Assembly (NCBI GenBank): GCA_036268875.1
Contig: DATATI010000050.1
Coordinates: 5,770-69,769, forward strand
Source of the DNA: Polyangia bacterium
GTDB taxonomy: Bacteria > Myxococcota_A > Polyangia > Fen-1088
Reading direction: 5' to 3'
DNA length: 64,000 nucleotides
How positions within the stretch are numbered: the first letter of the stretch is position 1; every line of letters begins with the position of its first letter. Shown piece after piece: positions 1 through 64,000 of the stretch. Position numbers and translations under genes: made by a program. The notes under the pieces were generated by a model. That model was not told the origin of the DNA. It did no database searches and was given only the letters and a program-made list of their open reading frames with translations.

Positions 1-2234
1 GTGCGATCGGACTCGCTGGGAACGGTGGCCGCAGCATCGCCGCCGGTGAGGGTCACGAAATGCGCCTCGCGCATCGAGCGCGAGAGTGTGTATGACAGCC
101 AACCGGTCAGGCGCTTCGACAACGGGCGGCGCACCAGCACCTCTAGTCCGTAGGCGTGACCAGTCACGGGCCGCTCGTCCGGACATGTATAAGGAACAGC
201 CGGGGGCAACGCATTGCGGTCCGGGGGCGGCGTGGTGGGCGGCATGATCTGAACGCAATTCGCGGTCAGGTCGGTGAGACCCGACCACAGCGAGAGAAAG
301 CCGGTCGCTATGAAGACCAGATCCGCCGGCAGCATGACCTCTACCCCTTGGCTTGCTTGCACGGCTCTTTGGAGTTTGGTTTCGCCGAACGGGAACCCAG
401 GCACGGACAGGAGCAAGCCAGGAAGCGGGCCGACCCGCAGCGACGGGTACTGGTGCGAGATGCCCACCGTCGAGAGCAAGGCGACCGCTGGTGTGACGCT
501 GACGCGCGCCGAGAGGCGCGGATCGAAGGCAGGGACGGTCGTCCCACGCTGATCACCCGCAGGTGCGCTCGGTCGCGTGGACTGGAAGAAATCGACGCGA
601 GCGCCGGGGACGATTTCAACCCGAGGGGCGACACGCCACACGACATCGACGTGAGCCCCGCCGGTGAAGTTGGTGGGAGGCGGATCGGCGCTGGAAGGGA
701 CTGGTGGTTGGATGACACCGCTCTCGTCCGGCATCCCCGCGCCCTGTTCGAAGCTGTACCGGTCGAATCGTGCATCGGCGCCGCCACGAATTCGGAACCA
801 GGCGGAGACCTTCTTGTCGATCTCCAGGCGCACGGCGGTCGACAGATCCGTGATGGTCGCGGGGGGCGCGCCGTCGCTCTCCCCCCCTCCGCCCTGCGCA
901 TCGTAGCCGAGAGTCACAGCGGCACGCAGGTGGCCCCCTTCGAGCGCACGGTCGTAGCGCAGATCGATCCGATGAAAGTCGGACCCCAGCTGCTCGATCA
1001 CCTTGTTGGACTGGGCGGTCCGGGAAGGCGCGCCCGATTGGGCACCTCCACCGTTCGTCTGGGGAACCGTGCCGAGATAGTCATGACTGCCGAACGCGAA
1101 GACACCGAGAGAGTCGCTGCCGGTGAAGCGCCAGATTGCGCGAGCCTGATAGTCCCAGTAGCTAAGCTTCACGCTCTGCGTGATCAAGCCGAGGATCGCG
1201 CCTGGGTAACCGTATCGTCCGGCGACGAGAACGCTGCCTCGCCCGTCGTCGAGCGGCGTCTCGACGAGCGCGCCCGCGTCGAAGAGACGGAGGTTCGCTT
1301 CGCCGTGGGGCTTGGACGCAGGATCTCGCGTCTCACCCGCGACGATCGCGCCCGCGTAGCCGCCGTACGCCGCGGGCGGAGCACCGGGATACAGATCGAC
1401 GCGATCCACGAGCGCGGGATGGATGACGCCCTCTCCGATCCCGACGTGAAAGAGGAACGGAACGCGAACGCCGTCGATGAAGTACCCGGTGTCGTTCGGC
1501 GGGGCGCCTCGGATGTAGAAGTAGGGAAGTCCGCTCACGAGCGGTATGACTCCCGGCAGAGCCTCGATCGCGCGGAACGGATCGCCAAACGCGCCGGGCA
1601 TCTCGCGAACGTCGGCGGCGGAGAGTGTGGTCTGTCCGATCTCGTGCCGCGTGCCACGGACCGTCACGTCGAGCGGCGTCTCGGGGACCGCTGCCGTTTG
1701 CGCCAGGGCCTTCGGCGTCGCAAGTTGGGACGCGACCGGCGTAGACGGCGGACCTGCGGGGGACGGCGACCTCGATGGAGCGGCGGCGCTGGGCTCAGGT
1801 GTCCCGGGCGCTGCATCCGGCATTGGCGGAGGCGCACCGTCAGGCGCCGACGCGTCCGATGCTTTGTCCTGGTGGAACTCGACGCGCGCGCGAATCCGCG
1901 CGGCCACCGGACTGTCGCCGCGGCGAGCAGGGGCGAATCGCCAGGTCAGCACGGCGCCGCGAGCCTGCTCGGCGAAGGGTTCGGCGCCTTCCAGCACCTG
2001 GGCGCCCGAGACCGTTCCATCCTTCTCGACCACCAGTTCGATGAGCACCACAGCGTCGCCGCTCGCGTTGGACGGATACGGAACGTCCGTGCTGCCTGTC
2101 GGGGCCGGCGGAATCAGCGGTGGCGCGACCTGGGCGATCGCTGTCGATGACGCCATGAGGATGGCGAACCAGATCGCCGTCGCAAATGGAGCAAGGGTTC
2201 CCCGCCCAGTTCGCCGATAGGTCGTTGCGGGCAT
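1..2234 (-). CDS. TonB-dependent receptor with N-terminal TonB_C-like domain (myxobacterial type); 3' end runs off the left edge
   Basis: Absent from the ORF track because it has no stop in the window. Translated by hand: ATG at 2234 (MPATTYRRTGRGTLAPFATAIWFAILMASSTAIAQ), TonB_C-like segment, plug motif (PGAFGDPFRAIEALPGV...YFYIRGAPP...GYFIDGVRVPLLFH), barrel motif GHAYGLEVLVRRPLSKRLTGWLSYTLSRS, still open at base 1. Confidence 0.88.
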   Translation of the reverse strand, partial: MPATTYRRTGRGTLAPFATAIWFAILMASSTAIAQVAPPLIPPAPTGSTDVPYPSNASGDAVVLIELVVEKDGTVSGAQVLEGAEPFAEQARGAVLTWRFAPARRGDSPVAARIRARVEFHQDKASDASAPDGAPPPMPDAAPGTPEPSAAAPSRSPSPAGPPSTPVASQLATPKALAQTAAVPETPLDVTVRGTRHEIGQTTLSAADVREMPGAFGDPFRAIEALPGVIPLVSGLPYFYIRGAPPNDTGYFIDGVRVPFLFHVGIGEGVIHPALVDRVDLYPGAPPAAYGGYAGAIVAGETRDPASKPHGEANLRLFDAGALVETPLDDGRGSVLVAGRYGYPGAILGLITQSVKLSYWDYQARAIWRFTGSDSLGVFAFGSHDYLGTVPQTNGGGAQSGAPSRTAQSNKVIEQLGSDFHRIDLRYDRALEGGHLRAAVTLGYDAQGGGGESDGAPPATITDLSTAVRLEIDKKVSAWFRIRGGADARFDRYSFEQGAGMPDESGVIQPPVPSSADPPPTNFTGGAHVDVVWRVAPRVEIVPGARVDFFQSTRPSAPAGDQRGTTVPAFDPRLSARVSVTPAVALLSTVGISHQYPSLRVGPLPGLLLSVPGFPFGETKLQRAVQASQGVEVMLPADLVFIATGFLSLWSGLTDLTANCVQIMPPTTPPPDRNALPPAVPYTCPDERPVTGHAYGLEVLVRRPLSKRLTGWLSYTLSRSMREAHFVTLTGGDAAATVPSESDR

Positions 2235-2276
2235 ATCGCGTCTTATTCACGCGGCGACCTCGATTCCTTCATTGAA

Positions 2277-2372
2277 GGGGACCACGTCAGCATTTGCAGT
2301 TCTTGATCTCGTCACAGCAGTTGTCCGGGACTCGTTCCACACCTAAGAACGCAATCTGCTGACAAGTCCCCG
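2277..2372. repeat. Imperfect inverted repeat (about 28-bp arms) upstream of the TBDR
   Basis: GGGGACCACGTCAGCATTTGCAGTTCTTG pairs with TAAGAACGCAATCTGCTGACAAGTCCCC, with bulges. Confidence 0.6.
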
Positions 2373-2569
2373 TTCTCGAACGGCGAAACATTAGGGAGAC
2401 GTGTTTTGTGCCCAGAATGGCTGCGCGCGGCACGCAGGCGGCAACCGGCTCAACTTTTTTTCGTCACGGCGCGCCCGCTGAAACGTTCTGGGCAGGTTGG
2501 TGCAGGAAAGATTTTGAAAGGTTCCTGGCCAGTCAGCCACCCAGAAACGGAATGGCCGCCTTCCATGAC

Positions 2570-2792
2570 ATGCGTCAGCAGAGAGCAACGACCGACCAAG
2601 CTTGGCTGGAGGCCTTCCATTCGGGCGACCGCGCCTGCATGGCGGCGCTCTATGAAGAGCAATTCGACGTCATCGATCGGCTGGTGGGCGGGATTCTGTC
2701 GGGTGGCGTTCACCGCTTCGGGGTTCAACCTGCGCGAGCTCATCGCCGCCGTCCTGATCTCCGAGGCCTTCTTGTCTCCGTCGGCCCGGTAG
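2570..2792 (+). pseudogene. Chimeric remnant: ECF sigma-like N-terminus joined out of frame to a DUF1585/PSD-like C-terminal tail
   Basis: Frame 1: MRQQRATTDQAWLEAFHSGDRACMAALYEEQFDVIDRLVGGILSG (sigma region 1.2/2-like). From about 2703 another frame reads VAFTASGFNLRELIAAVLISEAFLSPSAR*. Confidence 0.45.
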
Positions 2793-2875
2793 ACGCCGCC
2801 GGCGTCGATTTCTTCGTCCTGCCGGGGAGCCTGGATCGTTCTGGGACCGCCCTACCCCACAACGAGGAGAAATCG

Positions 2876-3113
2876 ATGTCAAAGATGCGATCGACGCTCA
2901 TGTTGCTGATCCTTGGTACGACCCTGGCCCTGCCTCACTGACTTCCCGCCGCCCATCTCCGTGCAACAGACGACCGCCGACGATCCCTGCCCGGACGCCG
3001 GCTCGGCATGCGGGAACACCTACCCGATCGTCTGGTGCAAGGCGGATGGCACGGCCACGATCGTGACGTGCGAAAAGGGTGCCTGGGTGATCAAAGCCAA
3101 GAAGTGCCCGTAA
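2876..3113 (+). pseudogene. Small Cys-rich lipoprotein, frameshifted at the lipobox (or sequencing indel)
   Basis: RBS GAGGAG, then ATG 2876 signal peptide MSKMRSTLMLLILGTTLA. The frame breaks at CTGGCCCTGC and the other frame continues CLTDFPPP...CPDAGSACGNTYPIVWCKADG...CEKGAWVIKAKKCP*. Confidence 0.55.
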
Positions 3114-3216
3114 CCAACATTGTCTCCGCGGGAGAGGTTCACCAACCCTTCCCCGCGGACCCAACGCCGCCCCACACGAAGATCGTCCATTCAAGCGCTC
3201 CCTCTCGTCACTGTTC

Positions 3217-3240
3217 ATTCTGGGCTCATGTGCCCAGAAT
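3217..3240. repeat. Perfect 9-6-9 palindrome ATTCTGGGC-TCATGT-GCCCAGAAT
   Basis: Seen directly, 25 bp beyond the last gene of the RM island. The 12-mer TGTGCCCAGAAT also occurs at 2407-2418. Confidence 0.8.
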
Positions 3241-3265
3241 CTGACGTTCGCTGGCGTCTTTGGCG

Positions 3266-3982
3266 TCAGCACCGCCAGTCTTCGTGGCGGACGGGCAATC
3301 GGTTCAGCTGCCGTCGGTGGTGCTGCCAGTGCGGCATCGCGCGGTCCATCATCGCGACGAAGCGCGCGTTGTGGGTTGGCTCGATCAGGTGGGCCAACTC
3401 GTGGACCACGATGTACTCCAGGCATTCAGGGGGCTTCTTGGCGAGATCGCTGTTCAGGCTGATGTTGCCCGCGGCGGCGTTGCAGCTGCCCCATTTGGTG
3501 CGCATGCGCCTAGCGAGAAAGCGCGCCGCCTTGACGCCCAGGCGAGACTCCCACTTGGCCAGCAAGGATGGCACCGCCTGCTTGACCTGCTGGCGATACC
3601 AGTCGTCCATCAGAACCTGCCGCTTGGCGATCGCCGTGTCCGGGCGAACACGAAGGACGAGACGGCTGTGTTTGACCGCGATCGCGGGGGACTGCGGGCG
3701 CTCCTCGACGGTCAGCAGGTAACGCTTGCCCCACAGATAGTGGCTTTCGCCGCTGACGTAGGCGCGCGCGGTCTCGCGCTCCTGGGCCTGAAACGCTTTT
3801 CGCTGTTGCTTGATCCAGCCAAGCTTGGAGATCGCCAGCACGCGGATCGCCGCCTCGCTCATGCGCGTGGGCGCGGCGATGCGCACGCCCCCCGCGGGCG
3901 GGTAGACGCCCAGGTGGACGTTCTTGATGTTCTTGCGCACGACGCGCACGGCGATGTCGCCGAGTTGCAGGTGCGAGACCAT
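3266..3982 (-). CDS. M48 family metallopeptidase (YgjP/DUF45-like), RM-associated
   Basis: KWGSC and VVHELAHL (HExxH) motifs; TGATG overlap with hsdR. Confidence 0.92.
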   Translation of the reverse strand: MVSHLQLGDIAVRVVRKNIKNVHLGVYPPAGGVRIAAPTRMSEAAIRVLAISKLGWIKQQRKAFQAQERETARAYVSGESHYLWGKRYLLTVEERPQSPAIAVKHSRLVLRVRPDTAIAKRQVLMDDWYRQQVKQAVPSLLAKWESRLGVKAARFLARRMRTKWGSCNAAAGNISLNSDLAKKPPECLEYIVVHELAHLIEPTHNARFVAMMDRAMPHWQHHRRQLNRLPVRHEDWRC

Positions 3983-6900
3983 CAGTACTCCGACTGCGCC
4001 TTGATGATGGGGAACAAGCGTTCGACCTCGGTCTCGTCCTGAAGGACGTTGTAGAGGGCGCGTTTGATCTCCTGTTCCCGCGCCTGCACGCCGCGCCAGC
4101 CGTCGGGGCGGGCGTGCTTGACGGCCTCGTCGATCTCCAGGGCCAGCTTCAGAGCCAGGCTATCGGGCGCCGTCGAGCCGGACCACGTGGCCGACTCGTC
4201 GTCGGTTATCCTTGGCCTGCCAGCCCTGCCCTTCAGGTTGTTGTACAGCGCGCGCCGGCCCGGCGTATCCAGCGCCGCGGGTGTGTCGGCGGCCTGACCG
4301 GCGTCGACTCTCTTCACCAGGTCGGCGATGCGCATCAGATATTCCTCGTACTCGATGGCGCGGGCCTTCCGGGTGGCGATGATCTCGTCCAGCAGCGCGG
4401 ACATCTTGTCGTAGAAGGCCGGATCGTTCAGGTGCTCTTTCAAGATCATCTTGCGGACGTTGTTCTCGATGGTCTCGGCGACGGCGTTCTTGTTGCCCTT
4501 GAGGTCGCCAAGGCGCGTGTCGATGGCGTTGGCCATCCCGGTCTTCACGATCAGCTCCAGCAGGCCCATGCCGTCGAACGGAGACACCTTGCGCGGCTCG
4601 TCGGCCCGGATGTACGTGTCGATGAGGTGCCGCATGTCGGCCTCGTACGCCTTCAGATCCAGGCTTTCACCGCTGGCCTTGCGGACGATCTCTCGGATGT
4701 TCAGGTATCGCTGCAGGTCGCCCTTGATGCGGGCGACGTCGCCGACGCTGTACCCGGCCGGCTCCAGCTCGTCGGCCAGGTTGGCGTAGGCGCGCACCAG
4801 CGCCACGGTCGCCTTGTACAGCGCGGCTCGCTGCGGCTCGCGTTCTTGAAGGTCCGACGGGATCTCGGTGTTGCCGCAGAAGTAATGGATGTGCTCCAGC
4901 TCGCCGCGCGGCGGCTCGACGGGCTCGCACAACAGGGCCAGCGCTTCGATGGCGCCGTCCAGGCGCTCGCGCCCCTTGGCCAGGCGATCCTGCATCAAAA
5001 CCTCGGGCGCGGCGCCGCCGGCGGAGTGATCCAGCTCGGAGGTGTAGACCTGCAGGGCGCCCGTGCCCTTGTCGTTGACCAGGTTCTTGAACAGATCCTT
5101 GTAGTCGACGATGTAGCCGAACTCTTTGTCGTCGCCGTCCAGGCGGTTGGTGCGGCAGATGGCCTGGAACAGGCCATGGTCGCGCATCGACTTGTCGATG
5201 TACAGGTAGGTGCAGTGGGGCGCGTCGAACCCGGTCAGCAGCTTGTCGACCACCACCAGCAGCTTCATGTTCGCCGGCTCTCTGGTGAAAAGCTGCTTGG
5301 CGTTTTCTTCGTACGTCTCGGTCCGCGACAGGGCGGGCCTCGGCTCGATGTCTTTCAGCAGCTCGGTATAGACGCTGAAGACGGTCTGCTTGTCGGACTC
5401 GGTGTTGGCGCCCACCTCTTCCTTGGTCATGTCCTGCGCCTGCGGGTCGTATGACGTGACGACGGCGCAGCGGCCGCGAAACGGGGTCTTCTCAAACAGG
5501 GTGAAGTACTTGCATGCCTCGTAAATGCTGGAGGCCACCAGGATGGCGTTGCCGCGCTCGCTGCTCAGGCGCGGCTTGACGCTGAAGTCGAAGACGATGT
5601 CGGCCACCACGCGCTCCATGCGCGCGCGCGAGCTGAGCACGTGCTGCATGGTGCCCCACTTCTTCTTCAGCTCGTCCTTTTGCCAGTCGTTCAGGCCGCG
5701 GGTCTTGGCTTCGAACCAGGCGTCGATCTTTTCCTTGGAACCCAGCACTTGATCGATGTCGCGCGCCTCGTAGACAAGGTCCAGGACCACCTCGTCCTGC
5801 ACGGCCTCGCTGAATTTGTAGGTGTGAATGTAGCCGCCGAAGAGCTCAAGGCTGGTTTTTTTGTCCTCCTTCAACAGCGGCGTGCCGGTGAAGCCGATGA
5901 AGGTGGCGTTCGGCATCATGGCCTTCATCAGCTGGTGCAGCTTGCCGCTCTGGGTGCGGTGGCATTCGTCGACGAAGACGAACACGTCGCCCACCGTCGG
6001 GCTGGGCCTGGCCTGCAGGTCCTTGATGAAGGCGTTGACGTCCTTGACGTCGCGGCGCCCGAACTTGTGTACCAGCGAGCACAGCAGGCGCGGCGCTGGT
6101 TTCGACAGCTGGGTCATCAGGTCGCGCCCGCTGCTGGTGCGGTAGATGGTCTCGCCCACGTCGCCAAAGACGCGCTCGATCTGCTTGTCCAGCTCGTCGC
6201 GGTCCGTGAGGATGACCACCCGGGCGTGCGGGTTGTTCTCCAGAATCCAGCGGGCCAGCAGCACCATGACGATGCTCTTGCCGCTGCCCTGGGTGTGCCA
6301 GATGATGCCGCCCTGGCGCTGGCGGATTCTCGCCTGCGCGGCCTTGATGCCGAAGTACTGGTGCACGCGCGGCAGCTTCTTGACGCCGCCGTCGAACAGG
6401 ACGAAGTCGTGCACCAGCTCCAGCAGGCGATCCTTGGCGCACAGCTTGGTCAGGTACTTGTCCAGCTTGAAGCCGCGATCGTCGTGCTCGTCTTCCTTCC
6501 ACTTCAGGAAGTACTTCTCCGCCGTGCCGATGGCGCCGTACTGCAGGCCCTGAGAATCACTGCCGGCCAGCACCAGGGCCACGGTGGCGAAGAAGGCGGC
6601 GTTGAATTCAGGTTGCTGGTTGGAGAGCAGCTGCCGGATGCCGTCGCCGATGCTGGTGCGGCTGTTCTTCAGTTCCAGCACGCCCAGGGCGATGCCGTTG
6701 ACGTACAGGACCAGATCGGGCCGGCGCTCGCGGGGGCCGTTCAGGGTCACCTCCTCAGCGACGGCGAAGTCGTTCTTCTCAGGATGGCGCCAGTCGATCA
6801 GGTGGACGGTGTCGGTGGCCTTGCCGGCGGCGGTCTTCACCGCCACGCCATAGCGGAGCAGCTCATGCACCGCCTTGTTGTTGCCGTACAGGGCGCGGCT

Positions 6901-7116
6901 GTGGTTGTTCGCCTCGGTGCGCAGCTTGTGCAGGGCGCCGCTGATCTGCGCCGGCCCGTTGCCCTGGGCGGCCAGCCAGGCGGTCAGCGTGGCCTCCTCG
7001 ATGTTGCTGTTGCCGGCACGCTCGCTCCAGTCGCCCAGGTACCGATAGCCAAGCTCGTCGCAGAACAGATCGATGACGCGGCTCTGGGTGGCGCGTTCCG
7101 GAAGCCCGACGGTCAT
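3982..7116 (-). CDS. hsdR: Type I restriction endonuclease subunit R
   Basis: HSDR_N nuclease motif (RRPDLVLYVNGIALGVLELK), Walker A HTQGSGKS, DECHR, LLTGFDAP, QAICRTNR. Confidence 0.97.
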   Translation of the reverse strand: MTVGLPERATQSRVIDLFCDELGYRYLGDWSERAGNSNIEEATLTAWLAAQGNGPAQISGALHKLRTEANNHSRALYGNNKAVHELLRYGVAVKTAAGKATDTVHLIDWRHPEKNDFAVAEEVTLNGPRERRPDLVLYVNGIALGVLELKNSRTSIGDGIRQLLSNQQPEFNAAFFATVALVLAGSDSQGLQYGAIGTAEKYFLKWKEDEHDDRGFKLDKYLTKLCAKDRLLELVHDFVLFDGGVKKLPRVHQYFGIKAAQARIRQRQGGIIWHTQGSGKSIVMVLLARWILENNPHARVVILTDRDELDKQIERVFGDVGETIYRTSSGRDLMTQLSKPAPRLLCSLVHKFGRRDVKDVNAFIKDLQARPSPTVGDVFVFVDECHRTQSGKLHQLMKAMMPNATFIGFTGTPLLKEDKKTSLELFGGYIHTYKFSEAVQDEVVLDLVYEARDIDQVLGSKEKIDAWFEAKTRGLNDWQKDELKKKWGTMQHVLSSRARMERVVADIVFDFSVKPRLSSERGNAILVASSIYEACKYFTLFEKTPFRGRCAVVTSYDPQAQDMTKEEVGANTESDKQTVFSVYTELLKDIEPRPALSRTETYEENAKQLFTREPANMKLLVVVDKLLTGFDAPHCTYLYIDKSMRDHGLFQAICRTNRLDGDDKEFGYIVDYKDLFKNLVNDKGTGALQVYTSELDHSAGGAAPEVLMQDRLAKGRERLDGAIEALALLCEPVEPPRGELEHIHYFCGNTEIPSDLQEREPQRAALYKATVALVRAYANLADELEPAGYSVGDVARIKGDLQRYLNIREIVRKASGESLDLKAYEADMRHLIDTYIRADEPRKVSPFDGMGLLELIVKTGMANAIDTRLGDLKGNKNAVAETIENNVRKMILKEHLNDPAFYDKMSALLDEIIATRKARAIEYEEYLMRIADLVKRVDAGQAADTPAALDTPGRRALYNNLKGRAGRPRITDDESATWSGSTAPDSLALKLALEIDEAVKHARPDGWRGVQAREQEIKRALYNVLQDETEVERLFPIIKAQSEY

Positions 7117-7343
7117 CTTGTGATCCTCATCGAGTTCAGCAGAAGGACGCGATGCACTGGGTCGGCGACTGGGTCGGCGACTGGGTCGGTCACCGGCGTC
7201 TCTACCGGCGTTTCTACCGGCGTTTTGACTTGGACGGTGACTTGGCCGGTGACTTGGCCGGTCACCGACGCTTCTACCGGCGTTTCTGCCGGGAGGGCGA
7301 TGATCCGGTTCTGGGTGGCGCGCTCGGGAAGGCCGACGGTCAT
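7113..7343 (-). pseudogene. 76-codon chimeric ORF: diverged second hsdR start plus 12-bp-repeat linker remnant
   Basis: MTVGLPERATQNRIIAL versus hsdR MTVGLPERATQSRVIDL (42/51 nt identical), then ETPVEASVTGQVTGQV...TPVETPVETPVTDPVADPVADPVHRVLLL. ATGA overlaps at both ends. Confidence 0.75.
7158..7286. repeat. Mixed 12-bp tandem repeats encoding PVAD/TPVE/TGQV
   Basis: CTGGGTCGGCGA, ACCGGCGTTTCT and GTGACTTGGCCG units, each repeated 2-3 times. Confidence 0.8.
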
Positions 7344-8749
7344 TTCAACATCTCCCAACGGCCGGCCTTGCGTGGCCCGACGAAGCGCAGGCGCCCGTCC
7401 TTGACCAACTTGGCGACGGCGCGCTCCACGGCTCGGGTTGACTTGCCGATGGCCAGCGCCAGGTCGGCCATGGTCATGGCGGGCTGGCTGGCCAGCAAGT
7501 CCAGAACACGCGCGGGGGTTTTTACCGGCGTTTTTACCGGCGTTTCTACCGGCGTTTCTACCGGCGTTTCTTGGGTAGTTTCTGGGGTAGTCCGCCCGGT
7601 TTCTGGGGTAGTGCCCTTCGCGCCTCCCATGGCCGCAGCCAGGTGCCCGGGATTGGCGTGAAAGATCACCATCAGACCGGACATGCTGAGGTCGTAGACG
7701 GGCGGCTCGATCCCGTGCTCCCGGCACTCGCGCCTGATCTTCTCGATGCCACGCCCCCACGATTCAATGAACCCGGCCCGAAACAAGGCGTTGGCCACCA
7801 GAGGATTGAAGGGCTTTGACGGATGCTTCCCCATCAGCTTCTTCAGGGTCCAGTTGTGCGGCAACTCGCCGGGGTTCCAGAACATGATCTTGTCCTCGTA
7901 GACACTGATCTGGATCGGAATGCCGCTGCTGTAGTCTTTGTGAATGACGGCGTTCAGCAGCGCCTCGCGGAGACCGCCGTAGGGAAACAGGTAGCTCTCG
8001 ATTCGCTGCAGTCCCTCGTAGCTGATGTAGGCCTTCAAGTACTTGCGATCCAGAACCTTCAGCGTTTCCTCGACCTGCTCGAACAGGTTGCCGTGGATTT
8101 CGTCCTGGTGGCGAAGATCGTCGTCGGTCACGAAGAAACCAATCTTGATCCAAGCACCGCTCACACGGCTCTCGGGGCGGTCCGAGAACAGCAAGGCGGC
8201 TGCCCGCTTCAGATATGGTCCCTCCAACAATTCCAGGTTGTCGAGGACGGCCCGACGCCCGTCCCGGAGAACGCCTTCCGGCATGCGACCGCTCCGCGTC
8301 GCGCTCTGCGCGAACAGGCGAAGGGCATCCGCGCTGACATTCTTGAGATGCAGAGTGGGGTCAGGAACCGCGTCCCAGTGCCGGCCTTGCTTACGCAGCA
8401 GGAACTGGGCGAGGGCGGCGCCCTTCAGGGCCTGGGTGGTGCTGCCGCTGCGGACGTAGTACTCGCCGCGGTAGCTGATGGGGTTGGGGTAGGGCTCGAC
8501 GACAATCTCCAGGTACTCGCGCGTGGATTGTTCGCGCAGGTTCACGCCGACCATGATGCCCAGCAGGTCGCGGATCTTGTTAGGCAGATGCTCCAGCAGC
8601 TTATCGGCGTTCGGCAGCCCGACGACTTTCCCTTTGTTGTCGCGCCCGACGACCAGCGTGCCACCGTCCGCGTTGGCGAACCCGCAGATCGTCTTGCAGA
8701 ACTCGTCCCGCCAGGACTCCTTCCATTCGACCCGCTGGCTCTCTTTCAT
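7340..8749 (-). CDS. Schlafen/AlbA_2 domain + HATPase_c_4 (RecG-C-like) + C-terminal wHTH protein
   Basis: N-terminal ESQRVEWKESW...ICGFANADGGTLVVG (AlbA_2), YYVRSGST, LREALLNAVIHKDY and NPG...NPLVANALFRAGFIESWGRGI (HATPase_c_4), repeat linker, HTH ending GPRKAGRWE. Confidence 0.9.
   Translation of the reverse strand: MKESQRVEWKESWRDEFCKTICGFANADGGTLVVGRDNKGKVVGLPNADKLLEHLPNKIRDLLGIMVGVNLREQSTREYLEIVVEPYPNPISYRGEYYVRSGSTTQALKGAALAQFLLRKQGRHWDAVPDPTLHLKNVSADALRLFAQSATRSGRMPEGVLRDGRRAVLDNLELLEGPYLKRAAALLFSDRPESRVSGAWIKIGFFVTDDDLRHQDEIHGNLFEQVEETLKVLDRKYLKAYISYEGLQRIESYLFPYGGLREALLNAVIHKDYSSGIPIQISVYEDKIMFWNPGELPHNWTLKKLMGKHPSKPFNPLVANALFRAGFIESWGRGIEKIRRECREHGIEPPVYDLSMSGLMVIFHANPGHLAAAMGGAKGTTPETGRTTPETTQETPVETPVETPVKTPVKTPARVLDLLASQPAMTMADLALAIGKSTRAVERAVAKLVKDGRLRFVGPRKAGRWEMLK
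7517..7612. repeat. 12-bp tandem repeats in the AlbA_2 gene linker (TPVE/TPVK/TPET)
   Basis: TTTTTACCGGCG/TTTCTACCGGCG repeated 4-5 times; same unit as in the 76-codon ORF. Confidence 0.8.
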
Positions 8750-10038
8750 ACGAGCCGAATCCTCCCGGTGAGCAGCTCCTGCATCATCCCCGCCTTCACC
8801 TGCCGCGCCTTGGCGAGCCTGGCTGCGACGGCGGCGAGCTCGGCGTCCATGTCGGAGAGGACGGCGGCGATGGCGGTTTGTTCGTCGATACTCGGGAGGG
8901 AAATCGGAATGTTACCGAGGACGCTCCTGGCAATTCTGTTTCTGGTCGACCCTCCACAGCGCTCATTGACAAATTGCAGCCAAGAATTCGTGCTGAAGAC
9001 CTGTACCAAGTAGTTTCTATTTGCGAGTTCGGGAAGCGGCCTAAATATTGTGACATCAACGGCGGTAATGACGCGATCGGGGCCTAGATCAGGCAGGATA
9101 CAAGCGCGGCCCGCTGGCTCGGCTAACCTGCAGATCAGAATGTCCCCGGCGTAGATATCCTTGCATCGGAGAATTTGGGCAGATGCTTCCGAGATAAACT
9201 TGCGCTCGGCTTTTTCGACAAATGACCCGACGCCTATGTTCCCCGTCTGAACGAGGCGAACGCCTTGTTCGGTGAGGAATTTGGCCTCGATCCAGTCGCC
9301 GTCATCAAAAAGGACCTTAGATCCTCCCGCGAAACTCAGAAGGGAACTGCTTTGCCATGCGCTGCTGAACCCCGGCAGGCGCTTCTGGCCGGTGAGGAGT
9401 TCCTGCATGGCGCCTTGTTTGAGGTGGCGTTTCTTGGCGAGGAGTTGCTCCAGGGATTCGATGAGGGCATCCGCATCGCTCAACGCCTCGGCGATGGCTT
9501 CCTGCTCGGCTGCCGTGCTTGGAAGTGAAACAAAGCTGTCATAGATTGATGCATTCGATGTATGGCGAACTGTCGAACCGGTGGCAGTCGCTTTCATTCG
9601 GGCCGAGTACCCGTCCGAAAGAAAATGCCAATACAAGAATCGAGGCGTCAGACGATCGTTGATCGGAACAATCTTGCCGATCCGCTGATTGTGAAGGATG
9701 GGTTCGTCAACGTTCACAAAAGCTGGCTTGCCAAGGAGATCGCACTCTGGCGTTAAATCCGTCATGACGACCAGCAGGTCGCCGCGATGAAAAAGCAGCG
9801 AAGAGGAGTAAGTGCCAGCATATCGTTTCGTGTTCCGTTCGTTGAAGTAGAGTCCGCCGTCTAGCTTGAAGTTTCCGGGCGTCAGCAGGATGGGACCCAT
9901 GTCTGAAAAATGATCGCTGCTGAACGCAAAGCCGCTCTTGATAGCGATGAGTTCCTTGAGCGCTCTGATATCCCAATCCTCCGGAATCACCCCCACCTCC
10001 GTCTGCTTGTACCCGCGCTTCACCGCCCCGTCACTCAT
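8746..10038 (-). CDS. hsdS: Type I RM specificity subunit S
   Basis: GYKQTEVGVIPEDW start, two TRDs, conserved EQEAIAEALSDAD...KQGAMQELLTG and EQTAIAAVLSDMD...GMMQELLTGRIRL. ATG 10038 overlaps the DUF1016 stop. Confidence 0.96.
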   Translation of the reverse strand: MSDGAVKRGYKQTEVGVIPEDWDIRALKELIAIKSGFAFSSDHFSDMGPILLTPGNFKLDGGLYFNERNTKRYAGTYSSSLLFHRGDLLVVMTDLTPECDLLGKPAFVNVDEPILHNQRIGKIVPINDRLTPRFLYWHFLSDGYSARMKATATGSTVRHTSNASIYDSFVSLPSTAAEQEAIAEALSDADALIESLEQLLAKKRHLKQGAMQELLTGQKRLPGFSSAWQSSSLLSFAGGSKVLFDDGDWIEAKFLTEQGVRLVQTGNIGVGSFVEKAERKFISEASAQILRCKDIYAGDILICRLAEPAGRACILPDLGPDRVITAVDVTIFRPLPELANRNYLVQVFSTNSWLQFVNERCGGSTRNRIARSVLGNIPISLPSIDEQTAIAAVLSDMDAELAAVAARLAKARQVKAGMMQELLTGRIRLV

Positions 10039-11076
10039 CGTCGCCGCCATCCAGATCGCCGCTCAGCGCCGACTCCAGCTCTTCAATGCTCGGCAGGTTG
10101 GTGTCCAGCGGTTCGGGCAGTGCGCGCACCAGCTGGTACTCGGCGACGCCGATGGGGTTGGCGATGCCGGACAGGGCGTATTCGGCGACCAGCTTGTTCT
10201 TGGTCTTGCACAGCAACAGGCCGATGGTGGGCTTGTCGTCGGGGGCCTTCACCTGGGCGTCGACGGCGGCGAGGTAGAAGTTCAGCTGGCCGGCGTGCTC
10301 GGGCCTGAAGGCGCCGGCTTTCAGCTCGACCACCACGTGGCACTTGAGGCGCGTGTGATAAAAAAGCAGGTCGACGAAGAACTCGTCGCCTTGCACTTCA
10401 AGACGGAATTGCCGGCCGAGAAAAGCGAAGCCGGCGCCCAGTTCCAACAAGAAGCGGGTGATGTGGCGAATGAGAGCGTTCTCGATGTCGCGCTCGTGCG
10501 CCTCGTCGCCCAGGCCCAGGAAATCGAGTGGTACGGGTCCTTCAATATCTCGGCGGCCAGCGCAGCGTGGGGCGCGACCAGGCGCTGGCCGAAGTTGGTG
10601 ATGGCGGCGCCCTGGCGGGCATGCAGGCGGTTCTTGAGGTGCGCCTCCAGCGTGGCGCGGGGCCAGGCGTTGTCCACGGCCTGGGCGGCGTACCATTCGC
10701 GGGCAGCGGGATCGGAGACCTTGGTCAACAGGGTGACGATGTGGAACCACGGCAATTGGTCAGCAGACTGCTGACCAATTCGCATCTCTGGACACAGCTG
10801 GGCGAAATACCTCATGTATTTCAGGTTCGAGCTGGACAGCCCCTTCATGTCGGGGAAGGCTTCGCGCAGGTCCACGGACAGGCGATCGATGACCTTGGCG
10901 CCCCAGCCCTGGCGCTCTTGCCGCTGCAGGATCTCGGTGCCGATGCGGTGGTACAGGGCCACCTGCTCCTGATTGGCCGACAGCACGGCGCGCTGCCGGG
11001 CGCCGCGGATCTGCGCCTTGAGATCCGCCAGCCAGTCGGCGTAGTCCGCCGGGTGCGCCAGCAGGTCGCCGCTCAC
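10031..11076 (-). pseudogene. DUF1016/YhcG PD-(D/E)XK nuclease, split by an apparent 1-bp deletion near 10528
   Basis: GTG 11076 frame gives DUF1016_N (GWGAKVIDRLSVDL, LPWFHI, KDPY). A second frame continues DFLGL...ELGAGFAFLGRQ...VDLLFYH...VVELK...GQLNFY. One added T in TACCAC-TC-GATTTC restores KDPYHFDFLG. Confidence 0.85.
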
Positions 11077-13469
11077 GGCGCGAACCCCATCCTTTCCAGA
11101 TGTCGGTTCACCTTGGCCTCCAGCTCGGCCACGCGGGTGACCAGCGCCGGCAGCGCCGCCTCGTAGCGCTCGGCCAGCTCTTTCACGCGCGCGGTCAGCG
11201 CCTGGCTGACCCGCTCCATCTCGCCGTGAATGTCGCCCTCCAGGGTGCCGAGCCACTTGTCGTCGACGACCAGCGCCTTCACGTCGGCTTCGCCCAGCTG
11301 CGGATACTGGGCATACGCCTTGGCGTCCAGCGCGACCTCGGCGTCCTTGAGGCGCGCCTTCAGTGCCGTCTCGTCATTGTTCAGCTTCGCCCATTCGGTC
11401 AGGGCGGCGCGCTCGTCCTTGGCGTCGGCGTCGCCGGCGATCTCTTTCAGGCGCGCGGCGACGCTGGCCTTGTTCACCTTCTCCAGCTCGACGAAGGCGC
11501 CCTCGTCGCCGCCGTGTTCTTCTTCCAGCTCGCCCAGGCGCGCCGAGACCGTCTCCAGCGCGGCGGCTATCTCGGCGACGCCGGCCTGCTGGTTGGCGAA
11601 AAATCGTCCGACCACCAGCGCCTTGGGCACCAGATCGCAGGCCCAGCCCTTGTCCTTCTCTTTGCCCTTTTTATCCTTCTCGATGATCCGGAACGTCTCG
11701 GCTTTCCAGCCGTCGGCGGCGATCAGGTAGCAGTCGTCCTGCATGGTCGCCGCCCAGTAATCCATCAGGTGCTGGTAGACGTCGTAGGGATCGATCAGCG
11801 GCCGGCCGGCGTAATGCGCCAGCAAGCCTTCGGCCAGATCGGCGATCACCTGCTTGGGATGACAGGCGGACTTCAGCGCCTTCAGGGTCCTGGCGGTCTT
11901 CTGCCGCCAGGACGCGAAGTGTTCGTTCATGCCGGCGATGAACGACGCGAACTCCGGGTGGTCATAGATGGTCGATTTGATGGCCGCCTTGTCGACGGCC
12001 AGCGTGAGGTAGCCGGCGCGCGCCTTCTTGAACAGGCTATTACGCAGGCCCGGGCAGACGTCCCAGTACCGTTGCAGGGCATCGACGTCGGCGACCGGGA
12101 TGCCGCCCTGCAGGTGGCCGGCGATGTCCTGGCGATCCTCCGGCGTCTGGCTGTCGATGTACCGGGCCAGGTTCAGGTTGAAGTCGTTCTTCTCGATCTC
12201 GTCGATGCCGACCATCCGCGAGTAGCGGGGCAGTGGCGTTTGCTTGTTGAAGGCGTCGACGATCTTGTGAATGTCCTGGGCGCGCAGGCGGTTCTTGGGC
12301 CCGTCCTTCATGAAGCCCTGGCTGGCGTCGATCATGAAGATCCCCTTGCGGGTGTGGGCCGCTTCCTTGTCCACCACCACGATGCAGGCCGGGATACCCG
12401 TGCCGTAAAACAGATTGGCCGGCAGCCCGATGATCCCCTTGATGTACCCCTTGCGCACCAGCGCGCGGCGGATGTCGCCCTCGGCGTTGCCCCGGAACAG
12501 CACCCCGTGCGGCAAAATGCAGGCGCCCTTGCCGGTGCTCTTCAGCGAGCGAACGATGTGCAGCAGGTACGCGTAGTCGCCCTGCTTGCCGGGCGGGACG
12601 CCGAACGACTTGAAGCGATCGTGCGGATCGTTCAGGGGATCAAGGCCGGTGCCCCAGCGCTTGTCGGAGAACGGCGGGTTGGCGACGACGTAGTCGAACG
12701 TCTTCAGCGCGGGGCCGTCCTTGAATTTCGGATCGACCAGCGTGTTCCCCTGGACCACCAGCGCCGAGGGGTTGTCGTGCAGGATCATGTTCATGCGCGC
12801 CAGCGCGCTGGTGGCGGCGTCCTTCTCCTGGCCGTACAGCGTGACCGTGGTGCCGGCTTCGTCGCCGACCTTCAGCAGCAACGACCCGGACCCGCACGTC
12901 GGGTCGTACACCGTCGTGGCCTTGGTGATCTTGGCCGTCTTGATGCCCAGGATCTGCGCCATGATCCGGCTGACCTCGGCGGGCGTGTAGAACTGGCCCT
13001 TGCTCTTGCCACTCTCGGTGGCGAAGTGGCGCATCAGGTATTCGTAAGCGTCGCCCAGGATGTCGTCGCCGTCGGCGCGGTTCTTCGAAAAATCCAGGGC
13101 CGGGTTCTGGAAGATGGCGATCAGGTTGGTGAGGCGTTCCACCCGTTCCTTGCCGTCGCCCAGCTTCGTCGCGTCGTTGAAGTCGGGAAAGTCCGACAGC
13201 TTGTTGGCGTTGGCCAGGGGCGCCAGGATCTTCTTGTTGATGACGTCGCCGATGTCGGGCGTCCCCTTGCACGCCACCATGTCCGCAAAGCTGGCGCCGC
13301 GCGGGATGGTGATGGGCGCGTACGGCTGGCCGGCGTACTTGTCGCTGATGTACTTGATGAACAGCAGCACCAGGACATAGTCCTTGTACTGACTGGCATC
13401 CATCCCACCGCGCAGCTCGTCGCAGCTGGACCACAGGGATGAGTAAAGCTCGGACTTTTTCAGAGCCAT
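11073..13469 (-). CDS. hsdM: Type I RM methyltransferase subunit M (long form)
   Basis: MALKKSELYSSLWSSCDELRGGMDASQYKDYVL, GQFYTP, YDPTCGSGSLL (motif I), VANPPF (motif IV), PHGVLFRG. Confidence 0.97.
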   Translation of the reverse strand: MALKKSELYSSLWSSCDELRGGMDASQYKDYVLVLLFIKYISDKYAGQPYAPITIPRGASFADMVACKGTPDIGDVINKKILAPLANANKLSDFPDFNDATKLGDGKERVERLTNLIAIFQNPALDFSKNRADGDDILGDAYEYLMRHFATESGKSKGQFYTPAEVSRIMAQILGIKTAKITKATTVYDPTCGSGSLLLKVGDEAGTTVTLYGQEKDAATSALARMNMILHDNPSALVVQGNTLVDPKFKDGPALKTFDYVVANPPFSDKRWGTGLDPLNDPHDRFKSFGVPPGKQGDYAYLLHIVRSLKSTGKGACILPHGVLFRGNAEGDIRRALVRKGYIKGIIGLPANLFYGTGIPACIVVVDKEAAHTRKGIFMIDASQGFMKDGPKNRLRAQDIHKIVDAFNKQTPLPRYSRMVGIDEIEKNDFNLNLARYIDSQTPEDRQDIAGHLQGGIPVADVDALQRYWDVCPGLRNSLFKKARAGYLTLAVDKAAIKSTIYDHPEFASFIAGMNEHFASWRQKTARTLKALKSACHPKQVIADLAEGLLAHYAGRPLIDPYDVYQHLMDYWAATMQDDCYLIAADGWKAETFRIIEKDKKGKEKDKGWACDLVPKALVVGRFFANQQAGVAEIAAALETVSARLGELEEEHGGDEGAFVELEKVNKASVAARLKEIAGDADAKDERAALTEWAKLNNDETALKARLKDAEVALDAKAYAQYPQLGEADVKALVVDDKWLGTLEGDIHGEMERVSQALTARVKELAERYEAALPALVTRVAELEAKVNRHLERMGFAP

Positions 13470-13650
13470 GGGGCGGTGGCCGAGTCTATAGCGGCTTGAA
13501 CGTGGCTGCGCAGTTCCACGCCGATCAGCGTGATGATGAGGCGCCGCCCTTCGACCGTGATCGAGACCTTCTTGGCGTCCTCGCTCCCAAGCAAGCCGGT
13601 CGCGTCATGCACCTTGTCGCGGAACAGGAAACCGGCTCTACTTCCGCGCC

Positions 13651-14118
13651 GTGGCTAGTTTCGACGAGGGCGCCCTGCTGGAAAAATTGCGGCGAATCGA
13701 AGCGCTGTACGCAGGCGCGACGACACCGGGCGAGCGGGATGCGGCGGCGAACGCCAGACGCTGGGTGCAGGACCGCCTCCGCCAGCTCGAGCGCGAGGAG
13801 CCGGCCGTCGAGTACAAGTTCACGATGGGTGACGCCTGGTCACGCCGCCTCTTTCTCGCCCTGGCGCGCCGCTATGACCTCAAGCCCTATCGGTACCCGC
13901 GGCAGCGTCACACGACCGTGATGATCCGCGTGCCGCGCCGGTTCGTGGACGAAACCTTGTGGCCCGAATTCAAGGAGCTCAGCGGTGCGCTGCGCGCCAC
14001 GCTGGAGGAGGCGACGGAGCGCGCGGTGTCGCGCATCCACGACGACCGGCGTGAGGCCGAGGTCCGCCCCGAACCCGCGCAGCTACCTCCCCGTGTCGAC
14101 GGCGGGGACCAGGGATAG
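13651..14118 (+). CDS. Conserved hypothetical protein with DUF2786-like N-terminus
   Basis: LEKLRRIEALYAGATTPGERDAAANA start and a globular-looking body; divergent from hsdM. Confidence 0.7.
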   Translation: MASFDEGALLEKLRRIEALYAGATTPGERDAAANARRWVQDRLRQLEREEPAVEYKFTMGDAWSRRLFLALARRYDLKPYRYPRQRHTTVMIRVPRRFVDETLWPEFKELSGALRATLEEATERAVSRIHDDRREAEVRPEPAQLPPRVDGGDQG

Positions 14119-14148
14119 AAGCCGACGCAGTGGGATCACCGACGCGCC

Positions 14149-14178
14149 AGCCGCGGAGCGCACTCACGATCCGCGGCT
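14149..14178. terminator. Hairpin between convergent genes (possible bidirectional terminator)
   Basis: AGCCGCGGA-N12-TCCGCGGCT; no U-tract. Confidence 0.35.
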
Positions 14179-14194
14179 GACCGACTCAATCGCC

Positions 14195-17100
14195 CTACAA
14201 ACAGGCGTGGGCCAGCGTGATTCCGTATTTGTCGGCCAGATAGCAGTCCACGTATTCGCGATCGCTGTCCGACAGGGCGCTGCTGTAAATCAAGATCTCG
14301 GCGATGTCGCCGTCCAGAAACTCGTTGACCACGGTGGTGCCGATGACGACGTCATTGGGCACGACGTTGTTGTCGTGAGCGGCGTCCTGGGCCTGTTGCT
14401 GGCCGTCGACCAGAATGCGGCGGTCGCCATCGGTGTAGCGGGTCATGCCGATGAACGCCTGGCCGGGGATGAAGACCGCGGCCGGCGTATTGAGATCGTT
14501 GCCCCACCAATAGTCGACCAGGCCGTAGGCACCTTCGCCACCGTCCAGCGTGCGGAAGCAGTTGGCGGTGTTGCCGCCGGGCACGCCGCCGCACACCAAC
14601 CCGTTGCGATTGGTGTTGTTCACGGCGGCGACCACGACGACGGTGTACGGGTCATTGCCCGACGGCAACGCGGCGGCGGCCATCGACAGGGCGGCCTGGC
14701 CGTCAAAGTGCAGGACCGGCATCCCGTTGACGGCATTGCTGACAAAGCGAGGCGCCTCACTGCCGTTCAGCGGCGCGGCGTCGTGGGCGTTGGACGTCTG
14801 ATCGAGCCAAGCCGTTATGCCATCGCCGTCGACGGCGCCGCTGACGGTGTCGGCCGACAACCAGGTGGTGAGGCCGGTGACCGTCTGCGGGTCATAAGCG
14901 CCCGCGACGCAGACAGTGCCGCGCGCGTGCATGCCGGTGGGGCAGTGGCACTGAACCGCGCCGAAGGTGCTGGATTGGCAGGTGGCCATGGCGTCGCAGC
15001 CGCCGTTGTCGACCAGGCAGGGATCGGTGCTGTAGGTGGCGAACTCGATCTTCTCGAAGCCCGTCAGATCGCCCGGGTACTGGTCGGTGCGGTCAGAGCG
15101 CTGGGTTTCCAGCTGCTCCAGAAAGTAATACTGGTACGCGCCCGGCGACGACAGCTGCAGCACTTCGGGCAGCCCGCGGGTGGGATTGGGCCACGAACGC
15201 TCCCAGAAGGACGACGCGTTCAGCGTCCCCAGAAGGTGCATGTCGGCGCGCGGAACGCCGCCCTCCGCCGGCACCGCGCCGCTGGCGTTTGATCCGTAAA
15301 CGTTGAAGGTCTTGATCCCGCGCATCCACTCTGAATTGCGGAAATTGCTAAAGTTAATCAGACGTAATTCATTGACTGTCACGGCATCGGCGAAGGTGGT
15401 CTCGAACCACTGGGTCAGGCGCGTGCTGGCGGACAGTAGCCCGCCGGCCGACGCGTAATCCTTGCTCCAATCGTGACTGAAGATGAATGAGTGATCGGGC
15501 GGCACGCCGCCGGGCGGATCGGTGATGGTGTTGGCGGCCAGCAGGTTGTTCTGACCGGCCTCGCTGCTGGCGGCGGCGCTGACCGGTTTCAGGTAGGTGC
15601 TGACCTTGCCGGCCGGGGCCAGGCTGACGTCGCAGCCGTCGGGGATGCTGTCTCCGTCGACGTCGGCGGCGCTGACCACGACCAGGTCCGGATAGTGGGT
15701 GGTGCAATAGTTGTCGACGATGTGCACGGTGTGCGTGGCGATGCCCAGGGAGGGCGTGTCCCCGGAGGTGGACGCGCCCAGCGTGACCACCAACGTGTCG
15801 CCCGGCTGCACCGACGGATCGATGGCGAAGGTCAGCGTCGTCCACGCGTAGTCGGGGCCGACGAACAGGTCGCCGTCGCTGTTGTTCATCTTCGCGGCGC
15901 CGCCCAGCGTGTAGGGCAAGGTGAAGGCGCTGCCGCCCCGGGTGTGCATCACGCTGATCTCCACGGTGCCGGCGTTCTTGTGCGTGTAGCTGTCGGCGCG
16001 CAGGAACCCGACCACGTTCGGCGCGGGGCTGGTGATGCACGATTGCCCGTTGCCCTCATAACTCTGGTTGCACAGACAGGCGTTGGTGTTCCCGGACAGC
16101 CACTGGCAGTCGGCGTTGGTGTCGCAGCCACCGTGGTTGATGGTGCAGACGCTGATTTCGCAGGTCGTGCCGTCGCCGACGTAGTCGCCGGTGCAGGCGC
16201 AGCTGCTCGTGCCGGGTCCGGTCATGGTGCACGCCGCGTTCGCGTCGCAGCCGCCGTTTGCAGTCAAGCAGTTGTTCACCGGCGTGCAGGTGACGCCGTC
16301 GCCATCATAGTGCGCGTTGCAGGCGCAGCTGCTCGTGCCGGGTCCGGTCATGGTGCAGGCCGCGTTCGCGTCGCAGCCGCCGTTTGCGGTCAAGCAGCTG
16401 TTCACCGGCGTGCAGGTGAGGCCGTCGCCATCAAAGTGCGCGTGGCAAGCGCAGTGGTTGGTGCCGGGTCCGGTCATGGTGCAGGCCGCGTTCGCGTCGC
16501 AGCCGCCGTTTGCGGTCAAGCAGCTGTTCACCGGCGTGCAGGTGAGGCCGTCGCCGTCATAGTGCGCATGGCAGGCGCAGCTGTTGGTTCCGGGTCCGGT
16601 CATGGTGCAGGCGGCGTTCGCGTCGCAGCCGCCGTTTGCAGTCAAGCAGCTGTTCACCGGCGTGCAGGTGAGGCCGTCGCCGCTGTAACCAGTCTGGCAG
16701 GTGCAGCTGTTCGTCCCCGGACCGGTCATGGCGCAGGTGGCCTGGCTGTCGCAGTAGCCATTCCTGATGAGGCAGTTGTTCACCGCCGCGCAGGTCTTCC
16801 CGTTGCCGCTGTAGCCGGTGCCGCAGACGCAGGTGCTGGTGCCGGGGCCGATCATCGTGCAGTCGGCGTGGACGTCGCAGGTGCCGTGGTTGGCTGCGCA
16901 GTTGTCGATCGGATAACAGGTCTCGCCGTCGCCGTGATAGCCCGGCTGGCAGGTGCACAGGTTGGTCCCCGGACCCGTCATCGTGCAGGTCGCCTGGGCG
17001 TCGCAGCCGCCGCTGTTGGTCTGGCAATTGTTGATGGGCGTGCAGGTATTGCCATCGCCTTCGTACCCGGTCTTGCAGCGGCAAGTCGCCACGCCCTGTT

Positions 17101-17452
17101 GGGGCGAGCACACGGCGTCCATCGCGCAGCCACCGCCGTCGATCGCGCAGGGGTTGAAGGCGTCGGCCACGGCGTCGGCCATGGCGTCGGTCTGGACCTC
17201 TGCGTCCGCGTCTGCGTCGGCGCTGTCGACCGCTGCTTCGGGTTTGACTTCGACCTTCACCTCGGCGGGCGCATCGACGTCCGGGCGCAGGTCCGCCCGT
17301 AGGTCCAGCGGCGCGGGGGCGTCACTGCTGTCCGTGGTGTCCGCTGCGTCGCTTCGCGCGTCGCCTGCGCCTGTCTGGCCATTGTCACCGCAGGCGGAGA
17401 AGCTCGCGATCAGGGGCGCCAGCAGCGCCAGGCGAAGCGGGACCAGTTTCAT
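14195..17452 (-). CDS. Large surface lipoprotein with 10 EGF-like domains, Calx-beta-like, discoidin-like and C-terminal LamG/ConA-like domains
   Basis: Start placed at MKLVPLRLALLAPLIASFSAC (lipobox). Nine tandem 6-Cys EGF units plus one later unit; DVDGDSIPDGCD; C-terminal WLSAD...WLDQ...NGMPVLHFDG...GDIAEILIYSSALS. Confidence 0.88.
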   Translation of the reverse strand: MKLVPLRLALLAPLIASFSACGDNGQTGAGDARSDAADTTDSSDAPAPLDLRADLRPDVDAPAEVKVEVKPEAAVDSADADADAEVQTDAMADAVADAFNPCAIDGGGCAMDAVCSPQQGVATCRCKTGYEGDGNTCTPINNCQTNSGGCDAQATCTMTGPGTNLCTCQPGYHGDGETCYPIDNCAANHGTCDVHADCTMIGPGTSTCVCGTGYSGNGKTCAAVNNCLIRNGYCDSQATCAMTGPGTNSCTCQTGYSGDGLTCTPVNSCLTANGGCDANAACTMTGPGTNSCACHAHYDGDGLTCTPVNSCLTANGGCDANAACTMTGPGTNHCACHAHFDGDGLTCTPVNSCLTANGGCDANAACTMTGPGTSSCACNAHYDGDGVTCTPVNNCLTANGGCDANAACTMTGPGTSSCACTGDYVGDGTTCEISVCTINHGGCDTNADCQWLSGNTNACLCNQSYEGNGQSCITSPAPNVVGFLRADSYTHKNAGTVEISVMHTRGGSAFTLPYTLGGAAKMNNSDGDLFVGPDYAWTTLTFAIDPSVQPGDTLVVTLGASTSGDTPSLGIATHTVHIVDNYCTTHYPDLVVVSAADVDGDSIPDGCDVSLAPAGKVSTYLKPVSAAASSEAGQNNLLAANTITDPPGGVPPDHSFIFSHDWSKDYASAGGLLSASTRLTQWFETTFADAVTVNELRLINFSNFRNSEWMRGIKTFNVYGSNASGAVPAEGGVPRADMHLLGTLNASSFWERSWPNPTRGLPEVLQLSSPGAYQYYFLEQLETQRSDRTDQYPGDLTGFEKIEFATYSTDPCLVDNGGCDAMATCQSSTFGAVQCHCPTGMHARGTVCVAGAYDPQTVTGLTTWLSADTVSGAVDGDGITAWLDQTSNAHDAAPLNGSEAPRFVSNAVNGMPVLHFDGQAALSMAAAALPSGNDPYTVVVVAAVNNTNRNGLVCGGVPGGNTANCFRTLDGGEGAYGLVDYWWGNDLNTPAAVFIPGQAFIGMTRYTDGDRRILVDGQQQAQDAAHDNNVVPNDVVIGTTVVNEFLDGDIAEILIYSSALSDSDREYVDCYLADKYGITLAHACL
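16160..16663. repeat. Four near-identical 126-bp tandem repeats (EGF units 5-8)
   Basis: Units begin at 16160, 16286, 16412 and 16538, each encoding TPVN(S/N)CLTANGGCDANAACTMTGPGT...C. Confidence 0.92.
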
Positions 17453-17678
17453 GGGGACCTCGAAGTGGGGAGAGGGGAAGGTGGGCGTGAATGGCCCGAG
17501 GAAGGACTCGGGTCTGGCACGAATCGGAAGACCACCCAAAAAACCTGAGCAGAGGAAGCGTGCGGACTGCGCACGCCCGAGCAACCGGTCGCGACCGGGC
17601 CACTCTCGCTCTCTCCGGAACTTCGGCTGCTTCGCCGCCACGTACGCGAGCGCGCGCGGAGCGAGGACCGCCTGACGG

Positions 17679-18323
17679 CTACATCGGCGGGACGAGGCCG
17701 TCCTTGCCGATGGTCAGCCGCTCGGCGCGCAAGCTGCCGTCGGACTGCTTCGAGGCGATGGCGAACAGGTGCACGCCGGGCTTGAGCTCGGATTTGTCTC
17801 CGGGCTCGAGCTTCACCACCTTCGCATTGGAAGGAACCAGCACGGTCTGCTCGCCGTCCTTGTACTTGAGCGAGAGCTTGTGCCCGGCAACCTTCGAGAC
17901 GGTCGCGTTGGTCATCGTGCTCGCCGCTTTCCCGCCGCCGGACTGGTCCATCTTCGAGACGGTGGCGTTTGTCATGGTGCTGCCGGGACGGAGGTCCCAG
18001 GGCCGATGCCCCTCGCCGGTGCCGCGCATCGAGTCGGGAAAGATGTGCACCTCGATGGCGCGCAGCGCGCCGTCCTTGCCCGCCACGGCGGTGGTTCCGA
18101 TGAAGGCTCCGTCCTTCACGTCGGACAGGTCGCCTTTCTCGGCGAGCGCGACCTTGACGTCGTTCGCGAGGGTCAGCTTGGTCGTCTTCCCTTCGCCTGA
18201 CTTGACGGTGAGCGTGCTCCCGTCGACGGAGACGACCTGGCCGCGGACGTGTTCCGGGGTTGCCGTCTCAGCGATGGCGGCGAAGGACAACAGGCTCGAC
18301 GCGATGAATGCGATGCGGTTCAT
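17679..18323 (-). CDS. Exported beta-rich protein (DUF5666-like)
   Basis: RBS-ATG MNRIAFIASSLLSFAAIA signal; HVRGQVVSVDG, AIEVHIFPDSMRGTGEGHRPWDL, duplicated MTNATVSK. Confidence 0.75.
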   Translation of the reverse strand: MNRIAFIASSLLSFAAIAETATPEHVRGQVVSVDGSTLTVKSGEGKTTKLTLANDVKVALAEKGDLSDVKDGAFIGTTAVAGKDGALRAIEVHIFPDSMRGTGEGHRPWDLRPGSTMTNATVSKMDQSGGGKAASTMTNATVSKVAGHKLSLKYKDGEQTVLVPSNAKVVKLEPGDKSELKPGVHLFAIASKQSDGSLRAERLTIGKDGLVPPM

Positions 18324-18446
18324 AGGTGACCTCCTTGAGCAACCGGACGCTCTGTCATCCGGAGTTACCGGGAGAATTGGGCACGACTGGACTTGGCCGC
18401 AAGCCGATGCTCGAAAGATGAGGGTCGCGAGTATAGCCTGCGGATC

Positions 18447-19094
18447 ATGAAGTCGCCGCGGGCCGAGCAGCCTCTCGCCGTCCGGATCACCCACTGGGCG
18501 AACGTGCCCCTGCTCGCCGTGATGGCCGCGAGCGGATTGCAGATCCTCGCCGCCTTCCCGGAGATGGGGGCGAAGGGCGCGCCGGCCCGCTGGTACCTCC
18601 TCCAGAATTGGACACCTCCCTCGTGGATGCGCGCGGGCGGCTGGCTGGCGGGCGCGCGCCACCTGCACTTCGGGCTGGCGTGGCTCTTCGTCGCCAATGC
18701 GCTGGCGTACCTGGTTTGGATGATCGTCACCGGCGAGTGGCGCCGGCGCGCGTTCCAGCCGGGGCGCGACGGCCGCAATGCCCTGCAGACCCTGGCCTGG
18801 TACCTGCGCCTGCGCAAAGCGCCGCCCGAGCAAGAGCTCTACAACGGTCTGCAGCGTCTGGCCTATACGCTGGCCATCGTTCTTGGGGCCGTGGAAGTCG
18901 TCTCAGGCCTCGCGCTTTACAAGCCGGTCCAGCTCTCGCCCATCGCTGCGCTGTTCGGGGGCTACGACGGAGCCCGCGCCGTCCACCTGCTGGGGCTCGC
19001 GGCGCTGCTCGCCTTCACGGTGGGACACCTGGTGCTGGTGCTCCTCCATCCCCGGGCGCTGGCATCGATCTTCACCGGAGGCCGCCGCACATGA
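18447..19094 (+). CDS. Cytochrome b/b6-domain membrane protein (Ni_hydr_CYTB/YdhU-like)
   Basis: RITHWAN, SGLQI, RHLHF, YNGLQRLAY, SGLALYKPVQ, RAVH...GHL heme ligands. Confidence 0.88.
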   Translation: MKSPRAEQPLAVRITHWANVPLLAVMAASGLQILAAFPEMGAKGAPARWYLLQNWTPPSWMRAGGWLAGARHLHFGLAWLFVANALAYLVWMIVTGEWRRRAFQPGRDGRNALQTLAWYLRLRKAPPEQELYNGLQRLAYTLAIVLGAVEVVSGLALYKPVQLSPIAALFGGYDGARAVHLLGLAALLAFTVGHLVLVLLHPRALASIFTGGRRT

Positions 19095-19801
19095 CGTTTT
19101 CAAGACGCACGGTCCTCGGCTTTGCGCTGCTCCCGCTGGCGTGCGACTCGGCGAAGCCACACAGAGGAGTTCTTGGGTTCACGCAGAGGCTGAACGATCG
19201 CGTGCAGCGTGGCCTCTTCCGGTCGGGAAAGCTCGCGCCCGAAGAGTCCGCCCGCGCGGTCACGACCGGGGGCGAATTTCCCCTCTACAAAGTTGGTGAC
19301 GAGTACCCCGACGCGCCCGAGCGCTGGAGGCTGCGCGTGCACGGCCTCGTGGCAAAGCCGCTGGATCTGTCGCTTGCCGATCTGAAGCGGCTGCCGCCGA
19401 CGCAATTCCGGGTGCGGCACCACTGCGTCGAGGGATGGTCGGCGGTTGCCTCGTGGCGCGGCGTGCGCGTCGGCGAGATTGCCCGGCTGTGTGGCGCCGA
19501 CCCGCGGGCCAGGTTCGTGGAGTTCCGCAGCTTCGAGCGCGGCCATCCGGCCGAGGATGGTCCGGAGGTTCGCTACTATTCGAGCTGGGATCGCGAGAGC
19601 GCCGAGCATCCGCAAACCATTCTCGCCTACGGCCGCAACGGCGCCGCGATGACGTCGGAGGAGGGCGCGCCGCTCCGTCTCTACTCGGCGGTGAAGCTCG
19701 GCTACAAGATGGTGAAGTGGGTGGACGAGGTGGTCTTCCAGCCCGTCCGCACGGGCGGGTACTGGGAAGATCTCGGCTACGAATGGTTCGCCGGCGTCTG
19801 A
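19091..19801 (+). CDS. Molybdopterin-dependent oxidoreductase (sulfite oxidase/MsrP-like), probable Tat lipoprotein
   Basis: SRR...LPLAC signal; HHCVEGWSAV (Mo-ligating Cys), HPQTILAY, GAPLRL, KLGYKMVKWV, GGYWEDLGYEWFAGV. Confidence 0.9.
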   Translation: MTFSRRTVLGFALLPLACDSAKPHRGVLGFTQRLNDRVQRGLFRSGKLAPEESARAVTTGGEFPLYKVGDEYPDAPERWRLRVHGLVAKPLDLSLADLKRLPPTQFRVRHHCVEGWSAVASWRGVRVGEIARLCGADPRARFVEFRSFERGHPAEDGPEVRYYSSWDRESAEHPQTILAYGRNGAAMTSEEGAPLRLYSAVKLGYKMVKWVDEVVFQPVRTGGYWEDLGYEWFAGV

Positions 19802-19958
19802 CCGGCTGACTGGCCCGCTGGCCTTGACGGGGCAGCCCGGCGCTGGGCAGGAGCTGCTTTGGTGCTGTTGCGCTCGACGAATTGGCAGCCAGAAGCCGGG
19901 GACATGGCCAAGATGCCACTCCGAAAGCCTCGGGCCTCTCCGAGGCGGCCTTCGAAAC

Positions 19959-19974
19959 TGGCACATGGTGTGCT
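19959..19974 (+). promoter_or_regulatory. Possible sigma-54 -24/-12 promoter
   Basis: TGGCACATGGTGTGCT has GG-N10-GC spacing, just before GTG 19989. Confidence 0.3.
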
Positions 19975-19988
19975 GGATATGGCCGCCT

Positions 19989-20366
19989 GTGGATGTTCAA
20001 CTCACGGGCTTCCTGGTCGTCACCATCGCGGCGCTACCGTACGTGGTTGAGATCCTGACGCAGCTTCCTTTGTTGAACCGGGTGGTGTCGGCGCTGCCGG
20101 CCGAAGTGCGCGCTGAGCTGCCGCCGCACCCTCGTCGACCACAGCTCGCCGTCTTCGGCTCAGCCCGCTTCTTTCTTGCGCTGTTCCGCTATGCGCTTCG
20201 AAATGACCCGCGCGATTCCGACGATATCATCGCACTCAAGCGCAAGATGCGAGCGAGCGCGATTCGTGAGGCGCTGTTCGGATTGATCTTCATTGTCGCC
20301 GTCGTCGTAGCGTGGCGACAAGGTTGGCGGCCACTCAGCGCCAGCGGCGAATGGATCCGTTTGTGA
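19989..20366 (+). CDS. Hypothetical membrane protein with two TM segments
   Basis: Hydrophobic N- and C-terminal helices; start uncertain (19965 or 19989). Confidence 0.6.
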   Translation: MDVQLTGFLVVTIAALPYVVEILTQLPLLNRVVSALPAEVRAELPPHPRRPQLAVFGSARFFLALFRYALRNDPRDSDDIIALKRKMRASAIREALFGLIFIVAVVVAWRQGWRPLSASGEWIRL

Positions 20367-20383
20367 GCGCAAATCTTCCCGCT

Positions 20384-20992
20384 TCAGGCCGGCAGCGCGA
20401 ACGAACCTGACTTGACGTCGCCAGCCCGTCGGTACTTCGCCAGGATCACACCGCTCGCCGAAGCGCGGCTCTCGATGAGCTCGAAGCCGGCGCAGGGCGT
20501 CCCCTCCGCGAAAAGCCTGCGGCCGCTTCCGAGCGTGACGGGGAAGATCTTCAGCCACAGCTCGTCGACGAGATCGTTCTTGAGCAGGGTCTGGATCAAG
20601 GTGCCGCTGCCGTGGACCTGGAGCTCGGGACCGATTGCTTCCTTGAGCTTGCGAAGGGCCTCGATGACGTCCCCCTCGAGGCGAACCGTCTTCCAGTCCT
20701 TCGTGAGCGGCCGGTTCGTCGCCACGTACTTCGTGGCGTTGTTGATGACGTCGGCCATGGGATCTTTCACGCGCGGCCAGTGCGACCAGAAGATCTCGTA
20801 GGTCCGACGGCCGAGCAGGAGGTCGAACCCGTGGCCCATCTGTTGCGTCATCTCCTGACCGACCGCTTCGTCGAAGTAACCAACGCTCCACCCGCCGCGA
20901 TGGAATCCTCCGCTCGTGTCCTCTTCCGGCGCCCCGGGCCCCTGCATGACTCCGTCCATCGTCAAGAACGTCAGCACGTTGATCTTGCGCAT
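20384..20992 (-). CDS. Dihydrofolate reductase / RibD C-terminal family protein
   Basis: MRKINVLTFLTMDGVMQGPGAPEED, LLLGRRTYE, VHGSGTLIQTLL, DELWLKIFPVTLGSGRRLF. Confidence 0.92.
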   Translation of the reverse strand: MRKINVLTFLTMDGVMQGPGAPEEDTSGGFHRGGWSVGYFDEAVGQEMTQQMGHGFDLLLGRRTYEIFWSHWPRVKDPMADVINNATKYVATNRPLTKDWKTVRLEGDVIEALRKLKEAIGPELQVHGSGTLIQTLLKNDLVDELWLKIFPVTLGSGRRLFAEGTPCAGFELIESRASASGVILAKYRRAGDVKSGSFALPA

Positions 20993-21061
20993 CGGTCTAT
21001 CCCCCCTTCGAGGACGCCCCGGGGCCGGAACTGGCCGCGGCAGCGTGCCCTCCAAACTGGC

Positions 21062-21088
21062 GACGAACGAGCGCGGCGGGAATCGACA
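21062..21088 (-). promoter_or_regulatory. ECF42-type promoter TGTCGA-N17-CGTC upstream of the RibD-family gene
   Basis: Minus strand reads TGTCGA TTCCCGCCGCGCTCGTT CGTC, matching the ECF42 consensus as recalled. Confidence 0.55.
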
Positions 21089-21297
21089 TGAGCCCCTTTT
21101 TTCTCGCGACCACGCACTTTTGTCAGGATCGCCATTGCGATCGCCGGGATCAGCGTCCTTGCCCTCGGCACGAGTATCGTCGTGATTCCCCTGGGATTGG
21201 CCGTTCCCGCGATTCGCCCAAGTGATCGCCGACGTCGCCCGCGGAAAAGCTAAATCCACTGTGCCCCACTTCAGTCCGCCCGCCACTCTGATCGGGT

Positions 21298-22749
21298 GTG
21301 CAACGATTTTGCGTGACTTGGCGGCTCGAGCGACTGGCTTTTGCCGCGGTGTCCCTGGTCCTTCTCGGGGGGACTTTTTCCTGCACGGCCGGAATCAAAT
21401 CGGAGGCTGATGCGGGCCTGCCACCGACGGGGACGGCCGCTGATGGCGGTTCCCAGCCGGCCCCTGACGCCGGTCTCCAGACCGCGACCGACACCGCCGT
21501 CGAACGCCCGACTGATCCTGGACCGACCAACTGTCAGAACCTGTGCAAACAGCAGATGACCTGTGCCGGTGGCGCGACGACCAGCCTCAGCGGCACGGTC
21601 CACGCCCCGACGCCGGCCAAGCTGGGCACCGCCGATCCGCTGTACAACGTGCTGGTCTATGTGCCCAACGCACCGGTGGCGAAGTTCACGCCCGGCGTCG
21701 CCTGCCAGCGCTGCGAGAAGGCGTCCGGGTCGCCGCTGGTCAGCGCCATCACCGGGGCTGACGGCAAGTTTCAACTGCGCAATGTACCCGTCGGCAACAA
21801 CATCCCGCTGGTCATTCAGGTGGGCCGCTGGCGACGGCAGGTGACGATTCCCGCCGTGGCGGCCTGCACTGACACCGCGCTGCCCGACGAGTTGACCCGC
21901 CTGCCGCGCAATCAACAGGAAGGCGACATTCCCGCCATCGCCGTGGCCACCGGCATCTACGATCCGTTCGACTGCACGCTGCGCAAGGTCGGCATCGACG
22001 AGGCCGAGTTCACGGTGTCGACCGCGAACGGTCGGGTGAATCTGTGGTCGTATGGCGGTCACGACGTTGCCGGCATGACCACTCCATCGGCGACCGACAT
22101 GTTCACCGACCCGGCGGCGCTGGCCAAATACGATCTGGTCATCTTGCCCTGCAATGACGGGGACGACAGTGATCCGACTGTGCAGGCCAACCTGGCTGAC
22201 TATGCCAACAAAGGCGGGCGCATCTTCCTGACCGATCTGTCGAACGCCTGGCTGCACGACGGCAAGAGCTTTGAAAGTGCAGTGACCTGGCTGCCGTTCG
22301 AAACCACTCTGGGCTATGACTTCACCGTCACCATCGACGCCACTTTCCCGAAAGGAATGGCGTTCTCTGACTGGATGACCAACGTGGGCGCGGCAAGTCC
22401 AATGCCTGGCCAGTTGCCCATTCATGATCCGTACGGTGGCGGCAGCCTGGTGAGCGCGGTGGTGGCTCCGACACAGCGGTGGCTTTACACCTCCGCGCGC
22501 CGAGCCACCGTGCAAACGTTCACCTTCAACACGCCGGTGGGAACACCCGACGCGCAACAGTGCGGGCGGGTGGTGTTCAGCCAATTTCACGTCGCCAGCG
22601 AAGCCAACGCCGACAACTTCGACACGGGCACCTTTCCCACCTCATGCGACGACCAGCCGATGACCCCGCAAGAAAAGGCGCTGGAATTCATGCTGTTCGA
22701 TCTGTCGTCGTGCATTCAAGCCGACGCGGCGCCCGTCGTCATCCCGTGA
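21298..22749 (+). CDS. Myxobacterial lipoprotein with carboxypeptidase-regulatory-like domain and a class I glutamine-amidotransferase-like fold region
   Basis: TFSC lipobox, DAG linker, LYNVLVYVP, GRWRRQV, LPRNQQEGDIP, CGRVVFSQFH, EKALEFMLFDLSSC; exact start uncertain. Confidence 0.75.
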   Translation: MQRFCVTWRLERLAFAAVSLVLLGGTFSCTAGIKSEADAGLPPTGTAADGGSQPAPDAGLQTATDTAVERPTDPGPTNCQNLCKQQMTCAGGATTSLSGTVHAPTPAKLGTADPLYNVLVYVPNAPVAKFTPGVACQRCEKASGSPLVSAITGADGKFQLRNVPVGNNIPLVIQVGRWRRQVTIPAVAACTDTALPDELTRLPRNQQEGDIPAIAVATGIYDPFDCTLRKVGIDEAEFTVSTANGRVNLWSYGGHDVAGMTTPSATDMFTDPAALAKYDLVILPCNDGDDSDPTVQANLADYANKGGRIFLTDLSNAWLHDGKSFESAVTWLPFETTLGYDFTVTIDATFPKGMAFSDWMTNVGAASPMPGQLPIHDPYGGGSLVSAVVAPTQRWLYTSARRATVQTFTFNTPVGTPDAQQCGRVVFSQFHVASEANADNFDTGTFPTSCDDQPMTPQEKALEFMLFDLSSCIQADAAPVVIP

Positions 22750-23162
22750 CGGCGCTTCGAGGAACGCGCTCAAACCTCGAACGAATCAAAATCAAACACC
22801 AAGAGCGCCGGCGTTGGTGACCAGGGTGGCGCCAGCCTGGATCGCCGTTGCGGGAGAAGCCAGGTCACGGCATGTCGGGCGCTTCGGCGCTGCCGCCGGA
22901 TTCACGGGCTTCTCGCCGGATCTGCATCAAGTGGTCGAGAGCAACGCCCTCCCGCGGTCCGATGGCCGCAAGGCGAGCCCCCAGGCCGGGTTTGGTCTCG
23001 TTCGAGGGCACCACCCGCGCCTCGACATCCAGACCGATGGCCCGGGCCTGGACTGGCGCCCGCACTGAGAAGGCGCCGATTTGTCGGGGTTTTTTCTTTT
23101 TCTTGGGTTCGATTGACGCGCCGGTGTCTCCTTTTCCCGAGCTCGATCGTCATCAGGTCGGA

Positions 23163-23187
23163 AGTCGAACAAACCGGCTGTTCCGTC
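23163..23187 (+). promoter_or_regulatory. Weak ECF42-type promoter candidate upstream of yciI
   Basis: AGTCGA-N15-CGTC about 30 bp before ATG 23217; one mismatch and a short spacer. Confidence 0.3.
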
Positions 23188-23216
23188 TCGGGATGGCCCT
23201 TCGAAGGAGAACGCAG

Positions 23217-23564
23217 ATGAAAGAGTTCATGTTGATTTACAAGGGTGGAGATCCGAAGTGGATGGCGACCGCGACGCCCGCAGAGCGGCAGGCGGTGATG
23301 GCGCAATGGGGAACCTGGCTGGGACAGCTGGGCGAAAAGGGCCAGCTGGTCACCGGTGGCTCGCCGCTGGAGTTCACCGGCAAGCGCCTGAAAAAGGACG
23401 GTGTCATCACCGACATCGCCGCCTCCGAGGTCAAAGAGCTGGTGTCGGGCTACTCGATCATCAAGGCCGAGAGCTACGACCACGCAGCGACGATCGCCCG
23501 CGACTGTCCGATCTTTCGCATCGACAGCGCGGTCGTCGAGATCCGCGCCGTCATCGCCATGTGA
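23217..23564 (+). CDS. YciI/DGPF family protein
   Basis: RBS GAAGGAG; MKEFMLIY...W..W...G.PL...KELVSGYSIIKAESYDHA...CP...VEIRAV. Confidence 0.9.
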   Translation: MKEFMLIYKGGDPKWMATATPAERQAVMAQWGTWLGQLGEKGQLVTGGSPLEFTGKRLKKDGVITDIAASEVKELVSGYSIIKAESYDHAATIARDCPIFRIDSAVVEIRAVIAM

Positions 23565-23603
23565 ACGGCCATGTGAGCGGCCATGTGAGCGGCCATGTGA
23601 GCC
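23556..23603. repeat. 12-bp tandem repeat x4 (GCCATGTGA[A/G]CG) duplicating the yciI stop
   Basis: Units at 23556, 23568, 23580 and 23592. Confidence 0.9.
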
Positions 23604-23611
23604 GTCCGTCG

Positions 23612-24898
23612 CTAGCGCGCCGATCGATGTTCCAGCAGGCGTTCGACCTGTTCCAGCATCGATCGGTGCTCGTGCGGGGTGCCGCCCAGGCGTTGCGACT
23701 GCTCGGCGTAGCGTCGCGCCGCCGGGGCGTCGCCCAGCATCGCTGACAGATGGGCCAGGACCGCCAGCGGAACGTGCGACGCGCGCAGCCGCTCGTCGGT
23801 GCGCAGCCGTTCGACGCGCGCCATGGCGCCCCGCGGATCGCCCGCATAGCCGATGGCCACGGCGCGATGAAGTTCCACGATCGGCGAGCCGGTGACGGCC
23901 ACCAGCTCGTCGTACAGCGCCACGATCGCCGGCCAGTCGGTGGCGGCGAACGTCGGGGCGATGCAGTGCTGCCGGGCGATGCGCGCTTCGATGAGAAAGC
24001 GGCCCGACGCGCCCGACGGCGCCGTCGTCGCCAGCGTGATCAGCCGCCCGGCCAGGGCGATGGTCTCCGCGTCCCAGCGCGAGCGATCTTGCCGGTCGAT
24101 GGGCACGTTGCGGCCGTCGGCGTCGATGCGCGCGCGCGATCGCGCCAGGTGCAGTTGCATCAGCGCCAGTAAGCCCAGCGTGTCGCGGTTGACGACGCGC
24201 GGCTCGTCGCAGAGCAGGCGCGCCAGGTGGACGGCTTCATGGCAAAGCGAAAGGTTCATGGGCGCCGCATCGTCCGTTGGCTCGGAGCTGTGAAAGCCTT
24301 CGTTGAAAAGCAGGTAAATCACCGTGTGCACGGTGTCCATCACTTGCGGCAAGCGATCCGCCGACGGGAACTCGAACTTGTGTCCCTCGAGGCGCTCGCG
24401 GGTGCGCAGCAGGCGTTTTTTGACCGTCGCCTCCGGCAGATACAGCGCCCGGCAGATGGCCGGGATGCTGAACCCGCAGAGCGATCGCAAAATCAGCGGG
24501 ATGCGGTTCTCGGGCGGCAGCTCGGCGCCGGTGCACATGAAGATCATGCGCAGCTGGTGATCCTTGATGCGCGTCTCGTCGAACTCCTGCTCGACGGTGT
24601 ATGACCGCGTCCACCCGCTCTCCAGGTGATCGGCGAGATCCGCGGAAAAACGCCGTTGGGTGCGCTGGCCGCGGATGGCGTCGATGGCCTGGTTCTTCGC
24701 GGCCGAGATGATCCACCCCGCGGGGTTGGCCGGCACGCCGTCCGCTTGCCAGGCGACCAACGCCTTGCGAAAGGCGTCCTGCAGCACGTCTTCCGCCAGC
24801 GCCAGGTTGTGCGTGCCGAACAGACGTACCAGCACGGCCAGGATGCGCGACGCCTGCTGGCTGTACACTTTCTCGACGGTGGCGTCGCTCTCGGTCAT
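23612..24898 (-). CDS. ECF sigma factor with C-terminal TPR extension (ECF42-like, DUF6596)
   Basis: AEDVLQDAF, W...AKNQAID, DHQLRMIFMC, LRSLCGFS...KKRLLR, IYLLFNEGF, LHLARSRAR, PLDRQDRSRWD-like, DWPAIVALYD; next to a YciI gene. Confidence 0.9.
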   Translation of the reverse strand: MTESDATVEKVYSQQASRILAVLVRLFGTHNLALAEDVLQDAFRKALVAWQADGVPANPAGWIISAAKNQAIDAIRGQRTQRRFSADLADHLESGWTRSYTVEQEFDETRIKDHQLRMIFMCTGAELPPENRIPLILRSLCGFSIPAICRALYLPEATVKKRLLRTRERLEGHKFEFPSADRLPQVMDTVHTVIYLLFNEGFHSSEPTDDAAPMNLSLCHEAVHLARLLCDEPRVVNRDTLGLLALMQLHLARSRARIDADGRNVPIDRQDRSRWDAETIALAGRLITLATTAPSGASGRFLIEARIARQHCIAPTFAATDWPAIVALYDELVAVTGSPIVELHRAVAIGYAGDPRGAMARVERLRTDERLRASHVPLAVLAHLSAMLGDAPAARRYAEQSQRLGGTPHEHRSMLEQVERLLEHRSAR

Positions 24899-25044
24899 GG
24901 CCAGAAAGCGAGATACGCCCCGACGCGGTCATCGTCAAGGCTTCGCTTTTGGTCCCCGAAATCGGTCTCCGAACGCTCGCCACCGACAACGCGGTGGTGG
25001 CGTTCACGCCGGAGCGGCGTCGAGGCGAGCGCTTATCGAAGTCG

Positions 25045-25524
25045 CTACGAAGCATTCTTTCCGGCGGGCGCCGGGGAACAGCAAGGCTCGGCGTCGGCCA
25101 CTTTTCGTCCAAGACACTCCCGCAGGGCTTCCAGCGCCTTCATCACCTTCGGCCGCTCGCTCGCGGAAAGTCCTTGGTAGACGTCGCTCAGCAGGTCGCG
25201 CTCGCTGCAACGGAGCGTTTCGAGGGCTCGACGTCCCTTTGCCAGGAGCTTGACGTGAACCACCCGGCCGTCATTCTCACTTCGTGCGCGGGTGATGTAA
25301 CCGTCCCGCTCCAGCACGCTGGTGTTCCGGCTCATCGTCGAGAGATCCACCCCGAGGGCCGTCGAGAGCGAGCCGATCGACGCCTGGTCCGCGCGGCTGA
25401 TGGCTTGCAAGGTCCGGTATTGCTCCAGCGTCAAGGTCCCGCAGCAGACCTCCGAGGTCTGCCGGCGGGTGACATCGCGGGCAACTTCGGAAAGCAGCTC
25501 AGCGAAGCGATCTTTTTCAGCCAT
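25045..25524 (-). CDS. MarR family regulator with vicinal Cys pairs (putative arsenite sensor)
   Basis: wHTH (LGVDLSTMSRN..VLERDGYITR..SENDGR); EVCCG and EPCCSP Cys pairs; last gene of the ars cluster. Confidence 0.88.
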   Translation of the reverse strand: MAEKDRFAELLSEVARDVTRRQTSEVCCGTLTLEQYRTLQAISRADQASIGSLSTALGVDLSTMSRNTSVLERDGYITRARSENDGRVVHVKLLAKGRRALETLRCSERDLLSDVYQGLSASERPKVMKALEALRECLGRKVADAEPCCSPAPAGKNAS

Positions 25525-25558
25525 CGGTCGAGCGATTCTAAAGTGCCGCCTTGGCGAA

Positions 25559-25969
25559 TCAAGCGGCGGGCGCGCCCCACCCTTCTTCGGCGATCAAGGT
25601 CTTCACGCGTTCGCGTATGTCGTCACGGATCTTCCTGACCAGGGGCATCGGCTTTCCCTTTGGATCTTCCAGCGGCCAATCCGCCCGTCGCAGCCCGGGA
25701 ACAACCGGGCACTCTTCGCCGCAGCCCATCGTCACCAACAGCTTTGCCGAAGCCGCCAGCTCCTTGGTCAACAGGACCGGCGTGGCCTTGGACAGGTCGA
25801 TGCCAACCTCTTTCATGGCGTCCAGTACTTCAAGATGGACGCGCGGGCCGGGGGCCGTGCCGGCTGAGACGGCGCTGGCCACATTGGCGTCGGCGAGCGC
25901 ATTGAACCACGCCGCCGCCATCTGCGATCTACCGGCGTTGTGAATACACGCGAACAGGATCTTGTTCAT
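25559..25969 (-). CDS. arsC: Arsenate reductase, LMW-PTP family
   Basis: P-loop CIHNAGRSQMA, SAGT.PG, TMGCGEECP, DWPLEDPKG; RBS GAGG before ATG 25969. Confidence 0.92.
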   Translation of the reverse strand: MNKILFACIHNAGRSQMAAAWFNALADANVASAVSAGTAPGPRVHLEVLDAMKEVGIDLSKATPVLLTKELAASAKLLVTMGCGEECPVVPGLRRADWPLEDPKGKPMPLVRKIRDDIRERVKTLIAEEGWGAPAA

Positions 25970-26693
25970 CTCGTTCCTCGGGTTCGGCGGACGGAGTGAC
26001 GACGTTGGGAGCAACCTTGGGAAGCGCAGGAACCAACCACCGGAAGATCGCCGTCGCGCAGGCCGCGCCAAGGATCTGAGCGATGATGAATCCCGGAGCG
26101 TCCGCCGGCCGGATCCCCGCGAAGGTGTCGCTGGCCGCGCGAGCCAGCGTCACCGCGGGGTTGGCGAAGGAGGTGGACGAGGTGAACCAGTAGGCGGCGG
26201 TGATGTAGGCCCCGACGGCGAAGGGCGTGGCCTGCGGGCGCGCGCGGCTGCAGCCCCAGATGACCGAGAGCAGACCGAAAGTGGCGACGAACTCGCTGAC
26301 CATCTGAGCCAGCCCCGAACGGACGTGGTGCGATGCCGAGAACGTCGGTTCGCCGAACATGGCGTGGGCCACGGCGGCACCCACGAAGGCGCCGACGATC
26401 TGGGCCACGATGTGAGGTCCGACGTCCCGCCAGCGCATCCCGCCCTGGGACGCGTCGGCCAGGCTCACAACCGGGTTGAAGTGCGCGCCCGAGATGGATC
26501 CAAACGTCAAGATCAACGCCACCAGGCCGGCGCCGGTGGCCAAGGTGTTGGCCAAAAGCGCGATCGCGACGTTCCCGCCAGCCAGCCGCTCGGCCATGAT
26601 GCCCGAGCCGATCACCACCGCGAGCAGGAACGCAGTGCCAAGCGCCTCTGCGACCAGCCGTCGGCCAAGCGATGATTGATTTGCTATCGGCAC
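25929..26693 (-). CDS. aqpS: MIP/aquaporin family arsenite channel (AqpS-like)
   Basis: SGAHFNPVVS and FTSSTSFANPAVTLAR, MAERLAGGN..ALLANT; adjacent to arsC. Confidence 0.9.
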   Translation of the reverse strand: MPIANQSSLGRRLVAEALGTAFLLAVVIGSGIMAERLAGGNVAIALLANTLATGAGLVALILTFGSISGAHFNPVVSLADASQGGMRWRDVGPHIVAQIVGAFVGAAVAHAMFGEPTFSASHHVRSGLAQMVSEFVATFGLLSVIWGCSRARPQATPFAVGAYITAAYWFTSSTSFANPAVTLARAASDTFAGIRPADAPGFIIAQILGAACATAIFRWLVPALPKVAPNVVTPSAEPEERDEQDPVRVYSQRR

Positions 26694-26714
26694 GCGACCC
26701 GCATCCTAAGAATA

Positions 26715-26733
26715 GATGCACTATACATGCAAG
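26715..26733. promoter_or_regulatory. AT-rich dyad (TGCA-N7-TGCA) upstream of aqpS, candidate MarR operator
   Basis: GATGCACTATACATGCAAG, 22-40 bp upstream of GTG 26693 in an AT-rich patch. Confidence 0.3.
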
Positions 26734-26887
26734 TGACAAGTCGGCAACGGGTCGGCGGGCATGGGCGTCGCCGGGTTCGTGCGCAGCCGCTCGTACAGCA
26801 TCACGCCGCTCTTGGGGCAACCACCGCCCGAGCGTCATGGAATCATCTCAGGACATTGAACGCACGTACCGCATACAATGACCACGG

Positions 26888-27370
26888 ATGGCCGACTTAT
26901 CCGAGTTCGAGCGCGAGTGGACCGAACTGTTGAACGAGGTGCGCGTGGTGCTGCCGGGGGTGCAGCTGCTGTTCGCCTTCCTGCTGACCGCTCCTTTCAC
27001 CGACAGATTCATGAGCATCACGCCCGCGGTGCACGCGGTCTTTCTCGCCAGTTTCCTGGCCACCACCGGCGCCTGCGCGTTTCTGATCGCGCCCTCGGTC
27101 TACCATCGGTGGCACTGGCGGCGCGACGTGGTCGACAAGGAGGAGATGATTCGAACGTGCAACCGACTGGCCATCGTCGGGGTAACGTTGCTGGCGCTGG
27201 CAATGACCGCCGCGGTGTTCGTGTTCTCGTCGCTGGTGTTTCCCGGGCCGACGACGACCTTCATTGCCAGCGGCGCCACGCTGATGGGCTTTGGCTGGCT
27301 GTGGTTCCTGCTGCCGCTTTCCCGGCGCTGGCGCGACCGCTCACGCCGGGCAGTTGGCCAGAACCGATGA
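26888..27370 (+). CDS. DUF6328 family membrane protein
   Basis: ELLNEVRVVLPGVQLLFAFLLTAPF, LIAPSVYHR. Confidence 0.85.
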   Translation: MADLSEFEREWTELLNEVRVVLPGVQLLFAFLLTAPFTDRFMSITPAVHAVFLASFLATTGACAFLIAPSVYHRWHWRRDVVDKEEMIRTCNRLAIVGVTLLALAMTAAVFVFSSLVFPGPTTTFIASGATLMGFGWLWFLLPLSRRWRDRSRRAVGQNR

Positions 27371-27404
27371 CGACCGCCTGCGCCTTTGACGTCGGACCAC
27401 GTCG

Positions 27405-28280
27405 GTGAAAGAAACCAAGTCGTCCATGAACCGATCAAGCAAGGGCAAGGGCAAGGGCAATCGCAACCGCGGCAACAAGGACGCCACGAGGGAGGAAGGC
27501 GACCAGAAACAGAACGCCGCCGGCCACTCGCACCTCGCCTATCACGAGCCGTCCTTTCTCGACAGCAACGAAGCGCGCCCGCTGCGAATCATGGCCGAAT
27601 ACCTTGATCCGCTGCGCCGCCTGCAAGACGAGCGCGTCCACGACACCGTGGTGTTCTTCGGTTCGGCGCGGCTCACCGAGACGGGACCAATGGGGCTTTA
27701 CTATCGAGACGCGCGGGAGCTGGCGCGCTGTCTGACGGCTTGGTCGATGACACTGCCGGGGGCGCGACGTTTCGTCGTCTGCTCGGGAGGTGGGGGCGGC
27801 ATCATGGAAGCAGCCAATCGCGGCGCCGCCGACGCCGGGGGGCGCACCATCGGGTTCAACATCGGATTGCCACACGAGCAACGACCCAATCCCTATGTGC
27901 CGCCCGAGTTGAGCTTTGAATTTCACTACTTTTTCATGCGCAAGCTGTGGTTTTCGTACCTGGCGCGCGCCATGGTGGTTTTTCCGGGCGGGTTCGGCAC
28001 CCTGGACGAGACCTTCGAATTTCTGACTTTGACCCAGACCCGCAAGCTGGAACGAGAGATCCCCATCGTGCTTTACGGATCGGCTTACTGGAACGAGATC
28101 GTCAATTTCGATGCGCTGGTGCGCCACGACGTCATCGACAGGGACGATCTCAGACTTTTCTCCTTCGCCGACGATCCGCAGACCGTTCTGTCACTGCTAC
28201 AAACCAAGCTGCCGGTGAACGTGGAAACCGCCTCACCGGCCTTGGCCAAGTCCCGCATTCCTCGCCCATCGCGACGCTGA
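27405..28280 (+). CDS. LOG family protein (TIGR00730-like)
   Basis: VVFFGSAR, SGGGGGIMEAANRGA, EQRPNPY, FHYFFMRK, PGGFGTLDE. Confidence 0.92.
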   Translation: MKETKSSMNRSSKGKGKGNRNRGNKDATREEGDQKQNAAGHSHLAYHEPSFLDSNEARPLRIMAEYLDPLRRLQDERVHDTVVFFGSARLTETGPMGLYYRDARELARCLTAWSMTLPGARRFVVCSGGGGGIMEAANRGAADAGGRTIGFNIGLPHEQRPNPYVPPELSFEFHYFFMRKLWFSYLARAMVVFPGGFGTLDETFEFLTLTQTRKLEREIPIVLYGSAYWNEIVNFDALVRHDVIDRDDLRLFSFADDPQTVLSLLQTKLPVNVETASPALAKSRIPRPSRR

Positions 28281-28334
28281 TCGTGGCACGCGCCGCGCTC
28301 GGAGCCGATCGAGAGTGCGGAATCATGGTGGCCG

Positions 28335-28775
28335 TCAGTCTGTTTTGGACCCACGAACCGTGACCACCGGACACGGCGAATGGCGCAGCACGTGCTCGGC
28401 CACGCTTCCCAGCAGCAACCGATTGACGCCGGTTCGACCGTGCGTGCCCATGACGATCAGGTCGGCCTTCGCATCGCGGGCCGCGGCGACGATGGTTTCT
28501 CCCGGGATTCTGCCTTGGATCAGAACTTTGACGGTCGCCGGCACATCTAACTTTCGTGCCTGCTCCTGCATCGATCGTTCAAGGTCGAGGATCTCGTCTT
28601 TATTGGGCAGGAGGGGATCGACGACCACCTCGAGCACTCCCACGGGAAGGGAGTTAATGACATGCACCATCAAGATTGGCTCACCGCCGGTGGTTTTGTG
28701 GAGATCGGCGGCCCACTGCAAGGCGTGAAGCGACGCCCCACCAAAATCGAACGGAATCATGATTCTCGGTTTCAT
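28335..28775 (-). CDS. Universal stress protein
   Basis: IMIPFDFGG, DLIVMGTHGRTG...LGSVAEHVLRHSPCPVVTV. Confidence 0.93.
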   Translation of the reverse strand: MKPRIMIPFDFGGASLHALQWAADLHKTTGGEPILMVHVINSLPVGVLEVVVDPLLPNKDEILDLERSMQEQARKLDVPATVKVLIQGRIPGETIVAAARDAKADLIVMGTHGRTGVNRLLLGSVAEHVLRHSPCPVVTVRGSKTD

Positions 28776-28993
28776 GGTGCCCCTCTGTGTTTGCGTATCG
28801 CGCGAAAGAAACCTTCTGCAGGGCCAGGGCCAATCACGGCGCGCTCAGGACGCCGCCGCGCCGAGATTCCCCGCTGCGAGAGCGCAGATTTTGCGACCGC
28901 GTCCGTCCGACGCGCAGAAGGTGCCGAGCTCCAAGGAGACCATAACAGCGCTCGAAGACGGCTGGTGAGAACATCGGCACAGGCAATGCAATT

Positions 28994-29440
28994 ATGCGCA
29001 CCATGATCAATCTACGAAAGATGAACCGTCGGACGATCACCATAACAGCCGCGCTGGCAGCCTTTCTTGTCTCGGCGTGCGCCACCACCACGACGTGGAC
29101 GGCTCCGCCCGGAGGAAACTGGGTCCGTCCCGGCCACGTGGAATCCGTGCAGGAGATCGTGCAACGAACCGAGGGAAATCCTGCCGGAGGAGCCTTGGCC
29201 GGCGCACTGATTGGCGGATTTCTCTTTCACGGACGAGGGCCGGCCCGCCTGTTCGGCATGGCCGGTGGCGCGGCGGTTGGCGCGGCGGCCAGCCAAGGGG
29301 GACGCGAGGACCGCACCTATCAAGTGCTGGTGCGGTTCGACGACGACGGAGAATACGGCGTGTTCCTTTATCGTAACTATTCTCCCTTCCAGCCCGGACA
29401 ATTGGTGGTGCTGACACCGCGCGGACTGGCGCAACGCTGA
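28994..29440 (+). CDS. Glycine-zipper outer membrane lipoprotein (SlyB-like)
   Basis: LVSAC lipobox; GGALAGALIGG...GMAGGAAVGAAA; YQVLVRFDD. Confidence 0.8.
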   Translation: MRTMINLRKMNRRTITITAALAAFLVSACATTTTWTAPPGGNWVRPGHVESVQEIVQRTEGNPAGGALAGALIGGFLFHGRGPARLFGMAGGAAVGAAASQGGREDRTYQVLVRFDDDGEYGVFLYRNYSPFQPGQLVVLTPRGLAQR

Positions 29441-29470
29441 TCTGGCGCAGCGTCGCCAGGCGGCCAAGGC

Positions 29471-30685
29471 CTATGGTTCGACGTATCGCCACAGTCCCGT
29501 CGCCCACATCGAACCGACGAAGATGGTGCGCGTGCCGTCGGAGGTGACGGCGACGCTGTTCGGGCCCCAGACCAGACCGGCGGGCAAGGTCGGTCCTTTC
29601 GACCAGTCGGTGCCCGGTTGGGCGGCGGTCTGAAACTGCGGTCCCCCTTCGTTGAGGCCACAGCTGGCGCAGGCCCAGCCCCACATGCCGTAGACCGTCT
29701 TCGACGAACCCCAGACGATCGCCACGTTGCCCATCGCCACCCGGGTCCAATGAGCGCCGAGATCCGTGCTGCGATACACGCCGCTACCGGCGGCGGCCTG
29801 CCCTCCGCCGATGAACAGCGTTTGGCCCATCTGGTAAAGCTGCGAGCCGCCGTGCGGATGCTGCAGCCCTTCGATGCCGCTCGGCTTTACCCAGGTCGCG
29901 CCACCATCGCTGGTCATGATCGCCGAGCCGCCGTCCTGGGCGATGGCGAACCAGGTCTTGCGCGTCGTCGCGGCCGCGCCGGTGTCGACGAAGAAGGGAA
30001 ACCACGAGATGCCGCCCGTCGGCCATCCGGTGCCCGATGCCAGCGTCCAGGTCTCGCCGCCGTCAGTGGATTCGGCGACCTGGTCTGCTTCGTGAAAGCC
30101 GGTGATGAGGTGCGTGGGGTCGTTGGGATCGACGACGATCGAATAAAAGCTGGCGTCGTTCTTCTTGGACAGTGCGCCGGTCAGCCGGAAGGTGAGCCCG
30201 CCGTCCGTGGACTTGAAGACCTTCTGGTCGCCGATGACATTGGCCATCCACAGCGTGGCCGGCGTCGTGCCCGCCACGGCCAGCACGTGCCCCAGCGGCA
30301 AGTACGGCGGGTTGGGCTGACTGGGCAGCATCGCCCAGGTCTTGCCATAGTCGGTGGACTTCCAGATCGAGCCATAACCGCCGACGTACAGATCGCTCGG
30401 GCGGGCCGGATCGGTGACGATGTTGCCGACGCCAAAGCCGCCCGATCCGGTAAACAGCGACGCCGGCATCGCCGGTGAGGTCACGTTCTCCCAGACGCCC
30501 GGCGTGCCGGTCGCCGGTTTCAACATCACGTCGGGCTTGCTCTCGGCACCGTCTGCCGCGGCGTCCAGGTTGGCGTTCATGCCCCCGGTTCCCGATGGCG
30601 CGCCGCTGGCCGCGCTTTGCCGACCACCGCTGCAGGCCATGGCCAGCGTGACAGTGAGACAGACAATCGACAGCGGTCTCGTCAT
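29471..30685 (-). CDS. BNR/Asp-box beta-propeller lipoprotein
   Basis: LAMAC lipobox; repeated KSTDYGKTW, KSTDGGLTF, ESTDGGETW, TSDGGATW, RSTDLGAHW. Confidence 0.87.
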   Translation of the reverse strand: MTRPLSIVCLTVTLAMACSGGRQSAASGAPSGTGGMNANLDAAADGAESKPDVMLKPATGTPGVWENVTSPAMPASLFTGSGGFGVGNIVTDPARPSDLYVGGYGSIWKSTDYGKTWAMLPSQPNPPYLPLGHVLAVAGTTPATLWMANVIGDQKVFKSTDGGLTFRLTGALSKKNDASFYSIVVDPNDPTHLITGFHEADQVAESTDGGETWTLASGTGWPTGGISWFPFFVDTGAAATTRKTWFAIAQDGGSAIMTSDGGATWVKPSGIEGLQHPHGGSQLYQMGQTLFIGGGQAAAGSGVYRSTDLGAHWTRVAMGNVAIVWGSSKTVYGMWGWACASCGLNEGGPQFQTAAQPGTDWSKGPTLPAGLVWGPNSVAVTSDGTRTIFVGSMWATGLWRYVEP

Positions 30686-30845
30686 CGGTCGATTGTAAAT
30701 CGAAACTCGTTGGCTTTCTGAGCGACGTCTCCGCCACTGATCATACCGATGATGGCGGACCGTGATCCGCTGACGCCAATTTCGGCGATCGGTCTGACCA
30801 ACTGAGACGTGTTCAGGTGCGAAGGCGCCGAGTTAAAGTTCGCAG

Positions 30846-31856
30846 ATGCGCGCGACGCACGGACCGCGATCGAAACGCTTCTTGATTTTGGTGACGGCAG
30901 CGCTGCTAGCGGGTTGCGGCCAGGCGTCACAGAACAGCGGCACGGGCGGCGCCGGCACGGGTGGCGGTGCGGGCGATGCCTCGGCCAGCGGCGATCGTCC
31001 CGTCGACAGCGGCGCCGGTGGCGCCGGCGGAACGGCGAGCGGGACGGGCGGCCAGGCCCTGGATGCGGCGCAAGGAGAGGTCGACACCGCTCTTCCCGCC
31101 GACGCGAACGGAGCCGACGGGCCGATCGATCAAGCGGCCGGGATGGGCCTTGCCATGGGCGTGCACACGGCGCGCGCGCTCGGGACCAAGGTGGGGGCGC
31201 CGAACGGCTACTGGGAATATCTGCCGCCCGGTTACGGCGACGGCGCCCAACGTCCGTTGCTGATCTTCTGGCACGGCAGCGGCGAAAAAGGGGACGGCAG
31301 CGCCGCCCAGCTGCCCAGGATCCTCACCCACGGCCCGCCCAAGTTGATCGCGGCGGGGCAGTGGCCGGCCGATCGTCCGTTCATCGTGCTGTCGCCGCAG
31401 CACAACCTGCCGGACTGCTTCCAGGCCGGCGACGCCCACCGCGACTTTCTGAACTACGCCGTGGGCGCCTATGACGTCGATCCAGCGCGCGTGTACCAGA
31501 CCGGCCTCAGCTGCGGCGCGATCGGGACCGAGGACTTCCTCGCCCGCTACGGTCCGTCGCAGCTGGCCGCCGCCGTCCTGATCTCTGGCGACGTCACGCC
31601 GATGTGGGACGCCCGCGGCTGCGGCCTGGTGGCCAACCTGGCGCTGTGGACGTTTCACGGCAGCGCCGACACCACCGTCTTGCCCGCCGGCGACAACACC
31701 GACATGCCGAAGTTCATCGCCTGCCCGCAGCCTCCGCGCAAGGATGTTCGCTACACCGTCTATCCCGGCGTCGACCACGACGCGTGGACGCAGACCTACG
31801 ATCTGTCGTCGGGGAACGACATCTACGCCTGGTTGTTGATGCAGAAGCATCCGTGA
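30846..31856 (+). CDS. Lipoprotein alpha/beta-hydrolase (esterase/peptidase)
   Basis: LAGC lipobox, Gly-rich linker, FWHGSGE, GLSCG nucleophile elbow, FHGSAD, HDAW. Confidence 0.85.
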   Translation: MRATHGPRSKRFLILVTAALLAGCGQASQNSGTGGAGTGGGAGDASASGDRPVDSGAGGAGGTASGTGGQALDAAQGEVDTALPADANGADGPIDQAAGMGLAMGVHTARALGTKVGAPNGYWEYLPPGYGDGAQRPLLIFWHGSGEKGDGSAAQLPRILTHGPPKLIAAGQWPADRPFIVLSPQHNLPDCFQAGDAHRDFLNYAVGAYDVDPARVYQTGLSCGAIGTEDFLARYGPSQLAAAVLISGDVTPMWDARGCGLVANLALWTFHGSADTTVLPAGDNTDMPKFIACPQPPRKDVRYTVYPGVDHDAWTQTYDLSSGNDIYAWLLMQKHP

Positions 31857-31921
31857 GGACCGGCTGATCATCGCGCTGTTGCTGCGCCGGCCGCAAAGGT
31901 GGCATTGTCGCAGCAAGAAAA

Positions 31922-34000
31922 GTGCGACCTTCTCGACGATGGCGTTCATTGAGTGTGGTGGCGGCGGCGTTCGCCGTGGCCGGGGCGTGGCCGGCGCGCG
32001 CGGACAATGACGCAGCGCCAAAGCCGTTGCGGGTGGTCTCGCCGGGCCAGGTGCTGGCGGTCGAGCTCGACTTCACCTGGAATCGCCGGCCTGTCTATCG
32101 AGTGAGCCGCTTCGGCGAGCCGGTCATCACCGACTCGTGGCTGGGGTTCGCGCTGAAGGAGGGCGGTCGGCTGGATCGCGACCTGGCGGTCGTCGACGAA
32201 GCCCGGCGCAGCGTCGACCAAACCTGGGAGCAGCCGTGGGGCGAGCGGCGCTTCGTGCGCGATCACTACAACGAGCTGCGCGTGCGGCTGGCAGAGCGCT
32301 CGGGCGCGCGGCGCCAGCTGGTGATCGTCTTTCGCGTCTTCGACGACGGCGTGGGGTTTCGTTACGAGTTCCCCGACCAGCCGGCGCTGAAGGACGTGAT
32401 CATCGACGACGAGCTGACCGAGTTCAGCGTCGCCGCCCCCAGCACCGCCTGGTGGATCCCGGCCGGCCAGCCCACCGATCTGGAGCTGCCGATTCACCAG
32501 ACGCCGCTCGCCGAGGTCTCGGCCGCGCAAACGCCGCTGACGCTGCGGACGCGCAACGGACTGCACATCGCCCTGCACGAGGCGGCGCTGGTCGACTATG
32601 CCGGGATGCGACTGCGCCGCACCGACGAGCAGCACCTGGTGGCCGAGTTGGCGCCTTCGTCGGAGGGGTGGCGCGTGCGCCGGTCGGCGCCCTTCGTGAC
32701 CCCCTGGCGAACCATCCAGATCGCCGACAGCGCGCCGGCGCTGTACCGGTCATCGGATCTGATCCTGAACCTGAACGAGCCGAACAAGCTCGGTGACGTC
32801 TCGTGGGTGAAGCCGGGCAAGTTCATCGGCGTCTGGTGGGAGATGCACCTTGATCACTGGACCTGGGGCACCGGGCCGCGCCACGGCGCCACCACCGCGC
32901 ACGCCAAGCGCTATATCGACTTCGCGGCCAAGAACGGCTTTGCCGGCGTGCTGGTGGAAGGGTGGAACGTCGGCTGGGACGGCGACTGGCAGGCCAACGG
33001 CGACCGCTTTGACTTCACGCGGGCGACGCCCGACTTCGATCTGAAAACCGTGGCGTCGTATGCCCGCTCCAAAGGCGTCACGCTGATCGGCCACCACGAA
33101 ACCGCCGGCGCCGTCAGCCACTATGAAGACCAATTGGCGGCGGCGCTGGATCTCTATCGCAGCGTCGGCGTCGATTCGGTGAAGACCGGCTATGTCGCCG
33201 ACGCCAACCAGATCGAGCGGCGCGACGCCGCGGGCGTCGTGCACCACGAATGGCACGATGGCCAGTTCATGGCCCGCCATCACCTGAAGGTGGTCACCGA
33301 GGCGGCGCGGCGGCACATCACCATCGATTCGCACGAGCCGATCAAGGACACCGGCCTGCGCCGCACCTACCCGAACTGGCTGTCCCGCGAAGGGGCGCGC
33401 GGGATGGAGTGGAACGCCTGGGGCCACCCGGTGAACGATCCCGACCACGAGGCGATGCTGGTCTTCACGCGCATGCTGTCCGGGCCGTTCGACTTCACGC
33501 CCGGCATCTTCGTGCTGGATCCCACCCAGCCCGGCTGCCGGGTGAAGAGCACGCTGGCCAAGCAGCTGGCTCTGTACGTGGTGCTGTACAGCCCTCTGCA
33601 GATGGCCGCCGATCGCATCGAGAACTACGAAGCCAACCCGCGGCCGTTCCAGTTCATCAAGGACGTCCCCACCGACTGGGCCGAGACGGTGGTGGTGAAC
33701 GGCGAGATCGGCGATTACGTCACCATCGCCCGCAAGGATCGCCACAGCGAGAACTGGTACCTGGGCGCTATCACGGACGAGGAAGGGCGGGTGCTCTCGG
33801 TGCCGCTCGGCTTTCTGACGCCGCAGCGCCGCTACCGCGCGCAGATCTATCGCGACGGCGACGGCGCCCACTGGAAGACGGCGCCGCTGCAGATCGCCAT
33901 CGAGGACAAAGAGGTCACCAGCGCCGACACGCTGACGCTGCGGCTGGCGGCAGGCGGCGGGCAGGCCATTCGCTTCGTGCCGCTGCCGGCACGGCGCTGA
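31922..34000 (+). CDS. Glycoside hydrolase family 97 (SusB-like)
   Basis: GH97_N (FRVFDDGVGFRY), YIDFAAKNG..VLVEGWN, HHETAG, GARGMEW, RMLSGPFDFTPG, LALYVVLYSPLQMAAD. Confidence 0.95.
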   Translation: MRPSRRWRSLSVVAAAFAVAGAWPARADNDAAPKPLRVVSPGQVLAVELDFTWNRRPVYRVSRFGEPVITDSWLGFALKEGGRLDRDLAVVDEARRSVDQTWEQPWGERRFVRDHYNELRVRLAERSGARRQLVIVFRVFDDGVGFRYEFPDQPALKDVIIDDELTEFSVAAPSTAWWIPAGQPTDLELPIHQTPLAEVSAAQTPLTLRTRNGLHIALHEAALVDYAGMRLRRTDEQHLVAELAPSSEGWRVRRSAPFVTPWRTIQIADSAPALYRSSDLILNLNEPNKLGDVSWVKPGKFIGVWWEMHLDHWTWGTGPRHGATTAHAKRYIDFAAKNGFAGVLVEGWNVGWDGDWQANGDRFDFTRATPDFDLKTVASYARSKGVTLIGHHETAGAVSHYEDQLAAALDLYRSVGVDSVKTGYVADANQIERRDAAGVVHHEWHDGQFMARHHLKVVTEAARRHITIDSHEPIKDTGLRRTYPNWLSREGARGMEWNAWGHPVNDPDHEAMLVFTRMLSGPFDFTPGIFVLDPTQPGCRVKSTLAKQLALYVVLYSPLQMAADRIENYEANPRPFQFIKDVPTDWAETVVVNGEIGDYVTIARKDRHSENWYLGAITDEEGRVLSVPLGFLTPQRRYRAQIYRDGDGAHWKTAPLQIAIEDKEVTSADTLTLRLAAGGGQAIRFVPLPARR

Positions 34001-34063
34001 CGACCGCCCCTCGCCTCGCGAAGCTTCCCGCGCGCCCCAGCTTACGTATACTGCTGACCGTCG

Positions 34064-35377
34064 ATGGCGACGACCGACGAGATTCTGTGGAACGTGGTGC
34101 AGACACACCTCGACGAGGCGGAGTTCCTCTTTCAACAGTGGTCGGCCGCGGCGCAGTCGCCGCGTTTGAGTCTGGTCGATGTTCGCAAGACGATCGAACG
34201 GCGGCTGCTGGCTCATCTGGACGGCCTGGCGGTGGGCGGCGCGGCGGTCGCCGAGAAGCTGCTCTGGCCGGTGGTGGCGGCCGACACGGAAGCGCCGGCC
34301 TCGACGGTGGCGGCGGCGGCGCTGGCGTTGCTATTGTTGCCCGATCCCCAGACGCCCGAGCGGTTGCTGCAAGCGTTTCGCGCGACGGAAAATGAATCAC
34401 TGGCCAGAGGGCTGGCCAGGGCTTGCAAGGTCGCGCCCCGGTCCGACATCGACGAGTCCCTGCGGCTGGCGCTGTACGCGACGGATTCGCCGGCGGCGCA
34501 GACGGCGCTGCTGGACGTGCTGGCCGCGCGCCGGGTCGATCCGGGCCCGATCCTGGGCGTGCTGCTGACTCATCCCGAGGCCGAGGTGGTGCGGGCGGCG
34601 CTTGGCGCGGCGGCGGCGGTCATCGATCGCGATCGCCTGCGGCAACGGCTGGATGACTGCCTGGCCCACGCGGCAGCGCCGGTGCGCGCGGCGGCGGTGC
34701 GGACGGGGTTGATCTGGAACCTGTCGACGGCGTGGCGGGCGTGCACCACCGAGGCCCGCGCTGGCTCGCCCGAGGCGATGTTCTTGCTGGCCTTGATCGG
34801 CGGCGCGGACGCGGTGGCGCAAATCAGCCCGGCTCTGCAACGTCCCGAACGACGCAAGGCCGCGCTTTTCGCCCTGGGGTTTACCGGCCTCCTCGCCGCG
34901 GTTGATGCTTGTCTGCCGTTTCTCGACGACCCCGACGCGGTCGTGGCCCGGCTGGCGGTGGAGGCGATCGCCAGCATCACGGGACTGCCACTTTATGAAA
35001 GCGCGTTTGCCCGCGCGTCCGACGACGACGCCGGTGATGACGAGCTGCCGCCGCTGGAAGAAGATCTCCGCATCGACCTCATGCCGCTGCCGCACGACGA
35101 TCTGCCGCTGCCCGACGGGCCGAAGGTTCGCGACTGGTGGTCAAAACAGCGGTCGTCTTTCGCGACCAACGATCGCTATCTGCGCGGGGCGCCGCTGTCC
35201 ACCGCGACGGTCAACGACGCGCTGGAGGCGGGTCCTTTGCGCCGGTCGGGAGCCCTGACCTGCGAGATCGCCATCCGCAGCGGCGGTCGCGTGCAACTGG
35301 CGGCCCTTCGCCTGGCCCATCGAACGCCCACCCTGCCCGTCGAAGTTTCGCTGCAACGCAAACCGGCCTGGCGCTGA
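34064..35377 (+). CDS. TIGR02270-family HEAT-repeat protein (T6SS spike-locus associated)
   Basis: ILWNVVQTHLDEAEFL, ERRLLAHLDGL, ALFALGFTG, AVEAIASITGL, LP.PD...V..WW, RYLRG. Confidence 0.82.
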   Translation: MATTDEILWNVVQTHLDEAEFLFQQWSAAAQSPRLSLVDVRKTIERRLLAHLDGLAVGGAAVAEKLLWPVVAADTEAPASTVAAAALALLLLPDPQTPERLLQAFRATENESLARGLARACKVAPRSDIDESLRLALYATDSPAAQTALLDVLAARRVDPGPILGVLLTHPEAEVVRAALGAAAAVIDRDRLRQRLDDCLAHAAAPVRAAAVRTGLIWNLSTAWRACTTEARAGSPEAMFLLALIGGADAVAQISPALQRPERRKAALFALGFTGLLAAVDACLPFLDDPDAVVARLAVEAIASITGLPLYESAFARASDDDAGDDELPPLEEDLRIDLMPLPHDDLPLPDGPKVRDWWSKQRSSFATNDRYLRGAPLSTATVNDALEAGPLRRSGALTCEIAIRSGGRVQLAALRLAHRTPTLPVEVSLQRKPAWR

Positions 35378-35412
35378 CGGCGGAGCCAATGCGACCCGCT
35401 GGGATCGCCGGC

Positions 35413-35970
35413 CTAGTTGATGGCGACCGAGCCGCCCTTGATGCGGTTGACACCGGCGGCGCGAGTCTCGACCTCGATTCCGCGTATCGACACCCGGCCG
35501 TTGCGGCGCAGGGTGATGCTGGCTTCTCCGCAGCGCAGAACGATCTCGTCGCGTCCATCAATCTCGACGCGCCGGCCGTCGACGCGCGCTTCGACGTTGG
35601 TCGTGGCGGCGGCCACGCCCAGCGGTTGCAACAGCCCCAGTAGCACGGGCGGACGGCGCGGCCGCGGATCGACCAAAAGAACGATCTCCTGCGGCGCGCC
35701 GGCTTGCACGGTCAGCCGAACCTGCGCTCCCAAACCAGCGACGCGCGCGTTGACCGGACCGTTCGGGTTGCCGTCGAAGTCGACCAGCGGGCCCTTGTCG
35801 TCCCATCCCACCAGCAAGCCGATGCAGACCGATGGGCCGGCCGCGCGCACGGCCGGCCGCCGCGCTGGCGCCAGCTTGGCGACCCGACCCACTGCCGTCT
35901 TCCGAGCTCGCGACTTGATCACGCGTTTTTCCTCGGCGACGATGTTGGCGCTTCGTCGGTTCGGTCGCAA
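35413..35970 (-). CDS. DUF6484-domain protein
   Basis: GPLVDF...PVNAR...P.LLGLL, then ARVDGRRVEIDGRDEIVLRCGEASITLRRNGRVSIRG...NRIKGGSVAIN; start uncertain. Confidence 0.8.
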   Translation of the reverse strand: MRPNRRSANIVAEEKRVIKSRARKTAVGRVAKLAPARRPAVRAAGPSVCIGLLVGWDDKGPLVDFDGNPNGPVNARVAGLGAQVRLTVQAGAPQEIVLLVDPRPRRPPVLLGLLQPLGVAAATTNVEARVDGRRVEIDGRDEIVLRCGEASITLRRNGRVSIRGIEVETRAAGVNRIKGGSVAIN

Positions 35971-36074
35971 GCGTTAACTCGACCGCCAATTGCCGTCGCT
36001 GCCTCCATTTGTGGGTGGCCGACGGCTCTTATACAGTCCGCGTCACTCTTGACGTAGACTGGGCGCCCCTCGCC

Positions 36075-37169
36075 ATGTGGCAGATTCAGAACCGCACCCC
36101 TTTTGCAGTCGGCCAAGGCTGGATTCGCGATCGGGACGGCGCCGAGACCTGGCTGGTGGTCGTCAAAGCGACGTTCGACATCTTGCCGGATGGATCGACC
36201 AAGGTTTCCCCGGCTCAACCGAAGGTGATCTACTCGCCGGTCCATCGGGGCGAGCCGGGCGCCTCCAGCTTGCTCCTGGAAAACGATTTCGTCCTGGGCA
36301 AGAAGACCACTGACGTCGTCGTCAATGGAACCGCGCACGCCAAAGGGGGCGCGCCGGTCCGCACCATGGACGTGGCAATCCAGGTCGGCCCGGTCAAGAA
36401 GGTGTTGAAGGTGTTCGGCGAGCGGGTCTGGGGGCCGCGCGGAACTTGGCTGTCGCCGCCCGTTCCTTTCGTCAGCATGCCTTTGACCTATGAACGGGCC
36501 TTCGGCGGCGTCGACAAGAAATCGGAGCATCCCGAGATCGACTGGTACTGGCCGAATCCCGTCGGCGCCGGCTTTGTCAAATCTCGGTCGCACATCGAGG
36601 GCCTGCGGGCGGCCAACGTGGAATATCCGGGCGATCCGATCAAGGACTGGGATTCCAAACCGGCGCCCGCTGGCCTGGGGATCATCAGCAGCCACTGGAA
36701 GGAACGCGCGGCGTTCGCCGGAACCTACGACGCCGCCTGGGAGCAAAAGCGGCAGCCGCTGCTGCCAACCGACTTCGACATCCGGCACCTGCAGACGGTG
36801 CCCAAGGATCAACAGTCGCCCACGTTCATGCGCGGGGGCGAACCGGTCGCGCTGCTGGGTCTGACACCGTCGGGAACGCTTCGTTTCGCCTTGCCGTCCG
36901 TCGATCTGTCGCTGGTGACGCATTTCATGGACGGCGAGCGCCGGGCTCACCAGCCGCCGGCGCTGCACACGGTGATCCTCGAGCCCGATCTGTTGCGCGT
37001 GTCGCTGGTGTGGCACAGCGCCGTCGAATGCCATCCCAAGGTTCACAAACTGGAGAAGACCGTCGTCGAACTTCGCAAACCAGTGCAGCGCAGGACGGAC
37101 GACGTGACTGGCGACGAGGACGACGACGGTGGCGAGGAAGGCGTGGACAATCTCCTTGACCTCATCTAA
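36075..37169 (+). CDS. DUF2169 T6SS effector adaptor
   Basis: MWQIQNRTPF, VVVKATFDI, DFVLGKKTTDVVVNGTAHA, YERAFGG, NPVGAGF, W..R..FAGTYD..W, TVILEPD...LVW. Confidence 0.93.
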   Translation: MWQIQNRTPFAVGQGWIRDRDGAETWLVVVKATFDILPDGSTKVSPAQPKVIYSPVHRGEPGASSLLLENDFVLGKKTTDVVVNGTAHAKGGAPVRTMDVAIQVGPVKKVLKVFGERVWGPRGTWLSPPVPFVSMPLTYERAFGGVDKKSEHPEIDWYWPNPVGAGFVKSRSHIEGLRAANVEYPGDPIKDWDSKPAPAGLGIISSHWKERAAFAGTYDAAWEQKRQPLLPTDFDIRHLQTVPKDQQSPTFMRGGEPVALLGLTPSGTLRFALPSVDLSLVTHFMDGERRAHQPPALHTVILEPDLLRVSLVWHSAVECHPKVHKLEKTVVELRKPVQRRTDDVTGDEDDDGGEEGVDNLLDLI

Positions 37170-37173
37170 GGCC

Positions 37174-38232
37174 ATGGCGGAGGTGGTGGTGGGAGGCCTG
37201 GGCGCGGCGACGCCCATCGGCCGTACCGCGTGGGCGGCGGCGGCGGCGGTGCGGGCCGGTGTTTCTGCCATGGCCGATCACTCCTTCATGGTCGATTCCG
37301 AGGGCAACCCGATGCGCGTGGCCCAGTGTCCTTGGCTGGTCTCGGAGCCGCGCATCGAAGCGCGGATTGCCGACTGCTTGGTCGTCGCCGTGCGCGGGGC
37401 GCTGCAGCCGCTGGCTGACGCAGGCCAGACGGTGCGCGGCTTGTTGCCGCTGCTGTTCGTGAATCTTCCGCCGGACCGCCCCGCCCTGCCACCGTCGCTG
37501 GTCGCCACCGTGCGGGCGTCGTTGGGCCAGGCGTTGCCGGGGCAGTTCGCGGGCATCGAGATCATGCAAAAGGGGCACGCCGGCGGGCTGGTGGCCTTGG
37601 AAGCCGCCGTGCAATCGTTGCGGCTGAATCGCGCCGACGCCTGCATCGTCGCCGGCGCCGACTCTTACATGGATCCCGACATGCTTGAGTGGCTTGAACA
37701 GACGGAGCAGCTGCACGGCGCCGGTCCGCGCAACAACGCCTGGGGTTTCATTCCGGGCGAAGGCGCGGGCGCTGTGCTGGTGATGCAACCGGGGGCCGTG
37801 CGACGAGCCAAGATGCCGCACCTGGGACGCATCGTGGGCCTCGGTGTCGGGCGCGAGACGAATCTGATCCGCACCGGCACCGTGTGCATCGGCAAGGGCC
37901 TGACCACCGCGTTCGTCGACGCGTTCGCGGGTCTGCCGATGGGGGCGCGGGTGACGGACATGTACTGCGACATGAACGGCGAGCCTTATCGCGCCGACGA
38001 ATTCGGCTTCGCGGTGACCCGCACCCGCGAGCGTTTTATCAGCGCCACGGATTTCGTCGCGCCCGCCGACTGCTGGGGCGACGTCGGTGCCGCGTCGGCG
38101 CCGCTGGGGATCGCGCTGGCCTGCATCGCCTCGTTCAAACGGTATGCGAACGGACCGGCGGCGCTGGTGTGGGCCAGCTCGGACGCCGGCGATCGCGGCG
38201 CCGCCTTGGTGGCGTCGGCGGGGGAGGCCTAG
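37174..38232 (+). CDS. Beta-ketoacyl-synthase-like protein, apparently non-catalytic (T6SS adaptor-associated)
   Basis: Thiolase-fold motifs (GFIPGEGAG, CWGDVGAAS, DMNGEPYRADE); KGHAGG in place of the catalytic Cys motif. Confidence 0.85.
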   Translation: MAEVVVGGLGAATPIGRTAWAAAAAVRAGVSAMADHSFMVDSEGNPMRVAQCPWLVSEPRIEARIADCLVVAVRGALQPLADAGQTVRGLLPLLFVNLPPDRPALPPSLVATVRASLGQALPGQFAGIEIMQKGHAGGLVALEAAVQSLRLNRADACIVAGADSYMDPDMLEWLEQTEQLHGAGPRNNAWGFIPGEGAGAVLVMQPGAVRRAKMPHLGRIVGLGVGRETNLIRTGTVCIGKGLTTAFVDAFAGLPMGARVTDMYCDMNGEPYRADEFGFAVTRTRERFISATDFVAPADCWGDVGAASAPLGIALACIASFKRYANGPAALVWASSDAGDRGAALVASAGEA

Positions 38233-38234
38233 TC

Positions 38235-39089
38235 GTGGCAACCGTCAGAGCCAACGGCACCGTCAACGGCCTGGTTCACAAGGGCGATTCGTGGATGTCG
38301 ACGGCCACCATTCCGGACGTCTGCAAGACGCCGACGCCGGGCGGCCCGGTGCCGATGCCGTATCCGAACATCTCGCAGGCCAGCACGCTGTCGGACGGCA
38401 CCACCACCGTCAAGGTCGACGGCAACATGGCGGCCATCAAGGGCTCGAAGTTCCCGATGAGCTCGGGCGACGAGCCCGGCACCATCGGCGGCGTCAAGTC
38501 GAACACCTTCAAACAGGCCTCGACGTGGATGCTCTACTCGTTCGACATCAAGCTGGACGGCCAGAACGCCTGCCGCTTCAGCGACAAGATGTTTCACAAC
38601 AACGAGAACACCATCAACGCGATGGGTGTCATCCCGATCATTGTCCAGAGCGAACTGGACAACGTGAAGATGAAGTGCGGGGAGCTGAACACCTACGGCA
38701 AGCAGAAGAAGAAGTCGGGGAAAAACAAACGGGACCGCGACCACATCCCGGCGAAGTCCGCGTTGCTGGCCAAGGCGAAGGACATCGCCGGCAAACGCCT
38801 CAAGCCTTGTCAGGCCAAAGCGATCGTCAACGGCGCGCTCACGATCGTCATTCCGAAGGCGGCACACCAGCAAGTGAGCCCCACTTATGGACAGTCGGCC
38901 GCCGACGCTGAGAAGGACTCCAAGGATCTTGCTGGCAGCGCCAATCGTGACACGAAGGCGATGGAGAAAAAACTCAAGGATTACGATCCTGGCTGCGTGG
39001 AAGCGTACAAAGCCGCGGCCAAAAAAATTCGGAAGATAAAGAACCGGCAATACAATGCGTGGCTAAAGAAAATGCTGGCGAGTTGCTAA
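38235..39089 (+). CDS. DUF4150 PAAR-like spike protein with C-terminal basic nuclease-type toxin (pyocin S3-like)
   Basis: GTG 38235 after GGGGAGG; PDVCKTPTPGGPVPMPYPN, SSGDEPG, FDIKLDGQNACRFSD; C-terminal RDHIP...TIVIPKAAHQQVSPTYG...DSKDL. Confidence 0.85.
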   Translation: MATVRANGTVNGLVHKGDSWMSTATIPDVCKTPTPGGPVPMPYPNISQASTLSDGTTTVKVDGNMAAIKGSKFPMSSGDEPGTIGGVKSNTFKQASTWMLYSFDIKLDGQNACRFSDKMFHNNENTINAMGVIPIIVQSELDNVKMKCGELNTYGKQKKKSGKNKRDRDHIPAKSALLAKAKDIAGKRLKPCQAKAIVNGALTIVIPKAAHQQVSPTYGQSAADAEKDSKDLAGSANRDTKAMEKKLKDYDPGCVEAYKAAAKKIRKIKNRQYNAWLKKMLASC

Positions 39090-39109
39090 CCGAAAGAGGA
39101 GACCCGACC

Positions 39110-39547
39110 ATGGATTCATCAGATTTTGAGCCTTGCCTGGGCAAAACGGACGATGCACCCGAGGTCGTTCAACTGCTCTCAACTCTCGGTGTGACGAAAA
39201 AACTCAAACCACCAAAGGGCGGCGAGGATTTGACCGTCGAGCTGAAGAAGGCCGGGGTGGTCCTGGTCTTCGGTCCGCACGACGTGAAGAGCAGCAAGAT
39301 GAAACTGATCGAGGTTCAGTTCTATTCGGACGCCGAGGAAGGCTACAAAACGTTCGCCGGCAAGCTTCCAGGCGGCCTGACCTTCACCGACAAACAGGAC
39401 GACGCGCGACGAAAGCTGGGGAAACCCGCCCGCAGCAAGAAAGAGTTTCGTTACGATGCGTGGAAGGCCGGACCACTTGAATTGATTGCGACGTTTTCAA
39501 AGAAGGATGGCCGCATCGAACAGGTTCAGCTCGGCCTGCCGCTTTGA
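39110..39547 (+). CDS. Putative cognate immunity protein (DUF6392-like)
   Basis: Directly follows the toxin, RBS GAGGA; LGK...GVVLVF...FY...KLPGGLTFTD...RRKLGKP...DAW. Confidence 0.72.
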   Translation: MDSSDFEPCLGKTDDAPEVVQLLSTLGVTKKLKPPKGGEDLTVELKKAGVVLVFGPHDVKSSKMKLIEVQFYSDAEEGYKTFAGKLPGGLTFTDKQDDARRKLGKPARSKKEFRYDAWKAGPLELIATFSKKDGRIEQVQLGLPL

Positions 39548-39576
39548 CCAAGCTCACCCTCTCGGGTCGTTAGAAG

Positions 39577-40611
39577 ATGATGGTGGCGCAGACAAACGGC
39601 GACAGTCTCCTCGAATTGCTCGGCTTACGTCCCGAGGATCCGCCGTTGCGGGCGGCCTTGGATGGCCTGGCGCGAGGGATGGAGCCCGAGCTCGATCCCG
39701 ACGACGAAGAGGTCTTGGTCGACTGGGTGACGGTCAACGAGATCGGGCTCGAGTTTGGTTTCGAGGACGAGGCCTATGTGAGGGCGCTGGACCCGGCGTT
39801 GCGGCGCCAGGCGCCGCCGATCTTGTCGCAACTTTACTTCTACGGCGACACGCCGAAGACCCATCCCTTTCCGTATCCGCTGCCGTTCGGCCTGACGTTC
39901 GCCGATGACCGCGCGACGGTCCGGCATAAGATGATCGCCTACGAAGACACGCGCCGTTCTTACGTCCGCGACGCCTGGCGATTGCCAAAGTTCGACGTCA
40001 CTATCGCCTACGTTCAAGCCACCGATCGTTTGGAATCGATCTATTGCCATATTCCGTACACGCCCTGGCCTGACCTGCCGGGAGAGCCCGAACTGGTGGC
40101 TCCGTTTACGCCGGAGGCCTTCGCCGATCTGTTCGGGCGGCGCTGGTCAGACACCGAACTTCGCGTGCGCCTGGCGCCGCTTGGCTATGACAAGGCCCTG
40201 CCGGAGATTCGCAGTGAGCACGTGGCGGATCTCGGGACCGCGCACGGACTGGAGTTGACCTTCGCGCCAGGGGTGCAGGTCACCGCGTCCGACAAGCGGT
40301 ACCCGAAGACGCTGGTGTTCGCCGGCGCCACTTTCTACGCCAGCCGCGAGCTGGACGCCCGGCAGTGGGGAGGCGTCCTGCCAGAGGGCCTTTCGTTCTC
40401 GGACACCCAGACCGAGCTGCGCGCCAAAATGGGGAAAACCAAGCCGCTGGAAAAAGAAGACGAGGTGCTGAGCGGCCACGCCGCCTGGCGGTTCGAGCGC
40501 TACACGGTGAGCGTCCTTTACAGCAATCTCGAGAACCGGATTCTGCGCCTGACGCTGCTGGCGCCGGGATTCTACGAGGCCTTGAGCGCGCCCGACGACG
40601 ACGACGAATAG
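39577..40611 (+). CDS. Second immunity-like protein with two tandem copies of the same domain
   Basis: Both halves carry G[L]E[FL].F, FY, LP.GL[TS]F.D, R.KM and AW; acidic overall. Confidence 0.72.
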   Translation: MMVAQTNGDSLLELLGLRPEDPPLRAALDGLARGMEPELDPDDEEVLVDWVTVNEIGLEFGFEDEAYVRALDPALRRQAPPILSQLYFYGDTPKTHPFPYPLPFGLTFADDRATVRHKMIAYEDTRRSYVRDAWRLPKFDVTIAYVQATDRLESIYCHIPYTPWPDLPGEPELVAPFTPEAFADLFGRRWSDTELRVRLAPLGYDKALPEIRSEHVADLGTAHGLELTFAPGVQVTASDKRYPKTLVFAGATFYASRELDARQWGGVLPEGLSFSDTQTELRAKMGKTKPLEKEDEVLSGHAAWRFERYTVSVLYSNLENRILRLTLLAPGFYEALSAPDDDDE

Positions 40612-40623
40612 TTCGCGGCGGCC

Positions 40624-42855
40624 TCAGTTCACGCCGATCTTCGAACCCTTGATCACCACGTCGCCGCTGGCGTCGACCTTGACCTTGTTGCCCTTGATGG
40701 TGATGTCTCCATTCTTCTTCATGACGATCGAGGCGTCACCGCACTTCAGCGTCAGCTCGTCGCCGGCGTTGATGGTTCCGGTCTTGGCGATCTTGATGAC
40801 CATGTCGGCGCCGGCCGAGATGGTGATGTTGTTTCCAGCGACCACGCCCATGTCGCCGCCAGCCTTTTCGTTGATGTTGCCGCCGGCGGTGACCGATTTG
40901 TTCGCCCCGACGTTCTCGGAGCTGAGGCCGCCGACGTTGACCGTCTTGACCCCGCCGATCTCCTCGGCTTTGAGGCCGCCGATGGTCTCGTTCATCGCCC
41001 CACCGACGCTGACCTGATACCCGGCCCCGATCGACAGCGCCTTGGCCGCGCCGACCGATTCGGCCGAGGCGATGGCGATGGTCTCCGTCTGATTGGCGCT
41101 GACCGTCAGCGAACGATTCGCGCCCACCGTGATGGTCTGGTTGGCGCCCACCTTCAGGGTCTGGTTGACGCCGATGTCGATGGACTGGTTCAGGCTGACC
41201 GTCTCTGACTCGTTCTTCGAGACCGTCTCGGTGCGGTTGCCGCTGACGGTGACGGTCTCATCGATGCCGATGCTCTTGGTCCGGTTGCCGCCGACGCTCA
41301 GTGAATCGTCCGCCTTGACCAGGTTGTCCTGGTTCTTCTCGGCCTGGATGTAAAGCTGCTCGTTGCCCTTCTTGTCCTCGAACCTGATCTCGTTGAAGTT
41401 GCTGGGCGACCCGCCCAGGCTGCTGCGGCTTTTGATCCCGCTTTGCGTCTTGTTGGCCGGCAGCGCGTAAGGCGGCATGTTGTCGGCGTTGTAGACCCGG
41501 CCGGTGATGATCGGTCGGTCGGGATCGCCTTCCAGAAAATCGACGATCACCTCCTGGCCGATGCGCGGGATGTGCACGGCGCCCCAGCTCGGGCCCGCCC
41601 AGGCCTGCGACACCCGGACCCAGCACGAACTTTTCTCGTCGCTCTTGCCTTCGCGGTCCCAGTGGAACTGAACCTTCACGCGGCCGTATTTATCGGTCCA
41701 GATCTCCTCGCCGCCGGGGCCGACCACCTTCGCCGTCTGGGGTCCGGAGACCGTCGGCTTCGGCGTGATGAGCGGGCTGCGAAAGGGACTCTGCGATTCG
41801 ATGGCGAAGAAGGTGCACAGAAAATCCTCGCCGGCGTCCTCGCCGCCCGAGGCGTAAGCGTTGGTCGACAGCACATAGGACGCGGCGGTCACCAGGTACT
41901 CGCGGTTCTGCTCCTGCGATGGATAGTCGGTCAGCTTGAAGCACGCGCCCGGACGAATGCCGCGCGCGTTGCCACCCGCCGTCACCAGCTCGCTGGACAG
42001 TTGTTGTTCAACCAGCCGGCGCGCGACGTAGGCGTCTCGCTGATCGGTTTCGATATAAAGGCCGGGATATTCGTACACCTCGAGCTTGGCGGTCGAACCT
42101 GGCTTGGGGCCGCCCAGGGTCGACAGCAGCGGCGCGCGCGGTTTCTCGAAGTCATATTCCTTGGCCGCGAACGTCCCGGGTTCGACCTGCATCCCGATGC
42201 TCCACGACGAGATGTGTTCGTGGCTGATGCGATCCGCGCCCGACGAATCACCGCTGAAAAACGGGATCTCCTCGTAACCGGGGACCTTCTCGTGGCTGGG
42301 GCCGTCGGCCAGCACCAGGGCGTGTTTCTCCTGTTCGTGCTTGAACCAGTAGAAAATCCCCGCTTGTTCCATCAACCGGCTGACGAAGTTGAAGTCGGTC
42401 TCGCGGTACTGCACCAGATACTCAATCGGCTTGTAACTGCCCTGATCCAGGCCGCCGGCGTCGACGTCGCCGGAGAATCCGTGCTCGTCGAAGATCTGCC
42501 GGAGAACGTCGACCACGCTCTTGCTTTGAAAGATGCGGTTGTTGGACGAGCGCGACAGCAGCCACAGCCACGGCCGCATCTTGGCGCGATAGCGATAGCT
42601 GTCGCCGGTCCACCCCACCAGAGAGAAACGCGCCACCACGCCGTTGAAGAAGCGCGGTGCCTCGTCGCCCATGTCCAGGCTGACGGTCATGCGCTTGCCC
42701 ACCGCCTGGCTGATGGGCAGGTCGGCCTTCGGGCTCAGGATGTCCACGTCGAATTCGAAGGGCCGGCCAAGAGACTCGCCTCCGGTCAGGCGCTCGAAGA
42801 CCACCTTCCCTTCACCAACAGGCGCCACCACCTCGACCGACCGAACTTTAGCCAT
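40624..42855 (-). CDS. vgrG: Type VI secretion spike protein VgrG (TssI)
   Basis: LGRPFEFDV, QYRETDFNFVSRLMEQAGIFYWF, EIWTDKYGRVKVQFHWDR, PRIGQEVIVDFLEGDPDRP, NEIRFEDKKG, gp5-like repeats. Confidence 0.97.
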   Translation of the reverse strand: MAKVRSVEVVAPVGEGKVVFERLTGGESLGRPFEFDVDILSPKADLPISQAVGKRMTVSLDMGDEAPRFFNGVVARFSLVGWTGDSYRYRAKMRPWLWLLSRSSNNRIFQSKSVVDVLRQIFDEHGFSGDVDAGGLDQGSYKPIEYLVQYRETDFNFVSRLMEQAGIFYWFKHEQEKHALVLADGPSHEKVPGYEEIPFFSGDSSGADRISHEHISSWSIGMQVEPGTFAAKEYDFEKPRAPLLSTLGGPKPGSTAKLEVYEYPGLYIETDQRDAYVARRLVEQQLSSELVTAGGNARGIRPGACFKLTDYPSQEQNREYLVTAASYVLSTNAYASGGEDAGEDFLCTFFAIESQSPFRSPLITPKPTVSGPQTAKVVGPGGEEIWTDKYGRVKVQFHWDREGKSDEKSSCWVRVSQAWAGPSWGAVHIPRIGQEVIVDFLEGDPDRPIITGRVYNADNMPPYALPANKTQSGIKSRSSLGGSPSNFNEIRFEDKKGNEQLYIQAEKNQDNLVKADDSLSVGGNRTKSIGIDETVTVSGNRTETVSKNESETVSLNQSIDIGVNQTLKVGANQTITVGANRSLTVSANQTETIAIASAESVGAAKALSIGAGYQVSVGGAMNETIGGLKAEEIGGVKTVNVGGLSSENVGANKSVTAGGNINEKAGGDMGVVAGNNITISAGADMVIKIAKTGTINAGDELTLKCGDASIVMKKNGDITIKGNKVKVDASGDVVIKGSKIGVN

Positions 42856-42953
42856 GAACGTTCCTCATGAAGGGCGTTTACCGACCGCCAAACTATCATC
42901 AAAATCGATCGGCGTCGTGCCGCCGGCCCGACTGGGAACGGTCGCTTCGTGTG

Positions 42954-42959
42954 TATAAT
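42954..42959 (+). promoter_or_regulatory. Perfect -10 box TATAAT 8 nt upstream of the ATG (near-leaderless)
   Basis: GTGTATAATCCTTCGCCATG with no SD and no clear -35. Confidence 0.35.
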
Positions 42960-42967
42960 CCTTCGCC

Positions 42968-43927
42968 ATGGCGGAGTCGTCGAAGCCTGGACCGCTGGGT
43001 CGGCACCTGGAGCTTTTTCCCCGCACGCCGGGCACCGTCGGCCGCGCTGATGCTGCCGCGCCCGAAGCCGAACACTGGCTGATCGGCAACACGCCCGGCG
43101 CTCTCGGCCGCACGGACTGGGCGGCGCCTGACCACACCGCCGCGCGGTTTCGTTTCCCGCCGCTGGCCTCGCTGAACGTGGGCCACGCCGCCACGTTCAA
43201 CCTGGCCGTCTTCAAGTTGCACCCGCCGTTTTCGGCGAGGGCCGCGCGCCGGCCGCCCGTGCCCACCGGCCAGCCCGACGCCTTCGAAGGACTCCCCGAC
43301 AGTGGCCTTGCCCCGTGCGCGACCAGCGAAGAGACGGCGTTCAAACACGCGGTCTATCGGGCGGCCTGCCGATCGGCGGCGCACAAACGAAAGTTTTTTG
43401 CCGGGGTCCCCGCCGGAAAGCTGGCCACCGTCGAAGGGAAGTATCAGATGCGGGCCGACGCGGCCGCCGCGGCCAAGAAGCTGCTGGCCGAATTGCACGA
43501 GACGCTGAAGAAAGAAAAAGCGAGCAAAGACGCCCACGCCGTCAAAGTCACCAGCATCACCATCACCTCCGGTTACCGCGATCCAAAGAAGGACTTTGGT
43601 CTGTGGGACAGTTACTACGCGAACTACTACAACCAGACCAAAGCCATGCGCCAGGCCGCCGAGGGCGGCGAGCACAGCCCGGCGGCGGCGCAGATGCTGG
43701 CAAAGTACATTGGCAAGTACAAGGCGGCGCCCGGATACAGCAATCACACGCAGGGGATCGCCTTTGACATCACCACCACCGAGGGCGGCGTCCACTACAC
43801 CGCCGACAAGAACCAGAACAGCGCTTGGGAGAAAACGTGGCTGCGCAAATGGATGCTGAAGAACGCGATCCGGTTTGGCTTCAAGAAGCTGGAGACCGAA
43901 GCCTGGCACTGGGACTACAAACCGTGA
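42968..43927 (+). CDS. M15 (VanY-like) Zn peptidase, putative peptidoglycan-targeting T6SS effector
   Basis: ITSGYR, AAPGYSNHTQGIAFDI (SxHxxGxAxD), EAWHWDY; no signal peptide; N-terminal PGxxGR repeats; divergent from vgrG. Confidence 0.85.
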   Translation: MAESSKPGPLGRHLELFPRTPGTVGRADAAAPEAEHWLIGNTPGALGRTDWAAPDHTAARFRFPPLASLNVGHAATFNLAVFKLHPPFSARAARRPPVPTGQPDAFEGLPDSGLAPCATSEETAFKHAVYRAACRSAAHKRKFFAGVPAGKLATVEGKYQMRADAAAAAKKLLAELHETLKKEKASKDAHAVKVTSITITSGYRDPKKDFGLWDSYYANYYNQTKAMRQAAEGGEHSPAAAQMLAKYIGKYKAAPGYSNHTQGIAFDITTTEGGVHYTADKNQNSAWEKTWLRKWMLKNAIRFGFKKLETEAWHWDYKP

Positions 43928-44949
43928 AACCCGCGGGGACGATCGCGGCGTTGCTGCTGCTTTGCTTCGGCGGCCTTTCAACCGGCTGTCAGGACGCGCG
44001 CGCGCAGATGCCTTCCGCGCGGGGAGACAAGCCGGCGGACTCCGCGCCGCCACCGGCGACCGCGAAGAACGCTGCCGGTTCGCTGACCGATGCCGTGCGC
44101 GACGCGGCGGCCGGATCGCCGGTGCTGCTGGTGCTGAGCGACAACGCCGTCGAGGCGCGTTCCGCCGACGGCAAGTTCAAGCGTGTGATCGTGCCGGGGC
44201 CCGTGCAGCAAGCGATCTATGATCCGGCGCTGGATTTGCTGTGGGTCCGCCGGCTCAACTCGATCGAAGTTTGGGATCTGCGCCAGCCCAAGCCCAAGGC
44301 CGTGCCGGTGATCGCCGCCGTCAGCGAAGAAGGTGAGTTCACCGTCGAGATGAAAGGCAACCGCAGCCTGCGCCTGCCAAGCGCGTGCGTGGTCTCGGGA
44401 ACGACGCAACTTAAATGGGTCAAGCCACCGTCGGTCGGGCTGCTCGGTTTTGACGAGGGTGAGCCGCCGAAGCCGCGCCTGGTCGGCGGTCCCTGGTTGA
44501 ACGCGCAATTCGAACGGACCGCCCGCCCGTTGACGATCACGCGGGCCGATCTGCCGGCTTTCGGGACCAAGCCGGTGGTGGATCTGCCCGCCAGTGTCGG
44601 CAAATGCGACGAGCCTGGCCAATGTGGAACCGCCGTTCCCTTTGGCGCCACCGGCTGGAACCTGGTCTACGCCGGCGAAAGTCCGGGCGAGGATTGCCGC
44701 CACTTTCGTTGTCTGTTGCACGATCCGGCGACCGGAAAATTCGGCAAGCCGCCATTGCCGGCACGCTGGCTGCCCGCCGCCAAGGGCGCCGCGATTGGCG
44801 AGTGCGGGCTTTACCGCTTTGATTCGTCGGGAAAATGGTTCGCCATCGGTGGCAAGCTGTGCACGGCCGGCGGCACCTGCGCCGATCTCGGCGACGCCAC
44901 GCCGCTCGGCTGGATTGACGGCGAGCGCGACATCGGCACCACGGGCTGA
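43924..44949 (+). CDS. Cys-rich lipoprotein, putative periplasmic immunity protein
   Basis: GTGA overlap with the peptidase stop; lipobox LSTGC. Confidence 0.72.
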   Translation: MKPAGTIAALLLLCFGGLSTGCQDARAQMPSARGDKPADSAPPPATAKNAAGSLTDAVRDAAAGSPVLLVLSDNAVEARSADGKFKRVIVPGPVQQAIYDPALDLLWVRRLNSIEVWDLRQPKPKAVPVIAAVSEEGEFTVEMKGNRSLRLPSACVVSGTTQLKWVKPPSVGLLGFDEGEPPKPRLVGGPWLNAQFERTARPLTITRADLPAFGTKPVVDLPASVGKCDEPGQCGTAVPFGATGWNLVYAGESPGEDCRHFRCLLHDPATGKFGKPPLPARWLPAAKGAAIGECGLYRFDSSGKWFAIGGKLCTAGGTCADLGDATPLGWIDGERDIGTTG

Positions 44950-44957
44950 TCGGTCCC

Positions 44958-45171
44958 CAAGATTGATCACTTCTTCGAGCACGTTTCGAAAAGTGAACCC
45001 GTTACGCGCGGGGACGGGTGCAATTCGATTGAACCGTTGCGGTCGCGCGTTTGCGCTCCTCGGACGCTCTTTGACGGATCCAAAATAGGGCGCTCCCAGG
45101 AGCGCAAACGCGCGAAAGCCGCCCTCCAATCTGATTGCTGACCTTCGCCCGCGCGTAAGTGAACAATCTTG
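44958..45171. other. About 214-bp branched imperfect palindrome between convergent genes
   Basis: Nested arms: 44958-44972 with 45157-45171 (1 mismatch), 45002-45012 with 45148-45158 (11/11), 45043-45060 with 45098-45115 (18/18); side hairpin 44968-44995. Confidence 0.8.
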
Positions 45172-45183
45172 AGAGCGGTATCG

Positions 45184-45684
45184 TTAGCCGCCGTCGTGGG
45201 CTTTCTGTAGCTGGACGATGTTCAGCTTCTTCATCTTCATGAGGGCCGCCAAGGTGCGATCGGTCTTGACCGGATCCGAGTCGCCGAGCAGCTCGGGAAG
45301 TTGAATCGGCACCACCTGCCAGGACACACCGAACTTGTCTTTCAGCCAGCCGCACTGGTGGGCTTTTTCGTCCCCACCCTCGGAAAGCTTTTCCCAGTAG
45401 TGGTCGATCTCCGCCTGCGTCTCGCACATCACCTGAAGCGAGATCGCTTCCGAGAACTTGAATTGCGGCCCCCCGTTCAACGCGGTGATGGGACTGCCGC
45501 CCAGATCAAAAGTGATGGTCAGGACTTCACCCGGTTTGTGGCCGTGAATCTCCTGTCCGCTCTTGCTGTAATAAGAGGTGCTCAGGATCCGCGAATTCGG
45601 AAAGATCCCGGTATAGAACTTTGCCGCTTCCTCGACTCGACCATCGAACCACAGACATGGAACGATTCTTTTCAGTGTGGCCAT
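45184..45684 (-). CDS. VOC/PhnB-like (3-demethylubiquinone-9 3-methyltransferase-like) protein
   Basis: IVPCLWFD, ALNGGPQFKFSEAIS, CGWLKDKFGVSWQVVP. Confidence 0.93.
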   Translation of the reverse strand: MATLKRIVPCLWFDGRVEEAAKFYTGIFPNSRILSTSYYSKSGQEIHGHKPGEVLTITFDLGGSPITALNGGPQFKFSEAISLQVMCETQAEIDHYWEKLSEGGDEKAHQCGWLKDKFGVSWQVVPIQLPELLGDSDPVKTDRTLAALMKMKKLNIVQLQKAHDGG

Positions 45685-45824
45685 GACTTTCTCCTCCTCC
45701 CGCTGGATCGTTTCGCCGCGCGCGGCGGCGCGCAACCGTGTCGGGAAAGCTAGGGCGGCGGACGAGCTTTGCCAAGGGCCGGAACGGCACTGGTGCCGCT
45801 TCCGGATCGCTTACATTGTTGTCC

Positions 45825-46757
45825 ATGACTGCGGCGCAGACAGTCGGTCGAACGTCGGTGGTGCTGCTGCTGGCGGTGACGGTGCCATTACCGTCAGTGG
45901 CCGCAGGTGGCGGCGACGCGCGCCGGCCGCCGTCAGCGGAGCCCTCGCACGCCGATTGGTCGGCGGTGATCGCGCCCAGCGCGGGGCCAGCGCGCGTCGT
46001 CGGTGGCGCCGGCGCTGCGTGCATCGCCGGCGCCGTGCCGCTGCCGCTTGATGGCCCGGGCTATGCGGTGGTGGACATGGCGCGCCGCCGCTATTTCGGC
46101 CACCCGCGCCTGGTGTCATTCGTCCGCGATCTGGGCGCCACTCTGGAAAACGCCAAGGGCGGCACGATGCTGGTGGGCGATCTGGCTCAGCCTCGCGGCG
46201 GCCCGATGTCGTCGGGGCACGTCAGCCACCAGGGTGGGCTGGACGTGGACCTCTCGTATCAATTTGATCGACCCGGTCTGTCTCCGTCGGAACGTGACCT
46301 CATCGCCAAAGTGTCGGTCGTCGATCCGACCACCGACCGCACGCTGCCGAACCTGTGGGGACCGCGTCAGGTGGCGCTGGTGCGGCTGGCCGCCAGCGAT
46401 CCGCGCGTGGCGCGGGTGTTCGTCGCCGCGGCGGTCAAGCGCGAGCTCTGCCGACAGAGCAGCACCGAGGCCCAACGCCGCTGGTTACATCTGGTTCGTC
46501 CCTGGCCCGGTCACGAAGACCACTTGCACGTGCGGCTGCATTGTCCGCCCGATTCACCGGCGTGCGTGGAACAGCCGCCGCCACCCGCGGACGATGGTTG
46601 CGGCCGCGCCACGTTGATGGCGGCGCTGGCCCGCGATCGCGCCGAGCGCCTGCGCCCGCTGCCCCGGCCCAATCGCCACTTGCCGCCCCGGTGCGCCGCC
46701 GTGTTTGAAGAACCGGCCGGAGCGGCGCGGCCGCCTGCCCCCACCGCCGGGCGATGA
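45825..46757 (+). CDS. mepA: Penicillin-insensitive murein endopeptidase
   Basis: RRRYFGHP, GDLAQPRGGPMSSGHVSHQGGLDVD, WPGHEDHLHVRLHCP; start uncertain. Confidence 0.9.
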   Translation: MTAAQTVGRTSVVLLLAVTVPLPSVAAGGGDARRPPSAEPSHADWSAVIAPSAGPARVVGGAGAACIAGAVPLPLDGPGYAVVDMARRRYFGHPRLVSFVRDLGATLENAKGGTMLVGDLAQPRGGPMSSGHVSHQGGLDVDLSYQFDRPGLSPSERDLIAKVSVVDPTTDRTLPNLWGPRQVALVRLAASDPRVARVFVAAAVKRELCRQSSTEAQRRWLHLVRPWPGHEDHLHVRLHCPPDSPACVEQPPPPADDGCGRATLMAALARDRAERLRPLPRPNRHLPPRCAAVFEEPAGAARPPAPTAGR

Positions 46758-46770
46758 TTACCATCGGTTC

Positions 46771-47967
46771 ATGCACCGACTGAAGGATGGACAAATCACG
46801 CTGGCGCTGATTTTGGCGGTCAGCCTGCCCGCCACTTTTTCCGCGCACGCCGCCGAGCCGGAGCGAGCAATCCGCCTGGGCAACCGCACCACCGCCATCG
46901 CTTACCAACATCAATTTCACAATGAGGCTCTCAAGGCCTGGCGCCGCCGCGCGCCGCAGGTTCGGCTGACCAGGATCCGCTCGTCGGCGGACGGCCAGCT
47001 GCAGTCGGTCCTGTGGTACGCGCCCAAGGTCACTGGTCCAAGGCCGCTGTTGGTCGTACTGCACAGCTGGAGCGCCGACTTCACGCAGAACCTGGACATC
47101 CCCTATGCCGAATTCGCCCTGGCCAACGGCTGGGCGATGATTCACCCGGATTTTCGCGGCGGCGACCGACGACCGCAAGCCACGGCGTCGGACCTGGCCA
47201 ATCAAGATGTCATCGACGCCGTCACCTTCGCCCGTCACCACACCACCGTCGATGACGATCGCATCTACTTGGTCGGCTACTCGGGCGGGGCGATGGAGTC
47301 GTTGGTGTTGGCCGGCCAGCATCCCGAACTGTGGGCCGGCGTGGCCGCCTGGGGTGGAATCTATGACGTCGCCGGCTGGTACCACGAGGACCACGGCCGC
47401 GACGTGCACTATCGCGGCGAGATCGCGGCGTCGTGTGGCGGCGTTCCCGATGCGGGCACGCCCGCCGAGGCGGAGTGCCGCAAACGCAGCCCGATGTCTT
47501 TCCTGGCCCAGGGAGCCGGGCGGGTCCCGGTCTTGATCGCTCACGGCCTGCGCGACTACACCGTGCACCCGCACCACGCGCTGTCGTCGTACAACGCCCT
47601 GGCCGATCCGCACGATCGCATCGAGGGCGGCGACGCAAGGACCATCGAGCATCGTCGTCAGATCCCGGCGGATCTGTCCGCATCGTCGTCAGCGCCCCCG
47701 TTCGATGAATTATTTCAGCAGGCGGGTGCGCCGCTGCGCCTGGCCCGCCATTCGCGATCGGTGACGCTGTTTCTCTATGACGGGAACCACGACATGGTTT
47801 ACAACGTCGCCCTCCGCTGGCTGAGCGAACAGCGACGGCCGCATCCCGCGCAGGCCCACGCCGAAACCGAGCGTCAGGCCGCCCGACAGCCGCTCGCGGG
47901 AGCTCGGTGGACGGCTCCCGGCCCAGAGGCGCGGGCGGCGCCCGGGCGCAACGATCGGCGCAACTGA
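46771..47967 (+). CDS. Secreted alpha/beta hydrolase (S9-like)
   Basis: Signal peptide, VLHSWS, GYSGG nucleophile, AHGLRD, GNHD. Confidence 0.82.
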   Translation: MHRLKDGQITLALILAVSLPATFSAHAAEPERAIRLGNRTTAIAYQHQFHNEALKAWRRRAPQVRLTRIRSSADGQLQSVLWYAPKVTGPRPLLVVLHSWSADFTQNLDIPYAEFALANGWAMIHPDFRGGDRRPQATASDLANQDVIDAVTFARHHTTVDDDRIYLVGYSGGAMESLVLAGQHPELWAGVAAWGGIYDVAGWYHEDHGRDVHYRGEIAASCGGVPDAGTPAEAECRKRSPMSFLAQGAGRVPVLIAHGLRDYTVHPHHALSSYNALADPHDRIEGGDARTIEHRRQIPADLSASSSAPPFDELFQQAGAPLRLARHSRSVTLFLYDGNHDMVYNVALRWLSEQRRPHPAQAHAETERQAARQPLAGARWTAPGPEARAAPGRNDRRN

Positions 47968-49055
47968 CGCTGCAAGCGCTGGCCACCCCGGTCTTCAGCC
48001 GGGCGGCGCTGCAGAAGAGCCAGCACCGTCTTCTCGTCCGCGCGCAGCGACGCCGCGCCAACCTTCGTTTTTGGCGACGGCCCGTGGCGGAACAGACGCG
48101 CCAGTTGACCCTCGCGATAGCAGTCGAGGATCGCCGGATGAATATACGATTTGCGACAGACGGCGACGGTGTTGCCCAGCTGCGCCGCCACCGCGCCGAT
48201 CGCCGATGCGATGGCTTTGCGCGTGCGCGCTTCCGTGCCAGCGGCGGCGCCGGTCGCCAGGGCGCGCGCCGCCAGGACGGTGCCCGCCCAGGTGCGAAAG
48301 TCCTTGGCGGTGAAATCGTCGCCCATCGCCTCGCGGATATAGTCATTGACGTCCGCCGAATCGACAGACTGTCGCCGGCCGCTTTCGTCGATGAACTGAA
48401 ACAGATCATAACCGGGGATGTCGCGGCACTGTTTGACGATGGAAGCGAGGCGCGGGTCGTGAAGGGTGACCGTGTGTTCCTTGCCGCTTTTCCCGCGAAA
48501 ATGAAAGCGCAGGTCCGCACCGGTGATGGCGACATGGCGATCCTCCAAAGTGGTCAAGCCGAACGAATGGTTCTGACGCGCGTACTCGTCATTGCCCACC
48601 CGGATAAGCGTGGTTTCCAAAAGACGCACCACCGTGGCCAGAACCTTCTCGCGCGCCAGGCTGCGCCGGGCCAGATCGCGGAGCACCCGCGCGCGCAGGC
48701 GAGGCAACGCCTTGCCGAAGGCGAGCATGCGATGGAACTTGGTGTCGTCGCGCCGCGCTCGCCAGCGCGGGTGATAGCGATACTGTTTGCGGTGGCGGGC
48801 ATCGCGGCCGACCGCCTGCAGGTGGCCGTCGGGATCGGAACAGATCCAGACCTCGCGCCAGGCCGGCGGAATCGCCAGCGACCCGATTCGCTGCAGCGTC
48901 TTTTCGTCGGTCACCGCTTGACCGTGGCGATGGTAGGAAAATCCATGTCCCGCTGGCTGGCGGGTGATGCCGCCGGCCGCGCCCGCCACGACATGGCGCA
49001 ACCCAGCGCCGCGAGCCGAAGCCGCCGGACCAAGGACGGGACGCCGTCGGCCCAT
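47874..49055 (-). CDS. Bacterial DNA topoisomerase IB (poxvirus-type)
   Basis: LAIPPAWREVWI, GRDARHRKQYRYH, IRVGNDEY, FRGKSGKEH, KDFRTWAGT, LGNTVAVCRKSYIHP (catalytic Tyr). Confidence 0.94.
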   Translation of the reverse strand: MGRRRPVLGPAASARGAGLRHVVAGAAGGITRQPAGHGFSYHRHGQAVTDEKTLQRIGSLAIPPAWREVWICSDPDGHLQAVGRDARHRKQYRYHPRWRARRDDTKFHRMLAFGKALPRLRARVLRDLARRSLAREKVLATVVRLLETTLIRVGNDEYARQNHSFGLTTLEDRHVAITGADLRFHFRGKSGKEHTVTLHDPRLASIVKQCRDIPGYDLFQFIDESGRRQSVDSADVNDYIREAMGDDFTAKDFRTWAGTVLAARALATGAAAGTEARTRKAIASAIGAVAAQLGNTVAVCRKSYIHPAILDCYREGQLARLFRHGPSPKTKVGAASLRADEKTVLALLQRRPAEDRGGQRLQRQLRRSLRPGAARASGPGAVHRAPASGCRAA

Positions 49056-49062
49056 GCCCGGG

Positions 49063-49572
49063 CTACAGCTTCACATGGGCGACGTGTCGTTCGTCGTTGT
49101 CGGAATCCGGCCGCGTCCCTTTGACATAAGCCTTGGCGCTCTCGAACCAATAGCGAAGACCTTCCCCGCCGGTCATGTCCCAGTACGACGCCTCCGTCGG
49201 GTCGACCACCACGATGCACAACGACGGATCGTCCTTGCCCTTGGGAAACCAAACCTTCCACGACTCCGACCACAGTCGATCGATCAATGGACGTTCGGTC
49301 TCGATATGAGCCCGACCGGTAACAGAGACAAATCGATGTTTGTCCTGCATCGACACGTTGACTTGCGTGTCGGCCTGGAGATCGTTCACCTTGCCCGAGT
49401 CAACGGCGGTGGCGAAGTAGAGCGCGCCGTCACCCCGGTTGTCGGCGATGGCCAGTGGTCGCGCTCGCAGTCCACCCTCGCCCGTTCGGGTCACCAGCAT
49501 CGCCGTGTGGAAATCGGCGATCAGATCTGTCAGGCGCTGGCGCTTTTCGGATTCCGCGATGGTTGTCGTCAT
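49063..49572 (-). CDS. General stress protein 26 / pyridoxamine 5'-phosphate oxidase-like
   Basis: AMLVT...LRARP, LYFAT, FVSVTG, WSESWKVWFPKGKDDPSL, ASYWD. Confidence 0.88.
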   Translation of the reverse strand: MTTTIAESEKRQRLTDLIADFHTAMLVTRTGEGGLRARPLAIADNRGDGALYFATAVDSGKVNDLQADTQVNVSMQDKHRFVSVTGRAHIETERPLIDRLWSESWKVWFPKGKDDPSLCIVVVDPTEASYWDMTGGEGLRYWFESAKAYVKGTRPDSDNDERHVAHVKL

Positions 49573-49640
49573 GAACCAATCTTGGTGACCAACCGCCAAA
49601 CGCCAAGAGGGCCCCTCGCTGTGGGCCTGGCAACGAGAGG

Positions 49641-50027
49641 CTAGTTCTTGTTGATGTCTTCGCCGGCCTTCTTGGCCTTGACGCCGGCCTTCTCGGCTTC
49701 GTTGCCTGACTTTTCCATTTGTTTGGCTTCGTCGCCGCGGGCCTCAGCCGCTTTGTCAACGGCCTTGCCCTTCTTCTTGGCCCGTTTGCCCGCCATTTCC
49801 TCGTTCTTGTTGCCGTTCTTCTCGCCTGCTGCCTCCTCCGCCTTTCCTTTCTGTTCCAATCGGGCGCCCTTTGCTTTTTCGGCGTTGGAGGCTTTCTCCT
49901 CGGCGTTTCCTTTTCTCTCCAGGCGATTCCCTTCGGCCTCTCCGGCGGTTTGGGCGCTTGCCACATTGCCGATCAGGAGAGCGGTCGCGGCCAGGGTCAG
50001 AGAAAGTCGGCGGATCATTCGAATCAT
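49641..50027 (-). CDS. Secreted Lys/Glu/Ala-rich (LEA/hydrophilin-like) protein
   Basis: Signal peptide, then low-complexity EKKG/KAEE repeats. Confidence 0.7.
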   Translation of the reverse strand: MIRMIRRLSLTLAATALLIGNVASAQTAGEAEGNRLERKGNAEEKASNAEKAKGARLEQKGKAEEAAGEKNGNKNEEMAGKRAKKKGKAVDKAAEARGDEAKQMEKSGNEAEKAGVKAKKAGEDINKN

Positions 50028-50129
50028 GAGCGGTCTCCTTTGGGGGTGAAATTACCCGGGCACTTCGATGAAGCTTCCCGAACATTGGGCCGATTCCGAT
50101 CGGCGCCAGGGGGGCTGCTTCTTGATTCC

Positions 50130-52547
50130 TCACAGTCGCTGGTGGGCGGCGTCGAAATGAACGCGCAAGCCGACGGTGGTGTCATAAGCGCTGGCCCACC
50201 CCAGGCGCTGGCGCTCGGCGCCGAACACGTCCACGCCGGCCGTCACGAACAGCAAGGGCAGCAACGGCACCGCGAGCTTCCCCGTTCCCCGCAGTTCGTG
50301 ATCGCGTGACACCGCTGGATCGACAAAGGTGTAGTCCACGGTGCCTTCAATCTTGAGAGCAAAAGGCCCAAAGGTGGTCAGCGCCGTCGGACCGAGAGTG
50401 GCGCCGGCTTCCAGGACCGATTGCCAGCGACCGTCGGCTCCGGTGGCCAGCAATTCGCGGCGCGCCCCGCCGCCGCCGCGCACTTGCAGCTTCGGCGTCA
50501 AGGTGAAGATCGCCCCTACCGTGCTTTGTGCCTGCAGGTGGTGATAGTCGCGGGTCTGCGTCGCAGTGACATCGGGCCGGGTGAACTCCGATTCCACCCA
50601 GACCCGCGCATAGGGATCGGGGACCAGCACCCGTCGAGCGGTTTGCCGATCGACGGGCCGATCGCGCCGATCGCGCAGGCCGCTGTAACTGTAGACGCTG
50701 GTGAAGGTGATGAGATCGGCGGTCTCTGCCGAGACCACGGGCATGCCGGTGCCGCTCGCCTGCGTGCGGGCCCACCCGTATTTGAGATCGAGTCGCGAGT
50801 CTTCTTGATGGCGCGGCAACCGCAGCTGCAACACCCCGGTGGCTTCGCCCTGAAAAGACGTCTGCTGGGCGCGGGCCAACTGGGCGTCGCCATAAGAAGC
50901 GGCATTGCGAATGGTGGTGTCGGATAGGTCGAGATCGAAATCTGACAGGCCGACGATCAACAAGCGGTCATGCGCGGGCGCCCCCAGGCCGCGCCGCACG
51001 TCGAACGTCCGAGCGCCAGCGTCAACGGCTTCTTCGCGCAAGAACGCTGCCACGCTGACCCGCAGATCAGGCGCGCCCGGTAGCGGCGACCACTTCAGCG
51101 CGCCAGCGGCCACAAGGCCGTCGCCGCCTTCCGTGACGAAGGCGATGGTGGCGACTTTGTACATCCGCGCCTTGTCCAGCGGGCGGCCGTTCACCTCCAG
51201 ACCGCCGCTGCCCCGGGCCAGGCCCACCAAGGCCGCCTTGGGGTTGGTCAAGGCCGGCGCGAGCGCACTTTCGACGACCGGCCCGGCGACATTGGCGCTG
51301 CCAATGATGGCCGGATACGGAAGCGCGTCCTGCAAGTCCGCTTCGCTGATCTGTCCATTGATCGGAAACGGCATCGCGCGCACGGCGCCGGCGTTGAGCA
51401 CAGCGATCTCGGCCTGCGCCCGCCGACGCATGATCTCCAGCGTCAGCTGGATGAACGCCTCGCGGGTCATGGTGGCGGCGACCGGCTTCGGCGTGATCGG
51501 CCGACCATACCGGTCGCAATAGATCTGGATTGGCGCCCGCAACGCCTGTTCCACGTCGGGCTGGTTCGGCGCCACACCAGAGCGCAGCCGTTCGACGGTG
51601 AATCCGTCGCCGTCGTCGTCGCTCAGGCGCGCGCCGCCGAGCGGGAGCGCCACCCGGGTCAGTCCCGCCGTTGCCGCCGGCGCACCGACCACCGGCGGCG
51701 CACCATCGCGGCGCAAGAGCCGCAACGGATGCACCGTCTCTTCATCCGACAAGCCGCCAGCCAGCAGCAGGTCGGGCGCGCCGGCGGCCGGATCGTCGCC
51801 CAGCTGGCGCGCCAAGATCTCGATCGAACCCAGCGCCCGGGCGTCGCGCGGCCCTTGCGTCATCACCAGAACCCGGGTGGCGCCCCGCGCGCGCAGGCGC
51901 CGCACCCCCGCGCGGATCGCTGTCGCAGGATCGTCGATGGTCAACCCGCGGCGCGCGGCCACCGCGATCTCGGGCAGGACTTCCGGCGCGATGGTGGCCA
52001 GCACGCCGATCTCGGTGCCACCACGGTGGATCATCACATCGGTCCGAAGAAAGGCGCACAACGAACGGGTGCCCGCTTCGCAGTGAAGATTGCTGGCGAC
52101 GACCGGCACGCCACGAGCATTCAGGGCGGCAATCAAACGGGCCAGCACATCGACGCCCAGGGACAGCTCGTGATGGCCCAGCGCCACCGCGTCGTAGCCC
52201 GCACCCGCCAGCAGGTCGGCCACTGTGCGCGCGCCTTCCTGGCCACCGTCCTGCAACAAAGCGCGAGCAAACAAAGCCGGCGCCGCCTCGTTTCCACCCA
52301 GCAAAGTGATCACCTGGCGATCGCCGGCCGCGGCGCGTGAGCGAGCGGCGGTCATTGTCCCGACCAGCGCCGCGAAATCCGGGGGCCCGTTCGTTGGTGT
52401 TTTCCCATTGCAGCGGGGAGCGGCGAATCGTCCGTCCAAATCGGCGTGATAAAGAACGTCAAGCAACGCGGCCGGTGTCGCAGCCGCAAAAGGCGCCGGC
52501 GCGGCGATGGCGACAAGGATCAGCCCAAAGACCGGTCGGGGTCCCAT
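50130..52547 (-). CDS. 5'-nucleotidase-fold protein with degenerate metal sites fused to a C-terminal beta-barrel-like domain
   Basis: Metallophos-like N-terminus (YHADLDG, LLGGN, ALGHHE), 5_nucleotid_C-like (AEIAVLNAGAVR, ALPY, YKVATIAF..GGDG), alternating beta-strand C-terminus. Confidence 0.75.
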   Translation of the reverse strand: MGPRPVFGLILVAIAAPAPFAAATPAALLDVLYHADLDGRFAAPRCNGKTPTNGPPDFAALVGTMTAARSRAAAGDRQVITLLGGNEAAPALFARALLQDGGQEGARTVADLLAGAGYDAVALGHHELSLGVDVLARLIAALNARGVPVVASNLHCEAGTRSLCAFLRTDVMIHRGGTEIGVLATIAPEVLPEIAVAARRGLTIDDPATAIRAGVRRLRARGATRVLVMTQGPRDARALGSIEILARQLGDDPAAGAPDLLLAGGLSDEETVHPLRLLRRDGAPPVVGAPAATAGLTRVALPLGGARLSDDDGDGFTVERLRSGVAPNQPDVEQALRAPIQIYCDRYGRPITPKPVAATMTREAFIQLTLEIMRRRAQAEIAVLNAGAVRAMPFPINGQISEADLQDALPYPAIIGSANVAGPVVESALAPALTNPKAALVGLARGSGGLEVNGRPLDKARMYKVATIAFVTEGGDGLVAAGALKWSPLPGAPDLRVSVAAFLREEAVDAGARTFDVRRGLGAPAHDRLLIVGLSDFDLDLSDTTIRNAASYGDAQLARAQQTSFQGEATGVLQLRLPRHQEDSRLDLKYGWARTQASGTGMPVVSAETADLITFTSVYSYSGLRDRRDRPVDRQTARRVLVPDPYARVWVESEFTRPDVTATQTRDYHHLQAQSTVGAIFTLTPKLQVRGGGGARRELLATGADGRWQSVLEAGATLGPTALTTFGPFALKIEGTVDYTFVDPAVSRDHELRGTGKLAVPLLPLLFVTAGVDVFGAERQRLGWASAYDTTVGLRVHFDAAHQRL

Positions 52548-52693
52548 GGGCCGGCAACCTGGGCATTTCTTGGAGAAAGGAAAGGTGCGGCGCTGTTCGC
52601 CGGTCCGAGAGCGGCGCGCGGCGGCTCTTCCCTCACGCCGTGACGGACCTAGGTTTCTTTCAATCCAATGATACGCCGGCCGGCCAGGTGACC

Positions 52694-53350
52694 ATGGGCG
52701 AACGCACGATCATTTTCGACGTCGATGGAACATTGGTGGACAGCAACGACGCCCATGCCCTGTCGTGGACAGACACCCTGGCTGAGTTCGGCATCAGCAG
52801 CGACGTCACGGCGGTGCGCCGATTGATTGGAATGGGCGGCGACAAACTGCTGGCGAAAGTCGCCGGATTGTCCGCGGACAGCGACCTCGGACGCCGCATC
52901 GTGGATCGTCGCACGCAATACTTTCGCCAGACTTTCCTGAAGACGGTTCAGGCGTTTCCCTGCACAGGCGCGCTGTTCCGGACTCTGGTTGAAGACGGCG
53001 TCAAGATCGGTATCGCCAGCTCCGCTCCGGCCGACGAATTGGCGTCGCTGCTGAGCATCGCCGCAGTGTCGGACCTTATCGAGCAACGCTCGTCGTCGGA
53101 TGACGTCCAGTCGTCGAAGCCCGATCCCGACGTGGTCAAGGCGGCCCTGCATCGATTACAGGCCCGGCCTCAGGACGCCATCATGGTCGGCGACACCCCC
53201 TACGATGTCGAAGCAGCGAAGCAAGCCGGTGTCAGGTCGATCGCCTTTCGCTGCGGCGGCTGGGGCGACAGCGATCTGGCCGGGGCGATCGCCATCTATG
53301 ACGGCCCAGAGAATATGTTGGCCCATTATCGGCGACGGACCTGGCAATGA
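52694..53350 (+). CDS. HAD-family hydrolase
   Basis: IFDVDGTLVDSN, ASSA, SKPDPD, MVGDTPYD. Confidence 0.93.
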   Translation: MGERTIIFDVDGTLVDSNDAHALSWTDTLAEFGISSDVTAVRRLIGMGGDKLLAKVAGLSADSDLGRRIVDRRTQYFRQTFLKTVQAFPCTGALFRTLVEDGVKIGIASSAPADELASLLSIAAVSDLIEQRSSSDDVQSSKPDPDVVKAALHRLQARPQDAIMVGDTPYDVEAAKQAGVRSIAFRCGGWGDSDLAGAIAIYDGPENMLAHYRRRTWQ

Positions 53351-53418
53351 CTGCCGGTCGCCAGGTCGCAAGCAACACGCGCGATCGGGGACGACGTCCC
53401 ACCGCCGAACCGACCACG

Positions 53419-53691
53419 TCACGTCGACGGCAATGTTTCGCGCTTTGAGTTGGCGGCGGCCAGCAGGCTTTTCAAGGCTTGTTCCAAGCCCTGAGCGCTC
53501 CTCTCGTCGGAGCTGAGCGCCCCTCCGGTGGCGGGTACCAGCGGACCTTGCGTCGACCGCACGCGGGCCAGTTCCTGTCGCAGATCTTCGATCTCTGCCA
53601 CCACGGCCGCCAGTTCAGGATCGGCTGGGGCAAGCGCGGCGATCTCCGACTCCAGCCGACCGGTGGCGGTGAGAATGCTTTGCAAGGTCAC
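53419..53691 (-). CDS. Small hypothetical coiled-coil protein
   Basis: 90-aa ORF with heptad-like pattern and no clear RBS. Confidence 0.35.
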   Translation of the reverse strand: MTLQSILTATGRLESEIAALAPADPELAAVVAEIEDLRQELARVRSTQGPLVPATGGALSSDERSAQGLEQALKSLLAAANSKRETLPST

Positions 53692-53736
53692 CGCAGCACC
53701 GTAACCACTGTCTGACCCACTGCCAGAGGCGCGAGC

Positions 53737-54579
53737 CTAGCTGGGATTGACCGACTCGACGGTGGTGTAAATGAATTGACCGGCGAAGGGCTGGGTCACT
53801 CCGGGCGCGCCTGGGCAGGTGTAATTGTGGTTCATGATCGTGCTGGTGAAGATCTCCGTGTTGGATCCGCCGTCGGTGATGTAGGTGACGGTGCTGCCGC
53901 CCTTGATATCCAGCGTGGCCGAATAGTCGATCTTCATCAGATCGTCTTTGAGGTTTCGATTGTTCAGGAAATACGAATGCGCCGGACTGGACACCCGAAT
54001 CTCGTAGGTTGGATAGGTGGGATCGAAGCCGGCGTTTGACGCCGTGCCATCCACGCACAACAACGGAGCCGCCGCCTGCATCATCGTGCAGCCAGTGTAT
54101 GGCCGCGCCTCTACCGGGCCGCAAAAGTGCAGCGCCACTTTGTACGTGACGGTGGGATCGCCGCCAAATTGCAGCGCCATCATCTTCATGCGCGGGCCGT
54201 CGGGAACCGTGCAACTGCCAGACATGTCGGCGGTGACACAGGGCTGTTCAAAGATGAACCCGTTTAGCGCCGCCGCCGGACTGCCGGCATCGGCACCACC
54301 CGTGTCGGCCGCGGTCTCCGAGGGTGCGTCCCCCGACGAGCTGCCATCGGTGGCCGCGCCTCCCGAACCACCCCCACCCCCGCTCGACGCGCCTCCGCTG
54401 CCGCCCGTCCCGGCGCCGTCGCTGCTCCCGCCCGCACCACCGCCGCCCGCGCCGCCGGAGCCGCTGCCGCTGCTGCCGCCCGAGCCATGCCCGGCGTCCG
54501 ACGTCGTGGACGGTGTGCTGCTGCAAGCAGCGACCAGAGACAAGGACAACGAACAAACCAGCGCACAGCGTTTCGTCAT
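53737..54579 (-). CDS. Lipoprotein with Gly/Ser linker and Cys-containing beta domain
   Basis: RBS GAGGAG; LVAAC lipobox; GSGG linker. Confidence 0.8.
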   Translation of the reverse strand: MTKRCALVCSLSLSLVAACSSTPSTTSDAGHGSGGSSGSGSGGAGGGGAGGSSDGAGTGGSGGASSGGGGGSGGAATDGSSSGDAPSETAADTGGADAGSPAAALNGFIFEQPCVTADMSGSCTVPDGPRMKMMALQFGGDPTVTYKVALHFCGPVEARPYTGCTMMQAAAPLLCVDGTASNAGFDPTYPTYEIRVSSPAHSYFLNNRNLKDDLMKIDYSATLDIKGGSTVTYITDGGSNTEIFTSTIMNHNYTCPGAPGVTQPFAGQFIYTTVESVNPS

Positions 54580-54697
54580 GGGCTCCTCAAAATGAACGAT
54601 GACGGCGAGGCTACTTCGTCATTGGAGGGCAATGCCAGGGTTTTGCTTGAATCGAGGCGCCGCCGCTGTGCTTGGTCCAACCCTCCGTGCCGGGCGT

Positions 54698-55075
54698 TCA
54701 GGTGGGCAGGCTGGCGGCGGGTTGGCAGTGCTTTTCCAGGACGCGCGCCAGCACGTTCACGTCGATCGGCTTGTAAAGCACGCTGATGTCTTCCTTCACG
54801 CCCAGCATCGGATCGTTGGCCGCGGTCATGATCAGCTTGGGGACGGCGTTCAATCGAGGATCGGTCCTGATGGCGCGAAGCAATTCGTGGCCGTTCATCT
54901 CTGGCATGAACAGATCGACCAGCACCAATGACGGCGTGACTTGCTGGAGCACTTTCAGGGCCTCCCGGCCGTTGCGTGCCCGCACAACGCTGTATCCCAT
55001 CTCTTCGATGAGATCTTTGAGCATCAGCCCGAAGGCGTCATCGTCCTCGACTATCAATATCGAGCGGCTTGCCAT
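54698..55075 (-). CDS. Single-domain response regulator
   Basis: ILIVEDD, LVLVDLFMPEMNG, MTA, LYKP. Confidence 0.9.
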   Translation of the reverse strand: MASRSILIVEDDDAFGLMLKDLIEEMGYSVVRARNGREALKVLQQVTPSLVLVDLFMPEMNGHELLRAIRTDPRLNAVPKLIMTAANDPMLGVKEDISVLYKPIDVNVLARVLEKHCQPAASLPT

Positions 55076-55227
55076 TGGTATGATTCCTATTTTGCCCACG
55101 GAAGGGGCAGGACGCATCCCCCGGCGCGGGCGCTCTCGGGTGCGACACTTGATCGCCGCGGGCCTCGCGGCGGCTCCGCTCCCGTTCGTTCACGACGCTC
55201 AGCTGACCGTCGATGAGAGCCAACCGC

Positions 55228-55932
55228 TTACCGCTTCACCCGCAGCGGAATGTCCACCTTGGCGATCTCCTTGCCGCCGCGTTCGGGGAGGTTGGCCCGG
55301 AAGACGATGGTTCCTTTGGTCTGGTCGGCGACTTTTGGAAAATAAAGAAAGCCGGTCACCGAGCCGCCCGCTTCCAGCACGCCCTCCGGGATCGCGTTCC
55401 TCAGCATGTCCTCGGTGGGCAAGGGAATCTGCCAGTCCAGGTACTGGGACTCATAAATGTTCGGGTCCAGGGCCCACTGCCCTGCCCATAACGTCAGGTT
55501 CGGGTAGTACGGCCGGTACCACGGAGCGAGATCGAAATGGTTGAAACCGAACGCCGGATCGGTGATGACGATCGACCGCCCGGGAGGACCTTTGCTGATC
55601 GAGAACGGTGGCAGCGGATTCGTGGCCATTCCGTTTTCGGTCTGCAGCTGGAAATCTTTGTACGCGATGCGAATCGGGCGCTGCCCGGAGTTGTTCACCG
55701 TCACCTTGATGGGCGTCATCACCGTCTCCAGTTCGGCGGGGGTGCCTTTCCAGGCATCGCCGTTGACGAAGACCGACACGCCGGCATCCCGTTCGTATGC
55801 CACCTTGTTGTCGCCGCGCAATACGGTGGCCCCCGACGCCGGGACCAGCACCTCGTGCGCGCAGCCGCCCAGGGCCGCGCCCGCGGCGAATATCCACACC
55901 AGCATCTCGACTGCTTGCTTGCTTGCTCTCAT
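55228..55932 (-). CDS. Lipoprotein of unknown function
   Basis: LGGC lipobox; LPTEDML..AIPEGVL..GG.V.GFLYF. Confidence 0.75.
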   Translation of the reverse strand: MRASKQAVEMLVWIFAAGAALGGCAHEVLVPASGATVLRGDNKVAYERDAGVSVFVNGDAWKGTPAELETVMTPIKVTVNNSGQRPIRIAYKDFQLQTENGMATNPLPPFSISKGPPGRSIVITDPAFGFNHFDLAPWYRPYYPNLTLWAGQWALDPNIYESQYLDWQIPLPTEDMLRNAIPEGVLEAGGSVTGFLYFPKVADQTKGTIVFRANLPERGGKEIAKVDIPLRVKR

Positions 55933-56051
55933 GACGCCACCCCTTTCCCTTTCCTTGAGACGTGACCTCTTGCGGGACCGAAGCTTTTTCTTTGAGGCGG
56001 ACGAACCCAACTTTCTCTGGACCGCCATGTCCGATGGGTTGAAGGAGGCGG

Positions 56052-57185
56052 TCAGCGCGGATTCAGCAAGAACGGCCGCTGCTGGCCGTCGAGAGTACCG
56101 ACGCCGACGATCTGCCCACCATCATTGACGCCGGTTGCTTCCCGCAATTCCCAGCCGGAGGCGGCGTCGATCGTGGCGGTGAGATCCTGCATTCGCCCAC
56201 CGCTGGTGGCGAACGCCCGTTCATCGAGAGAATCGCCGTCGGCGCGATCGAAGTCGCCCACCACCAACCCTTTGTTGTTGATGGCCAGCGCCTCGCTGTA
56301 ATCGCCGCCGGTGGTGTCGAGGTCGCGCATGCGGCCGTTCTGATACAGAAACGCGTGCGCCTTCTCGTCGCCGGCCACATAGGCCTGGCCCACCACGGCG
56401 CCTGAGTCATTGACGGCATAGGCGCGGCTGTACGATCCCCCCAGCGTTCCCAGGTCCTTCATCGACGAGGCGCCGGCGCTGGCGGTGGTGGTGGTGAAAG
56501 CGCGAAACAGACCATCGGCGTTGTATGAATAGCCGACGATCTGCCCAGCATTGTTCACATCGTATGCGCTGCTGTACGGTCCGCCCAGCGTCCCCAGATC
56601 GCGCAGGACACCGTCGTGGAAGACAAATGCGTGTTCGTCGCCGGTGCTGATCTTCGATGCACCAACCACGTCGGATGCGTCGTTGATCCCGTAAGCGCTG
56701 CCGTATCCACCACCCAGGCTGCCCAGATTCGTCATCGATCCATTTATCAGTAGAAACGGTCGGTAGCTGCCGGTCGACAAGGTGGCGTAGCCGGCGACGG
56801 CGCCGGCTCCATTGATGGCGCTGCCCACCGAGATCGTGCCGCCCAGCGTCCCCAGGTCACGCATCACCCCTTGCTGGGCCGCGAAGGCGTGGCGCTGGTT
56901 GCCCACCGAGGAGGAGAGGCCGACCGCCTCGCCGCTGGCGCCGACTGCCAGGGCATAGCCGACGGATCCACCGAGCGAGCCAAGATCAACCACTGAATAA
57001 GACCCAGCGACGCTGGCGCCCACGGAGGCGTTGGTTCCGCTGGCTGCCGTGGCCGCGGCGGTGGTTTCGTCAAGCGGGCTCGGCGGCGGTGCAGCCGACG
57101 GCTCCTCGCCTCCGCAGCCGACGATCAAACCCGAACAGACAACGATCGTGATGACACCCAAGCCGCTTGTCCGTTGCATGACCAT
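56052..57185 (-). CDS. HAF-repeat extracellular lipoprotein (TIGR02913-like)
   Basis: IVGC lipobox; 7-8 DLGTLGG..S.A..IN..G.VVG...HAF repeats. Confidence 0.9.
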   Translation of the reverse strand: MVMQRTSGLGVITIVVCSGLIVGCGGEEPSAAPPPSPLDETTAAATAASGTNASVGASVAGSYSVVDLGSLGGSVGYALAVGASGEAVGLSSSVGNQRHAFAAQQGVMRDLGTLGGTISVGSAINGAGAVAGYATLSTGSYRPFLLINGSMTNLGSLGGGYGSAYGINDASDVVGASKISTGDEHAFVFHDGVLRDLGTLGGPYSSAYDVNNAGQIVGYSYNADGLFRAFTTTTASAGASSMKDLGTLGGSYSRAYAVNDSGAVVGQAYVAGDEKAHAFLYQNGRMRDLDTTGGDYSEALAINNKGLVVGDFDRADGDSLDERAFATSGGRMQDLTATIDAASGWELREATGVNDGGQIVGVGTLDGQQRPFLLNPR

Positions 57186-57348
57186 GCCCCCTTTCTCGCC
57201 GCCCTGCCGGCGCCCACCTGGCGCTCCTGATTTTTAATTTAGAGACGCGTGCCGGTCTGTCGACGTCTTGACAGCGCGGCAAGCGCTTGGGCGCCCGCTT
57301 AGGGCTTGAAGCCGTGGAGGGGAATGACTCCGTTACACGCGCGAGGCG

Positions 57349-60183
57349 GTGATGGTGTGTCCGAACGCCAGCTTCCAGGCTGACAACAATAGGGGACCAC
57401 CCCTAGGCAACACCCGGCGGTCCGGGCGGGTCGAACCCGTCAGCGGCTGGGAGTGGTCTTGCAAGTTCATTCGGGTGCGTGGCTCCGGCGGCCTCGTTGC
57501 CTGCGCGAAGAGCAAAAGCCGGCCGGTTTTTTGTGCCTTGCTGATCGGGCTGACGGCGACGACTGCCGCCCGCGCGCAGCCCGCGCCCCCGGACGAGCCA
57601 CCGCCAGCCGCGCTGTCCAAGCCGCCGCGGCTGCTTCACTTCGTGCAGGCGACCCCGCCGGCGTCGCTGGGCGGCCTCACCGAGGCGGAGGTGGTCTTGA
57701 CCATCGACGTTGATGAAGCGGGCCAGGTGACGGCGGTGGCGGTGGCGCAATCGGCGGGCGGGCCGACCGGCCCCGAGCTCGATCGCGCGGCCGTCGATGC
57801 CGCGCGCCAGTTCGTGTTCGAGCCGGGCGAGGCCAGCGGGCAACCGGTTCCGGTTCGTATCACCTATCGCTATCGCTTCGTTCTCAAGCCGCCACCGCCC
57901 CCGCCGCCTGCGCCGTCGGTGGCGGCCAACGCCACGGCCGGACCGACGGTGCCGCTGGCCGGCTTGGTCTTGCGGCGGGGTGATCGCACCCCGGTCCCGG
58001 GTGTCAGCGTGACCGTCCCGCTCGCGCCCGGCGACCAGCGCCGAGCCGTGACCGATCAAAGCGGACATTTTTCCTTCGAGGCGCTCCCCGTCGGAACCCA
58101 CCCGCTCACCCTGCGCGGCAGCGCCATCGCCGCCGTCGACATCAGCGTGACGTTGCACGAGGGCAAGAGCCTGGAGCTCACCACCTTCGTCGACGTCAAG
58201 GAGCGCTATGCCTCGACCGTGCGCGGGCGGCGCGTGGTCGTCGAGGCGGTCGAGCACACGCTGGTCACCGAAGAAATTCGGCGCATTCCCGGCACGCAGG
58301 GCGACACGCTCAAGGCGGTGCAGAATCTGCCCGGGGTTTCACGGGCGCCGTTCGGGATCGGCCTCTTGCCGGTCTGGGGCTCGGCGCCCGAGGACACGCG
58401 CGTCTATGTCGACGGCGTGAATATTCCCCTGCTGTATCACTTTGGCGGCCTGCGCTCGACGGTCAACAGCGGGATGGTGCAGTCGCTGACGTTCGTGCCG
58501 GGTGCCTACCAGGCGGACCACGGCCTTGGGCTGGGCGGCGTCGTCGAGGTCGAGACCCGGCACCCGCGCAGCGACGGGCTGCACGGTTATGCAGCCATGG
58601 ATTTGCTGGACGGTTCGCTGATGCTGGAGGGACCGCTGACCAGGTCGCTGTCCTTCGCGGTGGCCGGGCGGCGCAGCTGGATCGACGCCACTCTTCCGCT
58701 GTTCACCACCAGCTCGTTGCAGCTGACGCCGGTCTATTACGACTATCAGGCGCGTCTGTCCTGGCGCCCGACCCCGCGCGATGATCTGGATGTCTTCTTC
58801 CTGGGCTCTGACGATCGCTTGAAACTGGTGGCCACGGTCAAAGACGACGCCCTGACCGCCGCCGTCGACTCGCACACCTACTTTCATCGCGCCATCGCCA
58901 GCTGGGCGCACCGCTTCGCGCGCGGGGCCACCCTGTCGATCACCTCTTCGCTGGGCTACGACGCTCCGTTCGGCCTGGGCGTGCAATTCGGCACCGTGCC
59001 CACGTCGGTCGATCAGCACGCCCTTGCCTATGCAACGCGCGCCGTGGCGCGCTGGCCGCTGCTGCCGTCGCTGCGCCTGGACGGTGGCGTCGACTTCGAA
59101 GGAAACCGCTTCGTCCTTGATCGCGCGGGCTCGCCCAGCGCCGTGGTCGATCCGGTCAGCGGTCTGGGCAGCAGCGGCGTCGGCGCCAGCGGCGGCTTTG
59201 GCGGATCGGCCAGCGGCTTCGCCATCGACCACCTCACCCTGTACACCAACAACGTGGCGCCCTTCGCCGCCGCCAACTGGTCGGGCTCGCTGTTTGGCCG
59301 ACCGTTCACGGTGACGCCGCAATTCAGGCTGCAGGTGATCAGCGCTGCGGGCTATGCCGGCTCGGACAGCGCCTTCGCGCACACCTTCGTCTCGCCCGAG
59401 CCGCGCCTCGACCTGCGGCTGCAAACCACCGCGCGCCTGGCGATCAAGGCGGCGGTCGGTTTCTATTCGCAACCGCCCGCCCCGTCGTCCTACTCGCGCG
59501 ACTTCGGAAACCCGGACCTCAAATCCGAACGCGACATCCAGGTTGTAGTGGGCGCCGAGGCCGAGCTGATCGCGGCGCTGCACGTTCAAGTCGACGGCTT
59601 CTACAAAGATCTGCGCGACCTGGTGGTGCCCGGCGTCGTCCCCGGCGGCCCGCTGCTGGTCAACGACGGCCAAGGTCGCGCCTACGGTGGCGAGCTGCTG
59701 CTGCGCCAGCAACTCGCGCGCAGTTTTTACGGGTGGGCGTCCTACACCTTGTCCCGCAGCGAGCGAAGAGATCACCCCGGCGAAGGCTGGCATCCATTCC
59801 AGTTCGACCAGACCCACATCCTGACCCTGCTGCTCAGCTGGGTGCTGCCGCGCGGATTTCAGGTGGGCGCGCGCTATCGCTATGTCACCGGCAATCCCTC
59901 GACGCCGATCCTGGGCGCGTACTACGACGCCGCCGCCGATCGGTACGCGCCGATCACGGGGACCCCATACAGCAGCCGCCTGCCCGCCTTCAACGAGCTG
60001 GATCTGCGCGCCGACAAGATCTTCACCTTCGATCGCTGGCGTTTTTCGGCCTTCATTGACGTTCAGAACGTTTTCCGTGCCGACAACCCGGAAGCAGTGG
60101 GCTACAATTTCGACTACCGCGTTCCACACCCGATCACCGGGCTGCCTCTGCTGCCGGTGCTCGGCATTCGGGGAGACTTCTGA
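57349..60183 (+). CDS. TonB-dependent receptor with N-terminal TonB_C and carboxypeptidase-regulatory-like domains
   Basis: LDRAAVDAARQFVFEPG, IPGTQGDTLKAVQNLPGV, YVDGVNIPLLYHFGG, GRAYGGELLLR..GWASYTLSRSER, LPLLPVLGIRGDF. True start may be GTG 57475. Confidence 0.92.
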   Translation: MMVCPNASFQADNNRGPPLGNTRRSGRVEPVSGWEWSCKFIRVRGSGGLVACAKSKSRPVFCALLIGLTATTAARAQPAPPDEPPPAALSKPPRLLHFVQATPPASLGGLTEAEVVLTIDVDEAGQVTAVAVAQSAGGPTGPELDRAAVDAARQFVFEPGEASGQPVPVRITYRYRFVLKPPPPPPPAPSVAANATAGPTVPLAGLVLRRGDRTPVPGVSVTVPLAPGDQRRAVTDQSGHFSFEALPVGTHPLTLRGSAIAAVDISVTLHEGKSLELTTFVDVKERYASTVRGRRVVVEAVEHTLVTEEIRRIPGTQGDTLKAVQNLPGVSRAPFGIGLLPVWGSAPEDTRVYVDGVNIPLLYHFGGLRSTVNSGMVQSLTFVPGAYQADHGLGLGGVVEVETRHPRSDGLHGYAAMDLLDGSLMLEGPLTRSLSFAVAGRRSWIDATLPLFTTSSLQLTPVYYDYQARLSWRPTPRDDLDVFFLGSDDRLKLVATVKDDALTAAVDSHTYFHRAIASWAHRFARGATLSITSSLGYDAPFGLGVQFGTVPTSVDQHALAYATRAVARWPLLPSLRLDGGVDFEGNRFVLDRAGSPSAVVDPVSGLGSSGVGASGGFGGSASGFAIDHLTLYTNNVAPFAAANWSGSLFGRPFTVTPQFRLQVISAAGYAGSDSAFAHTFVSPEPRLDLRLQTTARLAIKAAVGFYSQPPAPSSYSRDFGNPDLKSERDIQVVVGAEAELIAALHVQVDGFYKDLRDLVVPGVVPGGPLLVNDGQGRAYGGELLLRQQLARSFYGWASYTLSRSERRDHPGEGWHPFQFDQTHILTLLLSWVLPRGFQVGARYRYVTGNPSTPILGAYYDAAADRYAPITGTPYSSRLPAFNELDLRADKIFTFDRWRFSAFIDVQNVFRADNPEAVGYNFDYRVPHPITGLPLLPVLGIRGDF

Positions 60184-61025
60184 TGGGACGCGCGTTGATC
60201 ATGTTTTCTGTTTGTTTGTATTTTCTCGGTTGTCAGAGTTTTCCCGATCCACCGGTGAGCTTTCTCTCTGGGCTGCGCGTGCTGGGTGTCCGCGCCGATC
60301 CGCCGCAGGTGGCGATCGGTGAAGGAGGCATCGTGAAGGTGCTGACCGTCGACACCACCGGCGAAATGGCCGCCGCCAGTTGGAGCCGGTGCCTGCGGGC
60401 GCCGCTGGCGGGCGACGCGGTCAACCCCGACTGTGTGACCCAGCCGAGCGCCGCCTTCTTGCAACCGATCGGCGATGGCCTGAGCGTCACGACCACGATG
60501 CCAGCGGACGCGCCGGCCGCCGCCGGACAGCCCGATGCAACCGGTGGCGTTTATTCTCCCTTGGTGGCGCGGGTCACCGACCCGACCGACACTGTGCTGG
60601 CAGTCTATCGCTGGCGGCTGCGCACCGACGACAGCACGCCGGCCAACGCCAATCCCAGCATCGCCAGCCTGTACGCGCTGGACGCCAGCGGCGCCCCTTC
60701 GCCTCTGGACGAAGCAACGCCGCCGGTGGTTCAGGCGGGCGATGTTTTGACCCTGGGGGTGACGTTCGCCCCCGGCAGCGCCGAAACATACAGCAGCGCG
60801 GGCGCCGCTCCCGCTACCGAGGTCCTCACCACCTCGTGGTTTGGCACCGCTGGCGTGTTCAGCGTCGAGCGGACCAGCGACGCGCAACCGCACACCGTGC
60901 TGCGCCTTGATCAGCGTCTCGAGTCCGCGGCCCAAAGTCCGACGGGCCTCATCGATCTTTATGCTGTGGCCCACGACGAACGGGGCGGCACCGACTTCAT
61001 TCACCGCGCTCTCCAGCTCAAGTGA
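60183..61025 (+). CDS. Lipoprotein, TBDR partner
   Basis: FLGC lipobox; LRVLGVRADPP, ANANP, DERGG; coupled to the TBDR stop. Confidence 0.82.
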   Translation: MGRALIMFSVCLYFLGCQSFPDPPVSFLSGLRVLGVRADPPQVAIGEGGIVKVLTVDTTGEMAAASWSRCLRAPLAGDAVNPDCVTQPSAAFLQPIGDGLSVTTTMPADAPAAAGQPDATGGVYSPLVARVTDPTDTVLAVYRWRLRTDDSTPANANPSIASLYALDASGAPSPLDEATPPVVQAGDVLTLGVTFAPGSAETYSSAGAAPATEVLTTSWFGTAGVFSVERTSDAQPHTVLRLDQRLESAAQSPTGLIDLYAVAHDERGGTDFIHRALQLK

Positions 61026-61091
61026 GCTGGAAGGGCAACCGATCCCAAAAAGCAACGAAGACGGCAACGATCAGGAAGGGAACAAGCGTTT

Positions 61092-61700
61092 ATGACCGAT
61101 GTTTCTGCACATTTTCTCCGCTTCACACTCCACGGCGCCACCTGGGTGCTGTGGCTGCTCATCGCGCTCAGCGTAGTCAGTCTCAGCATCATGCTGGAGC
61201 GGGTTTGGTATTTTCGAACCCACCGCCTGCCGCGCGCCGCGCTGGCCGAGGAGATCCGCAACCTCTTGGAGGACACCGGCGGGCGGGTCGCGCTCGCGGG
61301 CGCTCCCCCGGCCGTCGAGTTCGCCGCCGCCGTGGAGGGCGCCAAATCGCGCGAGCGTTTGCGCCTGGAACGCAACCTGGCCTTCCTGGCCACCGTGGGC
61401 TCGAACGGGCCGTTCATCGGCCTGTTCGGTACGGTGCTGGGGATCATCAAAGCCTTTCACGATCTCGCGGCCAGCGAGGCCAGCGCCGGCGCGTCGACGG
61501 TGATGGCGGGCATCTCCGAGGCGCTGGTGGCGACGGCGATTGGCCTGCTGGTGGCCATTCCGGCCGTGGTGGCGTTCAACTATTTCAACCGCCGCATCCG
61601 GGTCCGCATGACGGAGGTGGAATGGCTGGCCCACCTGGCGGCCGAGGACGTGAGGGCCTCGCTGGCCGGCTCCCTCAGCTACGCCTCGGGAGAGGGCTGA
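61092..61700 (+). CDS. exbB: MotA/TolQ/ExbB proton channel
   Basis: LATVGSNGPFIGLFGTVLGII, GISEALVATAIGLLVAIPAV. Confidence 0.93.
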   Translation: MTDVSAHFLRFTLHGATWVLWLLIALSVVSLSIMLERVWYFRTHRLPRAALAEEIRNLLEDTGGRVALAGAPPAVEFAAAVEGAKSRERLRLERNLAFLATVGSNGPFIGLFGTVLGIIKAFHDLAASEASAGASTVMAGISEALVATAIGLLVAIPAVVAFNYFNRRIRVRMTEVEWLAHLAAEDVRASLAGSLSYASGEG

Positions 61701-62125
61701 TGGCCGGCAGCGCGGATCGCGACGAAGGTGCCCTCTTCGCCAGCATCAATGTCACACCGATGGTGGACGTCACGCTGGTGCTGCTGGTGGTGTTCATGGT
61801 CGCGGCGCCCATCATGATGACCAGCCGGTCGATCAAGGTGGCCTTGCCCAAAGCCGCGACCGCCGAATCCACGAAAGCCTCGCCCCTGGTTCTTTCGCTC
61901 ACGCGCGAGCCCAGCGGCGGTTACAAGCTGTTCAACGGCGGCAAAGAAACCGACGAAGCGGGCATTCGCAAGCTGATCCCGCCCCTGGTCGGGCGCGACC
62001 CGGATCTGCAGGCCGTCATCGCCGCCGATCGCGGCATCTCGTACGGCGACGTCATGCACGTGGTCGACGTGGTGCGGGCCGCCGGGGTCAGCAAGTTTTC
62101 CCTCAACACCGACTCTGGATCATAG
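61700..62125 (+). CDS. exbD: ExbD/TolR
   Basis: INVTPMVDVTLVLLVVFMV, VALPKA, AADRGISYGDVMHVVD. Confidence 0.93.
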   Translation: MAGSADRDEGALFASINVTPMVDVTLVLLVVFMVAAPIMMTSRSIKVALPKAATAESTKASPLVLSLTREPSGGYKLFNGGKETDEAGIRKLIPPLVGRDPDLQAVIAADRGISYGDVMHVVDVVRAAGVSKFSLNTDSGS

Positions 62126-62137
62126 GAAGCGCTGCGC

Positions 62138-62887
62138 GTGTTGCGCCGCAGGGATGTTGTCACCCTGGCCGTGGCCGTGGGTGTGCACGCAGGATTGGCG
62201 GTGGCCATGACCCGTGGCCATGAAAAACCGCGGCCGCGGTCTCGGCCGGTCGAGTTGGTCTTCGCGCGGCCAGCCCCGCCGCCGGTCGTCGCGGCGGCGA
62301 GCGCCGAGCGATCGGCCGCGCGAGCGCCGCAACCGACGCCGCCGCGGCGACGGGTCGCCCTGCTTCCTCGCCGGGTCGCGCCGGCCGCGCCGAAACCGGC
62401 CGCGCCGGTGGCCGCGCCCCGACCGATGTTCGGCGTGTCCATGACCTCCCCCACCGAAGTGGCCACGGCAGAGCCCCTCCCCGTCGGCAGCCCCAGCGGC
62501 TCCGGCGCCGCCCCCTCGGCCGGCACCGGTTCAGGCGGCGGCCCGACTTCGACCGGCGCCGCCAGCGGGTCCACCTACCGCCCCGCCTCCGAGTCGGACG
62601 TCGACGTCATGCCCGAGATTGACGTGGAGGCGTGCGGGCGCGCCGCCGCCTATCCCAGCGACGCCGAGCAGGCTGGCATCGAGGGCGACGTCCGCTTGCG
62701 CGTGGCGCTCAACGACCAAGGCGGGATCCACGACGTGCGCGTGCTGTCCGGTCCCGGCCACGGGCTGGATCGCGCTGCCGTCGAAGCGATCCGGCACAAG
62801 TGCCGGTTCTCTCCCGCACGCGCCCACGGCCAGGCCGTCGCCTTCGTCATCGAATCGTACCGGTTCCATTTCGAGCTGCCCCGCTAA
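62138..62887 (+). CDS. tonB: TonB energy transducer
   Basis: N-terminal TM with SxxxH-like VGVH, Pro-rich linker, YPSDAEQAGIEGDV, LDRAAVEAI...RFSPA; GTG start. Confidence 0.88.
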   Translation: MLRRRDVVTLAVAVGVHAGLAVAMTRGHEKPRPRSRPVELVFARPAPPPVVAAASAERSAARAPQPTPPRRRVALLPRRVAPAAPKPAAPVAAPRPMFGVSMTSPTEVATAEPLPVGSPSGSGAAPSAGTGSGGGPTSTGAASGSTYRPASESDVDVMPEIDVEACGRAAAYPSDAEQAGIEGDVRLRVALNDQGGIHDVRVLSGPGHGLDRAAVEAIRHKCRFSPARAHGQAVAFVIESYRFHFELPR

Positions 62888-63732
62888 CACGCGCGGGGGA
62901 CCGACGCCGGGCCCGCGCTGGCGGCGGCCAGCGCGGCGCAGACCTCTTCGGCAGAGGTGAAGTCGACGCGCGGATGACGAAACGGGACCCACTGGAACCG
63001 CTGATAAAACAGCACGCCGGGGTGCGGGGCGCGCTGGTAATCGTAGCGCGCGAGGGGTCGCAGGGCCTCGCGCGTGACCCGGACGTGGCCCAGGTTGCGC
63101 CGCTCCGAGCGGTACAGATCCAAGATCGCGCGCTTCCAGTTCTGTTCTTCCGGCGCCAGCCACAGCACGCGCTCGGCGCCGTTCGGCTGCCAAAATTCGT
63201 TGCTGCGAACGCCGGCCGCGTGGTGGTACTCGGCGAACTCGATCACCGGCAGCGCCGGCCCGGCGAAGCCGCTGGCCAAAAAATTGGCGACGTCATGGTC
63301 CTGATGCCCGCCCTCATAGGCTGGGGCCCACAGCGCATCGGCCCGGACCCGGGCGATCTGCTCGCCGATGGCCGCCCGTGTCTCGCCGAGCCGCCAGCGC
63401 AGCTGCCGCGACGGGCACGGCAAGAACAAGATCGGCGTGATCGTCAAATGCTCCGCCGCTCGCATCGCCTCCTGCCGCCGGCGAGCGATGCGCGCCGGAT
63501 GTTGGGCGCGCTGCCAGCGCCATTCGACTTCGGGCGCTGGCAATCCGGTGGTCAAATACAGCGCGAAAACCTCAGCACCCGCCGTGTGCACGCGCCGGAT
63601 GGCCGCCGCGCACCCCACGGCCTCGTCGTCGGGATGCGGGACCAGCAGCAAGATGCGCCGGCCGATCAGCTGGGCCTTTCCGCTTCGCGGGCGGCGTGGA
63701 CACCTTCCCCGAAACCACGCACGCGTTGCCAC
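62884..63732 (-). CDS. PIG-L/LmbE family deacetylase
   Basis: PHPDDE, RRQEA, EGGHQDH; start uncertain. Confidence 0.88.
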   Translation of the reverse strand: MATRAWFRGRCPRRPRSGKAQLIGRRILLLVPHPDDEAVGCAAAIRRVHTAGAEVFALYLTTGLPAPEVEWRWQRAQHPARIARRRQEAMRAAEHLTITPILFLPCPSRQLRWRLGETRAAIGEQIARVRADALWAPAYEGGHQDHDVANFLASGFAGPALPVIEFAEYHHAAGVRSNEFWQPNGAERVLWLAPEEQNWKRAILDLYRSERRNLGHVRVTREALRPLARYDYQRAPHPGVLFYQRFQWVPFRHPRVDFTSAEEVCAALAAASAGPASVPRAC

Positions 63733-64000
63733 ACCGGAAGCAAATCTTCCAGCAGCACGTCTTGCCAGGTGGGGATTCCGCGCTCGGCCCAGCGGCCGGC
63801 AGCCGCGCCCATCCGCGCGCGCAACGCCTGGTCAGTCGCCAGGATCCGCAGCGCCCGCGTCCATGCTTCGGGATCGGAGCCGGCGACCACGACGCCGGTT
63901 TCACCGTCGGTGATGTGGCGGCCGCTGCCGCTCTCGGCGGCCACCAGCAGCGGCCGGGCGCAGGCCAGTGCCTCCAGCGAGATGTTCGACGTCTCCTCGA
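63666..64000 (-). CDS. Glycosyltransferase family 4, C-terminal part (5' end beyond the right edge)
   Basis: EETSNISLEALACARPLL...ITDGETG...RARMGAAA; frame open to the window edge. Confidence 0.85.
   Translation of the reverse strand, partial: EETSNISLEALACARPLLVAAESGSGRHITDGETGVVVAGSDPEAWTRALRILATDQALRARMGAAAGRWAERGIPTWQDVLLEDLLPVWQRVRGFGEGVHAAREAERPS

Follow-up and report, generated by a model that had tools for sequence, protein, structure and literature searches.

A Schlafen-type ATPase-HTH gene between hsdS and hsdR of a type I restriction-modification operon: a candidate second-layer tRNase

A type I restriction-modification (RM) operon in a Polyangia bacterium carries a Schlafen gene between hsdS and hsdR, the place that prrC takes in EcoprrI, as a preliminary description of this DNA had pointed out. 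The RM family concerned, spread from Myxococcota to CPR, forms a compact five-gene cassette and raises the question of whether its Schlafen layer senses phage directly or senses the failure of restriction. Bacteria and humans are now known to share Schlafen tRNases as an immune effector. A Schlafen protein guarding the RM enzyme would mean that the PrrC problem has been solved a second time, independently in evolution; an autonomous one would make its small winged helix-turn-helix (wHTH) domain a new kind of phage sensor. We put at about one half the probability that the protein is a self-contained, co-expressed second-layer tRNase defence embedded in a type I RM operon that appears functional. 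In our reading, its trigger would be sensed by the protein's own domains and not by release from an RM complex.

The operon occupies 13469 to 3266 on the minus strand of the window, the 64,000-nt stretch analysed (contig DATATI010000050.1, positions 5,770 to 69,769). Pfam, PADLOC and NCBIfam domains agree with the gene order proposed earlier:

11073..13469, minus strand: hsdM, 798 aa; Pfam N6_Mtase (3e-99) and HsdM_N; TIGR00497; PADLOC MTase_I, 1239 bits
10031..11078, minus strand: DUF1016/YhcG; DUF1016_N (9e-39) and YhcG_C (1e-59) in separate frames; PADLOC candidate PDC-S02
8746..10050, minus strand: hsdS, 434 aa; Methylase_S in two stretches; PADLOC Specificity_I; two target-recognition domains
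7340..8749, minus strand: AlbA_2 (Schlafen) gene, 469 aa; SLFN_AlbA_2 (1e-15), HATPase_c_4 (7e-21), HTH_24 (4e-5)
7113..7343, minus strand: mini ORF, 76 aa, without a Pfam family
3982..7116, minus strand: hsdR, 1044 aa; HSDR_N, SWI2_SNF2, T1R_D3-like; TIGR00348
3266..3982, minus strand: YgjP/SprT-like M48 zinc peptidase, 238 aa; PF01863 (2.5e-60); HELAH motif

The junctions overlap as first described, with GTGA between hsdM and DUF1016, then ATGAGTGA, ATGA three times and TGATG; the ATGAGTGA junction holds given an hsdS start at the second ATG, an ATG 12 nt upstream being likewise open. The type I set is complete, with HsdM, HsdS and HsdR encoded in one operon. HsdM contains the NPPF motif and a long C-terminal coiled-coil extension, and HsdR contains both the PD-(D/E)xK (D..ELK) and DECH motifs, its nearest solved relative being EcoR124I HsdR (2e-36). 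The G+C content of hsdS (0.55–0.59) is the lowest in the operon. Overall, this is an apparently functional type I RM system of a widespread family (long HsdM, HsdS, HsdR and an SprT/M48 peptidase).

Two further genes had been put forward as extra defence layers, and neither proposal stood. The M48 gene comes after hsdR in every related locus reaching that far, and the peptidase co-varies with HsdR (r=0.87); hsdR neighbours on plasmids carry the annotation 'SprT family zinc-dependent metalloprotease'. This conserved last gene of the family is a core, co-evolving partner of hsdR. The DUF1016/YhcG gene is frameshifted, its N-terminal part being in frame from GTG 11078 and its C-terminal part in the frame ending at 10031, so that DUF1016_N and the PD-(D/E)xK domain YhcG_C do not form a single ORF. 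Compared with the intact copy of locus L021, one nucleotide is deleted near 10526/10527, a T missing past codons KDPYH (CAC[T]TCGATTTC). The related soil-metagenome contigs X2 and X3 retain this base, and the identical contig X1 shows the deletion. Because the deletion splits its frame, the gene is probably dead in this strain.

Schlafen-GHKL-HTH is the commonest bacterial Schlafen architecture, with tens of thousands of proteins, and by its domains the gene between hsdS and hsdR belongs to it (called 'Schlatpase' or pSlfn HisKinase-HTH). The protein is organised as follows:

8390..8749, minus strand: Schlafen (AlbA_2) nuclease domain, aa 1–120; PF04326 at aa 3–108, 58.5 bits against a cut-off of 25.3
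7634..8389, minus strand: bridge subdomain and GHKL (HATPase_c_4) ATPase, aa 121–372; PF13749, 74.5 bits
7523..7633, minus strand: disordered linker, aa 373–409, of 12-nt (tetrapeptide) tandem repeats TTPE/ETPV/KTPV
7340..7522, minus strand: MarR-like wHTH, aa 410–469 plus stop; HTH_24, 23.6 bits; Foldseek matches to MarR/ArsR

Searches with Pfam, NCBIfam and PADLOC returned only Schlafen, GHKL and HTH domains in this protein, and neither a HEPN anticodon nuclease nor an ABC-type NTPase. Under the published motif definition (E-x4-(E/D)-x-K and Schlafen box; PMC13056530 and bioRxiv 10.64898/2026.05.29.728809), the acidic E-x4-E-W-K motif reported earlier is present as M-K-E3-S-Q-R-V-E8-W-K10, accompanied by W13, D15 and the Schlafen box C-G-F-A-N (aa 22–26). 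The ATPase residues are E262-x3-N266, H270, D272 and G332-R-G334; the equivalents of E262/N266 in RzAgo, E314/N318, bind Mg-ATP (bioRxiv 10.64898/2026.05.29.728809). In a comparison of 80 homologues (48–71% identity), E8, K10, W13 and D15 as well as E262, N266, G332 and G334 are kept in 80/80, and E3 in 79/80. The Schlafen-type identity given in the preliminary description is thus borne out, with catalytic and ATPase motifs intact and activity predicted.

Structural comparison points the same way. The AF2 model has a pLDDT of 83, falling below 50 across aa 376–409, and Foldseek matched the nuclease domain to human SLFN14 (9uie), SLFN12 (7lre), SLFN11 (7zel), SLFN5-N (7cux) and the SAMD9 tRNase domain (9o0d) at probabilities of 0.93–1.0; TM-scores to the SLFN structures are low because one domain alone aligns. 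The ATPase region matched PDK/BCKDK kinases and 3LMM. This last entry, DIP2311 of Corynebacterium diphtheriae, is the best whole-chain match (Foldseek E 5e-24) and the sole significant sequence match among solved structures (E 1e-4; 8a22, with E 0.14, falls short of significance). A structural-genomics structure of no known function, it is 17% identical to the Schlafen protein. Conservation is unevenly distributed, mean pairwise identity being highest in the nuclease domain (70%) and lowest among folded domains in the wHTH (40%), and the linker ranges from 8 to 66 aa among homologues. A conserved effector with a variable sensor has been reported for pSlfn5 (PMC13056530).

Both the gene type and its RM link were described in 2025–2026, including association with RM and BREX and the idea of a backup effector. 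The protein corresponds to the Schlatpase-HTH proteins of Kuzmenko et al. 2026 (bioRxiv 10.64898/2026.05.29.728809), the pSlfn 'HisKinase-HTH' group of Taboada et al. 2026 (PMC13056530) and 'Cluster 7' of the Cash paper (PMC13462974), sharing PF04326, PF13749 and a wHTH, the Ex4ExK motif, a SAFAN-like box (here CGFAN) and the E-x3-N ATP/Mg motif. These papers report association and module exchange with type I RM. A Schlafen-HisK-wHTH next to BREX was called a 'backup suicidal effector' (PMC12839542); the Schlafen-minimal histidine kinase-wHTH proteins of BREX and BREX-related loci have the same architecture and embody the same notion of a second-layer RNase within a DNA-targeting, methylation-based defence, but here the host system is type I RM and the position directly upstream of hsdR is fixed. 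Prokaryotic Schlafens are phage-triggered tRNases (PMC13056530, PMC13462974, bioRxiv 10.64898/2026.05.29.728809), Cash and RorSlfn5 among them (PMC13462974, PMC13056530), which makes back-up abortive infection by tRNA cleavage a reasonable function. The Schlatpase module of RzAgo cuts tRNA once ATP drives its tetramerisation (bioRxiv 10.64898/2026.05.29.728809). In that characterised relative the fused Argonaute is the sensor, whereas here the sole candidate sensor is the small wHTH on its repeat tether.

By analogy with these homologues, we infer RNase activity, an ATP switch and a role in defence. The N-terminal Schlafen domain would act as a Mg/Mn-dependent RNase that cuts tRNA, with the GHKL ATPase as an ATP-driven oligomerisation switch assembling the active nuclease geometry and the variable wHTH, on its repeat-built tether, as a sensing or regulatory module. 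Operon embedding with 4-nt overlaps would provide for joint transfer and expression with the RM enzyme, and a phage that evades restriction would then meet translation shut-off.

Among 73 informative relatives, the same hsdR family lies directly downstream of the Schlafen gene in 46, at no more than 150 nt in 42, and the order hsdS-Schlafen-hsdR-M48 recurs among these 46, so the arrangement is not due to chance. The ATGA overlap with hsdS is common to about 22 loci. The loci come from Myxococcota, Proteobacteria, Acidobacteriota, Planctomycetota, Bacteroidota, Chloroflexota, Nitrospirota, CPR and others, and cultured isolates with this RM family include Arenicella sp. 4NH20-0111 and Solitalea longa HR-AV. 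In the other 27 of the 73, close homologues lack hsdR downstream and have heterogeneous neighbours, often housekeeping genes; three distant relatives (L093, L094 and L087) are RM-linked in other gene orders. The nearest annotated RM operons, on S. meliloti and R. etli plasmids, have neither a Schlafen gene nor any other insert; ahead of hsdM they have a small HTH/Phd-like gene. A scan of viral contigs yielded no more than 20 relatives, all distant and for the most part stand-alone and close to contig ends; the system is therefore not phage-borne. Related operons hold other stand-alone defence cargo in their interiors (Fic, GmrSD, an AbiEii-like ATPase, PLD, KilA-N and DUF4365), which recalls Rlo ('R-linked ORF') and other type I RM cargo (Fic, GmrSD, Abi-like ATPases) and marks the operon interior as an accessory-defence hotspot. 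Of all the cargo in this RM family, the Schlafen gene is much the most constant, and its place is always the one nearest hsdR. It behaves as an exchangeable accessory cassette immediately upstream of hsdR, with cassette-like evolution.

The preliminary description had favoured a guard in the manner of PrrC, in which the HsdM/S/R complex holds the Schlafen protein latent until an anti-restriction protein of a phage (Ocr/ArdA/Stp-like) disables or remodels it and so sets off the tRNase; we consider this unlikely here. The parallel with PrrC of EcoprrI, type IC, is real: both genes lie between hsdS and hsdR of a type I RM operon, both products combine an NTPase with an RNase of actual or predicted tRNA target, and both follow the logic of abortive infection. 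The slot itself, together with an HsdR nearest to type IC EcoR124I (PMC3874165, PMC12707154), the translational coupling kept as ATGA overlaps in about 22 loci, and a co-inheritance with HsdR and HsdM that is significant though modest (Mantel r=0.64/0.62 in 16 operons), would all suit a guard. Yet prrC is always RM-linked (PMC3458546) and RM-silenced, whereas this Schlafen family is often free-standing, with 27/73 homologues lacking downstream hsdR, and survives the loss of RM genes. RM-embedded Schlafens do not form a clade of their own, since RM and free copies interleave on the tree with at least 17 parsimony changes of context, so the linkage to the RM locus is not obligate. Loci in which hsdR, hsdM or hsdS has decayed by truncation (L012, L016, L025 and L067) still have an intact Schlafen gene with its full set of catalytic residues, and silencing therefore does not seem to require the RM complex; most loci are MAG contigs, so these decayed operons could be assembly artefacts. 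Co-variation of the Schlafen core with HsdR is weak (Mantel r=0.36, 37 operons) against r=0.88 for HsdM and HsdR, and co-variation of the wHTH with HsdR was rejected (r=0.09, not significant). Moreover, the protein is related to PrrC in neither sequence nor fold (HEPN plus ABC ATPase there, Schlafen plus GHKL here). The tree interleaving, the intact gene in decayed operons, the weak HsdR co-variation and the absence from the nearest RM relatives weaken the case for a strict PrrC-like guard. Several observations nevertheless count against autonomy. When Taboada et al. expressed HisKinase-type pSlfns alone in E. coli, the cells were not protected from the phages of their panel (PMC13056530), so these proteins could depend on partners, for example the RM enzyme. 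The module has also been found fused to HsdS (bioRxiv 10.64898/2026.05.29.728809) and to methyltransferases (PMC13462974); together with the tight, recurrent type I linkage and its other gene orders, this suggests more than hitch-hiking, and 'free' copies might act with an RM system elsewhere in the genome. A looser form, in which the Schlafen-GHKL-wHTH protein is a convergent PrrC analogue that monitors the type I enzyme or its DNA states and cuts tRNA upon a restriction block, is likewise doubtful.

Two readings dispense with tRNA cleavage. According to one, the protein is a regulator or modulator: its wHTH would bind DNA of the operon or of a target, and the protein would govern hsd expression or the alleviation of restriction, the nuclease fold serving for binding and not for killing. 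The MarR-like C-terminus would allow this, as would the family's historical annotation ('transcriptional regulator' or 'putative DNA binding domain-containing protein') and the location in front of hsdR, a gene that has to be expressed late when a new host is entered. It is nonetheless very improbable: apart from a single E3, the 80 homologues show no change in the nuclease triad or the ATPase residues, which is unexpected for a mere DNA binder, and many homologues lie outside RM loci. Nor does the protein resemble an RM controller (C) protein, being a 469-aa, three-domain chain missing from the nearest RM operons, where the small HTH/Phd-like gene is better placed to control; the search upstream of hsdM turned up no operator-like repeat apart from a weak palindrome within the neighbouring divergent ORF 13651..14118. 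The other reading makes the Schlafen domain a DNA-directed auxiliary that acts, for instance, on ssDNA or the products of restriction, or that marks HsdR complexes stalled in translocation, and so enhances restriction instead of causing abortive infection; it seems quite improbable. Some Schlafen N-domains do bind or cleave DNA (SLFN5-N, 7cux, carries the description 'ssRNA cleaving and DNA binding'), wHTHs are a fold that binds DNA, and hsdR is tightly adjacent; however, all three characterised prokaryotic Schlafens cut tRNA (PMC13056530, PMC13462974, bioRxiv 10.64898/2026.05.29.728809), and the free-standing homologues speak against dependence on HsdR.

The flanks of the operon are sparse. 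Pfam assigned no family to the flanking ORFs (156–2150, 2408–2941, 13651–14118, a 50-aa ORF at 13612..13460 and others), and no tRNA gene was found in the window. A small ORF overlapping the hsdM start was dropped as a candidate operon controller, since it shows no conservation ahead of hsdM across related loci. Scanning 2900–14300 for sigma-70 promoters and terminators gave nothing above shuffled sequence; at 65% G+C in this organism, the sigma-70 scan is uninformative. A palindrome of 12+12 nt at 3217..3240 (inverted repeat I2, 92% complementary), 26 nt past the M48 stop, is a possible operon end.

The mini ORF between the Schlafen gene and hsdR was rejected as a real gene: it has no family, tblastn found no match in 80 related loci, and it consists of repeats and an hsdR duplicate. 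Its 5' part duplicates hsdR codons 1–15 over 46 nt at 87% identity (7298–7343 against 7071–7116; direct repeat D3), and nearly all of the remainder is made of four 12-nt tandem arrays (7156–7291, TRF) of the same kind as those in the Schlafen linker (7518–7571 and 7566–7591), with a short tail resembling the start of a wHTH. Contig X2 joins 7209 to 7578, with 42 nt on one side and a depth of 2.4; this possible linker-repeat variant was not used as evidence. A near-identical copy of the hsdR 5' end occurs in no other of 42 operons examined, and locus L009 has an analogous hsdR' fragment between two Schlafen genes. We read the mini ORF as a recombination scar. As a weaker possibility, the linker of tetrapeptide repeats and the conserved 5' end of hsdR may serve as recombination handles for swapping wHTH sensor cassettes between operons, in which case the scar at 7113–7343 would be a fossil of such an exchange.

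The window's type I restriction-modification (RM) operon was resolved by ORF listing and translation, followed by Pfam, PADLOC and NCBIfam scans:

13469..11073, minus strand: hsdM, 798 aa; N6_Mtase (Pfam, 3e-99)
11078..10031, minus strand: DUF1016/YhcG gene (Pfam, PADLOC and NCBIfam scans)
10050..8746, minus strand: hsdS, 434 aa
8749..7340, minus strand: Schlafen gene, 469 aa; SLFN_AlbA_2 (1e-15), HATPase_c_4 (7e-21), winged HTH (HTH_24, 4e-5)
7343..7113, minus strand: mini ORF, 76 codons
7116..3982, minus strand: hsdR, 1044 aa
3982..3266, minus strand: YgjP/SprT-like M48 peptidase (2.5e-60), HELAH motif

Every gene-junction string quoted in the preliminary description was found in the sequence, as was its acidic motif, the Schlafen N-terminus reading M-K-E3-S-Q-R-V-E8-W-K10. 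The operon it described stands, with a DUF1016 frameshift and the reading of the mini ORF as a scar now added. Because the RM genes retain the catalytic motifs NPPF, D..ELK and DECH in their translations, the RM system looks functional; the solved structure nearest to HsdR is the type IC enzyme EcoR124I (2e-36). Between 8500 and 10000, covering hsdS and the beginning of the Schlafen gene, G+C falls to 0.55-0.59 versus ~0.65 in the surroundings; a specificity gene or cassette exchanged recently would fit this drop.

Schlafen homologues number at least 7,500 and more. The AF2 model of the window's protein, built on 56 sequences, reached a pLDDT of 83 with a disordered linker (aa 376-409). Foldseek against the PDB placed 3LMM, of the same family, on top (E 5e-24), followed by human SLFN14, SLFN12, SLFN11, SLFN5-N and the SAMD9 tRNase domain; the GHKL kinases PDK/BCKDK and MarR/ArsR wHTHs were also matched. 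Across 80 homologues (48-71% identity), E8, K10, W13, D15, E262, N266, H270, G332 and G334 never vary, and 79 of the sequences keep E3; the Schlafen box is CGFAN. Mean pairwise identity is 70% in the nuclease domain, 55-58% in the bridge and GHKL, 40% in the wHTH and 23% in the linker, which in many lineages consists of tetrapeptide tandem repeats (TPVE, TTQE, SEKT, RPES and others) and varies from 8 to 66 residues. In-frame 12-nt repeats occur in the window's linker (7523-7633) and in those of loci L001, L014, L017, L026, L050, L072 and others, and the ETPV unit reappears in distant lineages. Such a linker may act as a tether of variable length or as a handle for recombination.

A one-genome-per-species scan yielded 80 related loci, whose flanks were searched by tblastn with the window's proteins. 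The window's hsdR family begins downstream of the Schlafen gene in 46 of the 73 loci with enough flank (within 150 nt in 42), the C-terminus of hsdS precedes that gene in 47 of 75 (about 22 with the identical ATGA overlap), and the M48 gene follows hsdR wherever the contig extends that far. Hosts include Polyangia, Rhodocyclaceae, Binatia, Verrucomicrobiota, Nitrospira, Holophagales, Planctomycetota, Chlorobiaceae, Zetaproteobacteria, Treponema, Dehalococcoidia, Bacteroidota, Paceibacterota and Ignavibacteriota, as well as an ANME-2 archaeon, again with hsdS upstream. The operon interiors of this RM family are a hotspot for further defence-type genes, always upstream of the Schlafen gene: Fic(+HTH) (L010, L021), four GmrSD genes (L031, L032, L069), an AbiEii-like ATPase (L019), PLD and a DUF4062-HATPase_c_4-Fic_C protein (L059), DUF4365 (L078), a NucS/YhcG-like nuclease and KilA-N.

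The 27 loci without the window's hsdR family downstream have mixed neighbours: a small number of other RM genes, alongside numerous housekeeping genes that include glyS, metK, lgt and mnmA. In a neighbour-joining tree of the core domain (79 taxa), RM-embedded and other copies interleave, requiring 17 parsimony changes against a random mean of 22.7 (p=0.004). Four operons (L012, L016, L025, L067) have truncated hsdR and/or hsdM/hsdS and a full-length Schlafen gene with all motifs present. Distance matrices correlated at r=0.88 for HsdR-HsdM (16 operons), 0.87 for HsdR-M48 (15 operons) and 0.64 for Schlafen-HsdR (16 operons); over 37 operons, the Schlafen core and the HsdR N-terminus gave r=0.36 (p=0.001), and the wHTH showed no significant correlation with the HsdR N-terminus (r=0.09). 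The nearest annotated RM relatives read hsdM-hsdS-hsdR-SprT with the slot empty (S. meliloti ml21 pSymB, HsdR identity 74%; R. etli pRsp8C3a, 68%), and a P. juntendi plasmid holds an unrelated 323-aa gene there. Most of the more distant Schlafen relatives found on putative viral contigs stand alone, and those with type I genes close by show a different order, hsdR-hsdM-SLFN-hsdS or SLFN-hsdM-hsdS-hsdR. Together, the context, tree, decayed-operon, correlation and empty-slot results show, at the level of sequence, that the Schlafen gene behaves as a swappable accessory cassette, apparently tolerated independently of the RM proteins.

We consider it about an even bet (probability roughly 0.5) that the protein would act as a self-contained second-layer Schlafen tRNase, co-expressed with the RM operon. 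The preliminary description had instead proposed an RM-guarding tRNase in the 'PrrC slot' between hsdS and hsdR. Type I RM linkage does recur, in several gene orders, module fusions to HsdS or methyltransferases are published, and HisKinase-type pSlfns on their own gave E. coli no defence (PMC13056530); a functional connection with type I RM may therefore exist. However, prrC is always RM-linked and silenced by EcoprrI (PMC3458546, PMC3874165, PMC12707154), whereas the window's family appears swappable and not reliant on RM proteins for its tolerance, which leaves a strict PrrC-like guard doubtful. Improbable beside these is a DNA-directed auxiliary role, and a protein that only regulates the operon is less probable still.

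The preliminary interpretation is partly supported; the gene type, the RM association and the back-up idea had all been published. Taboada et al. classified 5,930 pSlfns, 19.2% being HisKinase-HTH fusions, and found two other architectures to be phage-triggered tRNases (PMC13056530). Kuzmenko et al. named SLFN+GHKL the 'Schlatpase' supradomain (60,692 proteins, >90% with an HTH), reported ATP-driven tetramerisation and tRNA cleavage by RzAgo and noted module exchange with type I RM (bioRxiv 10.64898/2026.05.29.728809). Schlafen-ATPase-DNA-binding proteins were described as 'tightly associated' with RM, BREX and type I CRISPR in the Cash paper (PMC13462974), and a BREX survey termed the Schlafen-ATPase-wHTH architecture a 'backup suicidal effector' (PMC12839542). 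From these four reports, therefore, all three elements are already known; the locus would not surprise specialists in 2026, and its clean natural arrangement suits it to testing whether the protein guards the RM enzyme.

The first 46 nt of the mini ORF (7298-7343) duplicate those of hsdR (7071-7116) at 87%. Its remainder comprises four 12-nt tandem arrays (7156-7291; units DPVA, ETPV, TGQV and ETPV/EASV), of the same kind as the ETPV/KTPV linker repeats of the Schlafen protein (7518-7591), and a short tail, HRVLLLNSM, resembling the wHTH start ARVLDLLASQ. A real gene was rejected on this composition, together with the lack of any Pfam family or of a homologue in the 80 related loci; no near-identical hsdR 5' copy was found in any other operon among 42. 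Judged by its sequence, the mini ORF is a scar, apparently left behind by a second Schlafen gene or by the swapping of a cassette. Locus L009 (2946-5754) carries a Schlafen gene, an hsdR' fragment (residues 2-87), a second Schlafen gene and hsdR, the fragment coming from a different hsdR lineage (49% versus 70% identity); this arrangement is likely the ancestral state of the scar region. L078 (8635-11401) has two Schlafen genes in tandem, and Schlafen-GHKL pairs, tandem or nearby, occur in L078, L009, L059 and L019. One low-depth contig from soil-metagenome run X2 joins 7209 to 7578 in frame, with only 42 nt on one side; the join would encode a Schlafen-GHKL protein that has the linker of the scar but lacks the wHTH, or the contig may simply come from a strain with other linker repeats.

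DUF1016/YhcG, previously described as one coding gene, is split: DUF1016_N and YhcG_C match separate frames (Pfam, PADLOC). Compared with the intact L021 homologue (…ILKDPYHFDFLGL…), the window is one T short after KDPYH, at 10526-10527. Public soil-metagenome contigs were aligned to the window at a depth of only about 4-6. A 1696-nt contig from run X1, identical to the window, also carries the deletion, and contigs from runs X2 and X3, which diverge slightly from it, have the extra base exactly there, behind 10526, restoring the frame; given both states, the deletion looks real, a recent inactivation at strain level. It is polymorphic among related soil-metagenome strains. With soil metagenomes behind these runs and a Polyangia MAG as the best locus match, the window probably derives from a soil myxobacterium. 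DUF1016 was found in three operons only (window, L009, L021); the L009 copy is also in two frames, shifted at another site, where assembly error is possible because L009 is a MAG contig.

The operon is flanked by three further features:

13460-13612, minus strand: 50-codon ORF, overlapping the hsdM start by 10 nt
3217-3240: 12+12 nt palindrome (ATTCTGGGCTCA/TGTGCCCAGAAT), just 3' of the M48 stop
13651-14118, plus strand: divergent 155-aa ORF adjoining the operon, of clear coding character (MASFDEGALLEKLRRIEALYAG…)

The 50-codon ORF shows no conservation across the 80 related loci; its tail (KVSITVEGRRLIITLIGVEL) faintly resembles Phd/YefM antitoxins, and rhizobial relatives have an HTH or Phd-like gene of 62-63 aa in the corresponding place. 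The palindrome, which lacks a T-run, may terminate the operon, and no Pfam family was found for the 155-aa ORF. Farther out, on the minus strand, lie a protein of 1148 aa that contains nine EGF_3 repeats (14195-17641) and a sigma factor of the ECF type that carries DUF6596 (23612-24898).
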